Assembly (NCBI GenBank): GCA_030167865.1
Contig: JALAGF010006649.1
Coordinates: 1-64,000 of the forward strand
Length of the DNA: 64,000 nucleotides
Source: Craspedostauros australis
Lineage: Eukaryota
Direction of reading: 5' to 3'
The position numbers were made by a program, and so were the translations under genes. Position 1 is the stretch's first letter, and every line of letters begins with the position of its first letter. Positions 1 through 64,000 of this stretch are shown here, one piece after another. The notes below the pieces were generated by a model. The model searched no databases and was not told the origin of the DNA. It saw nothing but the letters and a program-made list of their open reading frames with translations.

Positions 1-187
1 ACATGAGCGGACATCAGGGGCAGTTCCAGCGACTTGCGACACCTTGCGACAGTTGCGAGTGACAAAAGTTCACGGCCCAACCAAGACAAGATCCGCAATC
101 ACCATGACCGCAAAGACAAACGCAAACCAAGGTGACAGGCTGATTCCGCACCTGCGAGCGCCATTTGTCGTACATAGCTCGTACTGG

Positions 188-270
188 CATACTACGAGTA
201 CGATACATACTACGAGTACGATACATACTACGAGTACGATACATACTACGAGTACCATACATACTACGAG
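188..270. repeat. Tandem repeat, 18-bp unit CATACTACGAGTACGATA, ~4.5 copies
   Basis: Read directly. Each full unit contains the window-wide TACGAGTA octamer. Confidence 0.95.
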
Positions 271-495
271 CTGTACCAAGTCGTGCACAAGGGAAGAGGT
301 GCCAGACATGGTGCGATAAAGCCCATCCAAGACATCTCGCGACTGATCCATCCTACGGAAAGTTCTGTTCAAACCACTACCACAAGGAGCAATGTCTCGC
401 CAGACATTCGCAGCACGATGTGCGTGTCTTGGACACGAGGTCTTCCACACACATCGACGCAACGTGACAGAATACGATGCAAAGCGCACGAAGCG

Positions 496-543
496 GCACA
501 AAGCAGCACAAAGCAGCACAAAGCAGCACAAAGCAGCACAAAG
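496..543. repeat. Tandem repeat, 10-bp unit GCACAAAGCA, ~5 copies, upstream of the first DUF6824 gene
   Basis: Read directly. Confidence 0.95.
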
Positions 544-1072
544 GGACGCAAGATCGTCTGCATTTACCTGCTTGCCGTCCCAACGGACAGGCCAATGGAG
601 GGGAAGGCAGACGAGAAAGCGCATGAGAGAGAAGCACTCTCCGCTGGGCACTCCATGCTGGGCGCTGAACCGTCGGAAAGCGACGATGGCAGGCCTCATT
701 CGATTTGACACGAAGAAAAGCGACGAAGGAGGAGAAAACTTCGCCACTCGCGCTCGTACTCGTACTAACACCGGTACGAGCTCCACGGGTGAGAACAGAA
801 AGGAGGCGAAGGAAAAGAGATTCAGAATCCATTCTCGCCACCCTCCATTCTCATAATCACAGATGCAGACAGAAACAACCAGAATCGCAATCACACAGCA
901 GCACCAAACACTACAATACCGCACATCATCAACATCATCATCATCAACAGCAGCAGGAACAGCACTGGAGTAACAACACACACTGCTCCTCAAACAGATA
1001 CTCACTCTGTCGGAGAAAGAACTCAAACCATCGCAAATACTACTGCAAAGACCATCCCCAAAGACCATCACA

Positions 1073-2893
1073 ATGACAGGACACTCCAAGAGCACATTAC
1101 CACCCTCCCTCACGGCGACAGAAGCAACCGCCATGTCGGCTGTGACCACCACGGATGCACCTAATGCACCTAATGCAACCAACGACAACAATGAGGGAGG
1201 CGTCAACCCGTACTCGATGATGCACAGGACGTTGCAGAGCAAGGAGGCCAACTACGTCACGCACATCCTCCCCAACGACGTCCTTCTCGGACGTGGAACT
1301 GGCCCCAACGACCACCCCGGCAACGTCACCTTCCGCAACCTCATCAAGGACCAGTTCAACAACTACAAGACAGCCTGCATCCGAGGCGAGAAGACCAAGA
1401 TGGCCAAGAGGGTCGTCACCTACATCCGTAACCAGAACGGGCGCTTCCTGCGTCGTCTGGATGCCCACGAGATGCCAGCCGCCTTGGCAGATCCCCAGCG
1501 CGATCACCACCTGGTCGAGGATGCGGAGGTGTACCTGGAGATCAAGGATGATCGGCTGCTGGTCCAGAAGACGAAGCAGGCCTTCCGGCACTTGATTCGC
1601 CAGGCAGGACAATCCACCTCGCAATCCCAGTCGCCATCCACATCCCAGGGTGCAGGTACAGGCCAGGATCAAGGGCAGGGCCACTTCGCCCCGCTGTCCA
1701 GGAGGAGCAAGGCTCGATCCGCTTCGATGTCCATGCGATCACGGTCTAGATCGAGATCCCCTGACACGGTGTCATCCGGCGAGAGCGGCGTGGCACCAAG
1801 ATCGTACGGCAGGGCCCGACGGCTCTCCGCAGCCGCATCGGCATCGACGTCGGGTTCTGTCTCCGCCTCTGTGTCCACCAGCCACAGCCGAGCGCAGCTC
1901 GATGGTGATGGCGCTGCCGGCTTGGTGGGCCACACTGGGACCAACATGGACGTGGAGATGAATGCGGGCATGGGCGTAGGTATGGGCATGGGCATGGGAG
2001 CCAACGGCCATGCCCAGGCAGGCGCTGGGGCAGCAATGGGCGAATCAGGTGCGCCACCAGTGAGCATGATCTCCATTCAAAAGTCCGCCCTGGCCCCTAC
2101 CTTCAGCACGTCATCGCTGGACTCGTCGGTCGGCACCAACTCGGTGACGCATCGTCATGCCACTGGTGCTGCTGCCGGTGTCGGTGCCCCCAACGCCATG
2201 CTTGGGGCAGAAGCTGACATCGATGCAAGGCTCGCAGCGCTCAGGGTGTCCGGTCTGCCCGGCTTGTCAGCTGCGGCAGCAGCAGCAGCAGCATCCAGAC
2301 CATCTCAACTGTCCTCGCTCGCCCTCCAGCATCAGAGGCAGCAACAGCTGCAGCTCCAGCTGCGACAACAGCAACAACAGCAACAGCAACAGCGAGACTC
2401 GCAGCTACTCAAGCTGATGGCAGTCAACGATGCCCAGCTGCGATCTCGATTGGCCAAGGCCCAGCTTCTGGACGCTCTATCTACCCCAGGTGTGTCCGCT
2501 GGCGGTATTGCCAACGCTGCTGTTGGAAATGGCACTGGCAATCCATCCGCCCTTGCCCAGCTGGCGTTGGCATCGCAGCCTTCCCAGCTGGCCGCGCCGA
2601 TGTCTGCGCCGAACACGTCGGATGTTCTGGATGCGGCGCTGCGTCTTGCTGCATCTCGCAAGATGGCGGCATTGCAGTCGGCATTGGGAGCAACCGCGGG
2701 CGTAGGTGCCGGAGTCGGAGCAGGCGGACTGGGAGTGGGTGCTCCTGTGTCCGCGACGGCGGCGGCGGCTGCATCAGCGGCTCTGGCAGCCAGATCAGGA
2801 GGAGTTGTTCGTCCAGGCATGGGAGATCGTCACAGCTTGCTGCTGGAACTCCTGGCTGCGGAGCAGACGATGCGGCAGCCGGCCTTTCGTTAG
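1073..2893 (+). CDS. DUF6824-domain protein (paralog A), 606 aa, with S/A/G/Q-rich disordered tail
   Basis: Long ORF with strong C/G-ending codon bias. Motif NDVLLGRG..DHPGN..FR.LI...Y......EK...A..VV..I...NGRFL...K.KQAFRH is typical of diatom DUF6824. PolyQ tract near 2340-2392. Confidence 0.88.
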   Translation: MTGHSKSTLPPSLTATEATAMSAVTTTDAPNAPNATNDNNEGGVNPYSMMHRTLQSKEANYVTHILPNDVLLGRGTGPNDHPGNVTFRNLIKDQFNNYKTACIRGEKTKMAKRVVTYIRNQNGRFLRRLDAHEMPAALADPQRDHHLVEDAEVYLEIKDDRLLVQKTKQAFRHLIRQAGQSTSQSQSPSTSQGAGTGQDQGQGHFAPLSRRSKARSASMSMRSRSRSRSPDTVSSGESGVAPRSYGRARRLSAAASASTSGSVSASVSTSHSRAQLDGDGAAGLVGHTGTNMDVEMNAGMGVGMGMGMGANGHAQAGAGAAMGESGAPPVSMISIQKSALAPTFSTSSLDSSVGTNSVTHRHATGAAAGVGAPNAMLGAEADIDARLAALRVSGLPGLSAAAAAAAASRPSQLSSLALQHQRQQQLQLQLRQQQQQQQQQRDSQLLKLMAVNDAQLRSRLAKAQLLDALSTPGVSAGGIANAAVGNGTGNPSALAQLALASQPSQLAAPMSAPNTSDVLDAALRLAASRKMAALQSALGATAGVGAGVGAGGLGVGAPVSATAAAAASAALAARSGGVVRPGMGDRHSLLLELLAAEQTMRQPAFR

Positions 2894-3618
2894 AGCAGAA
2901 TGACGTTCCGCCACGTGTGCGGCAGAGCGTACGCAAGACCAATCGGCCCGAACCTTGGCGAGTCCATCGCGCTGATCTGGGCAACACCAATAGCAACCAT
3001 CATAGTTCACTTCCTCGATTGCATCCATCTGTCCTCTTCAATGTTAGTCAGTAACGGAACAATAGCTCTACTCGTACATGCCAAACGCAGACTCTATTCC
3101 ATCATGTTTACAGTTCTGCATGACAGCTGCGAGTATGATAGACTCTCTGATATTGTCGGGGTGATGCCAGCTCGGTCCGGGTGCATCGAGTGTTCTGGAG
3201 ACAACTAAGCCTTGTGTGGAACTGCGTGGAACGGAAATGGACAGGTCCGGGACAAAAATGTTGGATTGAGAAGTGACGGGAATCAATCGGTCGTTACTCA
3301 ATGTCACTGTATTGGTCTGTCCTCTTTGCGGAAGATGGCTTCGCGTCAACCGCCAAACGTGATCAAACAGAATCGGCGACACAGTTATGTTTTGGTATCC
3401 TTGCATGAAGGATTGGCCTCGGGAAGCGCGGTAAAGACCATATATTGGTCGTTTTTTGATGGGACTCCATTGGTACTCCCATTAGTCATAGTATAGCTTA
3501 TTCACAATCTAGAAGGTACTCCCATAGACAATTCATCGACGTAGTGTGAACATGGTATTACGGTTGGTCACTAGTTTGTTATGTTACTTGTTCGTGCTGC
3601 ATGGGATTCGCTCCAGTC

Positions 3619-5567
3619 TTACTCAGTGTCTGTGGTGTCGCCCCCCTTGGTGTTGGGGTCCGCCGATGGCGGGTTGACCTTCTCGATCTTGGGGGTCACC
3701 AACGGCATGTAGAACTCCTCCTGGTCATCGCCGTCTGACTCGCAGTCAATCTTAATCAACTCAGCGACACGAATCTTGCGAATGACTGTGGCGCAACGCT
3801 GTTTGGTTTCGCTGGAGAGAACAGCGGAAGGCACCACGACGGGGTCAGGAACAGCAGCGCGACGAGCACGTCTGCGAGCAGCAGCGCGGCGAGAAGCACG
3901 AGCAGACGTGTCCATCGAACCAACCATCAAACGAGATGGTTGACGAGCATACTGCACAGTGCAAAGCAAAAACGCAAAGATGTGTGAGTGAACAAGTGGG
4001 AGTTGTGAAGAACAGAAGACGAAACCGGTATCGAAAATGCTTACCTTTGCAGCGTGTCTGGATCCGGTAGCTCGGCGGCCACGAGCAATCGTCATGCGAA
4101 CAGGAGGTGGACGGGAAAACGTGCGTTCGTCATCGGATGAACTGTAGTCATCCTCGCCCATGTCATCACGAGGGTTCGGGTTAATTGTGCTATGCCGCTC
4201 TGTTCGCCGGTAACGCGCCAAGTTGGTGGCGCAATGGGTGACCGGGCTCGCGCTGTAGACAGGCACCATGCGGACGATCAGCAGGGGCGCATCAGTTTGC
4301 ACATCGCTCTCCCGATCATTGATGCCAACAGAAGGATTGATAAAATCAATCCCATGCATGGCTTGGTCGGAGGTCATTTCAAACCGGTCACTGACTTGGA
4401 TCGGCAGAAATTCCTTGTGCACGCGGACAGGCTTCGGGTGCCCACGACACATGTTGCGAACTGCCAACGCGTATGATTCGCTGCGTTCGCGTTGCCCACG
4501 GAAAGAACGGATCTTGAGGTGCGGAGGAACCGTTTCGTTCAAGCGATCAAGCAGCTCCTTGTCGGTTGCGGCGGATGACGCGAGTTCTTGGTTCTGATCG
4601 ATTTGAACCTCCAACACGCGCCCATGCTCCTTGATGAGCACGTTGACATCGCCGTAGCATGTCCCGCCTGGGAGCTCAAACGTGATTTCGAACACCTCCC
4701 CACGACCGCCTGGGGAGTACGCGTGGCGCACAGCGGGTAAGAAAATTTCCGTGTTCTTGTTCATCCACGCTTCAATTGCACGCGCACGACTGGGACCCTC
4801 TTGCAAGGGTGTCCCGGTCACAGTGTTGTTCACCAGCATGCCACGACTAGCAGCAAAGCCAGGAGGAACAGCAGGAGGAGAAGCCACGTGCGGTGGAAGG
4901 GCAGGAACAGACGAGGGCTCGCGGAGAGCAGCAGTCATCGTGTCCATGCAGTCGTAGGCAGGTCTTGCGGTTGGTGGCTGATGGGTGGGGACAGGCGATG
5001 CGATGTGTGGCGTGACTGGTGCAGTGGTGGGACGGGCTGTTGTCGGCATCTCAGTTGGGTTGGTGGGTGCCGGGCTGTACGCCATACGGGAGAACGCATT
5101 CATCGTTTCCGTTGCTTCTTCAGGCTTCTGCGCTGAGATCTTCTTAATCGCCTCGGTGAATTTTTCTTTGTACGTTGAAGCGTTTGCAACAAGATCAGAA
5201 ACGTTGGGAGAGAATTTCGTGTCCATGCGCACTGAGGAACGTGTTAGGACTTGTTGGTGGAAATTGATCCCGCGGCAATTGACGATTCTCAAACAGCAAT
5301 TCACAGTCACGTACCGGCTTTGGTTGCCTTCTTTGCACGTTTGCGCTTCACAGACTCTCGCAGCCTGCGAAGGTTGCGCGGAAAGTTGCGCTTAGACAAG
5401 AACGACAAATTGCTGTTGCTGTTCCAAACAGCTCTTGCCGGCATGGTCATCGGAATCTCTCCGCTTTCGATCTTCGCCCTGAGTTCGCCAATCTGGGGAA
5501 ACAGTTCTTCGTTCCACGCGGCTCCATCCGCTGCGTTCAGCTGTGGCGGAGAAGCCTTCCTCGGCAT
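3619..5567 (-). CDS. Transposon partner protein; predicted exons 5567-5315, 5231-4045, 3951-3619; N-terminal basic helical domain, central HSP20/alpha-crystallin-like segment, R/D/E-rich tail
   Basis: ORF 5307..5840 (from MPRKASP at 5567) joins ORF 3619..5310 via an 83-nt intron GTACGT...CTAAC...CAG (5314-5232) that keeps the frame. A second, in-frame 93-nt intron GTAAGC...TGCAG (4044-3952) removes an out-of-character stretch. Lies inside the TIRs, head-to-head with the transposase. Confidence 0.75.
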
Positions 5568-6562
5568 GTTGTAGTGGGACTTACTCGCGTATGGTTGATG
5601 GGCAATCGTCACGACGGTCGTATCAACGTATTTTATGAGAGAACGATCGTACATGCATTCGAAGGCATCGCGCATAGCTCGTCTCGAACAGGTGACGAAC
5701 ACGTGCTTTGTGCTGTTCAGTGTCCGTGTTGCAACGTGCCATTGTCCGATCTGAAAACCGCAACGCTTGACATGGTAAGCGGAGAGCTCTACTCTGCCCA
5801 AATAGTATTCAACGCATGCGTTTTGCTTTTCCGTTCCCACAATCGAGATGCATTGCGCTAACTATATTATAATGAATGTATAAATTGAATAAACATATGT
5901 GTTTCCTAGAAGCATGTACGATTATCCCTCCTAGTATAAAAGCATATCAACCGTTGATCTAGACTCAACGTGCTAAACACATGGATCTTCTGTCCGATGC
6001 GACACACAATGGGAGGAAGCACATGCAACTACCCTGACGTGGTGACTCTTCGCCACGTGCTTCTTGAGACGCGACATGCGGAGTTCGTTGGTGGCGAGTC
6101 GTCCAGACAATGATGCGAGGCTCACGTGCATCTCACCATGTGACTCTAATTGCATTGCTTTGACATAGACACCGACACGACATGACCTGCGACAAGCACA
6201 GGACAGGACCGGCGTCGACACCGGAAGAGCACCAGAAGAGCACCAAAAATTCACAGAATTACCGCGGATTTGTCACGGCGACATGTGCCCGAATCTGCGT
6301 CATACTACGACGTCGAATGTAGTTGTACTTGTACAGACGAAATAGTCCATAAATTACAATTTGGTTGGAGCTAAAGAGGCATACTCTCCATAGCATTCAG
6401 AAAAAGTAGTTGATAATGATTGAAAACAGCATTCTGAAATGTAATTGACGTGAGAGTTTTGCATTGTGTTGTCTCAATAAGAATCACGTACGATACTGCG
6501 ACATTTTCCTGTATGTAATAGTGTCGCATGGGACGTGTCGAAAGTACAGAAATAGACACAAG

Positions 6563-6652
6563 ATCGACCATCCATCGACCATCCATCGACCATCCATCGA
6601 CCATCCATCGACCATCCATCGACCATCCATCGACCATCCATCGACCATCCAT
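6563..6652. repeat. Tandem array, 11-bp unit ATCGACCATCC, ~8 perfect copies, between the two transposon genes
   Basis: Read directly. Confidence 0.97.
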
Positions 6653-7334
6653 GGACGCGACATGGACGCGACGCGAGCACGACTTGCACGAGACCTCATC
6701 ACCATGTGGTACGACAACAATGAGGTGCGCGGTCGGCGGTTGCACATGCACAACTACAGTTCCATGATTGTTCGTACTGTGCACAAGTCATTGCCGGACT
6801 CCCCAGATAGAGCATCGGACAACGTGCGCAAAGATGAGACAGCACTCAGGGAGGACAATCGTCTCACTGCATCGTTTTCTTGCGCTTCCCATCGTCCGGG
6901 TCGCAATGACGGACAAAGAGCACGGCACACGCGTCCCCCACGAAGTCATGGATGCAATCTGATCATTTCACTTCATTCGGCAACGTAGGAACTCTTTTAA
7001 TTTTTCGTCCGTTGAATTCTGTCCTCCTCGGTGCACAACGAAGAACAATTGAGGAGGCATTGCAGGACAATGGAACACTCTTCTCGCCTTGTCCGCTGTT
7101 TGCGCCGCGGAATGCTGTCTTATCCGCTCCTCAGCAACAAAGGAGGGAACAATTGCTGTACCTGATGAACATGCGGAGTTGCGCAAGAAAAGGTGTTTCC
7201 TCATTGCCAAGTTGCAGTTCATTTACGCACTGTCCCTACCCATGTCACCGGTTACTTGTCACAAGTCATCGTCTTCCCTTCATTTTGATACTCCTGAAGG
7301 AACAAAGAGCTCATAATTCGCGACAGAAAAAAGA

Positions 7335-8354
7335 ATGCTTCTACCAAGCGGAACTTTCGCCGCTGTGGGGTTTGGGCTGATTGGGTCTCGCCCAAGAGGC
7401 ATTCTCGCGAACGATCTATCCATGGAGTCGCTGCGACAGTTCGCATCCGTGTTCGGAACGCATCCTGACATCATACACATCTTGTGGAACGAGCTCGTAC
7501 ATGCGCGAGCTCTGCCACTCACGGCGAAACCGAAACATCTCCTGTGGACGTGCGCGTTTCTCCGTCTGTACGTGTCTGAGACGGCTTTGGCTGTCATGTG
7601 CAAGTGTTCTGCCAAAACACTTCGTAAATGGATGTGGCTAATGATGGCAGCCGTTGAAACCGTTAAGGATCGCATTGTAAGTACTAATAATTTCGCACAC
7701 CCGAACTACGACACAAAATTCGGTTCACTCCATTCACTCACACAGAGTTCTCTTTTTTGGTACCGTTCTCATTGACAGATTGTCTGGAACCGTCGTTTCG
7801 TTGGCGCATGTCAAAATGCCAAAGCTCTTGTAACGGTTGATGGGACGGACATGCGAATCACCGAACCGAAACCGTTTGACAGGAAGTGGTACTCGTTCAA
7901 GTTTCGCGCTTCTGGTGTGCGCTACGAGTTGGCTGTTGCGATTTCCACTGGTGAGATTGTTTGGGCGAATGGGCCTTTCCCGTGTGGGCTGTTGAACGAT
8001 CTTTCGATCTTCCGTCTGGGACTGAAACCAAGATTGGCGCAGCACGAAGTCGTCGTTGCGGATGCCGGATACCGTGGCGACCCTTGCGTGTTCCCGCCAA
8101 CTTTTCGTGCAGATGGTATCATGCGGTGCCGCCACGAAACAGTCAACAGGCGAATCAAGCACTGGCAATGCATGCACCTGAAGTGGCGGCACCACGTGGA
8201 CAAGCATCGCCTTGCATTCAACGCGGTTGCCATCCTCACCCAAATTGAACTGAGCAACGGCTTCCCCTCGTTTGACGTTGTTGTCGCCATGCAAGAAGCA
8301 CGCGAACGTGCCATCGCCCGAGCAGATGCACAACACACAAACACTACTAATTAG
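7335..8354 (+). CDS. Harbinger/IS5-type DDE transposase (DDE_Tnp_4-like), exons 7335-7676 and 7779-8354, ~305 aa
   Basis: Phase-0 intron GTAAGT...GACAG (7677-7778) joins two ORFs. N-terminal HTH-like part (KHLLWTCAFLRLY...KTLRKW). Catalytic motifs VTVDGTD, WYSFKF, NGPFPCG..ND, VADAGYRG, RHETVNRRIK. No internal stops. Confidence 0.9.
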
Positions 8355-10808
8355 GCCGTCCCACGTAGCAGTAACAAATAGCCAGAATTTAACCGGCATA
8401 CAATTATAATCGTAGATGTCCTCCCTTGTCTGTTGTAGTGAGTTCGTGTTGGGTGTCCTGGTTTGAAAAAGGCAAGCACAGCATGGCGCTGACTGGTTCA
8501 TCGTGTAAGTGCTCTGCTTTGCTGTGGGGAACACTATTTGTCAAAAATGCATCTCGGACCCACTGATAGTGCACTGTGGAGAACGGGTAAGGACGTTCGT
8601 TCCCATGGGGCGACATGCTTCCTTGATCAAAAGAGGATGGACTAGGCAACCAGACACTGTTGCTTGCGCGAAACAATCCGAGTGTGTCCTAATGAAACGA
8701 ACGAAAACAGCAGCGAAGCATCTGGACTGTGCAATCACACGCACGTTCAGCGGAGGGGTGGGAGGATGTTCACAGCAACAGCCGACGATGAGAGCGACAC
8801 GAGCAGGGAAGCGACACGAGCAGGGTTCATCACGCAATGACGCGTGCCTATCAGGACAGGAAAGGGAGGACATGATGCTGCCTACCCCCCTGCGAACGAA
8901 CATGCTCACTTTCGTCGGGTGTGGAGAGTGACGAGTGAAGAACCGAAGTACACTGGGCAAGAGTATGATGAGACGATGCATGTTTGTTGGAGTGCTGCGN
9001 NNNNNNNNNNNNNNNNNNNNNNNNNNNNNNNNNNNNNNNNNNNNNNNNNNNNNNNNNNNNNNNNNNNNNNNNNNNNNNNNNNNNNNNNNNNNNNNNNNNN
9101 NGAAGCAAGGACCCTCTTGAAAAGCAAGGGGCGATTGAGCCGAAGGGCTGTCACGGCGGAAAGGAGGCAATGTGACGTCGCGTGTCTGGGAATGGGGATG
9201 CCCTTGGAGCAGACACGAGGGGATGGAAGGAGTGCAAAGTGGACGTCATTGGCACGTTCACACAGTGTTGGACATCGCCAGGCACGCACATCAATAAGCG
9301 CAACATCACGCCGACACGGGAAAGGCGTGCTCTAGTAGTCGCATGAGTCGATGATCCGAACGAACAAAGCACGGCACAACACGCTTCAAGCGTGAATAAA
9401 GTACAAATCGACACATGTGGTGTCTTTACCGCGCTTCCCTCGTGTCACAGCACACATTCCTCCCCAACACCGCATCGATCAAAACGAGGTCGTCATCGAA
9501 TGCACCAAAATTCCATCGCAAGCCAGGCGATGCAGAAGCCCTGGAGAGGATCGACCGCGTACTATGACCAGGCATGTTGAACTGCAAGTACACACAGTTC
9601 CGTCGGTTGCTCTTGGTGCACGACCCTTCGACCGCTCCCATCATCGCCACCGTCATGCTATCGCCGTCGCCGTCGCCGCCGTCGTTCTTGTTGTTGTGAT
9701 GGTAGAGATCGCACAGAAACGGACAATGTGACAGTCCTAGTACTCGCATGTAAAATAGATGTGAACTCTACTTGTCTGTGCATGATGTTCTGTACGACCG
9801 TGCATGCCCCATTGAAACTGATTGTTTGTTGGGAAGAATTGCACACCTTCGAATTGGATTGTACAAAACCTTGGTGTATGGCTCTATATGTACTATTGCA
9901 TGTGGTACACGAAGATCATTTCTTTCTATTACATGCATTCACATTCTATGGAGTTGTGCAAGGTACTTCATGGTGACACCTACATAGTTGTTCAACGATG
10001 ACGCTCATTCTCATAAACCTTGTGATGGTGTCTGGAATTGGTCGTATACCGTACAAGTGCACAAGTCTGTCAATGTTCGATGACCCTGTCGTCCTCGATC
10101 TTAACAATCTTGACGTTCGGCAGATTCGAGAATATCCGATGCTGCTCCTTTGGGCATTGGCACTGGCCAAAGTTACCAACTTTCCACCCTGCCAAGTCTT
10201 CGGTCAACACCGACACCATCATCTGGCATCATCGATATCAGAACAGCTACCAGTATCAAGCACCAGCTTGATGTGGCACATCCATGAGTCTCCGACGCAA
10301 CCCATCGATTTTGCCTGAACGAGAATGTGCGGCCGAGTACTCGAACACGCCCAAGTGCAGCATACGATGGACCTTGACTCCGTCTCGCAAAGAGGGATCT
10401 CGTCCACGCGTATGAACATGATGGGGCGATTGCATCAGCTTGTGGCCTTGACGGTGTTGATGAGCAATAGAGTAGAGTACTCGTAGTTGTCGTCAGGAAG
10501 CGAGCCATTCATTGTTGCGAGCCTTCTGCATTGATCGCCTTCGCAACGATGGAAGTGAAGCTCTTCAGCGCCTCAACTGAACATCGATGCGCCGTCATCT
10601 GTAGATGTATCGTAGGTGTATCATGGATACCATCGTATTGTTCTCCTGCTGGTTCTAGTTGCGTTGTTCCTGCATTCGCAGCTACGGCCTCGTTCCTGTG
10701 ATTGTGCAATAGGCTTGAACTACATTGCACACCCATTCGTGTGATTGTGCTCGTGCTTGTTCTTGTTCTGGTCTGTTGGTCGGATGGCCTATTGGCCGAG
10801 TCCAGAAC

Positions 10809-12992
10809 TCACGTGCCGGATGATGTACGAGTGTGGCTCTTCTTTGGTTTGAGGAGCACTTCCATGACTTCAGATGCGGCGGTCATCTTCCTCTTCCTTT
10901 CGATGTTCTTTGCTAGCCGATCGAGACCTGCAGCTACTCGCCCTGCAGCCAGCACCTTGGTGGTCGTAGTTTGGGTCGTCTGCTTCTCCTCTCCTAGGAA
11001 CTGGCGCCATGTTTCGCCATCCTGTTGGGTTTGTCTCCTGTGCCCGGGTGGCTTGCGGCTCGCCATCAGCGCAGGACCGTTTCCAATCAAAGGCCCCATA
11101 AAAGCTTCTCCTCCTTGTATCTTATCAGCAATGCTCTTTCCTGGGCGTTTCGGAGCAGACAGAAATGATGGTCGCAGGGGTGGGTGACAGCTCTGGTTGT
11201 TGGCGCTGTAACGTTGAAGCGTCGCCGCTGCCAACGAGTTCTGCAGGTGATTGTGCGGAGCGAGCTGCGCGGATAAACCAGAGACCAAGGTTGTTTCGCG
11301 CCATCCTGTCCGTCTTGGGACACGATCACCAAGGGACTGTATCATCCTTGTGGCTCGCTTTTGTTGCTTCGGGTTTGCAAGTACTGGGTTGTTAATACCT
11401 GTGCATTCTCTGAGAGTCTTCGCGCAAAAGAGATCCATCATGTCTTGTGGTGCCGTGAGCGTCTTGGATGAGTTGTTGCCGATCAGACGCAATTTTTCGT
11501 CCATGCCAGCCCCATGATGAGCAGCCGGTTTCGCTGGCTCGGACAAAGTCCCGCCCCCAAGCAACCAGGCGTGAGGACCGGCCAGCTGCATTTGACGTGT
11601 GCGAGTGCGAAGTCTGTTGACATCCTGCGCAGCCTGGACAAGTCCGGCAACATGAACAGCTTCTCTGTCGAAGGCTCGCACGTGGTGCTGGGGTTCGTCT
11701 TGGGCGGCCTTTTCGACCTCGTCGATGGCACACAACTTCGATCCTGTCGAAAAACCGCCAACCCAAGGGAGATTGGAGTCGATTGGTTGACTCACCGTGC
11801 CTCCTGCAACTCTCTCTTCGGTGAACATCTGACGGATAGCACGAGTGGGACTTGCTTTTGAAGCAATGCCAACACACTTGGTTGGCGGAACGCCCGGTAG
11901 CAGATCGCGCGCAACGGCTGCCACCACTTGTTGATCGCTGCCACGGCTCCGTCGATCCGCTTGCAGATGACGGATCCCGATTGGGTCATCCACGATGGAT
12001 GCCAGCAAACTTGGGGTAACTTTGGTTGCAGAAAGCGCCATGGTTGCTGCAGGTAGATGGTGCCTGTTGGTCTCCGTCAACGAGGTCAGCGCCAGAATGT
12101 GCGAGTCCAATGGGTGCTTCTTGTTCAGACTGGTGTCACTGGTCGGTCGGAGTTGTTGGAGTTGTTGGAATCCTGGCAATTGCTGAGTCTGGCAGAGACT
12201 GAGGGGCTCATTCTGCAGAATGGTCGCAATCGAGTTGTCACCGCGGATCGGATTGGCGCGAAGATGGCCTTTGCCAGCGCAAGGCACACCAATGGTGCTG
12301 ACCAAGGAAGATGAAGGATGACCACCGCTGTACTGTTGCATGTCCATGGCGTAGATTCCGCATCGAGGCGGAAGTTGCGCATCAAGGCTCGAGACCAAGG
12401 CGGATGGGAGTAGGACAGCATCCACCGTAGTGGGCGAGGGGCGAGTAGCCACCGTGTAGCCATCGGCCGCACTGGCGTGAGCAGGAACGTCTTGCAATTG
12501 GACGGCATCCAGACTGGATCGTGGATGAAGCAGTCGGAACACATGGCGGAATGCTTGCTTGATCTTTTGGATCAACAGGTTGTCATCTCGCACGACGATG
12601 AACGCTTCCTGGTCGGCCGTCGGTGGATGATCCGGTCCGCCCACCTCTTGCTGGTCAAGGGGGCCGGCCTTGCGCAAGAATTCGCCATTCTTCGCGTGCA
12701 CAGCGGCGATCACCAGCTGAGCGGCGCGCCGCTTGCCTTCCTTGCTTTTGGCATCGTGGTAGGCCTTGTGGTGCTGCTGGATGAGCGCTCTGAAGGCAGT
12801 GTTGCCTGGCAAGTCCATCGGACCCGTGCCTCGCCCAAGGAGTACATCGTGGATTCCTATTTCTTGGCGATACGTGCGGGAATGGAGCTCGCTTTCCTCC
12901 CCAGCCTGGCTCGTTGATCTCTTTGCATCTGAGTCCTCGGGCGGTCCGGAGGTGTCGGCCAAGGTCCCGGAGTTGCTGCTGGCAGGGTTCAT
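10809..12992 (-). CDS. DUF6824-domain protein (paralog B), 727 aa
   Basis: HDVLLGRGTGPMDLPGNTAFRALI...NGEFLRK...DDNLLIQKIKQAFRH near the N-terminus. Basic C-terminus (KRKM..KPKK) could be an NLS. Confidence 0.85.
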   Translation of the reverse strand: MNPASSNSGTLADTSGPPEDSDAKRSTSQAGEESELHSRTYRQEIGIHDVLLGRGTGPMDLPGNTAFRALIQQHHKAYHDAKSKEGKRRAAQLVIAAVHAKNGEFLRKAGPLDQQEVGGPDHPPTADQEAFIVVRDDNLLIQKIKQAFRHVFRLLHPRSSLDAVQLQDVPAHASAADGYTVATRPSPTTVDAVLLPSALVSSLDAQLPPRCGIYAMDMQQYSGGHPSSSLVSTIGVPCAGKGHLRANPIRGDNSIATILQNEPLSLCQTQQLPGFQQLQQLRPTSDTSLNKKHPLDSHILALTSLTETNRHHLPAATMALSATKVTPSLLASIVDDPIGIRHLQADRRSRGSDQQVVAAVARDLLPGVPPTKCVGIASKASPTRAIRQMFTEERVAGGTVSQPIDSNLPWVGGFSTGSKLCAIDEVEKAAQDEPQHHVRAFDREAVHVAGLVQAAQDVNRLRTRTRQMQLAGPHAWLLGGGTLSEPAKPAAHHGAGMDEKLRLIGNNSSKTLTAPQDMMDLFCAKTLRECTGINNPVLANPKQQKRATRMIQSLGDRVPRRTGWRETTLVSGLSAQLAPHNHLQNSLAAATLQRYSANNQSCHPPLRPSFLSAPKRPGKSIADKIQGGEAFMGPLIGNGPALMASRKPPGHRRQTQQDGETWRQFLGEEKQTTQTTTTKVLAAGRVAAGLDRLAKNIERKRKMTAASEVMEVLLKPKKSHTRTSSGT

Positions 12993-15900
12993 CCTGGAGG
13001 GCAGCGAGGGAGGGGGTCGGTGAGGTCGAAGGAGTGGGCGAGCAGAATACGATCTGTTGTGGTCGGTGGGATTCTATTGCGCAGAGGATGAGAATACTGA
13101 GAAATCGTCACTCTGGGTAAGTGTGAAGGCAAAGGACGGTCAAGGACACACGAACAAGAGGGTTTGGAAACGGAGAAGCAAAGACAAACGACAAATTCAT
13201 CGTTTGGCATCGTGAGGCATGAATGGCGAGGTACAGAGAGGTGTGGCACCAGACAGAGAGGAAGAGAAGGTTCGTCAAGGTCAATCGCCTGTTGCGTCGT
13301 TGTATCATGGGCTACACCCGCACTGTGTGATGCGATGCGATGCGACGCTGCAGCAGGCGACATCGGTTGAATGTGAAATCATTTGCACAGGACAGTTCGG
13401 CACCTCCCTGCGAGTATGACTCTTGTCCATCAGAGGATGCAAGATGGCAAAGGCGTTGTCGTTGCCGTTGTCAGGGATGAATTTGCAACCTCAAGATCGG
13501 GCAGGAGTCGCGAAGGCAGCGGGATCGATGCGCCAATAACTCCACTGGGCCAACGCATGATCCACCCCATGCCGATGCAGCTCAGTTCGTCACGAGTTGG
13601 CTCAGATCGGTGCGCCTCCCACCTTGCTGCACGCACGAAGGCCTCGGCCTGCGATTCGCTTCAGCATGGTGTGGAAGAGGGTGCTTCGCAGCCTCATACA
13701 CAGCCAAGCTAAAAGAAACGAGGTTTCCTGACATTGCCATGGTCATGTCAGGACAACGAAGCACAGCCATTGCCATTTGCTCGCCTTCGCAAAGGAGCGA
13801 TTCTCGGTGGCGGGAGAAGGTGATCCTTCAGGAAAAGACGCGTTTGCGTCCCGATGCTCGAAACATGCCGTTGACTTACTTGTACAATGCCTACGTGTAT
13901 GGTATGTGTATGTGTATGGTATGTGAATGGTATGTGAATGTGTATGGTGTGGTATTCTTGAAGATTCCAGATTCTCGCGGATGGATCGTAGATTGCGAAT
14001 CGGTGTTGTTTGAATCGTCAAATGTAATTTGTGGTCTTCAAGCCGTCGCCTTCCCCACAGCACAAATTGATGCGCAATGTATGCCACCCGTACGAGTATA
14101 CGAAGATGGAGCAAAGGAAGTCCAAGTATTATATGTTCCGGACTCAGCAGAGATGGATGGTGTCTGGTACGAGTATGCTCCTCGTTTGCTACGTTCTGTT
14201 GTGAGTTGAAGCGTACTGATGATTGTGTCCAAGAGGTATCACGAGGTGCTGTAATGTGCGACCCGGTCCAGTATGTGGAGTAGTCGTACGGTATGCCTGT
14301 ATCTGCCGATACCTCGCAATGTCTCCGCAAACAACGTGGGATCGCTGGATTCGTTGTTGACGTCAAAAGGGTGTCGGGAGTGCACAAGTCCAGGCAGGAA
14401 GCCTGCTCGTTCGCTCTACGAGTATTTTGCACCGAAACAGTCCCGACACGGTGGCTGCGCGAGCTGCTGTTCGAGCTGTTCTGTGGGCATTCGTGTTGGT
14501 ATTGGTGCTTGTGTGCCTCTCTGCCTGCATCTCTCTACTCTCTGATCGCTTTCTCCCTTCCTCTCCCATTGATTTCCGCTCTTGTTCTTTCTCTCGCCGC
14601 AGCCGTCGCGGTACGCCTATGCAGTGTTGCGTTTTGCGTAACTGGGACGACAAGCATGGCGCCAGCAGGGTCAGTACAATAATAGGAGCACAACACAGGT
14701 AGGAGAAGGCACCAACATCCCATTCGGTACCTCGTAGTCCGCCCTGTTCCGGCTGTTGGGCGTGTGGGGAACGATTCGTGTTTGGCCATCTGTTGTGTGG
14801 AGTACAAACTATCAGTAGCTCGTGGAGCGCATACGTGTCGAGTAGAGGAATCGCCTGACACCCAACGCGCACCTGAAACGAACACAGATGGTCCCAGTTT
14901 TCGATGTGTCAATAGCACACACGCCAGGCACTGTGGGACAACAAGGGAATGAAACCGAGACAGCCCTGATTGGAAGCGGCTCTCGCGAGGGTGGACAAGA
15001 CCACCGCAAGCACAATAAATGAACGAACACAACATCATCTGCCAAGAATTTTCGGCCAAAGGAGAATAACGCTGCGACGCAAAAGAAGCCGATCAAGAAA
15101 AGCAGAACAGAGCATCAACCTGCACTGACAAAAGCTTGTCGCTTGTGATCTTGGACGTGAAGGGTTCGCGACGAAGCGTCGCAGCAGTTCTACTCCTCGA
15201 AACGAAGAGCACCGAAGGTGCAACAGCACGTATTCGTACTGGATACGAGAACGGTACTAGCTCGAGTATAGTCGAGTCAACCAACAGAGTTGGAGGGAAC
15301 GCGTGCCGTGTCGTCTGTGTCACCGGACATGTCACTTTCTCATCGTGGGAATGGGAGCATGACCTCGGCGTGTACCAATACACCACACACGAACTGGCAG
15401 AGATGTGGACAGATGTGGACAGACGTGAAGAGAGACAGAGACAGAGTGAGAGTGCAGCTTTGTCATGTTCGTACTCTTGGACAAGGTAGCGAAAGAGTCA
15501 CTCTCAGGCGAGCCGTGATCGTTCCCTGTTGACACGACACACACATGCTCGTAGATCGCAGGTGTGTGTACCCTTAGACTGTTACGAGTGCCGAAGAACA
15601 AACAAAGTGCGTGTATCGCGTAGCCTGCGATCTATGTATGGAACTTCTGAACGTTTCCTAGTGCATGCGAAGATGTGCGCATGTCTGTGAGGAGCCGCAG
15701 CTCGTTGGTATTCCGCGCTTCTCGCACAGATGCTGCTGCTGTACGAAGAGACACATCGAAAACGAGGACATTGCAGGAGTGGACTAGAATGTATGGAGCA
15801 CACCTTGTGGAGACGATCAAGTCCATCATGAGGTCGCTTCGCGTCAAACAAGTTCCCAAGAACAACATGAAACACAACATACATGCCATCGCTCCTCTCG

Positions 15901-18874
15901 TATTGCACTGTACCTGTTCCAGTACGAGTTTTGTTTGGGATTGACATGGTAGCAAAACACCGATCCGCCAACACATCTGTCTTGATTTGGTCTTGGCATC
16001 GACAGCTTTGTTGGTGCCCAGAGAAAATGTGTCGGTGATGCGAGAAGAGAGCATTCCTTCTGTCATTGGGGATGATGCGCCGTGGATACGTGACACATTT
16101 CCATTCCTCGGGCGTCGACCTTGCGTCAAAAGCTACCACGATGAATCACAGGCGCAATACTATTATGGCCATCCTCTACGATTTATGCTCACGCATTGCC
16201 GCACTTCTCTGGAGAGACATTGTACGTACTCGTACCTCGTCCGACGTGCTCGGCCGACAGGTCAGCAGATCGGCGTATCGTGAAAAAAGCCGTGAGAATG
16301 GAGATAGAATGACCTGCGAAGAGCAGAACAGCTCCGGCTCTCGCAACGCGGTGATGACTGCAACGGCAAAGAAACACAGGCGTATTTCGGCGCAAACCCA
16401 AAAATCCTGCAGAAGACGGTGCACAAAAGCCTTGCCATGGCACAGAATTCGGGGACTGTCAGCTGACCACCGCCATGCGCTCATGCTTTTCGCGGGCACC
16501 GGGTCAACCCAAGAGCGACTGTTCCACCATCGCTGATGCGCCCTTCTGCAATCATCACATGGGCGTTGAGGCAATCATGGCGCCTGAAGGTCGCGGCATG
16601 TTCTGCAGCATCAAGGAGGCGATCTCATGGCGGTGGCGTATCGTCACCTCGCATTGCGAAAGAGTTGCTCTGTTCTCTGTGTATTTCCACGAGCTGTTTG
16701 TGGCCGCGTGGTCGCGAACACCAAACGTATCTTTTTTGGTCCGAAAGATGACTGCAGTTAAGATTCGTGTACTTTCGTAGACGAACCGGAGTAGGCCTTG
16801 TGGACTGCCGGCTTCAGATGAGGCCGATTAACGCAGTTCACTGGGCTTGAATGTTGTATGACTGTCAAGGCTTGTAACGATGAATAGAGTAGTAGTATTG
16901 GTACTAATCCGAAGTTGTTCTTATGAGTTAGTAGCCGTAGGCAGGATGAAGAAACGATAGTAATGTATTGGCACGGCCCAGCACTGACCCTCATGGTTCA
17001 GTGCTGAGAAGAGGCTGTACTTTCCTCCGTGTCCTTCTCCCCTGAATCGCTAGCGATGTCATGCAGTAGGTCTCGTGGCTTCAGGAGATGTTGAAGGGAT
17101 GGGAGCTGCGCAGCCGGAGCCAGCAGATTGCACTTGCATCGGGATTCCATTGCTGAGGTTGAAGCAGCTTAGATTGCTCACAATGTGGCTGGCATGGCCG
17201 ACAAACGTCGTGGTAGTGAAAGGGGATCCAAGTGAAGTCCATCTGACAGGATCTGGGGAGCATATAGTTCCCACATGCGTTGGTTGGCTTAGACGGACCG
17301 TAGCATGGGAATCGGGAACGATTCGTGACTGAAAAGAGGGGAGGGCAAGGAAGGTCTGTCCATTGTCGGGTTTGGACAATTACGCGCCAATAGTAATTTC
17401 AAGCAACGACACGGGATACCGTAAAAAGGGAAAGTAGTCGGTTCTTAGGACCCCATTCAGGACAAAAAGGTAGTATCCTGCCGATTTTTTATCGGACAAC
17501 ATTACTTTTTTTGCAAACGATGTGGCGTGTTGTCCATTAGGGTCATATTTATTTAGCTAGCTTTTACGACACAAATACCTGGCTGACTTGTCTTCAGCGT
17601 GGACGAAAATGCTGACGTCAACGACGGTCGATGTCAGACTGCGATGGTACGGTGTGGATGGTGATGTTGTGACAGTTTCGGTGTCGCGTTGATTCCTCAC
17701 GTTGTCGATGATTTGGCTCGGTTGTGTGTTTCCTCCTTCGCTCGTTGCGCAAAGCAGCACAGCGTTGGTGGTGGCACCCCTGCGCGTCAGCTGCAACAGC
17801 AACACTTGCGAATACCACACAACACAGNNNNNNNNNNNNNNNNNNNNNNNNNNNNNNNNNNNNNNNNNNNNNNNNNNTCATGGAGCACACTAAATTTTCT
17901 TTGGTATGCAAAGCAAATATATACATAAATAACTCAGTGATTACATCGTAGATGTGCCATACGGCATTACCCTCGCCTCCCCGGCCCCGTGGGGCAATGT
18001 GTTGAGCAATCTGTCAAGTGTCCCTTCTCAAGCCATCCCCAGCCACGACGCCATGCTTGCCTCTCGGCTTGTATCGTTCGCGATCGTCGCCGCGCTTTCA
18101 CCACCGCTTGGATGGCTATCATAGAGTTCACCCACTGTTTCATCTGTTTCTCTGTACTGTACTTGATACTGCNGGCTTCTTGGAGTANNTGTAGCTCCGA
18201 TTTGTTCATGTNCTGGCTCGCACCCTGTATCAGTCTTCGTACCTGCCTACGCAAGTCCCTCGTGGCCNGGTGTTGTTCTTCATCATGCACTTTGGCGTTC
18301 CTGGCCATCCACACCTCCCAGGGCACTTTCCGTATCCATCGCACCATTTCCCGAGCCCATGCGTTTGCGTCTGGATATCGGCACTCATGTGTCATCATCC
18401 ATTGTTCCTGCTGGCTTACCCAGTCTTTGTGCAGAAGCCCTACCAGTAGTGGGTACCATCCAATGACACTTTGTGTGTCATTCGAGCCTACNNNNNNNNN
18501 NNNNNNNNNNNNNNNNNNNNNNNNNNNNNNNNNNNNNNNNNAACCAAACCCACTCTCATGTTCCTTACCAATCGTGGGGATGTTCCACTCTCCGCCATGC
18601 GATCCACTAGGTTCGAGGTGGCGATCGTCCATGCCTTGTGATGTTCTGGGCATTGCAACACATTCTGGGTGGTTTCGTCACACCTGCAGATCTTGCACTT
18701 GGCCAATGACATCTGTCCGGTCTGGAGAAACTTCTTGTTGACCCCAATGAATCCAGAGGCCCACTTCAAACTGAGCATGGTCAAGCTGCAGTTTTGCTTG
18801 GACTGGCGCGCCGCCTTGTCCGTGCGCCAATCGACCTGGTCCAGCTGGTTGCTGTCCAACTGGAACTTTGAGGA

Positions 18875-19512
18875 TCAATACTTCATCGCCAAGGCAGACT
18901 GAAGGAGCTCATTCATCGCACCTGGGTCCACGCGTGAGTGGTTGTCTTTGCAAAGCTGGAGTCGCTGCCTGTTGGTGTCAGTGGACCAGGTTCGCACGTA
19001 GGGTCTCTGACAGGTTTCTTCCCAGAATTGCTTGACTTTCTTGTTGGCCTCCATGTTGAGCTGCTCCATCACTGTCAGCTGTTTGCCAGTGGCATCTTGG
19101 TGCCCCTTCACCCATTCCCACTTCAGCGAAGCCAGGATCTGCCATTGGAGCCTCCTGATTTCCTTGAGAACATCCCAGTCCTTTTGGCTTGGTAGCAAGT
19201 TGTCCTCCTGTGCTTGCAAGAGCGCCTGCTTGCCGTCCAGGGCAATGGTGATCACACTGTCCTTGTGAATGCCTGGAATCTCCAAGACGATTGCAAGGGA
19301 CGCCCATATCCCAGCAAACTCACTTTCATAGGCACTGTGAACTTCTGGGGCCCCAGAACGAACGTTTGGCAGTACATGTGCTGCTGGGATTCGACGTCAA
19401 ACGCAATCGATACTGATGTCCCTTGCCTGTCTTTGGACGACCCGTCGCTCACCATCAACAGTCTGTTGCGGTTTGCTGCCCTCATCGCCTTGTGGAGAAC
19501 TATGTCCCCCAC
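18875..19512 (-). pseudogene. RNase H domain of the LINE, frameshifted
   Basis: MVSDGSSKD (first catalytic Asp), ALDGKQAL, DWDVLKEI, WEWVKGHQD, EQLNMEAN motifs. Confidence 0.85.
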
Positions 19513-20779
19513 CAGTTTTCAATCGGATCATATGCAGCGGTGGGCTCGTCAGGAGGCTTTGTGAGCCCAACATGCCCGTCCCATTCAATTCCGCGTGCTG
19601 TGGAAACCACAGAGACTCTCTTGGCGTTCGCTGGAGCTTCAGCCACTGTCGCAATTTGAGTGTACTGCTTCCTTTGGGTCCGGCTTCGTCGATACAGTCG
19701 ATACCATAGAATCGGAGAGGCAGCCAGGTCCCAGATGTCATCTTGATATGGCTCCTTCCACCATCGCCACAACCTGTCATTGCAGTGCCACTTGCCCAAT
19801 GGTCGGTGTAGTGTTATACCTTGGTACCACATTGATCTGTACCACTGTTGCCACTCCTTCCACCAACCACTTGGTAATCTCTGCGGTTGCTTCGCCCATC
19901 ATCTTGGTACGATGGACGCCCGTATTCCGTTGTGTGCCTCCGACAAGATCCTGGTACCTTCGACTGACACGATGTCTGACAATCACAACACCCCTAGTTT
20001 TTNATGCACATGTTCAGGTGATAGAGCTGCGCCCCCTTCACCTGCTGCCGGATCCANNTATCCATCAGAAAGGAGNCACCTTCACNCTGCGTTTTGCTGG
20101 ACATCGTTGTTTCGCACACCTCAATGCCGGTACCCTGGAGTTGACCCCACAGACCAGCAATCCAGAATTTGGTTGTGCAATGTCCGAGCCAAGCATACGA
20201 GTATTGGAATAGGGAACTCCCTACCCCTAGCTCCTCCTTGAGCGCTTACACCAAGCACTTGACCATCTTGCCGGTCTGGGCCCCCGATGAACCTCATCGA
20301 AAGCCAGCTGAATCTGAGCCATCAGCTGGGAATTGGCAGGACTTACAATGCCCAATCCTCCAAGGGATTTCGTGCNNNNNNNNNNNNNNNNNNNNNNNNN
20401 NNNNNNNNNNNNNNNNNNNNNNNNNNNNNNNNNNNNNNNNNNNNNNNNNNNNNNNNNNNNNNNNNNNNNNNNNNNNNNNNNNNNNNNNNNNNNNNNNNNN
20501 NNNNNNNNNNNNNNNNNNNNNNNNNNNNNNNNNNNNNNNNNNNNNNNNNNNNNNNNNNNNNNNNNNNNNNNNNNNNNNNNNNNNNNGGCTTTCTTTCACA
20601 ACCGCCTCACTTGCTCCCTGTTGTCTCTGTCAAACTCAATGAGCACGCTCAGGGTGAACAGCGGCTGATCCATCGTCTTGTTGGGGATCTCTGCTCTTGT
20701 ACCTTGTCCTTCGTTGATGCGAATATTGGTGGTGGCCTTGGCATCGCGCCGTTCCCATTTATCGGTGTTGAACTCCGGT

Positions 20780-21560
20780 TGGATGGCCCACCATGCTGAC
20801 TTCTCTGGTACCAGCGCTCCTCCTGTAACTTGCAGCAGTTGGCTCTAATCCTGGACTATCTGTTTCAAGGCTTCGGTATCGGCGCCGTCGTGCTCCCGTT
20901 GCTCGAGTCGGATCAGGTTGGTATCATCAACCAATTCCAAGCCTAGCACTGGTATGAACTCTCCCAGTAGACTGGACAAGGCCAACATGTGGCCCAGTCT
21001 TGTCATGGCCTTAAACATGACAGAGCTGATACCAGCCCAGATTGCAGGGCCTGCCCCATTGTCTTGTCCAATGCCATGCATGTCACAGTCAGTGCCTTCT
21101 TTGTAGCACCTGCTGGACACTCCATATGCAGTGCTGATGTGGTGTCTGGCATCGCGTAGGGTTTTGAACATGCTCTTTGTAGCCGATCCGTTCGCGCCCG
21201 CGGCCATCATCGCCGCAGCCGCAAAGTTGGGTATGATCCTGTTGTAACACGACTTCGCATCATTGGAACAGAACACCACTGTTACCTTCTGTTGGAATCC
21301 GAGGACAATGGTGAGCTGCTTGCTCAGTGCAACACTCATCGCCAATCTGCGCTTTCGGCTCCCTAACTGAAAGCCCGATAGCCAGCCGGCCTTCTCCGCC
21401 GTCCGCATCATCTGCTTGCCGAGCTGCTTGTTGTTCAGGTTGAACTGCGCGTCCATGAGCTGTATCGTACGCAATTTTCAATGTTGAACACTTGCGCCTT
21501 CTTGAGAATTTCCACATCGGTAACGCGTTGCCACGGTGTTGGGGAATGCCCGGTCTGGTA
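20780..21560 (-). pseudogene. Reverse transcriptase domain of the LINE, disrupted
   Basis: RTIQLMDA.FN, Q.GSRK, SNDAKSCYNRI, GIGQDNGAGP.IW and LVDDT (degenerate YADD-type box). Frameshift near 21475 and a stop at 20845. Confidence 0.9.
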
Positions 21561-24500
21561 TGGTGCCTCCTTCAGCATTGTATCCACGTGGGCCAGTGCC
21601 TGAACCATTGCAGCAGCCTTGCAATGATCAAAATGGGGACAGCTCAGCTCTGAATTGGTGAGCTCCGTCTGCTTTTTCCAGGCCTTCGAATGCTCCATTC
21701 CAGTGAGTTCCGACTTGTCCTGCACAATAGACTCAAGGGACTCCAACAGAACCCTGATCATGGGGTCAATTGTCTCTGGTATGGGTGCCTCCGTCTCAAC
21801 GAGTGGTCGTCCAAGTTCTGGTATCCATATATGGTCCATGAGTTGCTTGCCCTGGCCCATCATACAGGGGGTGCTGTTGGCCTGGGAGAACCTCTTCTTG
21901 TTTTCCTGGATGCATGCTGTGACTATCTTGTACTGCTCATTACATTCATGCAGCTGTCCTTTGTTGTCCATTAACAGAACTTTGGTGGTCATCAATTTGC
22001 CTTGCCCGAACGCCGCTCTGAGGCAGCCGGCTTGCTCTCACTGCTTCTCCCTGTTCAGGAGCATTTGTAGAGCAGCTTCGTAATCCTGTTCGTTTGAGTC
22101 ATGTTGTTGTCTTGCCATCCGCACCAGGTGATCTTGCCTTGCTTGTGTGTGCTCTATATTTTGCTTCTAGTAGGCTTTGTATGCTTCAGAGCACATTTGC
22201 TGTGCTTGTTGGAGGTTCATGCCTTCCTAGAGACCTACCCACTTTCTGGCTCGCTGTTGAAGAGAGGAGTTCACTTTCACACCCAGGAGATGCTTCACCT
22301 CAAGTGACCAGAGTTGAATCATGTCCTAAGAGTGTTGTATCTCTGGCGACCATGTGACTTCCCCCATTTTCAACTTGCTGCACCCTTTCTCCGCAAACTG
22401 CCTGATCTGGTTCGTTTGTTCCAGGAGCTTGTCGAACTGGAGGCGCTACTCTCATGCCATGCTCCATCCTTGGGCCTTTGCTGTTGCCAACAATTCCTCC
22501 ACGCGTCTGTGTATGTTGTGTTTGCTGTATTCTTCGAAAAGAGCGTGATCCAGCTTGTTGCTGCAAAAAAAAAATGGTAGTTGGAAATCAGTCCCCGCGC
22601 TTCCACCTGTCATTTGGGATGGAAGATGAAAAAGGTGCGATTGCGGTTGGACTTGTCTGTATCCACTGACATGAACAATGTGTAGTCTGGGTCTTCGAAA
22701 GGCCAAAGATTCATGATGACCTCGCGCAGAGTGAGTCTTCATATCAGCACTTCCACATCCAACTGCATGATAGAGTACATGCCCTCTGTCACCATTTTCT
22801 GTTCGAATGCGACCTGATGCGCTACCATCGAACTCAAGTTCGCGAGTTCCAAGGGTGGGTGATAGAACTTTTGGTCAAGAGCGTCCAGCATGAAGCTCGT
22901 CTGTTTTCCGAGAAGGAGTACTGTGTCTGCGCAGTTGTTGAACATGTCTTTCATCACAACATGGCAGGATCTGGGCTTTGACTTGCTGCACATGATGTGG
23001 GTGGCCCTTGGCCAGTTGTGATAGCCATCCAATTCGGATTGTTGTCCTCTCTTCTTCACCAGTTGAATCTTATGGATGTGAAGTTGAACTACGCATTGGT
23101 TCTTCACAACCTCATGCTCATTGATTCCTTCTGCCAAATCCTCCATATTCATGGTGCTGTGGCTGCCAAACAGCCAGCCTGCTGCCACAATGTTGTGTTC
23201 CTGAATGTCAGACTTCCTGAAAGCCATCGCAGCTGTTACTAGTGTTCCATCATCCTCAAAAGTGTCAAGGTCCTGTTTGTGGCCAACCCAAATGAATGTG
23301 TAGGTCATGAATCCTGTTCTTGCATAGATTCTCTCCAAATTGCTTCAGCATCTCACAGCTGGTCCATGCAACGTCCGCGGCCATCCAGGGTCATAGCTTT
23401 TTGCTTCTCCGCCATGCCAGGATTTTTGCCTTGGAGTCAGTGCGGAAAATGAATGCGCGTAACGCGTTCAATCCTGTGATGACTTGCACCAACAGAGTAT
23501 CACTGCCCTCCCTTGATATTGGCAGACACACATCAAAGAAGCTCTTGTGGATGTTGCTGAGGACATCATTGATGCTCACCAGTTCTCAAGCTTGTGGGTT
23601 CTTCCTTGGGTACACCATTACTTTGTTTTTTTGGCTTGCATGACTTCTTTTTGGATGTGGAGTTTGGAGAGTTGGCCTGTGGAACGTTTTCATCTTCGTT
23701 TTGTCGAGATGGATGCCCTTGACCTCCATGGATACCGTCCTTACTGCAATCCATGCAGCTGTTACATGTGTGGATAGGATCTGTCCAATTTCCACATCGA
23801 AGAGGAGAAGATGTTGGACGTTGCCAGCAGTTGCACCATGATTTGCACCATCAGCAGGTGGGATTTCGCGGGTACTTTGTTGTTGTACGCGTCGCTGAAC
23901 AACTGCTTCCACTGTTCAAAGGATGCCCCATCCGCCAGATCGTCCCTCATCTCCTTTACAAAGGCAATGGGCTCATCAAGCACACCCTCTTCCCCAGATG
24001 CAGCTTGGAAAGGTTCCAAGCCCCATGTCATCAGGTTCCTCTTGCGGAGGTTGTCACCCCAACTTCTCTCGTGCTGATGACTCCAAGTCCAATGGTTCTC
24101 GTTTTCAGTGGGTTGCTTTTTTGTTGTCTTGTTGCCTGGAGAGTCGCTTGCCACCTCGGCCTCCTTGTTCTGGACATCCTTGTGCCATGGTCGGCATCGA
24201 TCGAGCACTCTGGTTGGCTTTGCCAGAGCCGTTTTATGCGCCTGTGCGCAACATTGTCAAAGATTTTGTTCTAGTACTGATTCTACAGGTTCTACATGAG
24301 AATTTTCGTGCTGGTCCTACGTACGTCATCAACTGTGGAAGAGCCATGGGACATTCTTTAGTATGCAAAATATAGCATTATTTCACACTAAGCTTAGTGT
24401 GTTAATACAAAGTCCTGCACAACCTGCTTTGCTCCCATTGGACAGGGGATGCCAAGGTCATCTGCTGAGCTGTTGGCATGGTGCGGAAAGATACTGGTGG

Positions 24501-27337
24501 CAGTGGTGTTGTTTTCCATGTTGTTTTCGTGTTGTGATTCATGTGCTTGCAGATTCACTGACACCAAAATACCAAGCTGAGAGGAGAGCAGATGAACAAC
24601 AGCCAGCAGCCAGAGATGGCTGTTGGCGACGACGAGCAGAGAGGAGGTCCAAAGGAACAAGCAGAGAATAGATCTGAAACGAGGACAAGGCCGCAATAAA
24701 GAGTAGGCATCTGGAGGGAAGGCAGTGTGTGCTGATTGGGACATGGACAAAGATCGACGTCCTGGGACATAAACGGCAGCAGAACCGAGAACAAGACAGT
24801 GTGAAAGTCAAGCTGGGGGTCAAGATCTGGATCACCCACTAACCCACAACTCTGAATTTTGACAACTGATCCATGGCCCAGATGAATCAGCATCCTTGGC
24901 ATGCCTACCGCTGCCACGCAATCCTCAACATTTCTTCGAAACCAACCGCCTCACCAACGCGAAATGTGATTGTGTCGATGATGGGCACGACTGGATAACA
25001 AAATCGAAGCACGACTGGAGTTTCCAAACCCAATTGCACGTCTACGTCCGCATGCCCAACGTGTTTAGAAATAGACTAATGCGAAAAATATAAACTTTTT
25101 AACTACAAGGATCAGGAGCTTGTTACTTCACGCATATACTCTCTACAACATTATAGGATGAACGAAGTCCTCAAACTAAAAATCGGCACGATAATACCTT
25201 TGTATCCTGAATGGGGTCTTAGTTGAACTTCAACTACTGCTTTGGCCTTGCGTCCTCAGTCATCGAAACGGATGGAATGACGAACGGCATTTTGACGCCT
25301 CCACACCCACAAATCAACCAAAACAAGAATCAAAGATCCTGACAACAAACGATCCAACAACAGCAAGACAAGACACGGGTGCACTTCGCGGCGGTGGGGC
25401 GGCCGGCGATGTGGAGGGGACTCTGACTCGCTGCCCACAGTGTTTGAGGCAACTGGAGCATGCCGCACATGACATGACAAAGATCAACCAACAGCGCTTG
25501 AACCACGTTTCGCCAAACCTTGAAGAAGATAACCTGCGAATGGTGGATGATGATGGGCGGTGCGTGACGTGCCGTTAGGTGATGGTGCAACTGCGCGGGA
25601 CAGTCATTGGGGTACGAGTACGGTGCGGCTCCCGTTGTTTCAGCTGACGTTGCCGATGACGCGGGACGTACGGCATGCCCATGCAGCCATCGATTTGTGC
25701 ATTTCACCGTGCCGTGGCACAATGCGGTGGTTGCTCCAACTCTCGGGACAGTGTACAAGTACTCTGCTCTCGAGCAGTACGATTGCTGGAGAGTACTTCG
25801 GTCTGCGGCGTCAGGTATGTGTAGAACGAGCAAGCAGCCAATGCATGTGGAAATTGAGCCATGGGCGACACAAGGACCCAAACAGCAGCCGAGCAGCAGC
25901 AAAGAATCCGAGCATGAACGGGAGATGAAGACAACTTCTGAAATTCAATAGCATAGTTCATCCTAAGTTCGAAGTCACCCTTCGCTTGAGGATGTCCAGA
26001 TCATCAGCACAAAGAACGATCCCTTGAAAACATGCGACTGCTGCGATGTTGAGGCAAGTGCACTATTCCACCTTCTTCCACGCAGGAGCAGAAGACAGTT
26101 TCTCACGCACAGCATATTGATCCGCTCTCATTGCACGCTATTCCACCCAACGAGTACACCCTGCCAATACTCGTGCTTACATGCCCCATCTGCTCTCATT
26201 CTCGTTCCATAGTATTCGCTGCATTCAGAATGGAAGGCAGAAAGCAAGGAAGAATGAAATGACGGAAGGTGGGTGACAACAACTCTCCATTCGGGAATTT
26301 TTTTCGCTCTTGGCTTCTTTACTGGCCGCAAACAAATCCACAGGCAGATCCATGTAGTACTAGTGATGGAGAGACGCGCACGCACATTCATCGGATGGTG
26401 AAGAAAAGAGCAGCAACGCATGGGAGAGAAACGATCATGGACGAAGCAACCGGTGGCCTTCTAACCGCATCGCCCTCATGGAGGGCTACTCCAATACCAT
26501 GTCTTGCTGAGCGATGGCACTCTTTGGTATGATATGGTACGCTATTCCATTCGGTTCTTGGTCTCCCAGTCTTTGCGCAGATGACCACAGCCGGCATCTC
26601 TCCCACGCTACGAGCCACGCAGCAGATCGAGGCAGTGTTCGTTGGTAGAACAAATCACAGTGGCAGACACCACACACCGCAGGGCTGACCGTCCTGTAGA
26701 ACTCGTTCAGCCACTTCACCGCGAAAAACGGACAAGAGCAGAGTAAAGTCGAATCGGGAAGAGTCGAGACCTCCACACCTTCGTTGCAGCGAATGGGACA
26801 TAGCCAGTGTGGCTGCATGGGTCTGAATGCTCCTCCTTGTATAATCCATATTCTATGATACATAGCTCATGTAATACACAGATCGTGCTTCATGCATTGT
26901 CGCAGGTTGCGGTAGTGTGGTCTTCGCCGGATGGGGTCGAATGGTGCGTGCACATCCGGGTCTCGCAGGTCCTTGTTGTGTCATGCAGAAAGGACACTCT
27001 CATGACTCAGATGTTCTTCTCAGCGTCAGGATTGGTCGAAAACGAGCTCAATGGAGTGAAGGGAGAATGCGAATGACACCTGTGGTTGTGACATCAACAT
27101 CACCCAAGCAGGATGCGGAGACGAGAATCCTTGGCTGTGGCGTGGCAACAGTCATCTCCGCCACCTGCAACATCCACATCGACATCGACACCAACAGCGT
27201 CGACACCTGCATCAAGAGACGCCAAAAGATCGCATTATCCAACACGAGCCATTGTGCGAGCCACTGCACGCAAGAAAGGAGTCAGCAACCACAACAAGGA
27301 CTTGGAATACAACAGGCAAAGACATATTATATTATAA

Positions 27338-29414
<2,077 letters not shown>

Positions 29415-30691
29415 AGAGCAGGGCGTTGTTGAGTATAATAGATTCAATGACGGCAGAATCCTCTTGACGAAATGAACGGACTTACGTTGCTTGCTCCAAA
29501 GATCGCGCTTCGCTCCAGATAAGACATTCAATTAAGAACAATCTATGCGTAGCCAAGTTAGTTGTAAGCAAGAAGAGTGCTCTGAATGGGCAACCGAGCA
29601 ACCAAACGTTGATATGTGAAAGCAAGAGACGTGTTCAACCAAGTGAAACGGATGGAAGCAACAAGTTCACGACCTCAGAGCTTCTGTGCCTAGTTCTCAA
29701 CTGTTCGTTGAAACGGTGTGCCGCTCAAGTGGAGGAGCAGGAGTAGCCCTATGAGTATGATCCAACTACTCTGCATCAATCTTGTGATACAGAGTATCTC
29801 AGCACCACATGCCTACCTTGTTTAGTCTATCAGCTAGATCCAGTTGCGCAAAGACGAGTCGTGGGAGGTACGTGGAAACAATATATAACTGTACATATGT
29901 ATGGCGACCACACCAACTGACACGTGGACGGACGTTAATTTTGACAATCAAACAAGGGTGTCTGTCTGTTTATTTCTGAAAACAAATGTCTGTTTGTTGA
30001 ACATCGACTTGTCAGTTGAAGGCTCCACTTCATATGATTCAATAGGACTGACACTTCCCCGAGTCAACTACGAATCGTGGTTGATCCGGTCGAATCGAAT
30101 CATACATTCTAGCCTTCACATCGTGGACTTCCACGAGCAAGTTGCATCTACTCCAATCTAATCTATTGCAAGTATACGAGACATGCTTCGAGATCCCATG
30201 GTGAATAGACACAGTCATCGGTGGATTCTTTGTTTTGATTATGAAGTCCTCGTCCTCGCCCTCGCAGGAGTTGCGTCTGTTATCGGGCATGAAGGAAGCA
30301 TCGCGAATACCATGGTGGCAAATGGCTGGACTCGACCATCCCAGCACTCGTGTGCCCTGCTCCACTCGATGACCTATTCGTGCAGGATGCTCCATACTGG
30401 GGGAGGAGGGGGCAATGAGTCCGTCAATATGTAAGGTATCATAGGTGCTCGACGCAATTGTTCGACGTTTCGATCGACCAGTGACGGTATCAGCGACGGA
30501 CGAGCTGAAGGCGAGAGGGCTCCAAGTTCTCTCGACGAGCTGCTTCCACCTTTCTGTGCATACATACTCGTACGAGTACACCATGGAATCGAGAACACAA
30601 GTGCAATCCCGCATTGCATCATACTGCTTTAGTGTGTATACCAGGCCTTACTCTTATCCGTTTGATTGTTCTCGCCCTCAAAGCGATGGCT

Positions 30692-32249
30692 TTACACGGG
30701 TGGTGGTAAAGACAGCATGTGTCCCTTGAAATGGAAGAAAGCGGCAGCCCCGAAGAAGATGATGTAATTTCTCGTGAAAATGAGAATGCCAACGGACTTC
30801 ATGAACAGCGATTGCGGCCCGAAGAACCGATCCTGCATCGTGTGCAGCGGCGACTTCTTTTCCTTCGCTGCGGCGCCCTTGGCCCCTCGTGACAGGAAGC
30901 CAGGTTTGACAGCAGGCTTCGCCGAAGACTGAGAGCCGGCCTGCGATCCTGATCCTCCTTTTCGCACAAGAGCGGTGGAGACCTTCCTCAACGTCTCGAG
31001 GGCCTTGGCTTTTGCGACGCTCAGCTCATTGAGGAGCTCATGCAGCTTCTCCTTGCGTTCCGTCTGCGATGGCTTGAAAGTGACACGCAAAGTCGCTGTG
31101 CAGATCGGGCTGACGACGGCTGATGTCGAGGCTGATTCCGATTTGTCCGCCTTAGCTCCAGCGCCATCCTTTGCTGTGCCCGAGTCTGCCTTCGAGTCCT
31201 CGTTGGATTCTTTCGCTTCCTTCGCAGCAGAAGTATCCGCGACGGCATCAGTTGTGGCACCATCCTTCTGCGCCTCCTCCTGCTTTCCGGTCGCATCATC
31301 ATCAGGTGATTTGTTTGTCTCCACCGGCATCTTCTCCTCCTTCTCATCATCCTTCTCTGCCGCCTTCGTTTCCGTTTCGCCTTCCTGGTCTGCTGCTGCC
31401 AAGGTCTTCAACGAAGCGTCATCCAAAATAGCAACGGGGAAGTCCGCCGTATATTTCTCGAGGACATCGGCCACCTTCTTGGCTGCACCACTGTTCCCGC
31501 AAAGCTCGGCGATGTCGTACGCGATGGAAGCCCCCAAGGTTTTGTCACCATCCAACGCTGTCACCGTCAAGGTCGCGACGGAGGTGTCCACGCCCTGGAA
31601 CTTCGCCAGAGACTGCTCCTCTTTCGCCGCGTCCTCAGCCACATCTGTCTTCAACGGATCGAACAGCTTGCTGAGCGTCGCCTCCTCGATCGGCGAGGAA
31701 AGCTGGAGTGTGAACTTGGGCTTTGCTTCTGCTGGCAACCCATCGACCTGGTGGGAAGAGTGTTTGCGAAGTGTTGGTCGCAACAGCGCAAATTCGTCAG
31801 CGATGGAGGCGTACGAGTATGCATCACAAGTGTACGGAGTTTACAGTGTCCAATATGTCAGTGTCCAACATGTCGGTGTCCAGCATGTCAGTGTGCAATA
31901 TCCAGTGAGTTAGAATCAACATGCGGAGGATAGATGCCTGGAATGAAATGGGATGGTGGGCACCTCGTAGCATGAGCGAGAGTCGAACCCAGCCAGTCAG
32001 TCAGCGATGCAGTGGTGATGCCGCCTTGCGAAAATGGGCATGCAACGAACTCACCTTGAGCAGGACGATCTCTAGCGTGTTGCCGCTCTCTGCGCCTTCA
32101 GCTGCGGAGGCCGGTCCCGCAGCCATTCTCCGCAGAGCCGTCTTGATTGCTTGGATTTCCTGCTCGGATTCAATCATCTTCTTGCGCGCGATCGTGTGCT
32201 CCTTCTTGAGCTCGGCGACGCCATCGTCGATGCTCTTTGTTTCCGTCAT
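30692..32249 (-). CDS. Hypothetical protein: coiled coil + C2-like beta domain + C-terminal transmembrane segment; exons 32249-32055 and 31747-30692; ~416 aa
   Basis: Intron GTGAGT...CAG (32054-31748) joins LEIVLLK|VDGLP in frame. Hydrophobic tail NYIIFFGAAAFFHF. The C2 call is from strand pattern only. Confidence 0.8.
31845..31893. repeat. Imperfect 15-bp tandem repeat (AGTGTCCAACATGTC) inside the intron
   Basis: Read directly, ~3.5 copies. Confidence 0.8.
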
Positions 32250-34270
32250 GATTATCTTTGCGCGTTCTCCTTCTGCCTTTGGCCTACGTGCTGTCTGATT
32301 CAATGATGGGTCGTATTGAAGAATAGACTGCGTTGGTGAGGTGTGGAGGATGGAATGGAATGGAATGGAATAGAGTTGAGTTGAGCAGACTGTTTGGATG
32401 ATGTGTCTCCAGTATCGCCTTGCTTCGTTTTTGTCTCATCACGACTCAGCACAACGCAGCACAACGACAGTTTGTTGGTGTTGTTGGTGGTGGTGAGGGT
32501 TTCGGATACGAAGGAGGAGATCTTGGGGCTGGGATTGTTGCCGTGGTTTTTGTTCTTGTTGTGTGTTGGTTGGTGCTGGTGGCAGACAGACTAACAAGGT
32601 GAAAACAAGTGGACTTTGAAAGTCCTTTTGGCGCTGCCAACCCAGAAACGTGCAAAGTAGGGAAATCGAAACTAGAAAGATTGCTTCGCCAACGAACAGT
32701 AACAACGAACAATAATAACGAACAACAAGGTGCGGCAACAAACTCGTCCAGAACAGCAACCAACGTTGATTTTATGTGCGAGTAGCTGCGAAGTGGTTGT
32801 GGACTCGCCAGTTCCGGTCGACCTCCGGGGAATCCACATGGATATTCTGTGGATGTCCACACTCGCACATTCACGGAGCGGAGAGCAGAACATTCCTCAT
32901 GGTCGCCACCACCCAACAATTCATGGGGAGAAGGGCCAGGGAAGCTTGTGCTCCGCTGCACGTAACTGGTGCTCTGCATTCTCTTCTTCTTCGCTCTTGT
33001 CTCGCGGATGTTTGTGTCTTCGTCTTTCTCGACAGGACATTTGCAGTTCAACAGAAACTGTGAGTTTTGATGCACGGCGTCTTCCCAGCAAGACCCAGAT
33101 GTTTTCATGAGATCTCTCCGCTGCCAGGATCTCAACAAACAGAAGTAGTTTCTGACAGAAGGATGTCATGGCAGTCGTCGCCTGGAGAGGGTTCGCGACG
33201 TGTCACAGACGCTGTTCTGCTACTCGTTGTGGCGTGCAGATCAGTACCACAGTCCAACACCACGCCGGCAGAAGGAAGACAGTGCAACATCGTGGCGGCA
33301 ATCGAGGATTTTCGCTTTTCGTGACCTACGAGAATGACTTCGTTGGCACGCGTACTCTAGACGTTTCGAGTCGAATAGCCATGGAAGCAACGAAAGAGGA
33401 ATGATGCACGAGACCAATCTCTTGTGTCAGAGCGCTTCTACTCTTCTCCCAATCCGGGCGCCCGCACGTCTGCGAGGCAGGAGGGTGCGGTACACAATGC
33501 GAGTATGCGCATTGACCTACTCAAATCAAACCCGATTTCCAGGTGTGTTCCACTCTTGGATGATTGTACTTTTTTCGCCTCCGATAGTGGTGAGGCTGCT
33601 GCTGTTCCTGTAGCCATAACCCAAGTTACAGCGTGCCTCATTTTGGAGGTGTCGATGACCCAATGTAAGAGCACCATAGTACGGCTACTCTACGTCGGCG
33701 TGCACCAGTACTCATGTCGTGACCCCGATCGTAGATTGAATGCAGATGGCCTGTGATGCATACATGCTCGTCTGACTCTCTCTCTCTCTAGTAAGGAGCG
33801 GGGTGCCAAATCTATAGTAGTTGACGTTTGTATGAAAATGCATGTTTGAGTACTCTATCCAAATCTCGAAGATGTTGACCATCCGATAACCAGATCAAGA
33901 TACTCCACAATTGTTCTATTACACGCGCACGATGATCCTACTATGAGGCGTCGGTGCCATGGGCAAGACGGCGCTGCATGCGACATGAAAAGTGCCGAAG
34001 CTGTTGCTTGGATGCTGCTTCGATCAGGTGAATGCAATGAGCGCGAATCGAGTGAATAGTGGTAGAGCGATAGACTTGCAGATGACTACTCTTCTGGCCG
34101 TTTCTGTGCAATGCTTGGTACGGAGACACATGCGCTTGTGCATGTTTGAGACAGAATGCTCGCATTTATGTCGATGCCTTGCGTCTCAATCATCTGTAGC
34201 CATTGACCATTGTACAGAGACAGTGCGTGGCGATGCTCGCGAGAATGGCTACCGATCTTCAACATTCTTG

Positions 34271-36244
34271 TCAAAGCCCTCGGCGCATCATGCCATTACT
34301 ATCCTGCAGCCCACCAGATCCGTCGTCGGTGTTCTTCCTGGATGCCATGAGATCGGCCAATGTTTGAAGTTGATTGATTGACAGCTGGTGGTACGCAGAG
34401 CGAAGGGATTGTATCGACTCCAAGGTGCCAGTCCTGGGGGGTTCTACTCTGCCTCCCATTGCATCAAACACGTCAGATGATGTGCTGCTGTCTAGCGCAT
34501 TGCTGTTCCCGTTGTTTGTGCTGCTGATGCTGTTGTTGGATAATGTACCGATGTTTAGAGGTTGGGTATCCTGCGATGGCAACTGATCTCGCAACCGAAA
34601 AAGCTGCTGTCCGTGCAGAGATGTGCCGGGATGATACTGGGAATCCAAGAGCGCGGGAGAAGGCTGGCGATTGGAGTCCATAGAAAGGGACGTGAAGTTT
34701 GTCGATACTGACGAAAGTGCTGATCCTGCTGTTGGTGCTGTTGCGAATAATGGATTTTGCGGCTGTACAGACGAAGTCGTGAAGGGGAGCATATCTGCCG
34801 GTTTTTCAGTGCATGTTGGAATCGGCAAGATCATCGGAGTTGGCGCTCCTAATGCCGACCCTGTCGACCCTGTCGACCCTGTCGACCCTGCTGACCCTGC
34901 TGACCCTACTGCTGCCGTTGCTGAAGATGGCGATGCTGCTGATGATGACGATGATAGCGTTGCTGTTGCTAGCGACGTTTGCGCAGCTTGACTTGACGCT
35001 ATGTTTTCTTGTGCAGACAGTCCCGAGAGCGGATGGGTCACGGTGTCAGTAGTTCGCCCACCTTGCCCGAACATCATCGTTGGAGCGTTTGAAGTCGTCG
35101 AAAGCAATTGCGAGTTGCTGAACGGGAAATCATGTTGAGTGGCAAGAAACGATAGCCTGGCATCGTTGGCATCAAGCAAAGAGTCGGGCCGATGCTTCTG
35201 ATCTGCCTGCAGTTGGCCTGGTGGGGGTGGCATCGCGAATGGTTGGTCTCGCGTTTGCCTCGCATTCTCTGCTTGCCGATTCCAAGAAAAGCTGGGGAAG
35301 GAGACATCGTGGTTGATACTGTCGCGCATGCTGGGAGGCGTGCGGTTGAATATAGCAGGAACCGACCCAAGAAGGTTCTTGAGGTGGTCGTTGCCTGGCT
35401 TCTGTTCAGGAAGAGGAACGTTGTGCGACGTGGCTTGGCCTTGATCTTGATCTTGATGGGGTTGGCCGTGACGGAGCAGGACGAGAGCTTTGGGATGCAT
35501 ATCAGATGCTGGCTCCGATGAAGCTTCCACGAGTGGCGTCTCGGCCGATCGTGCCGACGAGGCTGATTTGGACGAGGGAGACAGTGCGTCGAGCGCCCCT
35601 GACGTGTTAACGTCGACGGGCTGGCGACCGTCCCATCCCCCTGCACCTTTTCGTGTGCTGCCATCGGCGTCACTTCCTAATTTGACCCTGCTTGGTGTGC
35701 CAGGCGAATCCCCTTGTGCCATGTTCGATCGGATCATGTAGCGGAAGGACTGCTTCATCTTTTGCACCAGAACTCTGTCATCGTTGACCTCAAGGAATAC
35801 ATCGCGTCCCTGGTGATGCTGAAAGACACCAGATGGGATCTCGTTTCGCTCCAAGCGCCGGAGGAACCTTCCATTCCTCGACTTGATAATATCGATGAGC
35901 TGACGGCACAGGCGCTTCTTGTTGCCCCTGACGGTCGATTCGTCGTAGGTTTTGAAGTTGCTACGGATCATGTTCCTCAGGTTGACGTTGCCATGGTGGT
36001 CCATGATGACAGTGCCACGGCCAAAGAGCACATCCTGAGGTCCCACATCGACAATGTATCCGGAATGGGGAAAGCTCGTCGTGGTATCGACGATGGCATC
36101 GCTTCGATCCGCTGCGCCAAGAGCGTCGATGACACTGTTCGTTCCATCAGCAACGACTCCCAAGTGAGCGGCGGAAGACATTGCTTTCCCCTGCGCTCGT
36201 CCTGTCGACTTCGACATCTTGCGGCGGCCGCCACCACCTTGCAT
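34271..36244 (-). CDS. DUF6824-domain protein (paralog C), 657 aa, S/T/P/Q-rich tail
   Basis: QDVLFGRG...DHHGNVNLRNMI...NGRFLRR...DDRVLVQKMKQSFRY. A 9-bp coding repeat at ~34855-34907 encodes (GSA/GST)n. Confidence 0.87.
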   Translation of the reverse strand: MQGGGGRRKMSKSTGRAQGKAMSSAAHLGVVADGTNSVIDALGAADRSDAIVDTTTSFPHSGYIVDVGPQDVLFGRGTVIMDHHGNVNLRNMIRSNFKTYDESTVRGNKKRLCRQLIDIIKSRNGRFLRRLERNEIPSGVFQHHQGRDVFLEVNDDRVLVQKMKQSFRYMIRSNMAQGDSPGTPSRVKLGSDADGSTRKGAGGWDGRQPVDVNTSGALDALSPSSKSASSARSAETPLVEASSEPASDMHPKALVLLRHGQPHQDQDQGQATSHNVPLPEQKPGNDHLKNLLGSVPAIFNRTPPSMRDSINHDVSFPSFSWNRQAENARQTRDQPFAMPPPPGQLQADQKHRPDSLLDANDARLSFLATQHDFPFSNSQLLSTTSNAPTMMFGQGGRTTDTVTHPLSGLSAQENIASSQAAQTSLATATLSSSSSAASPSSATAAVGSAGSAGSTGSTGSTGSALGAPTPMILPIPTCTEKPADMLPFTTSSVQPQNPLFATAPTAGSALSSVSTNFTSLSMDSNRQPSPALLDSQYHPGTSLHGQQLFRLRDQLPSQDTQPLNIGTLSNNSISSTNNGNSNALDSSTSSDVFDAMGGRVEPPRTGTLESIQSLRSAYHQLSINQLQTLADLMASRKNTDDGSGGLQDSNGMMRRGL

Positions 36245-39200
36245 TTTGTCAGCTGTTGCTACTTACGGTCCCTGGCGTTGGTGTCGACGCTTTCGTTTTC
36301 GTTGGCCTAGGTCCTGGTCTCCTCTACGCCTGCTGGCTATGTCGCTGGTGCTCACGATTGGAGTGATGATCGCCTCAACCACAGTTCTGCCGTCGCTCAG
36401 GTGGGTGGCGCCGTGCTCTCCTGCGATCCGCCTCTCCTCGCTTCGTCTTGATCTCGCCTCTCTCACGTGCTGAAGATGAGCCAGCTGCAACATTCAATCC
36501 TTCGCTTGCAATGGCCACTCAACCCTGACAACTCTGCGGGTTGGACGATGAACAAGAGAGCGTGTTAGTGTTCGTGTGTTTGCGTGTGTGTGATCTCCGG
36601 CCAAAGATGTGACGCAGAACCGCTTGGAGTGGCGACAACGGACAACAGGCGCTGCGAAAAAGAGATCGCTTTATCTTTGCGTTTGTAATTTATGATGCGA
36701 TGGTTGTGTGTTTGCTTGGTTGCTGGCTTGCTTGTTTGTTTGTCTTCTCGCTTTGTTTGTTGGTCCTTTTGCTGTGTATTGTCCATCGCAAATGTCGGCA
36801 ATGCGGTGCCATCTGTTTGGCGCTCGTAGTCCAAACTGTTGAGTATCCGCGTGCCTGCATCGATTGCGCAATCCCCTTGTGTTGGTACGGATGCAAGAAC
36901 CGTGGAGTCAGCATCTCAACCAAGCAATGGTTACATGAAGATCCACGCACACACAGAGCATTTGGTATGTATGGTATGTACCGGACACACACCAGCCACG
37001 AGCCACGAGACACTGGTTTCTGCAGAGCAAGTACGAGCCAGGAACGACGACGCTGTCATGGGGACTCGACTGGTTAGGGCCCACCCACAAATCGAGATGT
37101 TTGGATTGACAGATTTTCGTCAGGGGCGCGTTTCGCTTGAGACTTTGCTCCCTGGGTTTGAACTTGTCCGATTCTTCCTGTTCTTCGCAGCACCGATCAA
37201 AGACACCTCACCATGATGGGACCACCACGTTTGCTCGGCGAAATTGTAATCTGTTCTCTTTCAATATGCCCGGTCTCTCTATTAAATGGAGAGCTCGTAA
37301 GCACTTCGTTTAGTGTCCGTGAGAACTTCTCCGCCACGACATTATTGTTCCAGGTACATACGGCGAACAGGTAAAGGTACAAACGTGCCTCCGTGATTTC
37401 TTGGTATCGTGTCGCTGTGATAGAGCACGAGCTGGAGGACATCAGCTCCGAGCAACAACAGTCCCACGACAGGCGCATCATCGAATCCTTGGGATGACGA
37501 TGTTGGGTGACAGGATCTCCAAACAGGACGTCCCCAATCTTCACCATTGGCTGGTATGTGCAAATTGTATCATGCCTTGCTGCGCCATGTCATGTCATGA
37601 CATCAAATACTGGTATGCATTGCACTTGGATGCGGTGTTGCCGTGGTGCCGTGGTGCCGCGGAGCGGTGGAACCACGGGGAACGTGCCGTGTGAGGCAAT
37701 CGCGGGGCGCCTCGTGGGCTCGAGCCGCTCCGGGACACTCTCCTCTGGAGCATATCGATTCCAACTCCTCATCGTGATTGCGCACATACCACCGATGCTT
37801 GTATAATACGATTGCCCACACAAGGTGCACCTTACGTTTGTGCTCGCATCGATGCTCCAGGTCCCAAATGAAGCAGAGTCGAGTATTCCATTGCAAAATA
37901 GAGGACCTGCGTATTCGTGGTCAAGAAGCGACGCTCGACTCCGCATGGAAACGAGGGTACATGGTGGCAGCAATGTCGAGGCTGACGCAAACGGCGTTTG
38001 TCCATGTCGTGCTGAGTTCTTGGGTGATATGCAAATGAATCACGACAACAAAGGATGAGTTGCTGAAACGCTTCGGTTCTACCACTGCTGCGTATTCATC
38101 GCAATGGTCCATCCAAGTACCACACAACGCGACTCATTGTCTCCTCTGGCTCGACGCGTACATTCTCGCCGTGAGATAACACGACGGGAGCATCTTGTTT
38201 CGCTTAGTTGTTCCTCTGGTGGCTAAGAGAGCACCAGCGCTGGTATTAGTATCAACTATTCCGCCAGGTGTTCCCGGCTTTTTGCTCAATGTACCACATA
38301 ACAGAACGAAAGCGGTGCGAACGGTGTGGTCGGTACTATGCAGAGTACTCGATACTCGTAGTTGGTACACGGAGGAACAAGCGAAGATCCCCTTGACCAT
38401 CTTTGTGCGCAGAATACGTATTTCTGTCATGGGGTCTGCCTGTTCCTGTCTTGTCAGAAGTGTTCGTCGTTGCATGATTGGTGACGAACATCGCAACGCA
38501 CCACGATGGTCTTCTCCGAAACGTCGCCATGATCAGATCAGGCATTGGGTAGTGGAGCTTGCTGCAAAAAGGTGCCTGGTGGATCATTGGCCGAGAGGAG
38601 GCAACCAACAGACCCCTTGTTAGAGACTTCCTGAAACCATACTCGTACTTCTCGATTGACGACTGTGTTCGAGTACTGGCGTGGCGTACTTTGGGTGTGG
38701 AAGAATGACGAGGTGTTGTATCTGTCGCTGACATCCAATAGCATGTTACAGATCGTTCCGTGCCCTTTTGTATTATAGTACATCTTCGAGTACTTTGCAC
38801 GGAATCCACCACGACAGCGACGCGTCGATCTTGACGCCAATACCTCCCCGGCAGTTCTGCGTTGTGATGGGATCAGCGGAGCCCCTTTCGGCGTTGTGCA
38901 TGTGGATGGCTCCAGCGCAGCAATTCCGCGCAGAACATCCCCAAGTGCCGCGTGGGGACAAGGTTGTGGATGGGGAGTTCTCTGGGCCGTTCCACAAAGA
39001 GCGGCGACGGCCTCCCGGACGACAACGCACCAAACCAATCCACGTCGCTGATCCAGTGCCCAATGCCACCCTCGAGAGCACCAGTTGCGGTGCTGATACG
39101 AAGTCGCGTGCGACTCACAACGAACGAAATGATGCACCGCTTATGGCAGACACGAGCGCTCCGCATACGCGTACTCGAGCAAGAGAGATCACAGAACAGA

Positions 39201-41673
39201 GCGGACCCCCAAGAGCAGACATGATGTGCAAAGAGAGAAAGAAAAAGAGGGACCACGCCGGAGCACCGATAAATGGGAAGAACAGCGTGGACGAGCGACG
39301 CCAACGACTCCACGCTTTGGATCGCCGCGGTGACATTGACGATGATGGTGATGCTGGACGACCCACCATACACGAGCACGAGTTCATAACACGCCAACCT
39401 CGTCCCCATACAATCTAGTCGTACATGGGCATCGTCACCCCCGAGATCGTGCCCCACAAGCATGGTCGCCGTTGACTGTGGTGTGCACCATTCAAACGAT
39501 GATTCGCGCTGCGCCACGCGAGTGCAGCCTCTAGATCGTACCACGCATGTTCGTACTTACAATATGCCACAATCGTAATATTCGTCGAGTCAATACGCGT
39601 GCAACATGGTGGTGGTGTCCTTGCCCACACAAGAACCAGCACCACATCCCACAGTTCCGCTCCGCGTTGCGGCCAGAACTCACAGCTCTGTGACCACGGT
39701 TGGCGGATGGCGACATGGCAACACGGCACGGAGTGGCGCTCACACTCTCCTCCAATGATAAGCTCGGTTGCGACGACGGGTAGTTCGGTATCTACTATAC
39801 TCTGGACGACCGTGCTCGAGCTACGAATACCACATGGATTGCAACACCTACGCAGCATGCCAACGTCGTATGGAACAATGCCCAAGATCAATCGTCCGTA
39901 CATGTAGCTCGTGAAGCACTTTCTGAGCAATACTGGCATGCCATACCAGAGATGTGCGTAACCTCGCAAAGGTTGCACTAGGCTGGTGGCGCGAACAGGC
40001 TTCCCTCTCATTTCGCGCTCGCGCAACGAATTTCATTCATTTCTGATGCAATACCATGTGCGAGTATTGGTATGGTAAACACCCGCTATGGCCAATTGAT
40101 CCAACCTTTCTCTGTTGGGGACGCGTAGCTCGGACGGTGTGGTACCATTTGGGTTGTTGGCTGCTCCGCCCAGATTCCAAGTTTCGGCGGCGCGTCCTGG
40201 CCACTTGATCTGTTGGTTCCGCTGATCTTCTCACTCCACTTCACTAAAACAACCTCGAGAGTGGACACTGTGTTCGGACATAATATTAGTATTAATGTAT
40301 CATACCGGTGCTTACACTGAACTGGTGTTGGCGCTTGAGCAAGAGGAGGACGACAAAGTCACAACAATACGTGAGGGGCCTAAACATCCGCTGATACATC
40401 CCTCAAAAGAAGGCGAACAGATGCACAAATGAGAATCATGCGCAAAGCGGTGGACCAGTTAATCGTTCGCGCCGTTTGGCGTGTCGCTGGTTCTTGAATC
40501 GTTGAAGCACCAACAAAGACTGGCGGGCCGACGTTATCCGCTGTTCCACTCTGCTCGGGCTCCGTCCCACCCACCCACCCGCCCGCCCGCCCGCGGCCCA
40601 GTCCAGCAGATCTTTGAAGGATGCGTCCGTGATCACCGACCATCTGCCAACACCGCCCCAACACAAGCGACATCACAACCTGGATGCGATGCGATGGGAT
40701 CAAGGTTGCTTCTCTCCAGTTCCCTCCGATCCAAGTATATTATTGATGTTGCCACACTCGTGCACTGCGAGGACGAGCATGACAGTATGCCCATCCTCCT
40801 AGCGTCTTACCAGCGCAGTGTGCGTACGGTACCTACAGGCGTGGTATTCTATTCTACGATCTATGATTGGAGCAACAACACTGCGTGCAGAATCTTGGCA
40901 TGGTGGCGTCCATACGAATACCTGGCTCGCATGCCGTGAGTATTCGGACTTTCGCAACAAACTTACGAGAGGTGAAAGTGCATTTCGTGCGCTAGCGTCG
41001 GAAACAGTTGCTTTGCGTGCGTGGACAGCTCAGTCTCTTCAGCCTGCGTACGAGCATGTGAGGGTGCATACGAGCTGTGAGGAATGAAGCTGGAGAGTAT
41101 CGTGCATTCCTCATAGTGGAGTGGGCCAGCGCCTCTGGAGAGCGCCAATACACGTACCCTATCGTGAGTACTATTGTATTCCGAGTGTTATGACCAGTGA
41201 TTGGACCAAAGTGATCCATGGGCATCGACGTGTTGGGAATTGGGATCCTCTGACGGAGCAACTGGCTGTCCTGGACGAAGATGGAGGAAATAGCCAAATC
41301 GTGTTTGCACTCCCTTGTGCGGAGGCAACGAGGCGAGGCCTCGGCATCGTATCGTGCTCTGCTCAAGAGCAATCGAGGTACTCGATGCCAGGATAGAGCA
41401 TTGCAAGTATGGGATACACTAACAGAGTACAGTACAGTATTTGCGTAATGAAATGGTAAGACACATGTGCTATATCGTACTGTACAATCTGCCCACCTGC
41501 ATCCGCGTGATGCGAGTAGAATGAGGTAGCAGTACGCGAGCGGAAAATGTACTCCTGACACTCGCAGTTTTGCTGCCGGTGTCCACCACAGCTGACGTCA
41601 TCCCCAGTCTTCTTGTGACTCGAGCCCGCGCCGCGTCACCGAGAGCACCCCGTGCGAGCTATCCCCCAGAGGT

Positions 41674-42855
41674 TCAAGGCAAGGCCCGCTGTCTGATTAT
41701 CCTCTCCACCGCGATGAGCTTCAATTCGAGCATTCTCCTGTTGAAAAGCGAGGTGTCGGTGAGTCCGAGATCCGGCATTGGCACTGACGTGACAGGCGGA
41801 GTGAATAGCACGGTGCTGGGTGCCGGCTGTTGCTGTGCTTGGGTTGGAAGCCCGCTGAGGAGCAATGCCTGCGCATCAACGATCTGCTGGTACTGCGACA
41901 TGACGCTTGGCTTGCGGAGGGGGAGAGCCAGCGAGAGGTGAAGATTGCGAATCGTCGCATCTCTCACGCTGTCATTTGGAGTGGCATGGTGTACATTCGT
42001 CATCGGCGTGACGGGCATGATCGTGGGCATATTGACGGAGCCTGGTGTTGCAATCCGTGGGCGATTGATCTTCTTGGGTGATACTGCAGAGCTGCAGAGG
42101 AGCTGCACCAGAGAAGGCGGCTGCAAATTGGTTGATCTTCGCTCGTAGGATGCTTCGAGCAGGTTGGTCAGCCCGTGGGGGCTTGCACATGCAGGGAACT
42201 GCGAAGCCAGAGTCTGGGCGTTGAGGTGGGGAGAGCACGTTGTCGATGCCACAGCATCAGGCTGTTGATTCCGTGCTGGTGGGCCCAGAACAGCGCCGCT
42301 GTTGGACAACGTAGGTGGCGAAATGATGTTCGTGGTTGTGGCGCTGGATTTTGGCGGAGGAGTGGCGACGCTACTGAGATCATCGTCGCGTGGTGCTGAT
42401 TGGCTCATTGCGATTGATTTCTTCGCTGTTGCCTTTGCCTTTGCGTTGGGCTGGTGCTGCTGCCGTCTCTTCGTCACCGTGGTGCCATGGAAGGACCGGA
42501 CACGATGGCGGAAGGCTTGCTTGATCTTTTCCATGATCACGGGCGTACTCTCGATGACTTGGTAGATGTCGTCGCTGTTGATATCGCCTTCGACATCAAC
42601 CTCATCGTTGACGGTTGAGATTGCGAGCATTTCCCTCTCGTCGACCTTGCGGAGGAACCTGCCCTTGTTGGATTGAATGATGGCAAGCACCTGTTTTGCG
42701 ATCTTCGCCTTTTCGGAGCGCGCCGATGCGTCCTTGTACTGCGGTGAGAATTGCTTGATGGTCAGCCGGAATGAGATGTTGCCGCAGTGATCGCCAGGCT
42801 TGGATCCTCGTCCCAGCAGCACATCTGATTCCCTGATCTCGCTTGTGTATTTCAT
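41674..42855 (-). CDS. DUF6824-domain protein (paralog D), ~393 aa from the first in-frame ATG
   Basis: MKYTSEIRESDVLLGRG..DHCGNISFR...KGRFLRK...EKIKQAFRH. The listed ORF start at 43257 is TTG, so the ATG at 42855 is preferred. Confidence 0.85.
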   Translation of the reverse strand: MKYTSEIRESDVLLGRGSKPGDHCGNISFRLTIKQFSPQYKDASARSEKAKIAKQVLAIIQSNKGRFLRKVDEREMLAISTVNDEVDVEGDINSDDIYQVIESTPVIMEKIKQAFRHRVRSFHGTTVTKRRQQHQPNAKAKATAKKSIAMSQSAPRDDDLSSVATPPPKSSATTTNIISPPTLSNSGAVLGPPARNQQPDAVASTTCSPHLNAQTLASQFPACASPHGLTNLLEASYERRSTNLQPPSLVQLLCSSAVSPKKINRPRIATPGSVNMPTIMPVTPMTNVHHATPNDSVRDATIRNLHLSLALPLRKPSVMSQYQQIVDAQALLLSGLPTQAQQQPAPSTVLFTPPVTSVPMPDLGLTDTSLFNRRMLELKLIAVERIIRQRALP

Positions 42856-42956
42856 GGTGGTGTTTTGGCTGTGCTCAGTGCCGGCTTTCGTTACCAGAGT
42901 ACTTGCTTTGAGTTTGTTGTGCGGTATACGTGCAGTGTGCGTGCGTGCGTTGGTGT

Positions 42957-43059
42957 TGTGATGTTTGTGATGTTTGTGATGTTTGTGATGTTTGTGATGT
43001 TTGTGATGTTTGTGATGTTTGTGGTGTTTGTGATGTTTGTGGTGTTTGTGATCTTTGTG
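42957..43059. repeat. 9-bp tandem repeat (TGTGATGTT)n, ~11 copies, ~100 bp upstream of paralog D
   Basis: Read directly. Confidence 0.95.
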
Positions 43060-46000
43060 CTTTGGTTTGTATTTTGTTCTCTGTTTTGGATTGTGAGACA
43101 AAATGTGCTGCGACGATTTCAGGATCAACAAACGCGCACCAATTGCGCAAACCAAGGAAATGACCGAGGAGGTCCCACCATCCCACAAGCGAGCGCAGAA
43201 GGTCAGAAGGCAAGAAGAGAGGGAAGGAAGGGAACAAACAAACAAGTTTGCAACCAAGGAAGCGAGAGGGCGTCCCTCACCCCAACAACGTTAGCGTTTT
43301 CTTGGCTATTTTACTTTGCCGAGTTCGAGGCGCGTTTGGTTGTTGTCGTTGTTGGTACTGCCTTCACAAACCGGAGCCCTGAGTGGTCTCTGTATCTCTT
43401 CGTTTGTGGTGATCCTTTGGCACGCTGACTTGAATGTAACTGTGGTGGTGCCGAAGACCCAAGGCGAGTTTTCAATAACTTCTACCTCCATGGAGGTGCG
43501 TCGGAGTCATTTTGATGGCCCAATGTTGGACCAACGAACAATCGCATGCGGCCGAACGTGGCTCGCAACCTTTGCGAAATCGAGTTCGGAGACTCGAGAA
43601 TCCCAAGAGGCCATTGTATTTCCCACTTTGTGCCCAGATGGGCGGCTATTTTCTCTTTGCAATAGCGCCAAATCAGCACAAGCCAGCTCGTCATCTCCGA
43701 AATGCGGCGGAATGGGGGACTAAGTTCACGCATACCCGTGTCACGTTTGGCGAAAAGCACTTTATACTTAAGCTTCAGGGGCAGCTTTACGATGACTTCT
43801 TGTCGTGAACTATCATTGATTGATATGTCGCGTTCGTAGAGCGCACTTATGGTCAATCATGTCGGCGCACGCTCTCGGATGGCAAATCCAGTTCGTCGAT
43901 CTCAGCGAACGCGCTTCGTGGGTTCTTGGGTTGCCCTTGTGTGGCTCTGGCATCATCTTGGCGATTCGCAGCGCTGGTGCCACTCACTGAGGCCGGCTGG
44001 GAGGATCAAAGAATGATCACAGCCGACCAAAAGTGCTGTCCGCGGCCACTGACGTTGCCCAAACACCCTGCAGCACACAACCCTGTTCTAGGTCGTATTT
44101 GTGGAGAATGTATGTACGAACCATGCACGGTATAATCGGTAGGTGATGTATTGTGTTTTTACGGACACGAGCTACTCTGTCACTCTCCTGCGAGCATTTG
44201 TATCATTCACATATCTCCGTCATCGCGATGGTTCGTTGTGTGGCACGATGGCTCATATTGGTCCACAACAGTTGGATGCAGGGGATCTATGTGAAAGGTC
44301 TCACTCTTCTTGCCTTTGGAGTGCTCTTACAATTGTGCGCACTTTACGAGGACAATGACGCTCCTCATTTGCCCAGAAGCAAACAAATCAGAATGAGGCT
44401 CACGTGTGGACATTGGTACGATCAGCCTTGTCCCGACAGCCTTGCAACACCGAAGAAATCTCTCCCAACCTCTGAAACGAGGCAACATGCGAGAATGTCA
44501 TAGAGGAGGATAGTTACTCCTAGTTCATGTGATCGTGGGCACGCAACCTGAAGATGGGCATTGGTATCGCAAGGAGAAATCAGTCGGCGAGGATTACGAA
44601 TTGGAGGTCGAGCGGGAGGAGCCCCCTGCTCTTACGTCGAAACAATTGAACTGGCGAGATGACGAAGCCACAACTTTCCGCCATTATGTCGACTGCGCAG
44701 ATGACGCTTGCGGGGAGAGGAGCGGCATGGGTGGCGAGCATCTCTCGTTTGCAGACTAGATCGTGCTATGCGTGGTGACGCATCCTAATCCCACAGTCAC
44801 ACAAGGGCTACACGTAGTCGTAGGTACTCGTACCTACTCGTACCTACTCGTGGGCCTTTCTCTCCGCAAAGAACAAGGATGACAGAGAGGCCAACCGCCG
44901 CTTGTCGCTGTGCACTCGGGGATATGTCCTTTCGTGACCAGAAAAACTCATGAAGGATGGTTGATTCAAAGAAGACATTTTGTCCCAAACTCCGGAGGCA
45001 CAACCATCAAGTCATGATCGCTCCAGCCGACGCGGCAACACCCCACCTTGGCTTCTTTTCCTCGCCACCACAGAGCGTCACAGGTCGGAAATTCCCAGCT
45101 TCACGGATTGCGTTGCACGCCACACAAGACCTCTTCCGCAGTCTTTGGAGAAAGAGAGGGAGCCCCCCTTCTCTGCTCTGCTCCTGCCTTCAGGCATGCG
45201 CACTCGTTCGATTCATGTACGGCAGACCTGCAAATCGCGCGGAGTACGAGCTACTTCCGGTGACAATATTTGTCCCATGGTCTCTAACAAGGCGGTGGCA
45301 AACGCCCGATAACGGATGCAATCGACACGCAAACAGCGCTTTGCTCCACCAGTCCACGAGCTGCACGAGTGTGGCTTTCGTGCTTGCTCTGCTCCACTCT
45401 ACTCCTATTCTTGGTGGTGGAAAGAGGACATCCGAGGAAGAAGGTCATTTCTCTTGCTCTCTCACCCACTCTGTCTGTCTTCCTCCTTCTCTTGGGCAGT
45501 CCAGGACTATCAGCCACTTGTCATTTAATGTGCCGTTGCATGAACCTCTCCAGGACGTTGCAGTTCCTGCCCTCTCGCTACGAACGTACGGGCGCATGGT
45601 TCGAGCTGTAGTACGTGTTCTCGAGGACAAGCACGGAAGGGTGAGGAGCTTGTGCGTTCTTAGCGCTTTGCAGTCATGTGACGTGAGACAGACGCTTGTC
45701 GGTATCAGGAAGGCAAGCCTGGGCACTGGCACGCCACCGCTCAGCAGCGCGCGAGTATGGAGCCCTCCTGACGGCAAGAGACACTGGCCCCAAGCACGGG
45801 TGCGTGTACATTGTCCGCAACGAGTGGGAAGTAGATCGTACGAGACATTCCATTCACAAGACGTTGTTGGTAGCTCTTACCATGCGTGCATGTTGCTTGA
45901 TGGGACCATTGTGCCGTTGAATAGATCCTTCGATACTGGACCCAGCTTGTTTGCTTTGCATTCTAGCGCAAAGAGAGAAATCAACCAGAGCACCCGTGCG

Positions 46001-48273
46001 AGTTGAGTGGAGGAGAGGAAGAGCTATTCCCAATCGTGAGGCATCTACCGTGTGCCAAATCAGGTGCTCTGCTTCATTCGAACTACGGGGAAACGGTGGA
46101 ATTGCTGAGTCGCCGCCGACGTATGAAATAATTTGCCTCGCTCCAAGTACCGTAGGTGTGCTATGTCTTGTGGGGTGGCATCGTACTCCATCACGGTACA
46201 GATACAGTGGCCACGCGGATCTTGGATGGAACCAGTAGCAATTTGGACCGCGGTTGCTTCGCCAGGATCTGAGGGTCACCTGTCCCCGTATAGCATGAGT
46301 TACTCGTAGGTATCGTAGTATACTCAATGGATTCTTGAGCGTTGGTAGCTAGCGATCCCACAGTTCGCTCTGCTGCACCATTGCATGGGCCCAGGCATGC
46401 ATCGGGATATCTGCTGCGAGCAATGGCACCATCCGCATGGAGCTTCGAACAGAGCAATTAGCGGGTGGCACGGAAAATGATGGCGACCTGAGTGCCGGTG
46501 GTGGTGATGCCACCGACGACGATAGCACAGACAGTAGACGTGTACCAACGCCGTTAATGCTTGGAGTGTCGCCCCGGCATGCGCTCTTCTGGAATTGCGA
46601 TGGTGCTCAGCCCAGAATTCGAGCCGGGCGACCCACCACGTGAGTATTCCTGCTTTCTTGCATATGCAAAAGGTGCAAGTGTAGGCACAGTGGATTGCGA
46701 TGCTCGTTGACGTTGTATCGGCGACGTTCGTCGATTGATCCGTCGCGTTGCTCGAAGCGGTGCGAATCAGCCGCCCTCCTCAAGTGTTGTTGAATGCATG
46801 ATGCTTTGGGCAACGTTTTCGCTGAAAGCAGAGAGCCTCTTGGTGCAGTCTCCAGCTCTATCCTTTTCTCGCCAGTGTAGTGGATGGACAGTGTGATTCG
46901 CATCGCTCGGCACGGCACGGCTTGAAAGGTGTGAGGCGTGTCACGCTGTTAAGCATTGGAAGTACTCATTGCTGAGCGGTGTCACCCGAGTGCGTCCTTC
47001 TCATTGTATAGTCCTCCTCTGCATCGTACGCGGGAGGCATTTTCGCCGATACGAAGACAGCATATCCCTGTCCGCACATGTTGCTTCATCGGCTTGGGGT
47101 CATTTGAGCCTGATCCCCAACCCAACTCTTGCTTCATGCAGGCTGTCTCCGGACCATTCTGTTTCGAGGCCAATCCATCTCTGGATGAACATCCGTCGCA
47201 ACCAAGCGCTCAGCCTCAACCAGTGCAGAGTGGAATGGAGTGGATTACTCGTACACATAATACTTATAATCTGCTTGTACCCTCGTGCGGTTGGAGCTGT
47301 CTGCTTTGTTGGGAACATGAAAGGTGAGCGACATCGAGTTGGTGGAATTGTGCTGCTCTGCTTGCTTTGTGGCTTTGTGGCCTTGTGAGTGCGCTGACAT
47401 CATGTTTCTCTTCCGCAAAATTGTGGTTTCAGATTCTTCTTTGGGATGGAACAATCCTTCTTGGAGCTCATTTATGGAGAAGAGAGAATGACAACATGTG
47501 CTGTCGCAGATCATGTCGCACTGGCTATCGAAAATGCCTCGCTCTCACAAACTGCACGGAGATGAGCAGTTTTGGACAAACAAAACGGCTCACCCTGCAC
47601 AGAACGATATCTCTGCTACCTGCGTCCTTCGCACCGTGCTCAGAACGGCACAAATGACATTTGAGCATCCATCTGCTACAGCCTATCCGAATGGTTGTTG
47701 ATACCGTCCAGCGACCGACCATGGTTGCACCTTGGGAGTGGCTTTGCATCCTCACTGTGCCTGTCGGCCGTCGCACCTGCGAGTACCACGCGAGCGTCGA
47801 TACAGTGTACTTGCTGTGCGGAGTATGTACTGGTACGTAGCTTTGCGAGCTAGAACCTACGCAGGCACCCTCCGTGGAATACGAACGTCCTTGATAAATC
47901 AGAGAGCCATGGTCGGGGTTGGGCTGCGTTTGTGCCGCAGGTTCCTTTGGATCAGATCAGGGTGTCAGCAGAGTGAAGCGTTGGCAAAGCGGATTGCTCC
48001 ACCCTACGAGTTTGTCCTTGTACCTGTGACGCCCAACCGCGAAGAACTATTATAGCCGCCAGTACCACACATGTACGCACATACATACTCATCAATGCGC
48101 CCCCAAACGAAACGAGGAGTGCCACAACGACACTCCAGACATTGCGCAATAGCGTTCATACCGGAGGTACGAGGAGTCGTACTCACACACTACGACTAGT
48201 ATGGATGTACTCCGCCAGATGTGACGCAGTTGGATTGGCGTGGTAGGATCAGACAAGTTGCAACAGCAGCAGA

Positions 48274-48320
48274 GGAGAGCAGAGCAGAGCAGAGCAGAGC
48301 AGAGTAGAGTAGAGTAGAGC
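48274..48320. repeat. Compound pentanucleotide microsatellite (AGAGC)n(AGAGT)n
   Basis: Read directly. A similar (AGAGT)n tract is at ~52879-52899. Confidence 0.9.
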
Positions 48321-48963
48321 ATGTGCTGGAGTGCTGTGGAGAGCAGAGTCCAGAGTCGTGGTACTATGCGTACGAACTCGCAACGACGGCTATGGGTGCT
48401 TTTGAATGTGTGGGTCGTTGCCATGACGTTGATAAGCCCTGGGCAGAACATTGACACGCCATCATTTGTCGCATCTTCTTCGTTCTTATTGCACAACCAC
48501 GAACCTATTTAGATTCTCCTTCTGTTCTCCACGCATTTTGCATTCGGATTATCCAGAAGTATCCCCACGTCATGCCTAAGCAGCCAAATCCCAAATCGAC
48601 ACTGATCCTTCAGAGGGAATCAAGTGAGTGTGCAAGAAGCCCAACACCCGAAAAAACAACAACAACAAAAAACAGGACGGAGGAAGAGAAATATTTCTCC
48701 TCCGAAAATCAGCAGCCAGCAACAGCCAGCAACAACCAACCACGACCAATGATGGCCAGCAACATTCCATTCCACAACAACCAAGCACACTGGTACTTGT
48801 ACGTATCAATACACGTAGTAACAATCGACCAACCACTGAACACACAGTCAGGCACGACACGAAGCATAAGACCAAACCGTAGGCTCTTCCTCAGCTCACA
48901 ATTCTTCCAAACAGCAACATGCTTCTTCTTGAGTTCGACCTCCTTCAGGCCCAAGCAACCACG

Positions 48964-50936
48964 ATGAGCGACAGCACCCCCACCAGACGTGAGACTTTCA
49001 CATCAGCATCCAAGAGGAGCTTCCACGAATTCTCCTCCGAGGATGACTCGTCAGAATCCATCTCCTCCAACACATCGGCATCAACGCTGACACAACAGCC
49101 AAGCAGCCAACGCCTCGTCACCGATCTGGACCGGCTCGTCAACCAAGAGATGAGCAAGATGTCTCTCGAGCAGCGCAGCAGGGTGTTCGAGGACGTCCAC
49201 GCCGTGTCCCAAGACAGAGAAGAGGACAGCAACGTGGCAGCTGAAAGCCTCGCCAAGCTGTCAGATCTGTTGCAGAAGCGCGGTGTTGACAAACAGGCAT
49301 ACGACAAGGCCAACTTCCTCTGCCCTTCCTACGTTGGTAGTCAGGAGTTCCTCCTCCCGTTCCTCAGATCAGAACATTACGTCCTCAGGAAGACAAAGAA
49401 TAAGATTTACACCTACTTCAAAATCAAGCGAGAGCTATTCGGTGATGACCAGCTCGGTAGAGCAATCACCTTCAACGACCTCACAAGCTCCGAGCAGAAA
49501 CTTCTTCGAAACGGCGCCGGCATCTGTCATCCGAATCAGAAGGATATCGGCGGGCGTCTTTTCGGCGTGTACATGCTGAATAGAGCAGAAAGGGCAGAGA
49601 GCATCCTGAGTATGGTAAGTACACCTGTGCAGTACCGGTCTTGTCGGCATGCATCGTGCAAGAAGCGGACTCCGATATGCGCTACTGTACGCGCGAATTC
49701 ATGATCCCTACCCACACATATGCACATATACTCATACACGCATCATTGCCCCGCTGCTTGCTCTGATCTACTGCCGTGTCCAATCATTCATGTTCGATTG
49801 CCTTTCAACACTATATTCAAACGCAGAAGAGGATCATGTGGTACGCAATGGAGTGGATGTGCAGCCTCAGCTCTCCGGCGGACCAACTGAAAGGGTTCGT
49901 CCACGTCCTATACGCCGTTGGCTCCAACCTGTCGCCGCAGTTGCTCGATGGGTATGTCAGCCTCACCAAGGCCATGCCAATGAGGCTCTGTGGTATCCAT
50001 TTCTGTGGCCACGACACAGGTGAGACCAAGGAGGTCACATCGTACCTGCAGCTCAACCTCAACCAATCCTGCAGACTGCGATTCCGATCTCACTATGGCA
50101 ACTACCCAGCATGCATGTACTCCATCCATGGCTACGGCCTGCAGCTGCCAGTCATCGATCACGACGAGATCCATCTCGAGGATTTCACCAATCATCTCAG
50201 TAACAAGCTCCACAACGAAGTGGTGGCTGCCTCTCAACACGAGAGCGACAACAAGAAGATACCGTATCCACGCAAATTTGATGTGCTTCTCGGCCGTGGG
50301 ATCCCGTACCAAAGGTACACCGGGAATGCCAGGCTGCAAGTATTCGTTGACATGTACAAGGAGCGGTACTTTGGTTCCAACGTGTACGGCGCCAAACTCA
50401 TAGTCTGCACAGAGATCCTGAAGTCTATCAAGGAATCATCGGGCCGCTTTCTGAGGCGCAGCAGTGACGGGGTGTACTGGGAATGCATCACTGACGACAT
50501 GGCCAAGGACAAGATCGGGCATGCGTTCAGAAGTACCCTCAGCGCTGAAACTAGCGCGAAGTCGAAGTTTGCACCCAAGGCAAAGACGAAGGAGAAGACA
50601 AAGACAAAGGCTAACCCAAAGACGAAAGTAACCACGAAGACAAAGTCCGAAACGAAAGCACAGGCCAAGGGTAGCGCCACGGAGAAGGCCAAGAGTGCAA
50701 AGCCGTCGCAGCCGGCGCGCATCGAAGTTGCAACAGCTGTCACCGGTGCCGCCGCAAGGGTCCTGGCAGATCCTGTAGCGTCTACACAGGTTGAACTTTT
50801 TCCTGGCAATGCGATAGAAGGACCTTCGGCTCTGGAACTCGGCGATCTCCCCCTGCTTGCGTTCGATGACATGCGAGCAGGAACTGAGAAAGAGATATCC
50901 GAACAAGATACGAGTATGATGGTGCTGAAGAAGTGA
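48964..50936 (+). CDS. CRAL-TRIO/Sec14-like region fused to a DUF6824 domain, followed by a Lys-rich tail; exons 48964-49614 and 49827-50936; ~586 aa (alternative ATG at 48919)
   Basis: Intron GTAAGT...GCAG (49615-49826), phase 0. EMSKMSLEQR..VFEDVH, AYDKA, FLLPFLRSE, YFKIKRELFG, KDIGGR, QLKGFV, PMRLCGIHFC, RFRSHYG match the diatom CRAL-TRIO-like family. FDVLLGRG...GN...GRFL...DKIGHAFR is DUF6824. Confidence 0.88.
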
Positions 50937-51114
50937 AACTTCAGACCAGTGATTATCGCCTCGGCACGGCTCTTGTCGCAAGAAACAAACACAACCTTTG
51001 TGCAGCGCAGGTGTAGCCTTGCACAGCATAGTATGGTGCCATACACAACTAAACATTATATTCTCTTTGACGCAAATTCCAGCCCACTCCAGTACTCTTC
51101 TCTACAAGTGTTCA

Positions 51115-51161
51115 CTCTCTCTCTCTCTCTCTCTCTCTCTGGAAAGAGAGAGAGAGAGAGA
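51115..51161. repeat. (CT)13-GGAA-(AG)8 inverted microsatellite
   Basis: Read directly. A 17-bp perfect stem with a 4-nt loop is possible. Confidence 0.9.
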
Positions 51162-53777
51162 AATACCACCACTGTCCATTTGCATCAATGCATCATGCTT
51201 GTACTCGAATGACGCATCAGTCTCGTTGCAATAATTCCGCTGCGTCATTAGCATATCCCCGCCTGCGTAAACAAAGACAATTTCAGCAGCGCGCGCATGG
51301 TACCATACTCGTACCACATCTTGGCAGAATCGTGGCTATAGTGTGTTGATTGCAACAATCAACATATGACTACGATTCAGATTGAAGCAGAGGAGTGGCA
51401 AGCAAGCAGCCAGAGGCCTCTTCTTGCGGATGCAGCGGAGTGCACGGGTTCGTATCCCTGCTCCATGCGGATCGCACGAACATTCGAATGGCTACTGATA
51501 TTCTACGTCGATCATACCATAGTCGTAGGCTTTACTCTGCGGAGGACTCGTCGGATGCGTGCGATGTCAGACAAACCATGATCGTAATTACGCTGCGCAG
51601 ATTGTTGCGAACATCGCGAGTGGCGTAAAGGCCCTGTTCTGTTGGTTGGATTGTTCTCTCGCATGACTATCATACTAGCGACGTGCGCTTTGGCGTTGTT
51701 CATTCAGAACGACGAACAACAGAAAGGCTTGCCACTGTCGTTGACAACATTGCCAACGCACACTCGTGATCTGGGTTTTCGGTGTAGTTATTGTCACGGG
51801 ACTCATCACATGTCGCATCGCCGTTTGGATGACTGCACAGACCGAAAGCGCATGCATTATTGAAAGATGTTTGGGCCAAGCACCAAAATGATGCATGCAG
51901 ATTCGTTGCGGAACGCAATACTTGATCGTCGTTTTTTTGGTGGACTTGCGGTTCCGATCTCGGCACGGCAATGAAGGATACGGCAGCTACCACAATTTCG
52001 CGGAATGGTGAAGCGTCGCGCACAGTTTTGCGGCGTACCACTTCGAACGCCACGAACAGTTGCATCTCGTGCGGTACACTTCCGTAGACAACAGCTCAGG
52101 TCGCCCTGTGTTGACTATTCATCGCATCAGGAGGCTTGTTCATTGCTGCATTCGATGTAGGGGATGCTCTCGTCGAACCTGGGACCACCGCATTGCTGCA
52201 AACCACAGACGGAATGCGCCAGTTGACAAGCGACAGAGCAAAGCTCAATACAGCACAACACAGCATGGAACAACACAGCCTGGAAGACGTCTCAGACCAT
52301 GCAGGGAATGCACAGCATTGATGGCATGTGAGCCAAGGTGAACAGTTGCATCAGATCGCCCCTGAGCTGTTGTTTGATGCTCCTCTGTTGGCTGGTGGCA
52401 CTTCGTCTCAAGCTTGCTTTGCTGAGCAATGCTGTTGAGTATTGCACAGAGCAGAGGATAAGCCTTCTTTGGCAGGTGCATTCTCGATCGAAGATCTCTT
52501 CTGTGTCTGTCTGCTCATGTCGCGGATGTGTCTGTGCATGTATGCCGGTAGATGCGGAGGTAGGCACAGGTGTGTATGGTATGGAATGGAATGTATGGTA
52601 CCACACGTCTGCATCTGACCCGAACGAAACACACGACCAACATACTCTCCATCATACGATTGGTCTTTCTATTCGCACGCACCTGGTTGGAGGTACCCTC
52701 TCTGTGACACCTCCACATTCACATTCTCGAGTTGGGAGACAGGACGCGGACAGAGCCCCAATTCTGGGGTTTGTCCGTCTGCTCCACACGGCCTGAAGAC
52801 GGCCCCTCCTTCTATCTCTTTGTCTCCTTGGATCTGCACTCGCACGATACGCTATCGCGGCTCGGCGAAGAGTAGGGTAGAGTAGAGTAGAGTAGAGTAG
52901 GACTTCTTGCGAAGGATATTTGCAGCGAGGTGGTCTTCAACCAAGTGGATCGGCATGGCGCCTGGAGGCGCCCGATCATACCACGAAAGGAACCAAGCTT
53001 GAGCTCCATCCAGCATCATCGCAACTCGTTGCCACTGGGAGTCCCATGATCACATTGAGCCTATCGCGACGTAAGTCGCCCAGGTGTGCAAAAGCGTGCA
53101 AGAGATGGAGCCTGACTGTTACAAACGAATTACGAGCATCCCGCAAACCCAGGCTTAGTAGACTCAGAGCACAAGCAAAGAGAACAGCTCTCTAGCACGC
53201 TCCGGCTCAAATTGCAAATGTGTCTCTGGAGAGAGTATGCTGGATCCTCAATGTATGATGCATGATAGGGTGCAGCTAGAACGTGCCTGTTCGTCGTCTT
53301 TGTCTCTGCAGATTCATCCGTGGGGGTATAGAAGCATTGGCATGATACGACCTACGAGTGGAAGTGGACTCCTCCGCATGCTCCTGTTCTCTGTCTCGCG
53401 GAGTTGCGGAGAAGTTCTGCATGAAGCACCAAATAATGTGTAGAGAGTCGACCAGTTCGACCACGATTCACGATACCATCACCAACAACAAGAAACAACG
53501 TCACAAAAGAGAACACTTCGCCCAACCTCAGCCATCACGCACCACACTTCAAACACAACAACAGAGGCACAACGATCCTGTGGCTGTCTCCCATTCCGCA
53601 TGAGTAGTCATATCCCACGCACCACGCTCGACGAGTGCGACTCGTACTGTCCATACTATTACGATCTGATCACAATAGTAGTGCAGTCTGCTGTCTCCAC
53701 ACGTGACGAATACGAGCTACCGAGGACAGTTACCATTGAAGCATCAGACCCAAGCGTGATTGCAGTTGCGACGATCG

Positions 53778-55466
53778 ATGAACACATTCCAACGCAGCAG
53801 TGCATGGGGTGCTGCGATGCATCGCTTGCTGATCCGCAGCGCATCTGCACAGCCAACGCGCGCCATTCGCAAGGCATCGAATGATGGTGCATCTCTTCCG
53901 ACACGAAAGATGATCGGTTGGCACCAAGCCGTGTCGAACACGCGTGCAAATCGGACGCAGAGTCTCAGGCGTGGAAGAATAGCAACATGCTGTCAGCAGT
54001 GCGCGGGATCATTTGGAAGCCGCGGTTTTGCGGCCTCGAGTTCGTCGTCGCCGTTGTCAGCGGTAGGACCAGGAGTTGGAGCGAGTCCTGGCGCCTGTTC
54101 TGATTCTGATGCCGATTCTGATGCTTCTTCAACGTCATCATCGTCGCAGATGGCATTGACGGAAGACGAGTTGGAAAGGCATGAGCTGGAAGAACATGAG
54201 ATGGAGGAGGAATGCTGGGATGAAATCCCAGAGGACATACAGGCGCTGGTGAAGGAATACGCTGACAAGCCACAGACGACCATCAGCCTCCAGAAATGGC
54301 TGCAGACCGCGAACGGTGAGATGGTCAACGAGACTGGAAAGACGCCGGCGTTGCTGGGGAGGCTGGGTGATCGGTTGCTCAAAGAACGCATCATCATGCA
54401 TCTCGCAGGCTTCCTCAAGGACGAGCTCCCCATCCGGCTGGCGCACCGCATTCAGGATCTTGACAACGTTCCCATGATGCGCGACATGCCGTCGGTCCAA
54501 ACTGTCAAGGGCATCTACATCTCCTCCTTCCTGGAACTCCTGCGATTCTCGCCTTCCCCCACCACCTCCATCCATGTGGAGGCGGAGTTCGCGGAACTTC
54601 TGCAATCGCTCTACTTGAACCACTCCAACGTACTCATACAGATGGCACAAGGGGCGTACGAGCTGCGAGAGCAGGTCCGGCAGGGACAAATCGATGGCAG
54701 CGAGGAGGACGGCGTCGTAACCAATTTCGAGCACATGGAATCCTGCCACCAGTTCTTGGATCGGTTCTACCTCTCCCGCGTCGGCATCCGCGTTCTGGCG
54801 GGACAGTATCTGGCCTTGCGCAGCCAGCTGCTGACGCACTCGTCCGCACCACGTCCGGATCCGTCCCAACTGCCGCCGCGATACGAGGATTACATCGGGA
54901 TGATCTGCCGCACGACGTCACCGCATGAGGTGGTGCAGGTGGCGGCACGCGAAGCCAGCCGCATGTGCTTGCGCAAGTACGGCGACGTGCCGGTGGTCAC
55001 GATCGAGGGGCGCCTGGACATGACGTTCCCCTACATCCCGTCCCACCTGCATTACATCCTGCTGGAGCTGCTGAAGAATGCCATGCGCGCCACGGTGGAG
55101 AATCACACCGGTTTCGACGCCACGAAGCTGCCTCCCGTGACGGTGATCATCGCGGACGGCGACGACAACGAGGACGTGGTCATCAAGATCGCCGATCAAG
55201 GTGGTGGCATCCCGCGGTCGCAGATGGATCAGATCTGGTCCTACCTCTTCACGACGGCCGGCGATTCCGTGCAGTACAACCAGCTGGTGCAGATGGATCA
55301 TTCGCACCAATCGCCCATCGCCGGGTTGGGTTACGGGTTGCCCATCAGCCGAGCGTACGTGCGCTACTTTGGCGGTGAGCTGGACATCGTCAGCATGGAG
55401 GGGTACGGGACGGACGCATTCTGCTACCTCGCGCGCATGGGCTCCAAGGTGCCTCTGCCTGTATAG
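53778..55466 (+). CDS. PDK: Mitochondrial pyruvate dehydrogenase kinase (PDK/BCKDK family), intronless; start at 53778 or 53817
   Basis: FLKDELPIRLAHRIQDL, FLDRFYLSRVGIRVL, N box ELLKNAMRATVE, G1 box DQGGGI, G2 box AGLGYGLPISR, SMEGYGTD. The R/S/A-rich N-terminus resembles a mitochondrial presequence. Confidence 0.93.
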   Translation: MNTFQRSSAWGAAMHRLLIRSASAQPTRAIRKASNDGASLPTRKMIGWHQAVSNTRANRTQSLRRGRIATCCQQCAGSFGSRGFAASSSSSPLSAVGPGVGASPGACSDSDADSDASSTSSSSQMALTEDELERHELEEHEMEEECWDEIPEDIQALVKEYADKPQTTISLQKWLQTANGEMVNETGKTPALLGRLGDRLLKERIIMHLAGFLKDELPIRLAHRIQDLDNVPMMRDMPSVQTVKGIYISSFLELLRFSPSPTTSIHVEAEFAELLQSLYLNHSNVLIQMAQGAYELREQVRQGQIDGSEEDGVVTNFEHMESCHQFLDRFYLSRVGIRVLAGQYLALRSQLLTHSSAPRPDPSQLPPRYEDYIGMICRTTSPHEVVQVAAREASRMCLRKYGDVPVVTIEGRLDMTFPYIPSHLHYILLELLKNAMRATVENHTGFDATKLPPVTVIIADGDDNEDVVIKIADQGGGIPRSQMDQIWSYLFTTAGDSVQYNQLVQMDHSHQSPIAGLGYGLPISRAYVRYFGGELDIVSMEGYGTDAFCYLARMGSKVPLPV

Positions 55467-55753
55467 TGGGAGCCGCGTTACAACATGAGGCTCTTGCAAG
55501 AATACGACTACTACGCGTATAGTAGTATCATAACAAAGCAAGTATTGCAGCACTGAAAAGCTGTAGAATAGAGTAGAGTAGAATTCGTTACACCCATTAT
55601 GACGGAGCAGCTATTGCAGACGTTATCTCCGAGTGCGATGTGATACGCGCACGATTCGGTGAATGGCTTACAAATATTAGCTACCAGTACGAAGAGTACG
55701 TACACTATTTCCTGTTACATGTCGATTACCTGCCTCATGTGGAATCTCTTCCT

Positions 55754-56602
55754 TCAGTAGCGCTTTTCGAAGGACTCGCCCAAGCCATGGAAGACGCTGG
55801 GCGGTTGGAAGAAGGTGAACCACGCGTACCCCAGGGTCAAGGCGATCATGACGACGATCTTGAGGATGCCGAACATCTTTCCCGAGACGACGCCCATGTT
55901 GCTCATGTGCTCGTAGATGACGGCGAAGGTGGAGAAGAGGAAGCAGAGGAAGTATGCCTGGACGAAGGCGCGCTTGATCTCACCCTCGTTGATGTTGCGC
56001 GCGCGCCAGATCATGATGCCCTGCGCCGCGATGAGGCAGCAGTAGAGACGGATGAGGACGCGGGCGACGCCCTCCTCCCTGCGGCTCTCCGTGAGGAAGA
56101 AGAGGGATCCTGCGGATGGGAAGACGTATCCCACCACTCCGATGAAGAGGCTGCATGCCGCGTGGATCGCAAACAGGGTGTCGAGACGCTGGCGCGGGGA
56201 GAGGTAGAAGTTGAGCTGATTCATGATCTGGGCCTGATCGAAGTTGAAGGAGGTGCCAGCACTGTCAGTTCTTCTGCTGCCACCGCCGCCACCGCCGCCA
56301 CCGCCGCCACCATCCGACCGGATGTTGGAGGCAGAGGAGATCGAGGCCGTATCCAGGGAAGAAAACGAATACGAGGGCGCAGCGTAGGAATGGGAGGTGC
56401 CGATCCCACCAGCGGACGATGACGGAGTGTACGCTGGCGTGGGATGCGACTGCTGCTGGTACTGCTGCTGTTGGTAGTGCTGCTGCTGCTGGCTATGGCT
56501 TTGGCCACTGCTCTGGCTGTACTGGCCTCTTTGGTAAGGCTGCTGCTGCGATGGACCGCCCTGCTGTCCGTACTGCTGCGCGTACTGGCCGTTGGAGTAC
56601 AT
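55754..56602 (-). CDS. Four-TM membrane protein, TP53I11/PIG11-like, with Q/Y/S/G-rich N-terminus, 282 aa
   Basis: Four hydrophobic helices. IRLYCCLI.AQGIMIW resembles the TP53I11 IRLYGGAL...LIMW motif. Strong codon bias. Family assignment is less sure than the CDS call. Confidence 0.75.
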   Translation of the reverse strand: MYSNGQYAQQYGQQGGPSQQQPYQRGQYSQSSGQSHSQQQQHYQQQQYQQQSHPTPAYTPSSSAGGIGTSHSYAAPSYSFSSLDTASISSASNIRSDGGGGGGGGGGGSRRTDSAGTSFNFDQAQIMNQLNFYLSPRQRLDTLFAIHAACSLFIGVVGYVFPSAGSLFFLTESRREEGVARVLIRLYCCLIAAQGIMIWRARNINEGEIKRAFVQAYFLCFLFSTFAVIYEHMSNMGVVSGKMFGILKIVVMIALTLGYAWFTFFQPPSVFHGLGESFEKRY

Positions 56603-56642
56603 GATGATTGTCTGTTCGTCTTCTGCCTGTCAGTTGTCTGCG

Positions 56643-56830
56643 ATTGTGGTTATTGTGGTTATTGTGGTTATTGTGGTTGCTGTGGCTGATGTGGTTGCTG
56701 TGGACACCTGCGCTTGGGTGGAGGAGATGCTGAGAACTGAAGGAGCAGATGAAGCACGACCACGCCTGCGTCTCTATCTGCGTTTGTGATTGTGTCTGTG
56801 ATTGTGTCTGTGATTGTGTCTGTGTTTGTG
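56643..56830. repeat. Two short tandem repeats upstream of the membrane-protein gene: (ATTGTGGTT)n at ~56643-56678 and (TGTGATTGTGTC)n at ~56785-56830
   Basis: Read directly. Confidence 0.85.
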
Positions 56831-58980
56831 GAAAGAAGAGTGAAGATGCGCTACGATGCAAGAAGGATGATGCGGAGCAGAAATGAGATGCACGACAGAA
56901 GTTGCCGAGGCCGTGAACAATGGTGGTATTGCTGTGCTTGGTATCGCAATGATCAACCAGCAACAGCACAGGCAGTTGTAGGTATGGTGATGCTTGTGGA
57001 CATGGTGATGTTATCGCTGTTGTCGTTGTTGACCGTTGTTGTTGCAGGAAATCTGAATTTTGAATTCGGATGTGAATCGTGAACAACGATTGCGCGAGTC
57101 GTGAGAAAGCTCACCGATCACATGAGTCGACAAGCGAAGAAGTCGAACTGGTCGATAGTTGTGCACGACTCAACTAACACGTCTCAGCGTTCCTTGTTTT
57201 CGTCGCCATTTCTTGGTTGTTGTTCCAGACGGAAGCTGGATGCACAACGCGAACGGAGGCACTTGCCACTTCCTCTCTCTCTCTGTTCTCTTGTCTTCCT
57301 CAGCGCTCCTCGCTTTGCAGCAAGATGTTGGGGTTTCATCTGCCGCATTCTTTGAGGCGGTGGTAAGGCATCAGGGACGAGGGAACTCGCGCGTCACCAC
57401 CATGATGAGATGATGCGGCATCATCTGCAGCCCCTTTGGAAACGATCGGAGAGTAGAGAGCAGAATGTTCTTTACTTGTGTAACACTCCGATTGCAAGTG
57501 GAAATGTCAGAGATAGAGACACGAGTAGCGAAAGGGACAAGATGGTGCTCCAGGCAATGTGTTCTTGCGAAGTGGAGCACATGATTCCGCCCTTTGACGG
57601 ATGCCGACAGCCGGCAAGAAGAGAGGATGTATTATTCTACAAAGGTGAAGCGAGAGATACACACTCTCTGGCTTGCAATACTCTGGACGTGATGATGCGA
57701 TGGCGACACTGGCGCTGTGCCTATCCGCCATTTGTGATGTTGCAACCAGCTCAGGCCTTCCACAACGAGCACCAAAGATGGTGACGCGTGATGGTTGTTT
57801 GGTTCGGTGGGAAATTCAAATGCCGAAAACGCAAGGCGATGCACGTGTTGTTGTGACCGACACGGACAAGCAATTCGTGGAAATTCTGCGAGATTGTTGT
57901 CGAGAACGTGCATGCGACATGTCGTATGTGACAATTGCACTGGAACACGTGTCACGGCTGTTTAAACGACGACATTTGCAAACAGAACCGTTGGCGCCAA
58001 GACTATCAAAATTGCACGAGTCAACGTAAAATTTCGAAATTTGTAAGGGGCTGGCATTTGCATTTGCCGATGAGAACGGAAACAGGAGAAGGCAAAAGCC
58101 GAGGTGATTCTTGGGAAGGATACATGGCACGCATCCGATAAAGCGAAGGCGCATCAACCAAGAAGGCCGCCAGGAGAGGTATGGACGAGGGCGGCAATAC
58201 TCTGGCACGACCAAGTGTCGATCAGTGGCTGGAACTGTCTGAGGCGAGGGTGCAGACCGCATGACGCGGTTCCACTGAGTCTCGTCGTGGTCGTGGCTCG
58301 TGCCACACGAGCGCGATCGATAGATACGAAGGAGACAACAATCACACGCAGCTCCGAACATCCCCATCAGTGGTCTTCATCGCCATCGCACACGAGGAGA
58401 GACCCTGCGTACTGTCCCACACTCTCTGAGCACCAGTTCGAATTGTGTCGGCCATTCCGTTCATCTGTCCTGTCTCAATTTGAATTGAATTGACGATCGT
58501 GCAAGCGCAAGAGAGCGAGGACCACACAGTCCTCCTAATACAGCACCTTGCAAAGCAACAACAACACACGACACAATAGCAGCAAGATATTGGTATTAGT
58601 ACAAGTGCGGGTCCTGCCACTCCGTTCTGTTCTGTTGTGGACACACCAAACGAGGAGACAACAAGCAGACGGCAAACAAATCAAAGACCGCACCTGCGAA
58701 CAGAAGAGGGACAAGCACAAGCACAAGAGCAAGAGCAGGAGCGGCCTTCTCATTTCTGATTGAACGAAAGGGCGACAACTTCCGTGCGGAACATTTGAGG
58801 CACCAACCAGAAGGTTCCTGTCAACAACAAACGAACGCAGGCAGCAGCGTCAACGGCATCGCCACGATTGCCACAGCTCAGTGCCAGCGCGGACCCTGTT
58901 TGCAAACTCATGTCATACGCAGCAACAGTGTAGAAGCAACCACAGCGTAGAAGCAACCACAGCACAGACAGCACAGCACC

Positions 58981-61026
58981 ATGGTGTTCCGTCGCAAGCA
59001 CCAGCAGCAGCCGGCGAAGCCATGCGTGATCACGGACATGGCAGCTCCAGGACAGCAGCAGAGCGTCGAGGTGGAGTGGAATGGCTACTCCTACGGTCGC
59101 CCCAACGAGAAGCAATACGCAACCAGGTTCCGCACGGAGCTCTCTGCGCTCAAGCAGCGCTTGGAGCAGATCAAGACGCGCAAGCGGGAAACTCAGCCTG
59201 ACCATCCTCCACACCATCAACAGCCTGTTGGACATCGCAGCGGGACATCGCTGGAACACCTGTACGATTCGACAGACTCTCCGTCCTCGCAAATGCAGCA
59301 ACCGATCGATGCGGAGGGACAGAGACACGGGCACACTCACACCCATGCTCACACCCATGTCCATGATGCCCAGGCTCATATTCATGCCCATACGCATGTC
59401 CATGATGCTCAGGCCAGATCGATCCGCAACATCTCGCCACATGACGGCGCTGGCAGTTCGTCCGAATTCCAGATGCCGCCCTCTCCAAAGCGGCTGCATC
59501 ACCATCAACTGCAACAACAAGCTTCAGCGCAAGGTGCCGCTACTCAAATCAGAAATCAACCGCAGATCCCACTGTCATTGATCAAGAGGAAACGCCAGCA
59601 GGAGAACCGGCTCAGGCAAAGAATAGCGCTGCAACGCCAGAAATCGGACAGTTCCTCGGACAGTGTGCAGTCCGTCAAATCAACCGATGTGCAACAGGAT
59701 CTTGAGGACATATCCGGCTCTCCAGATCGCCAAGCTCTCAATGACAATGCCCTCCACGTCCACGCAGATCCGAATCATGCCAATCCACGCAATCATCATT
59801 TGAAGGAAATCTCTCCTCCGCAATCGCATCATCACCATGTCTCGTCCAAGGAAAAGCATCGGTTGGAGCAGGAGCGAATGAACCACTTCTTCCAGTCCAC
59901 CCACGTCGACACCACAAAGCAGGAGCTCAACGATCTTCACAATCAGCAACAACAGCAGCAGAGGGCGATGGAAAGCGATCAGGATGGCATCAAGCAATCG
60001 GTGCCACCATACTACAAAGCCGTGGATGACTCCCCGCTGGGTTGCGCAGGCTGCTGCACGCCAGATAGCCATGACCCCACCAGCGCGTCTTCGTGGCAGA
60101 TGTGGTTGCCCGATCTCAGCCAGCCATTCGTCGCTCGTTCCAACATCATGCTTCCCAGAGTCTCATCGTCACCAGCGGCGTACCAGCAGCAGCAGCAGCA
60201 GCAGAAACAACAATCCAACCAACAACCTGACACTGCTGCAAGAGCTAAACCCAATAGCGCTGTCAGGGATACAGTTCCGCCGGCGCCGTCTTCGATCTCG
60301 ATGAGACGATCGTACACTGCACCCAAGGCGAACAACCGATCGCACAGGTCGCCACCACGCGCGCAATCGAACGCCGATGGACACGCCAACCCAGCAGCGC
60401 CATCTTCGCCACTCTCATCGTTATCCTGCGGGTCTATCAGAGGGACGCCGCCCACGTCGCCGATCAACCCACCTTCGGCACCACACCAGCATTCCGCATC
60501 GTCGCCTCACAAGTCATCCATGTCCTGCGACACGGCCCATGTCACCGACGCCTCCACGGATGCATCCGTCAACTCGTTGTCGCCGCCGATTCCACTGTTG
60601 CGACGTGCGCCTTTCGGCCGATCAAGGGGAGCAGCAGCCAAGTCCGATGCAACCAACGCGAGCGCCAAGACGAACTCAAAGACCAAGTCCAAAACAAAAT
60701 CATCCTTCCGACAGTCACCGCATTCGGAGGAACCAACGCGCAGGAAGTTCTCGTTGCGAAAGTTGCTGCATCGCAATCGCAAGAAACACAACGACGACGA
60801 AGACGATGACATTGATCAGGAGGAATACGAACGCAGCCTCTCGCCTCGCAGACGACCGCGCAAGAGGAATGATACATGGAGGATCCAACCGCAAGTCGAG
60901 ACCACCGCCGAGCAACCAAAGGTGACGGTCGTCGCGGCACCGCACAAGTCGGAGGCCATCATCAACCACATGGAGATGATCTTCTTCGAGAATCATACGG
61001 ATGAGTACTTTGATGTCGTGCAGTGA
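58981..61026 (+). CDS. Hypothetical intrinsically disordered protein, 681 aa, H/Q/S/P-rich
   Basis: Long ORF with ACCATGG start context, an N-terminal coiled coil (RFRTELSALKQRLEQIK), basic clusters and an ordered-looking C-terminus. No family recognised. Confidence 0.75.
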   Translation: MVFRRKHQQQPAKPCVITDMAAPGQQQSVEVEWNGYSYGRPNEKQYATRFRTELSALKQRLEQIKTRKRETQPDHPPHHQQPVGHRSGTSLEHLYDSTDSPSSQMQQPIDAEGQRHGHTHTHAHTHVHDAQAHIHAHTHVHDAQARSIRNISPHDGAGSSSEFQMPPSPKRLHHHQLQQQASAQGAATQIRNQPQIPLSLIKRKRQQENRLRQRIALQRQKSDSSSDSVQSVKSTDVQQDLEDISGSPDRQALNDNALHVHADPNHANPRNHHLKEISPPQSHHHHVSSKEKHRLEQERMNHFFQSTHVDTTKQELNDLHNQQQQQQRAMESDQDGIKQSVPPYYKAVDDSPLGCAGCCTPDSHDPTSASSWQMWLPDLSQPFVARSNIMLPRVSSSPAAYQQQQQQQKQQSNQQPDTAARAKPNSAVRDTVPPAPSSISMRRSYTAPKANNRSHRSPPRAQSNADGHANPAAPSSPLSSLSCGSIRGTPPTSPINPPSAPHQHSASSPHKSSMSCDTAHVTDASTDASVNSLSPPIPLLRRAPFGRSRGAAAKSDATNASAKTNSKTKSKTKSSFRQSPHSEEPTRRKFSLRKLLHRNRKKHNDDEDDDIDQEEYERSLSPRRRPRKRNDTWRIQPQVETTAEQPKVTVVAAPHKSEAIINHMEMIFFENHTDEYFDVVQ

Positions 61027-62148
61027 GCAGTGCGGAACATGATGTGCGTAAGGTGGAATGCGCTGGATGGATATACATGGGAGTTGCACTACTGCATGCA
61101 TGATGGAATGTTATTGGACTGGAGCAAGAGCAAGTGAATGAGCTTGGGAGGGGGAAGAGGGGTTCCAAGCAGATGCGTTGTTCCCGAAGGTCAGGGGATT
61201 TCCAACACTGCTTCTGCTCTAGTGTCATAGCAACAAGGTATCTGCAACATCACAACCAGATGATGGCCATTGATTAGCGTAGAGTACTCTAGCTCGTACT
61301 TGCGCGAGTGTTCTGTTTGGGCAGCCTGCCTCTTGCGTGTCTGTCGGAAGATGGAACACAATTGTTGATGGATTGCATTGTGTGTTGCTCATCAACCATC
61401 GGCTTCCATTTCTCAGAAGACCCGAAATCAGGCCTCTTGGATTCTACGTGATGTTTCGTGAAACATCGCAAGGGTTCTTGTTGCACTTAGGCATGCCACA
61501 GTACGTGTACCAACTCCATCCACCAATGATTCACAACCCATCCATGCGTGAATATGCCGATGATTTGATCGGTTGTCCACGTAAGCGGCTGTCTCTGTTG
61601 TTGCTGAGGAGAAACAGTCGCCGGAACGGATGGTTGCGGAATTTGGTGGAGAGGTCCTTGTTTTGTGAGCGCTTCACTTCGCGGGTTCGTGTCGGAGAGT
61701 ATGACGTCATGAACGATAATTATGAGTTTGTCGCTACGACATATTTTCGTTATGTATGATGTCCGTGCGAATGGAGTTCGAACGAAATGGAAAAGAGGAC
61801 CTCACTGACAAGGCGATTGATTGGCGGGGAGGGTCGTGACAAGCAAAAGGTAACGTCCGAGGTCGGCAAAAGGTTGTCCACAAACGTGATGTTTCACGGT
61901 GATTGCTCGTGCACAAACGCGTTGCAACGCACATTCTGAGAGTTTCTCCCACATCACGCAAACACGCCCACACAAACACGCAACAGTCGAGCGTTTGTGC
62001 ACAAGCTCGCTTCCGATCAGCGTGGTGCCAAACAAGTGCGACCTGCATACTCCTGAATACCCATACAAAACAAGCTTGGGACACAATACTTCCACCTGTC
62101 GCACGCACAGCACATCCTTCCGAATCATTATACATTGTCCATACGAGC

Positions 62149-64000
62149 ATGGTGGCGATAACCAACAACGCACAGCGCATGCAGCAGACACAAAGGAGCA
62201 GCAATATCAGTGGCAACAGTAGCAGTAACAGTAGCAGTAACAGTGACAGTAGCAACGTTGATGGCTGGAGTGGTGACAGTCGACCACAAATACGAGCACG
62301 AGCAGACGTGGAGAATCCCGCAAGCAACCAACCAGCAAACTCAGGAGTTTTGCGGCCGTCCAACACCGTTGATGCTCACTCAATGCCTTCACATGCATCA
62401 TCGCAGTGCCCGGATTTGCGGCCTCCGCTGTCACCATCCTCGACGACCGCATTCCCACCACACACAGCAACACAAGCATCTGAGCCAGCATCAAGCACGG
62501 CGTCGCAGCTGACACCGCGATCGGCCTCCGTCTCGCTCACCTCCCACAATCCCAAGATCAAGGCGAGATTCTCACCATTCGCGGATGACACCCTTCTGCC
62601 GATCCCGGGAAAACTCGTGATGGCCGCGTCAACGATGGCGACATCGCCGTACATTTCCGTTTCTCCCACAACATCAGGGACAACAACAGCAGCAGCAGAC
62701 GGGCCGTTCATTACCAATGCCCAAAGCGAATGCATGCTCATGTCATTGCGAGGCAAGACGCAGAAGCACCCCATCATCATCCAGCCTGTGATGGAGCCTG
62801 TCTACTCCTACCTTCACGAACCACACCACGCAGCTTGCACATCACCAATCACAACACGATCGATACCGTGGGAACTTCTGCCGGCCACCATGGTTCCGAA
62901 TGATGAGGGAGATCTGCAGCAACATCCCCAAAGTCAACGCAGAGGACGACGCCAGCATCATCTCGACTGCCACCACAACGCTACTGCGGATATCCACAAT
63001 CCAACAACGCCAAACAGACAGAGCAGCAAACGCTACACCAACGATGAAGTTCCATGCACCACAGCCAGCAACGGCGAGACTTCATCCGTTACCGCGCCAA
63101 CCCAAGCAGCGACCACAAACGAATGTCATGTTCCGAAGCAGAATTCCAATTCCGGCGACGCGCCCGTTCTCAAATCTTGTCTCAAAACAGCTACTCCCAC
63201 TGCTGCGGCGACGAGCCATGTTTCTCATCTTGCGCTGTCGCGGTCTCAAACCAGGACAAGTGCTGCTGCGGCTTTATCGCCACCCTCCATCAAATCCATC
63301 GCCTTCACACGCACCAAGCCACCAACGGGACGGCGCGTGACGGGATTGTGGAATGCCGAATCATCGTTCACGCGTCTTGCGGAACACACTGTTTCGCACA
63401 CGCTGTCCTTCCTTCCCCTTCTGGATCAGCTCCGCTTCGGCAGGACCTGCTTGCGTCATTCCGCTATCGTCCACGAAGTTAAGGACCATTGGCGTCACGT
63501 GGATGCCACCACGCTCGTGCAACGCCTGCATGCTCATTTCACCGTCAGCAGCGGTCACGCTTGTGCTGAGGCTACCACTACGAGTACGACTCTTGGCGAC
63601 GGCTGCGGAAGCACAAGTGCGGATACCGATGCTCACATCGCCATCAACAATGCTGCTGCGGTCGACACCATCGCGCATGCATCAACTGCGAAACCGTTCC
63701 TGAGGCGATCCAAGTCCCAAGCAACAGCAGGAATATCGGCCGCTGCAGCTCGACCCATTGCGGAACGTGTGGGAAAGCAGCTGGAGAAGCTGCTGCAGCC
63801 CCATCTGTCGCACATCAACGCCCTTGTTGTCCGTCATATTGGTGACCGGCTGTCGGCCCACTCCTGGCTGCCCAACGCGACCAACCTCCGACACCTTACG
63901 CTCACCCACTTCCGCGATCTCACGGACACGCATCTGCATGTCATGTGCATATCATCGACGCCCCACAACCAACGCATGCGTTCCAAGACGTTGCCTTTGA
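62149..64000 (+). CDS. F-box/LRR-like protein, 3' end outside the window (>617 codons)
   Basis: Manual translation from the ATG at 62149 is stop-free to the window end. F-box-like FTRLAEHTVSHTLSFLPLLDQLRFGRTC...HWRHVD at ~63367-63505, and LRR-like NLRHLTLTHFRDLTDTHL near 63885-63940. Confidence 0.8.
   Translation, partial: MVAITNNAQRMQQTQRSSNISGNSSSNSSSNSDSSNVDGWSGDSRPQIRARADVENPASNQPANSGVLRPSNTVDAHSMPSHASSQCPDLRPPLSPSSTTAFPPHTATQASEPASSTASQLTPRSASVSLTSHNPKIKARFSPFADDTLLPIPGKLVMAASTMATSPYISVSPTTSGTTTAAADGPFITNAQSECMLMSLRGKTQKHPIIIQPVMEPVYSYLHEPHHAACTSPITTRSIPWELLPATMVPNDEGDLQQHPQSQRRGRRQHHLDCHHNATADIHNPTTPNRQSSKRYTNDEVPCTTASNGETSSVTAPTQAATTNECHVPKQNSNSGDAPVLKSCLKTATPTAAATSHVSHLALSRSQTRTSAAAALSPPSIKSIAFTRTKPPTGRRVTGLWNAESSFTRLAEHTVSHTLSFLPLLDQLRFGRTCLRHSAIVHEVKDHWRHVDATTLVQRLHAHFTVSSGHACAEATTTSTTLGDGCGSTSADTDAHIAINNAAAVDTIAHASTAKPFLRRSKSQATAGISAAAARPIAERVGKQLEKLLQPHLSHINALVVRHIGDRLSAHSWLPNATNLRHLTLTHFRDLTDTHLHVMCISSTPHNQRMRSKTLPL

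Follow-up and report, generated by a model that had tools for sequence, protein, structure and literature searches.

Canonical two-ORF PIF/Harbinger elements, among them Harbinger3_DR, Ping/Pong and PIF, carry two separately transcribed genes inside short terminal inverted repeats (TIRs). One encodes a transposase of the DDE_Tnp_4 family, in which the D-D-E triad is conserved, and the other a basic protein with NLS-like clusters and a Myb/SANT/trihelix DNA-binding domain, a domain not required in ISL2EU or Spy. The target-site duplication of PIF/Harbinger elements is 3 bp long and of the TWA type. A separate protein family enters the comparison below: the alpha-crystallin domain (ACD) is a compact beta-sandwich of about 90 residues, and ACD15/ACD21 act with MBD5/6.

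Harbinger mobilisation requires both ORF1 and the transposase, according to the relevant passage of PMC2836001. The sections of PMC9179366 drawn on here give a usual TIR length of 25–50 bp, describe the second proteins as "much more divergent" than the transposases and report a YqaJ exonuclease as the second ORF of ISL2EU and usually one ORF in Spy, both of them precedents for a second gene that is not fixed in Harbinger-like elements. In diatoms, Harbinger-like DNA transposons are noted for Thalassiosira pseudonana in a passage of PMC2806351, and they are little characterised in the literature that we searched. In Arabidopsis, the Harbinger-derived proteins HDP1 and HDP2 belong to the IDM complex together with the ACD proteins IDM2 and IDM3; in the yeast two-hybrid and split-luciferase assays described in that part of the same report, HDP1 and HDP2 both failed to bind IDM2 and IDM3 (PMC5339849).

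We analyzed a locus, probably from a diatom genome, at positions 3421–9439 of a 64-kb window, the whole stretch of DNA under study. With a probability of roughly 0.55, we favor the reading that it is a single, apparently undecayed autonomous PIF/Harbinger element, in which the gene next to the transposase encodes an ORF1-type accessory protein, the central domain of this partner protein is lineage specific and an ELPG-containing stretch within it has a mere motif resemblance to the ACD.

The transposase gene

The transposase gene lies on the plus strand and consists of two exons, one of 114 codons encoding the conserved N-terminal region (7335–7676) and one of 191 codons plus TAG encoding the catalytic domain (7779–8354). 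They are separated by a 102-nt intron (7677–7778; GTAAGT..CAG) with an in-frame stop at 7773–7775, and the spliced product has 305 aa. Exon 2 matched the PIF/Harbinger/IS5-like Pfam family DDE_Tnp_4 (PF13359) with an E-value of 1e-7 and 32.1 bits, the cut-off being 24.8, and its residues D21, D95 and E120 each fell in a column at least 90% conserved in an alignment of 52 sequences (A2). The catalytic family and triad are those of canonical PIF/Harbinger elements, whereas the transposase is short in comparison with theirs.

The search recovered 56 relatives at E≤1e-3. The protein resembles, and shares the length class (270–335 aa) of, a diatom and environmental clade that includes P0007, a 325-aa transcriptome-derived protein from an MMETSP entry labelled "Craspedostau...". 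The catalytic exon is 61% identical to it over 179 residues (P0007 residues 124–302) and exon 1 is 35% identical to its residues 10–124, a region also conserved in a further alignment (A3). As P0007 derives from a transcriptome and is colinear end to end with both exons across the intron, the splice is supported, and a metagenome contig (L001) has the matching two-block layout at 44–45% identity. The comparison with this clade covers the transposase alone. The first-pass annotation had proposed a stop-free, spliced DDE transposase within a Harbinger-type, TIR-bounded two-gene element; the family match, the conserved triad and the colinearity with P0007 bear out the former and, together with the TIRs, the latter.

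By analogy with described systems, the transposase would act by cut and paste, excising the element and inserting it again. For diatoms, a two-gene copy that appears intact and whose transposase splice is supported would make a useful reference element, and as a candidate active transposon it could possibly serve as a genetic tool in a diatom.

The partner gene and its origin

The partner gene is divergent from the transposase gene and is predicted on the minus strand with three exons (5567–5315, 5231–4045 and 3951–3622), in total 1,770 nt or 590 codons. Exon 1 (5315–5567) starts with an ATG at 5567, encodes a basic module with a pI of 11.47 and 18 K+R in 86 residues, and ends with KRKRAKKATK; upstream of this ATG its frame stays open as far as 5861 and includes another possible start, an ATG at 5675. 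Once the predicted intron 1 (5232–5314; 83 nt, GTACGT..CAG) is removed, exon 1 is in register with the long frame; unspliced, its frame runs into a stop at 5309–5307. Exon 2 (4045–5231) encodes N-terminal helices, a linker rich in Pro, Thr, Ala and Ser (residues 51–145), a domain of ~190 aa with coding-like periodicity (residues 146–335) and a charged tail. The predicted intron 2 (3952–4044; 93 nt, GTAAGC..CAG) is in frame and free of stops, so the frame stays open also if it is retained. Exon 3 (3619–3951; 110 codons plus TAA) adds the cluster RRAAARRRARR, which with KRKRAKK of exon 1 makes two NLS-like basic clusters, and an acidic C-terminal part. Both predicted introns are GT..AG and similar in length to the supported transposase intron.

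The coding nature of the gene was assessed against shuffled sequence and codon composition. A stop-free frame at 3619–5391, which also counts 590 codons and differs in composition from the spliced protein of equal length, was longer than any frame in 500 shuffles (maximum 250). GC by codon position in the central domain was gene-like (0.62/0.42/0.65); the intergenic region between the two genes (5568–7334) has a GC of 0.48 and no codon periodicity, and contains an 11-nt tandem repeat, ATCGACCATCC, in nine registers within 6541–6672. An independent reading of the sequence arrived at the same three stop-free exons as had been annotated earlier, and the two peptides singled out at that time are present, WNEELF...NFPRNLRRLR in exon 1 and FEITFELPGG...RVLEVQI at residues 180–210 of exon 2.

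The partner is an orphan, without detectable relatives in the collections searched: we found none among 5.8 billion clustered proteins with a word-based search, none among 1.84 billion representative proteins with full HMMER and none in metagenome or viral contigs, and homologues were absent from the source collections of the transposase relatives. A comparison of the basic module with Myb/SANT domains had been suggested earlier; no Myb/SANT/trihelix family in Pfam matched exon 1 at E≤1, none matched the frame extended upstream even at E≤10, and language-model look-alikes in the Atlas gave no lead toward a Myb/SANT domain. Such domains are described in PMC9179366 as very divergent. The missing family match and the lack of homologues count against the favored reading. 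The partner is basic and carries NLS-like clusters as in canonical elements but, unlike their second proteins, has no detectable Myb/SANT/trihelix domain, and unlike that of ISL2EU it has no Pfam match to the YqaJ exonuclease family.

Since the searches returned no homologue at all, we assign the ORF1-type role by position and by analogy only. On this analogy, the basic N-terminal module (pI 11.5) and the two NLS-like clusters would attach to the ends of the element or to subterminal DNA, and the protein, as the element's accessory factor, would help the transposase enter the nucleus and reach those ends; the central ~190-aa domain would be specific to the lineage. Neither gene recurs elsewhere in the window, nor does the TIR, so the partner is at most a putative regular component of such elements.

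The best-surviving alternative, which we regard as unlikely though worth serious weight, is that the partner is a passenger caught between the TIRs, whether captured, formed de novo or derived from the host, or else the sole functional gene of an element undergoing domestication. A recent, element-specific acquisition would be expected to have no relatives while the transposase clade has 56, and the missing Myb/SANT signature points the same way, as does the variable second gene of related Harbinger-like groups, YqaJ-encoding in ISL2EU and absent in Spy in the account of PMC9179366. Against this, the gene is long, open, coding-like and, as predicted, coherently spliced, and it sits wholly within the TIRs in divergent orientation, like the accessory genes of such elements. 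The count of zero is expected for an accessory protein as well, because Harbinger second proteins diverge beyond recognition between families, as stated in the same part of PMC9179366. If the partner is indeed such an accessory, the contrast of 0 against 56 relatives would make it a clean example of Harbinger accessory proteins rapidly leaving sequence space.

Element ends and the scaffold gap

The window contains two, and only two, matches of the 18-mer GGGAAGCGCGGTAAAGAC. They are inverted relative to each other and form the left TIR at 3421–3438 (plus strand) and, as its reverse complement, the right TIR at 9422–9439 (minus strand). In shuffled sequence the 18-mer matched 0.06 times on average, and two matches were reached in 1 of 100 shuffles. 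The arms are perfect over 18 bp and, taken over 35 nt, remain 80% complementary, the left one reaching 3455. On the scaffold both genes lie between the TIRs, as annotated, with a gap preceding the right TIR. Short TIRs are a feature of canonical elements, whereas a perfect stretch of only 18 bp falls below the usual 25–50 bp given in PMC9179366.

Direct reading of the sequence on both sides revealed no clean 3-bp duplication of the TWA type. The triplets that adjoin the 18-bp TIRs differ, being CTC at the left end and TCG at the right, and a 3-bp repeat would require ends offset by 1 nt. The short TIR and the missing clean duplication count against the favored reading. With the TIR taken as 17 bp, a 4-bp direct repeat, CTCG, appears at 3418–3421 and 9439–9442 and may represent a possible, if atypical, duplication. 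Inside the left end, the subterminal region (plus strand, 3473–3525) contains two copies of GTACTCCCAT, at 3473–3482 and 3516–3525, and a looser copy just upstream; the degenerate pattern had three matches in the window, with 0.37 expected. We consider these copies candidate binding sites. The right end showed no counterpart of GTACTCCCAT, and the two subterminal regions shared no k-mers beyond the TIR.

A run of 102 N (9000–9101) lies inside the right arm, between the two genes and the right TIR, and counts against the favored reading. It is one of 12 N runs in the window, four of them of at least 50 N and the others of 1–2 N, which marks the sequence as a draft scaffold. Another copy or locus could be the source of the right TIR, or of the 319 bp that follow the gap, the 6-kb element then being a chimera of the assembly and not one unit. 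We find this improbable: both TIRs pass directly into nonrepeated flanking sequence, the 18-mer is found nowhere else in the 64 kb, and the orientation and spacing, with CTCG adjoining the TIRs on both flanks, fit one element.

The ELPG segment of the partner protein

The first-pass annotation had read the segment FEITFELPGG...RVLEVQI (4600–4692, minus strand) as alpha-crystallin-like and had proposed a transposon lineage that encodes an ACD-containing chromatin or anti-silencing factor. The likeness to HSP20/ACD proteins, including the plant IDM2 and IDM3, concerns a motif of ~30 residues, in which a hydrophobic-alternating strand, ELPG, an acidic residue and two strands follow in order, and VFEITFELPGG..DVNVLIKEHGRVLEVQI resembles the beta3–beta5 region of small heat-shock proteins. 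An extended regular expression for the core, the acidic residue and a strand matched once in the window, while 100 shuffles yielded 0.01 matches on average; it had been composed after the motif had been seen.

Profile comparisons gave a different picture, and unlike HSP20/ACD proteins the partner had no profile match, extended alignment or homologues. No HSP20/ACD-type Pfam family matched the whole of exon 2 at E≤1 or the 190-aa domain at E≤10. Aligned with hhalign to 12 HSP20 proteins, the domain reached a probability of 0.21% over 10 columns, which place VFEITFELPG on the strand HYRIAIAVAG of the IbpA-type proteins; an HMM built from the same 12 scored it at −0.2 bits, a value reached by 71 of 1,000 shuffles. 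These 12 are IbpA-type proteins of proteobacteria and phages, a narrow set that makes both comparisons a weaker test than the Pfam scan. The Atlas look-alikes were bacterial clusters of the FliK, SPAN and HpaP types at 0.77–0.83, all below 0.9 and none of them HSP20, and no PDB sequence matched the partner below an E-value of 0.6.

Single-sequence AF2 models of exon 2 and of the 190-aa domain had mean pLDDT values of 36.0 and 31.7, respectively, and their quality was insufficient for a fold search. Both runs contained a low-confidence beta-hairpin, VNVLIKE/RVLEVQI, which would suit an ACD, and predicted a helix directly after it, which would not; the stretch that begins with ELPG and ends with the final candidate strand measures ~140 residues, longer than an ACD. 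With pLDDT at only 36 and 32, an ACD-like sandwich is unsupported rather than excluded. The ACD reading of the partner is therefore not supported, and on its sequence the ELPG stretch appears to be a short motif resemblance and not a demonstrated ACD; likewise, the proposed lineage with such a factor is unsupported, the partner having 0 relatives and the transposase 56.

We consider it very improbable that the partner is a new, non-Myb kind of accessory protein whose central domain, beta-rich and possibly an ACD-like sandwich, equips the element with an anti-silencing activity that is chaperone- or chromatin-directed; if true, it would be a free-living counterpart of the plant HDP–IDM association. 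A transposon-borne ACD-type factor would bear on how transposons escape silencing and has no support beyond the short motif. The least credible of the alternatives is a true HSP20-like ACD joined to a DNA-binding N-terminus in a transposon-encoded chromatin or anti-silencing factor: the association of Harbinger-derived and ACD proteins in one Arabidopsis complex offers a precedent, but direct binding to IDM2 or IDM3 was negative in the assays cited above from PMC5339849. Also against this reading, a second, unrelated ORF of the window (18875–19396, minus strand), itself with no HSP20 match, contains the core motif h.h.h[DE][LVIM]PG.

Element ends and transposase

The element at 3421–9439 is a unit bounded by terminal inverted repeats (TIRs) that carries a second open gene alongside what its sequence indicates to be an apparently functional, Harbinger-type transposase, and by the transposase and the TIRs it belongs to the PIF/Harbinger superfamily. 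With the region read on both strands, the left TIR, GGGAAGCGCGGTAAAGAC (3421–3438, plus strand), is matched by its reverse complement at 9422–9439 on the minus strand, the only second match in the 64 kb. No others were found in the window even with three mismatches, and shuffled sequences contained 0.06 matches on average, two being reached in 1 of 100 shuffles. Partial matches at 22594, 49274 and 30705 were at chance level. When the TIR arms were lengthened to 35 nt, their complementarity was still 80%.

The triplets outside the 18-bp TIRs, CTC and TCG, are not identical, and a shared CTCG appears on both flanks only if the TIR is counted as 17 bp; the 3-bp target-site duplication described as typical of Harbinger elements in one source (PMC9179366) is therefore not clearly present. 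The frames flanking the element were read for a host open reading frame (ORF) broken by the insertion and did not join in frame. Outside the TIRs, no subterminal k-mers common to both ends were found; two copies of GTACTCCCAT, candidate binding sites, lie in the left subterminal region and had no counterpart at the right end in the same comparison. A run of 102 N at 9000–9101 separates the right TIR from both genes. The window contains 12 N runs, four of at least 50 N and the others of 1–2 N, and is thus a draft scaffold. Between the element's genes, in their divergent promoter region, an 11-nt tandem repeat, ATCGACCATCC, extends over 6541–6672 in nine registers, the central ones being 100% identical.

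The plus-strand transposase gene consists of exon 1 (7335–7676, 114 codons) and exon 2 (7779–8351, 191 codons, followed by TAG), separated by a 102-nt intron (GTAAGT..CAG) between 7676 and 7779 with an in-frame stop at its end. In a Pfam scan, exon 2 matched DDE_Tnp_4 with E 1e-7 and a score of 32.1 bits, over the cut-off of 24.8, and also DDE_Tnp_1, which stayed under its cut-off. We found 56 related proteins at E<=1e-3, the top one (P0007) being a 325-aa MMETSP transcriptome entry labeled 'Craspedostau...' with 61% identity. Exon 1 aligns to its residues 10–124 and exon 2 to residues 124–302, and the splice is therefore supported by the processed transcript of a relative. Residues D21, D95 and E120 of exon 2 occupy alignment columns with conservation of 90% or more among 52 sequences, and the N-terminal region is conserved across 10 longer relatives. 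For some of the relatives, contigs as long as 12.6 kb exist. The 18-bp TIRs, the DDE_Tnp_4 match and the colinearity with P0007 bear out the TIR-enclosed transposon with a spliced transposase proposed in the first-pass annotation; the alpha-crystallin (HSP20-like) domain (ACD) that it assigned to the second protein found no HSP20 profile match.

Searching metagenome contigs with the transposase gave two loci, and there were no matches in viral or prokaryote genome contigs. One locus (L001, 1132 bp) has the same two-block layout with 44–45% identity and is too short to hold the second gene as well. The other (L002, 12585 bases) holds a distant DDE_Tnp_4-like match with 27% identity. Long frames overlap on its two strands, and its appearance is that of high-GC bacterial DNA carrying an IS5-type element instead of a Harbinger from a eukaryote. 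Harbinger-like elements have been recorded in the diatom Thalassiosira pseudonana (PMC2806351). Compared with canonical PIF/Harbinger elements, the TIR is short, the duplication unclear and the second protein unrecognizable.

The divergent second gene

Independent reading of the minus strand gave the same three exons for the second gene, hereafter the partner, as had been proposed, and they form a coherent predicted model. Exon 1 starts with the ATG at 5567 and encodes 84 codons of basic sequence, its frame stopping two codons past the GTACGT donor. A predicted intron of 83 nt (5314–5232) ends in CAG, and a split GTG codon joins exon 1 to exon 2 (5231–4045). The second predicted intron (4044–3952, 93 nt, GTAAGC..CAG) is stop-free and in frame, and exon 3 occupies 3951–3622, followed by TAA. 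The spliced model has 1770 nt, or 590 codons. The true start may lie upstream, as the exon 1 frame is open for 98 codons before the ATG at 5567, to 5861 (5568–5861, minus strand), and contains further ATGs, the first at 5675.

The partner is more than a chance ORF. At 590 codons, the stop-free frame at 3619–5391 is longer than that of any of 500 shuffles, the longest of which reached 250. GC contents at the three codon positions are alike in the central domain (0.62/0.42/0.65), the transposase (0.60/0.45/0.58) and a host kinase gene in the window (0.60/0.44/0.73). Exon 1 is basic (pI 11.5), with KRKRAKK at its C terminus, and is followed by two helices; then come a linker with 57% Pro/Thr/Ala/Ser (residues 51–145 of exon 2), a domain of about 190 aa and a charged tail, and exon 3 contains RRAAARRRARR and an acidic end.

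The element would move by cut-and-paste transposition requiring both of its proteins, the partner probably being the factor for DNA binding, nuclear import and recruitment, a role described for the second protein of Harbinger elements in two papers (PMC9179366; PMC2836001). By that analogy, the basic N terminus and two clusters resembling nuclear localization signals would fit an accessory role. Neither Pfam nor the ESM Atlas revealed a Myb/SANT signature in the partner. A complex prediction that paired the two transposase exons with exon 2 of the partner scored 0.00; made without alignments or controls, it counts neither way.

No relatives of the partner were recovered. A word-indexed search of 5.8 billion clusters confirmed 0 of 5913 candidates for exon 2, none of 117 candidates was confirmed for exon 1 among longer proteins, and a full HMMER search over 1.84 billion representatives gave nothing at E<=1e-3. 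Matches to PDB sequences were at chance level (E 0.6–0.8), none of the 37 pattern stretches in metagenome contigs or the 5 in viral contigs was confirmed, and the 64-kb window holds no further copy. The same collections contain the 56 transposase relatives, including the transcriptome of P0007, and this count of 56 against 0 lends no support to the suggested transposon lineage carrying such a factor. The partner is either too fast-evolving for recognition or specific to the element; the Myb-like proteins that Harbinger elements encode are reported as fast-diverging in one study (PMC9179366).

The alpha-crystallin resemblance

The stretch of the FEITFELPGG type on which the ACD proposal was built does exist, at residues 180–210 of partner exon 2 (4600–4692, minus strand). 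Its reading as an ACD was not supported, the tests of it giving either negative or uninformative results. In Pfam, neither exon 2 (E<=1) nor the 190-aa domain (E<=10) matched HSP20 or a related family, the sole row for the domain being DUF536 (E 0.13); the comparison for exon 3 was with Pfam. A comparison set of 12 HSP20 sequences comprised Escherichia coli IbpA and IbpB and five genes each from plasmids and phages. With this set, hhalign matched VFEITFELPG to the corresponding strand, over 10 columns only and with a probability of 0.21%. An unfiltered HMM of the set gave the domain -0.2 bits, a score matched or beaten by 71 of 1000 domain shuffles. The set is narrow, being IbpA-type with AGF where LPG stands, and the Pfam scan is the broader test.

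Two AF2 runs without an alignment reached pLDDT 36.0 and 31.7, with nothing recurring except the hairpin VNVLIKE/RVLEVQI and the following helix; the models are too poor for fold-search matches to carry meaning. Look-alikes in the ESM Atlas for the domain and exon 1 all scored below 0.9 and came from unrelated families. The core pattern h.h.h[DE][LVIM]PG, defined post hoc, occurs twice in the window, whereas nucleotide shuffles, which imitate real coding sequence poorly, averaged 0.11 matches. At the sequence level, the ELPG stretch thus appears to be a motif resemblance without statistical support, and we put at about 7% the probability of a partner that is a genuinely new kind of accessory factor, possibly ACD-like.

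The plant HDP/ACD background to the proposal was correct as far as checked. Papers retrieved on Harbinger and the alpha-crystallin domain together all deal, judging by their titles and opening abstract lines, with plant DNA methylation or demethylation, and a transposon-encoded ACD is described in none of them. In the plant system of that background, the Harbinger-derived proteins did not bind the ACD proteins directly (PMC5339849).

The second core-pattern match lies in an ORF at 18875–19396 (minus strand), within a stretch rich in N runs at 17.8–20.6 kb. This ORF contains LAIVLEIPGIHKDSVITIALDG and, further along, WEWVKGHQD, and has no HSP20 match. We take it to resemble an RNase H-like retroelement segment; Pfam gave no RNase H-like match at E<=0.01.

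Neighboring genes

Among the 16 long ORFs scanned, five matched DUF6824 in Pfam (E 1.5e-18 to 6.6e-14): 974–2890 and 49767–50933 on the plus strand and 10812–13073, 34274–36262 and 41677–43290 on the minus strand. These paralogous genes, of unassigned function, form a dispersed cluster, and the element is located between those at 974–2890 and 10812–13073. DUF6824 is presumably a diatom or stramenopile family, and taken with P0007 it indicates that the host is a diatom. The ORF at 53760–55463 (plus strand) matched BCDHK_Adom3 (E 1.7e-36) and HATPase_c and is a host gene of the mitochondrial branched-chain ketoacid/pyruvate dehydrogenase kinase type.
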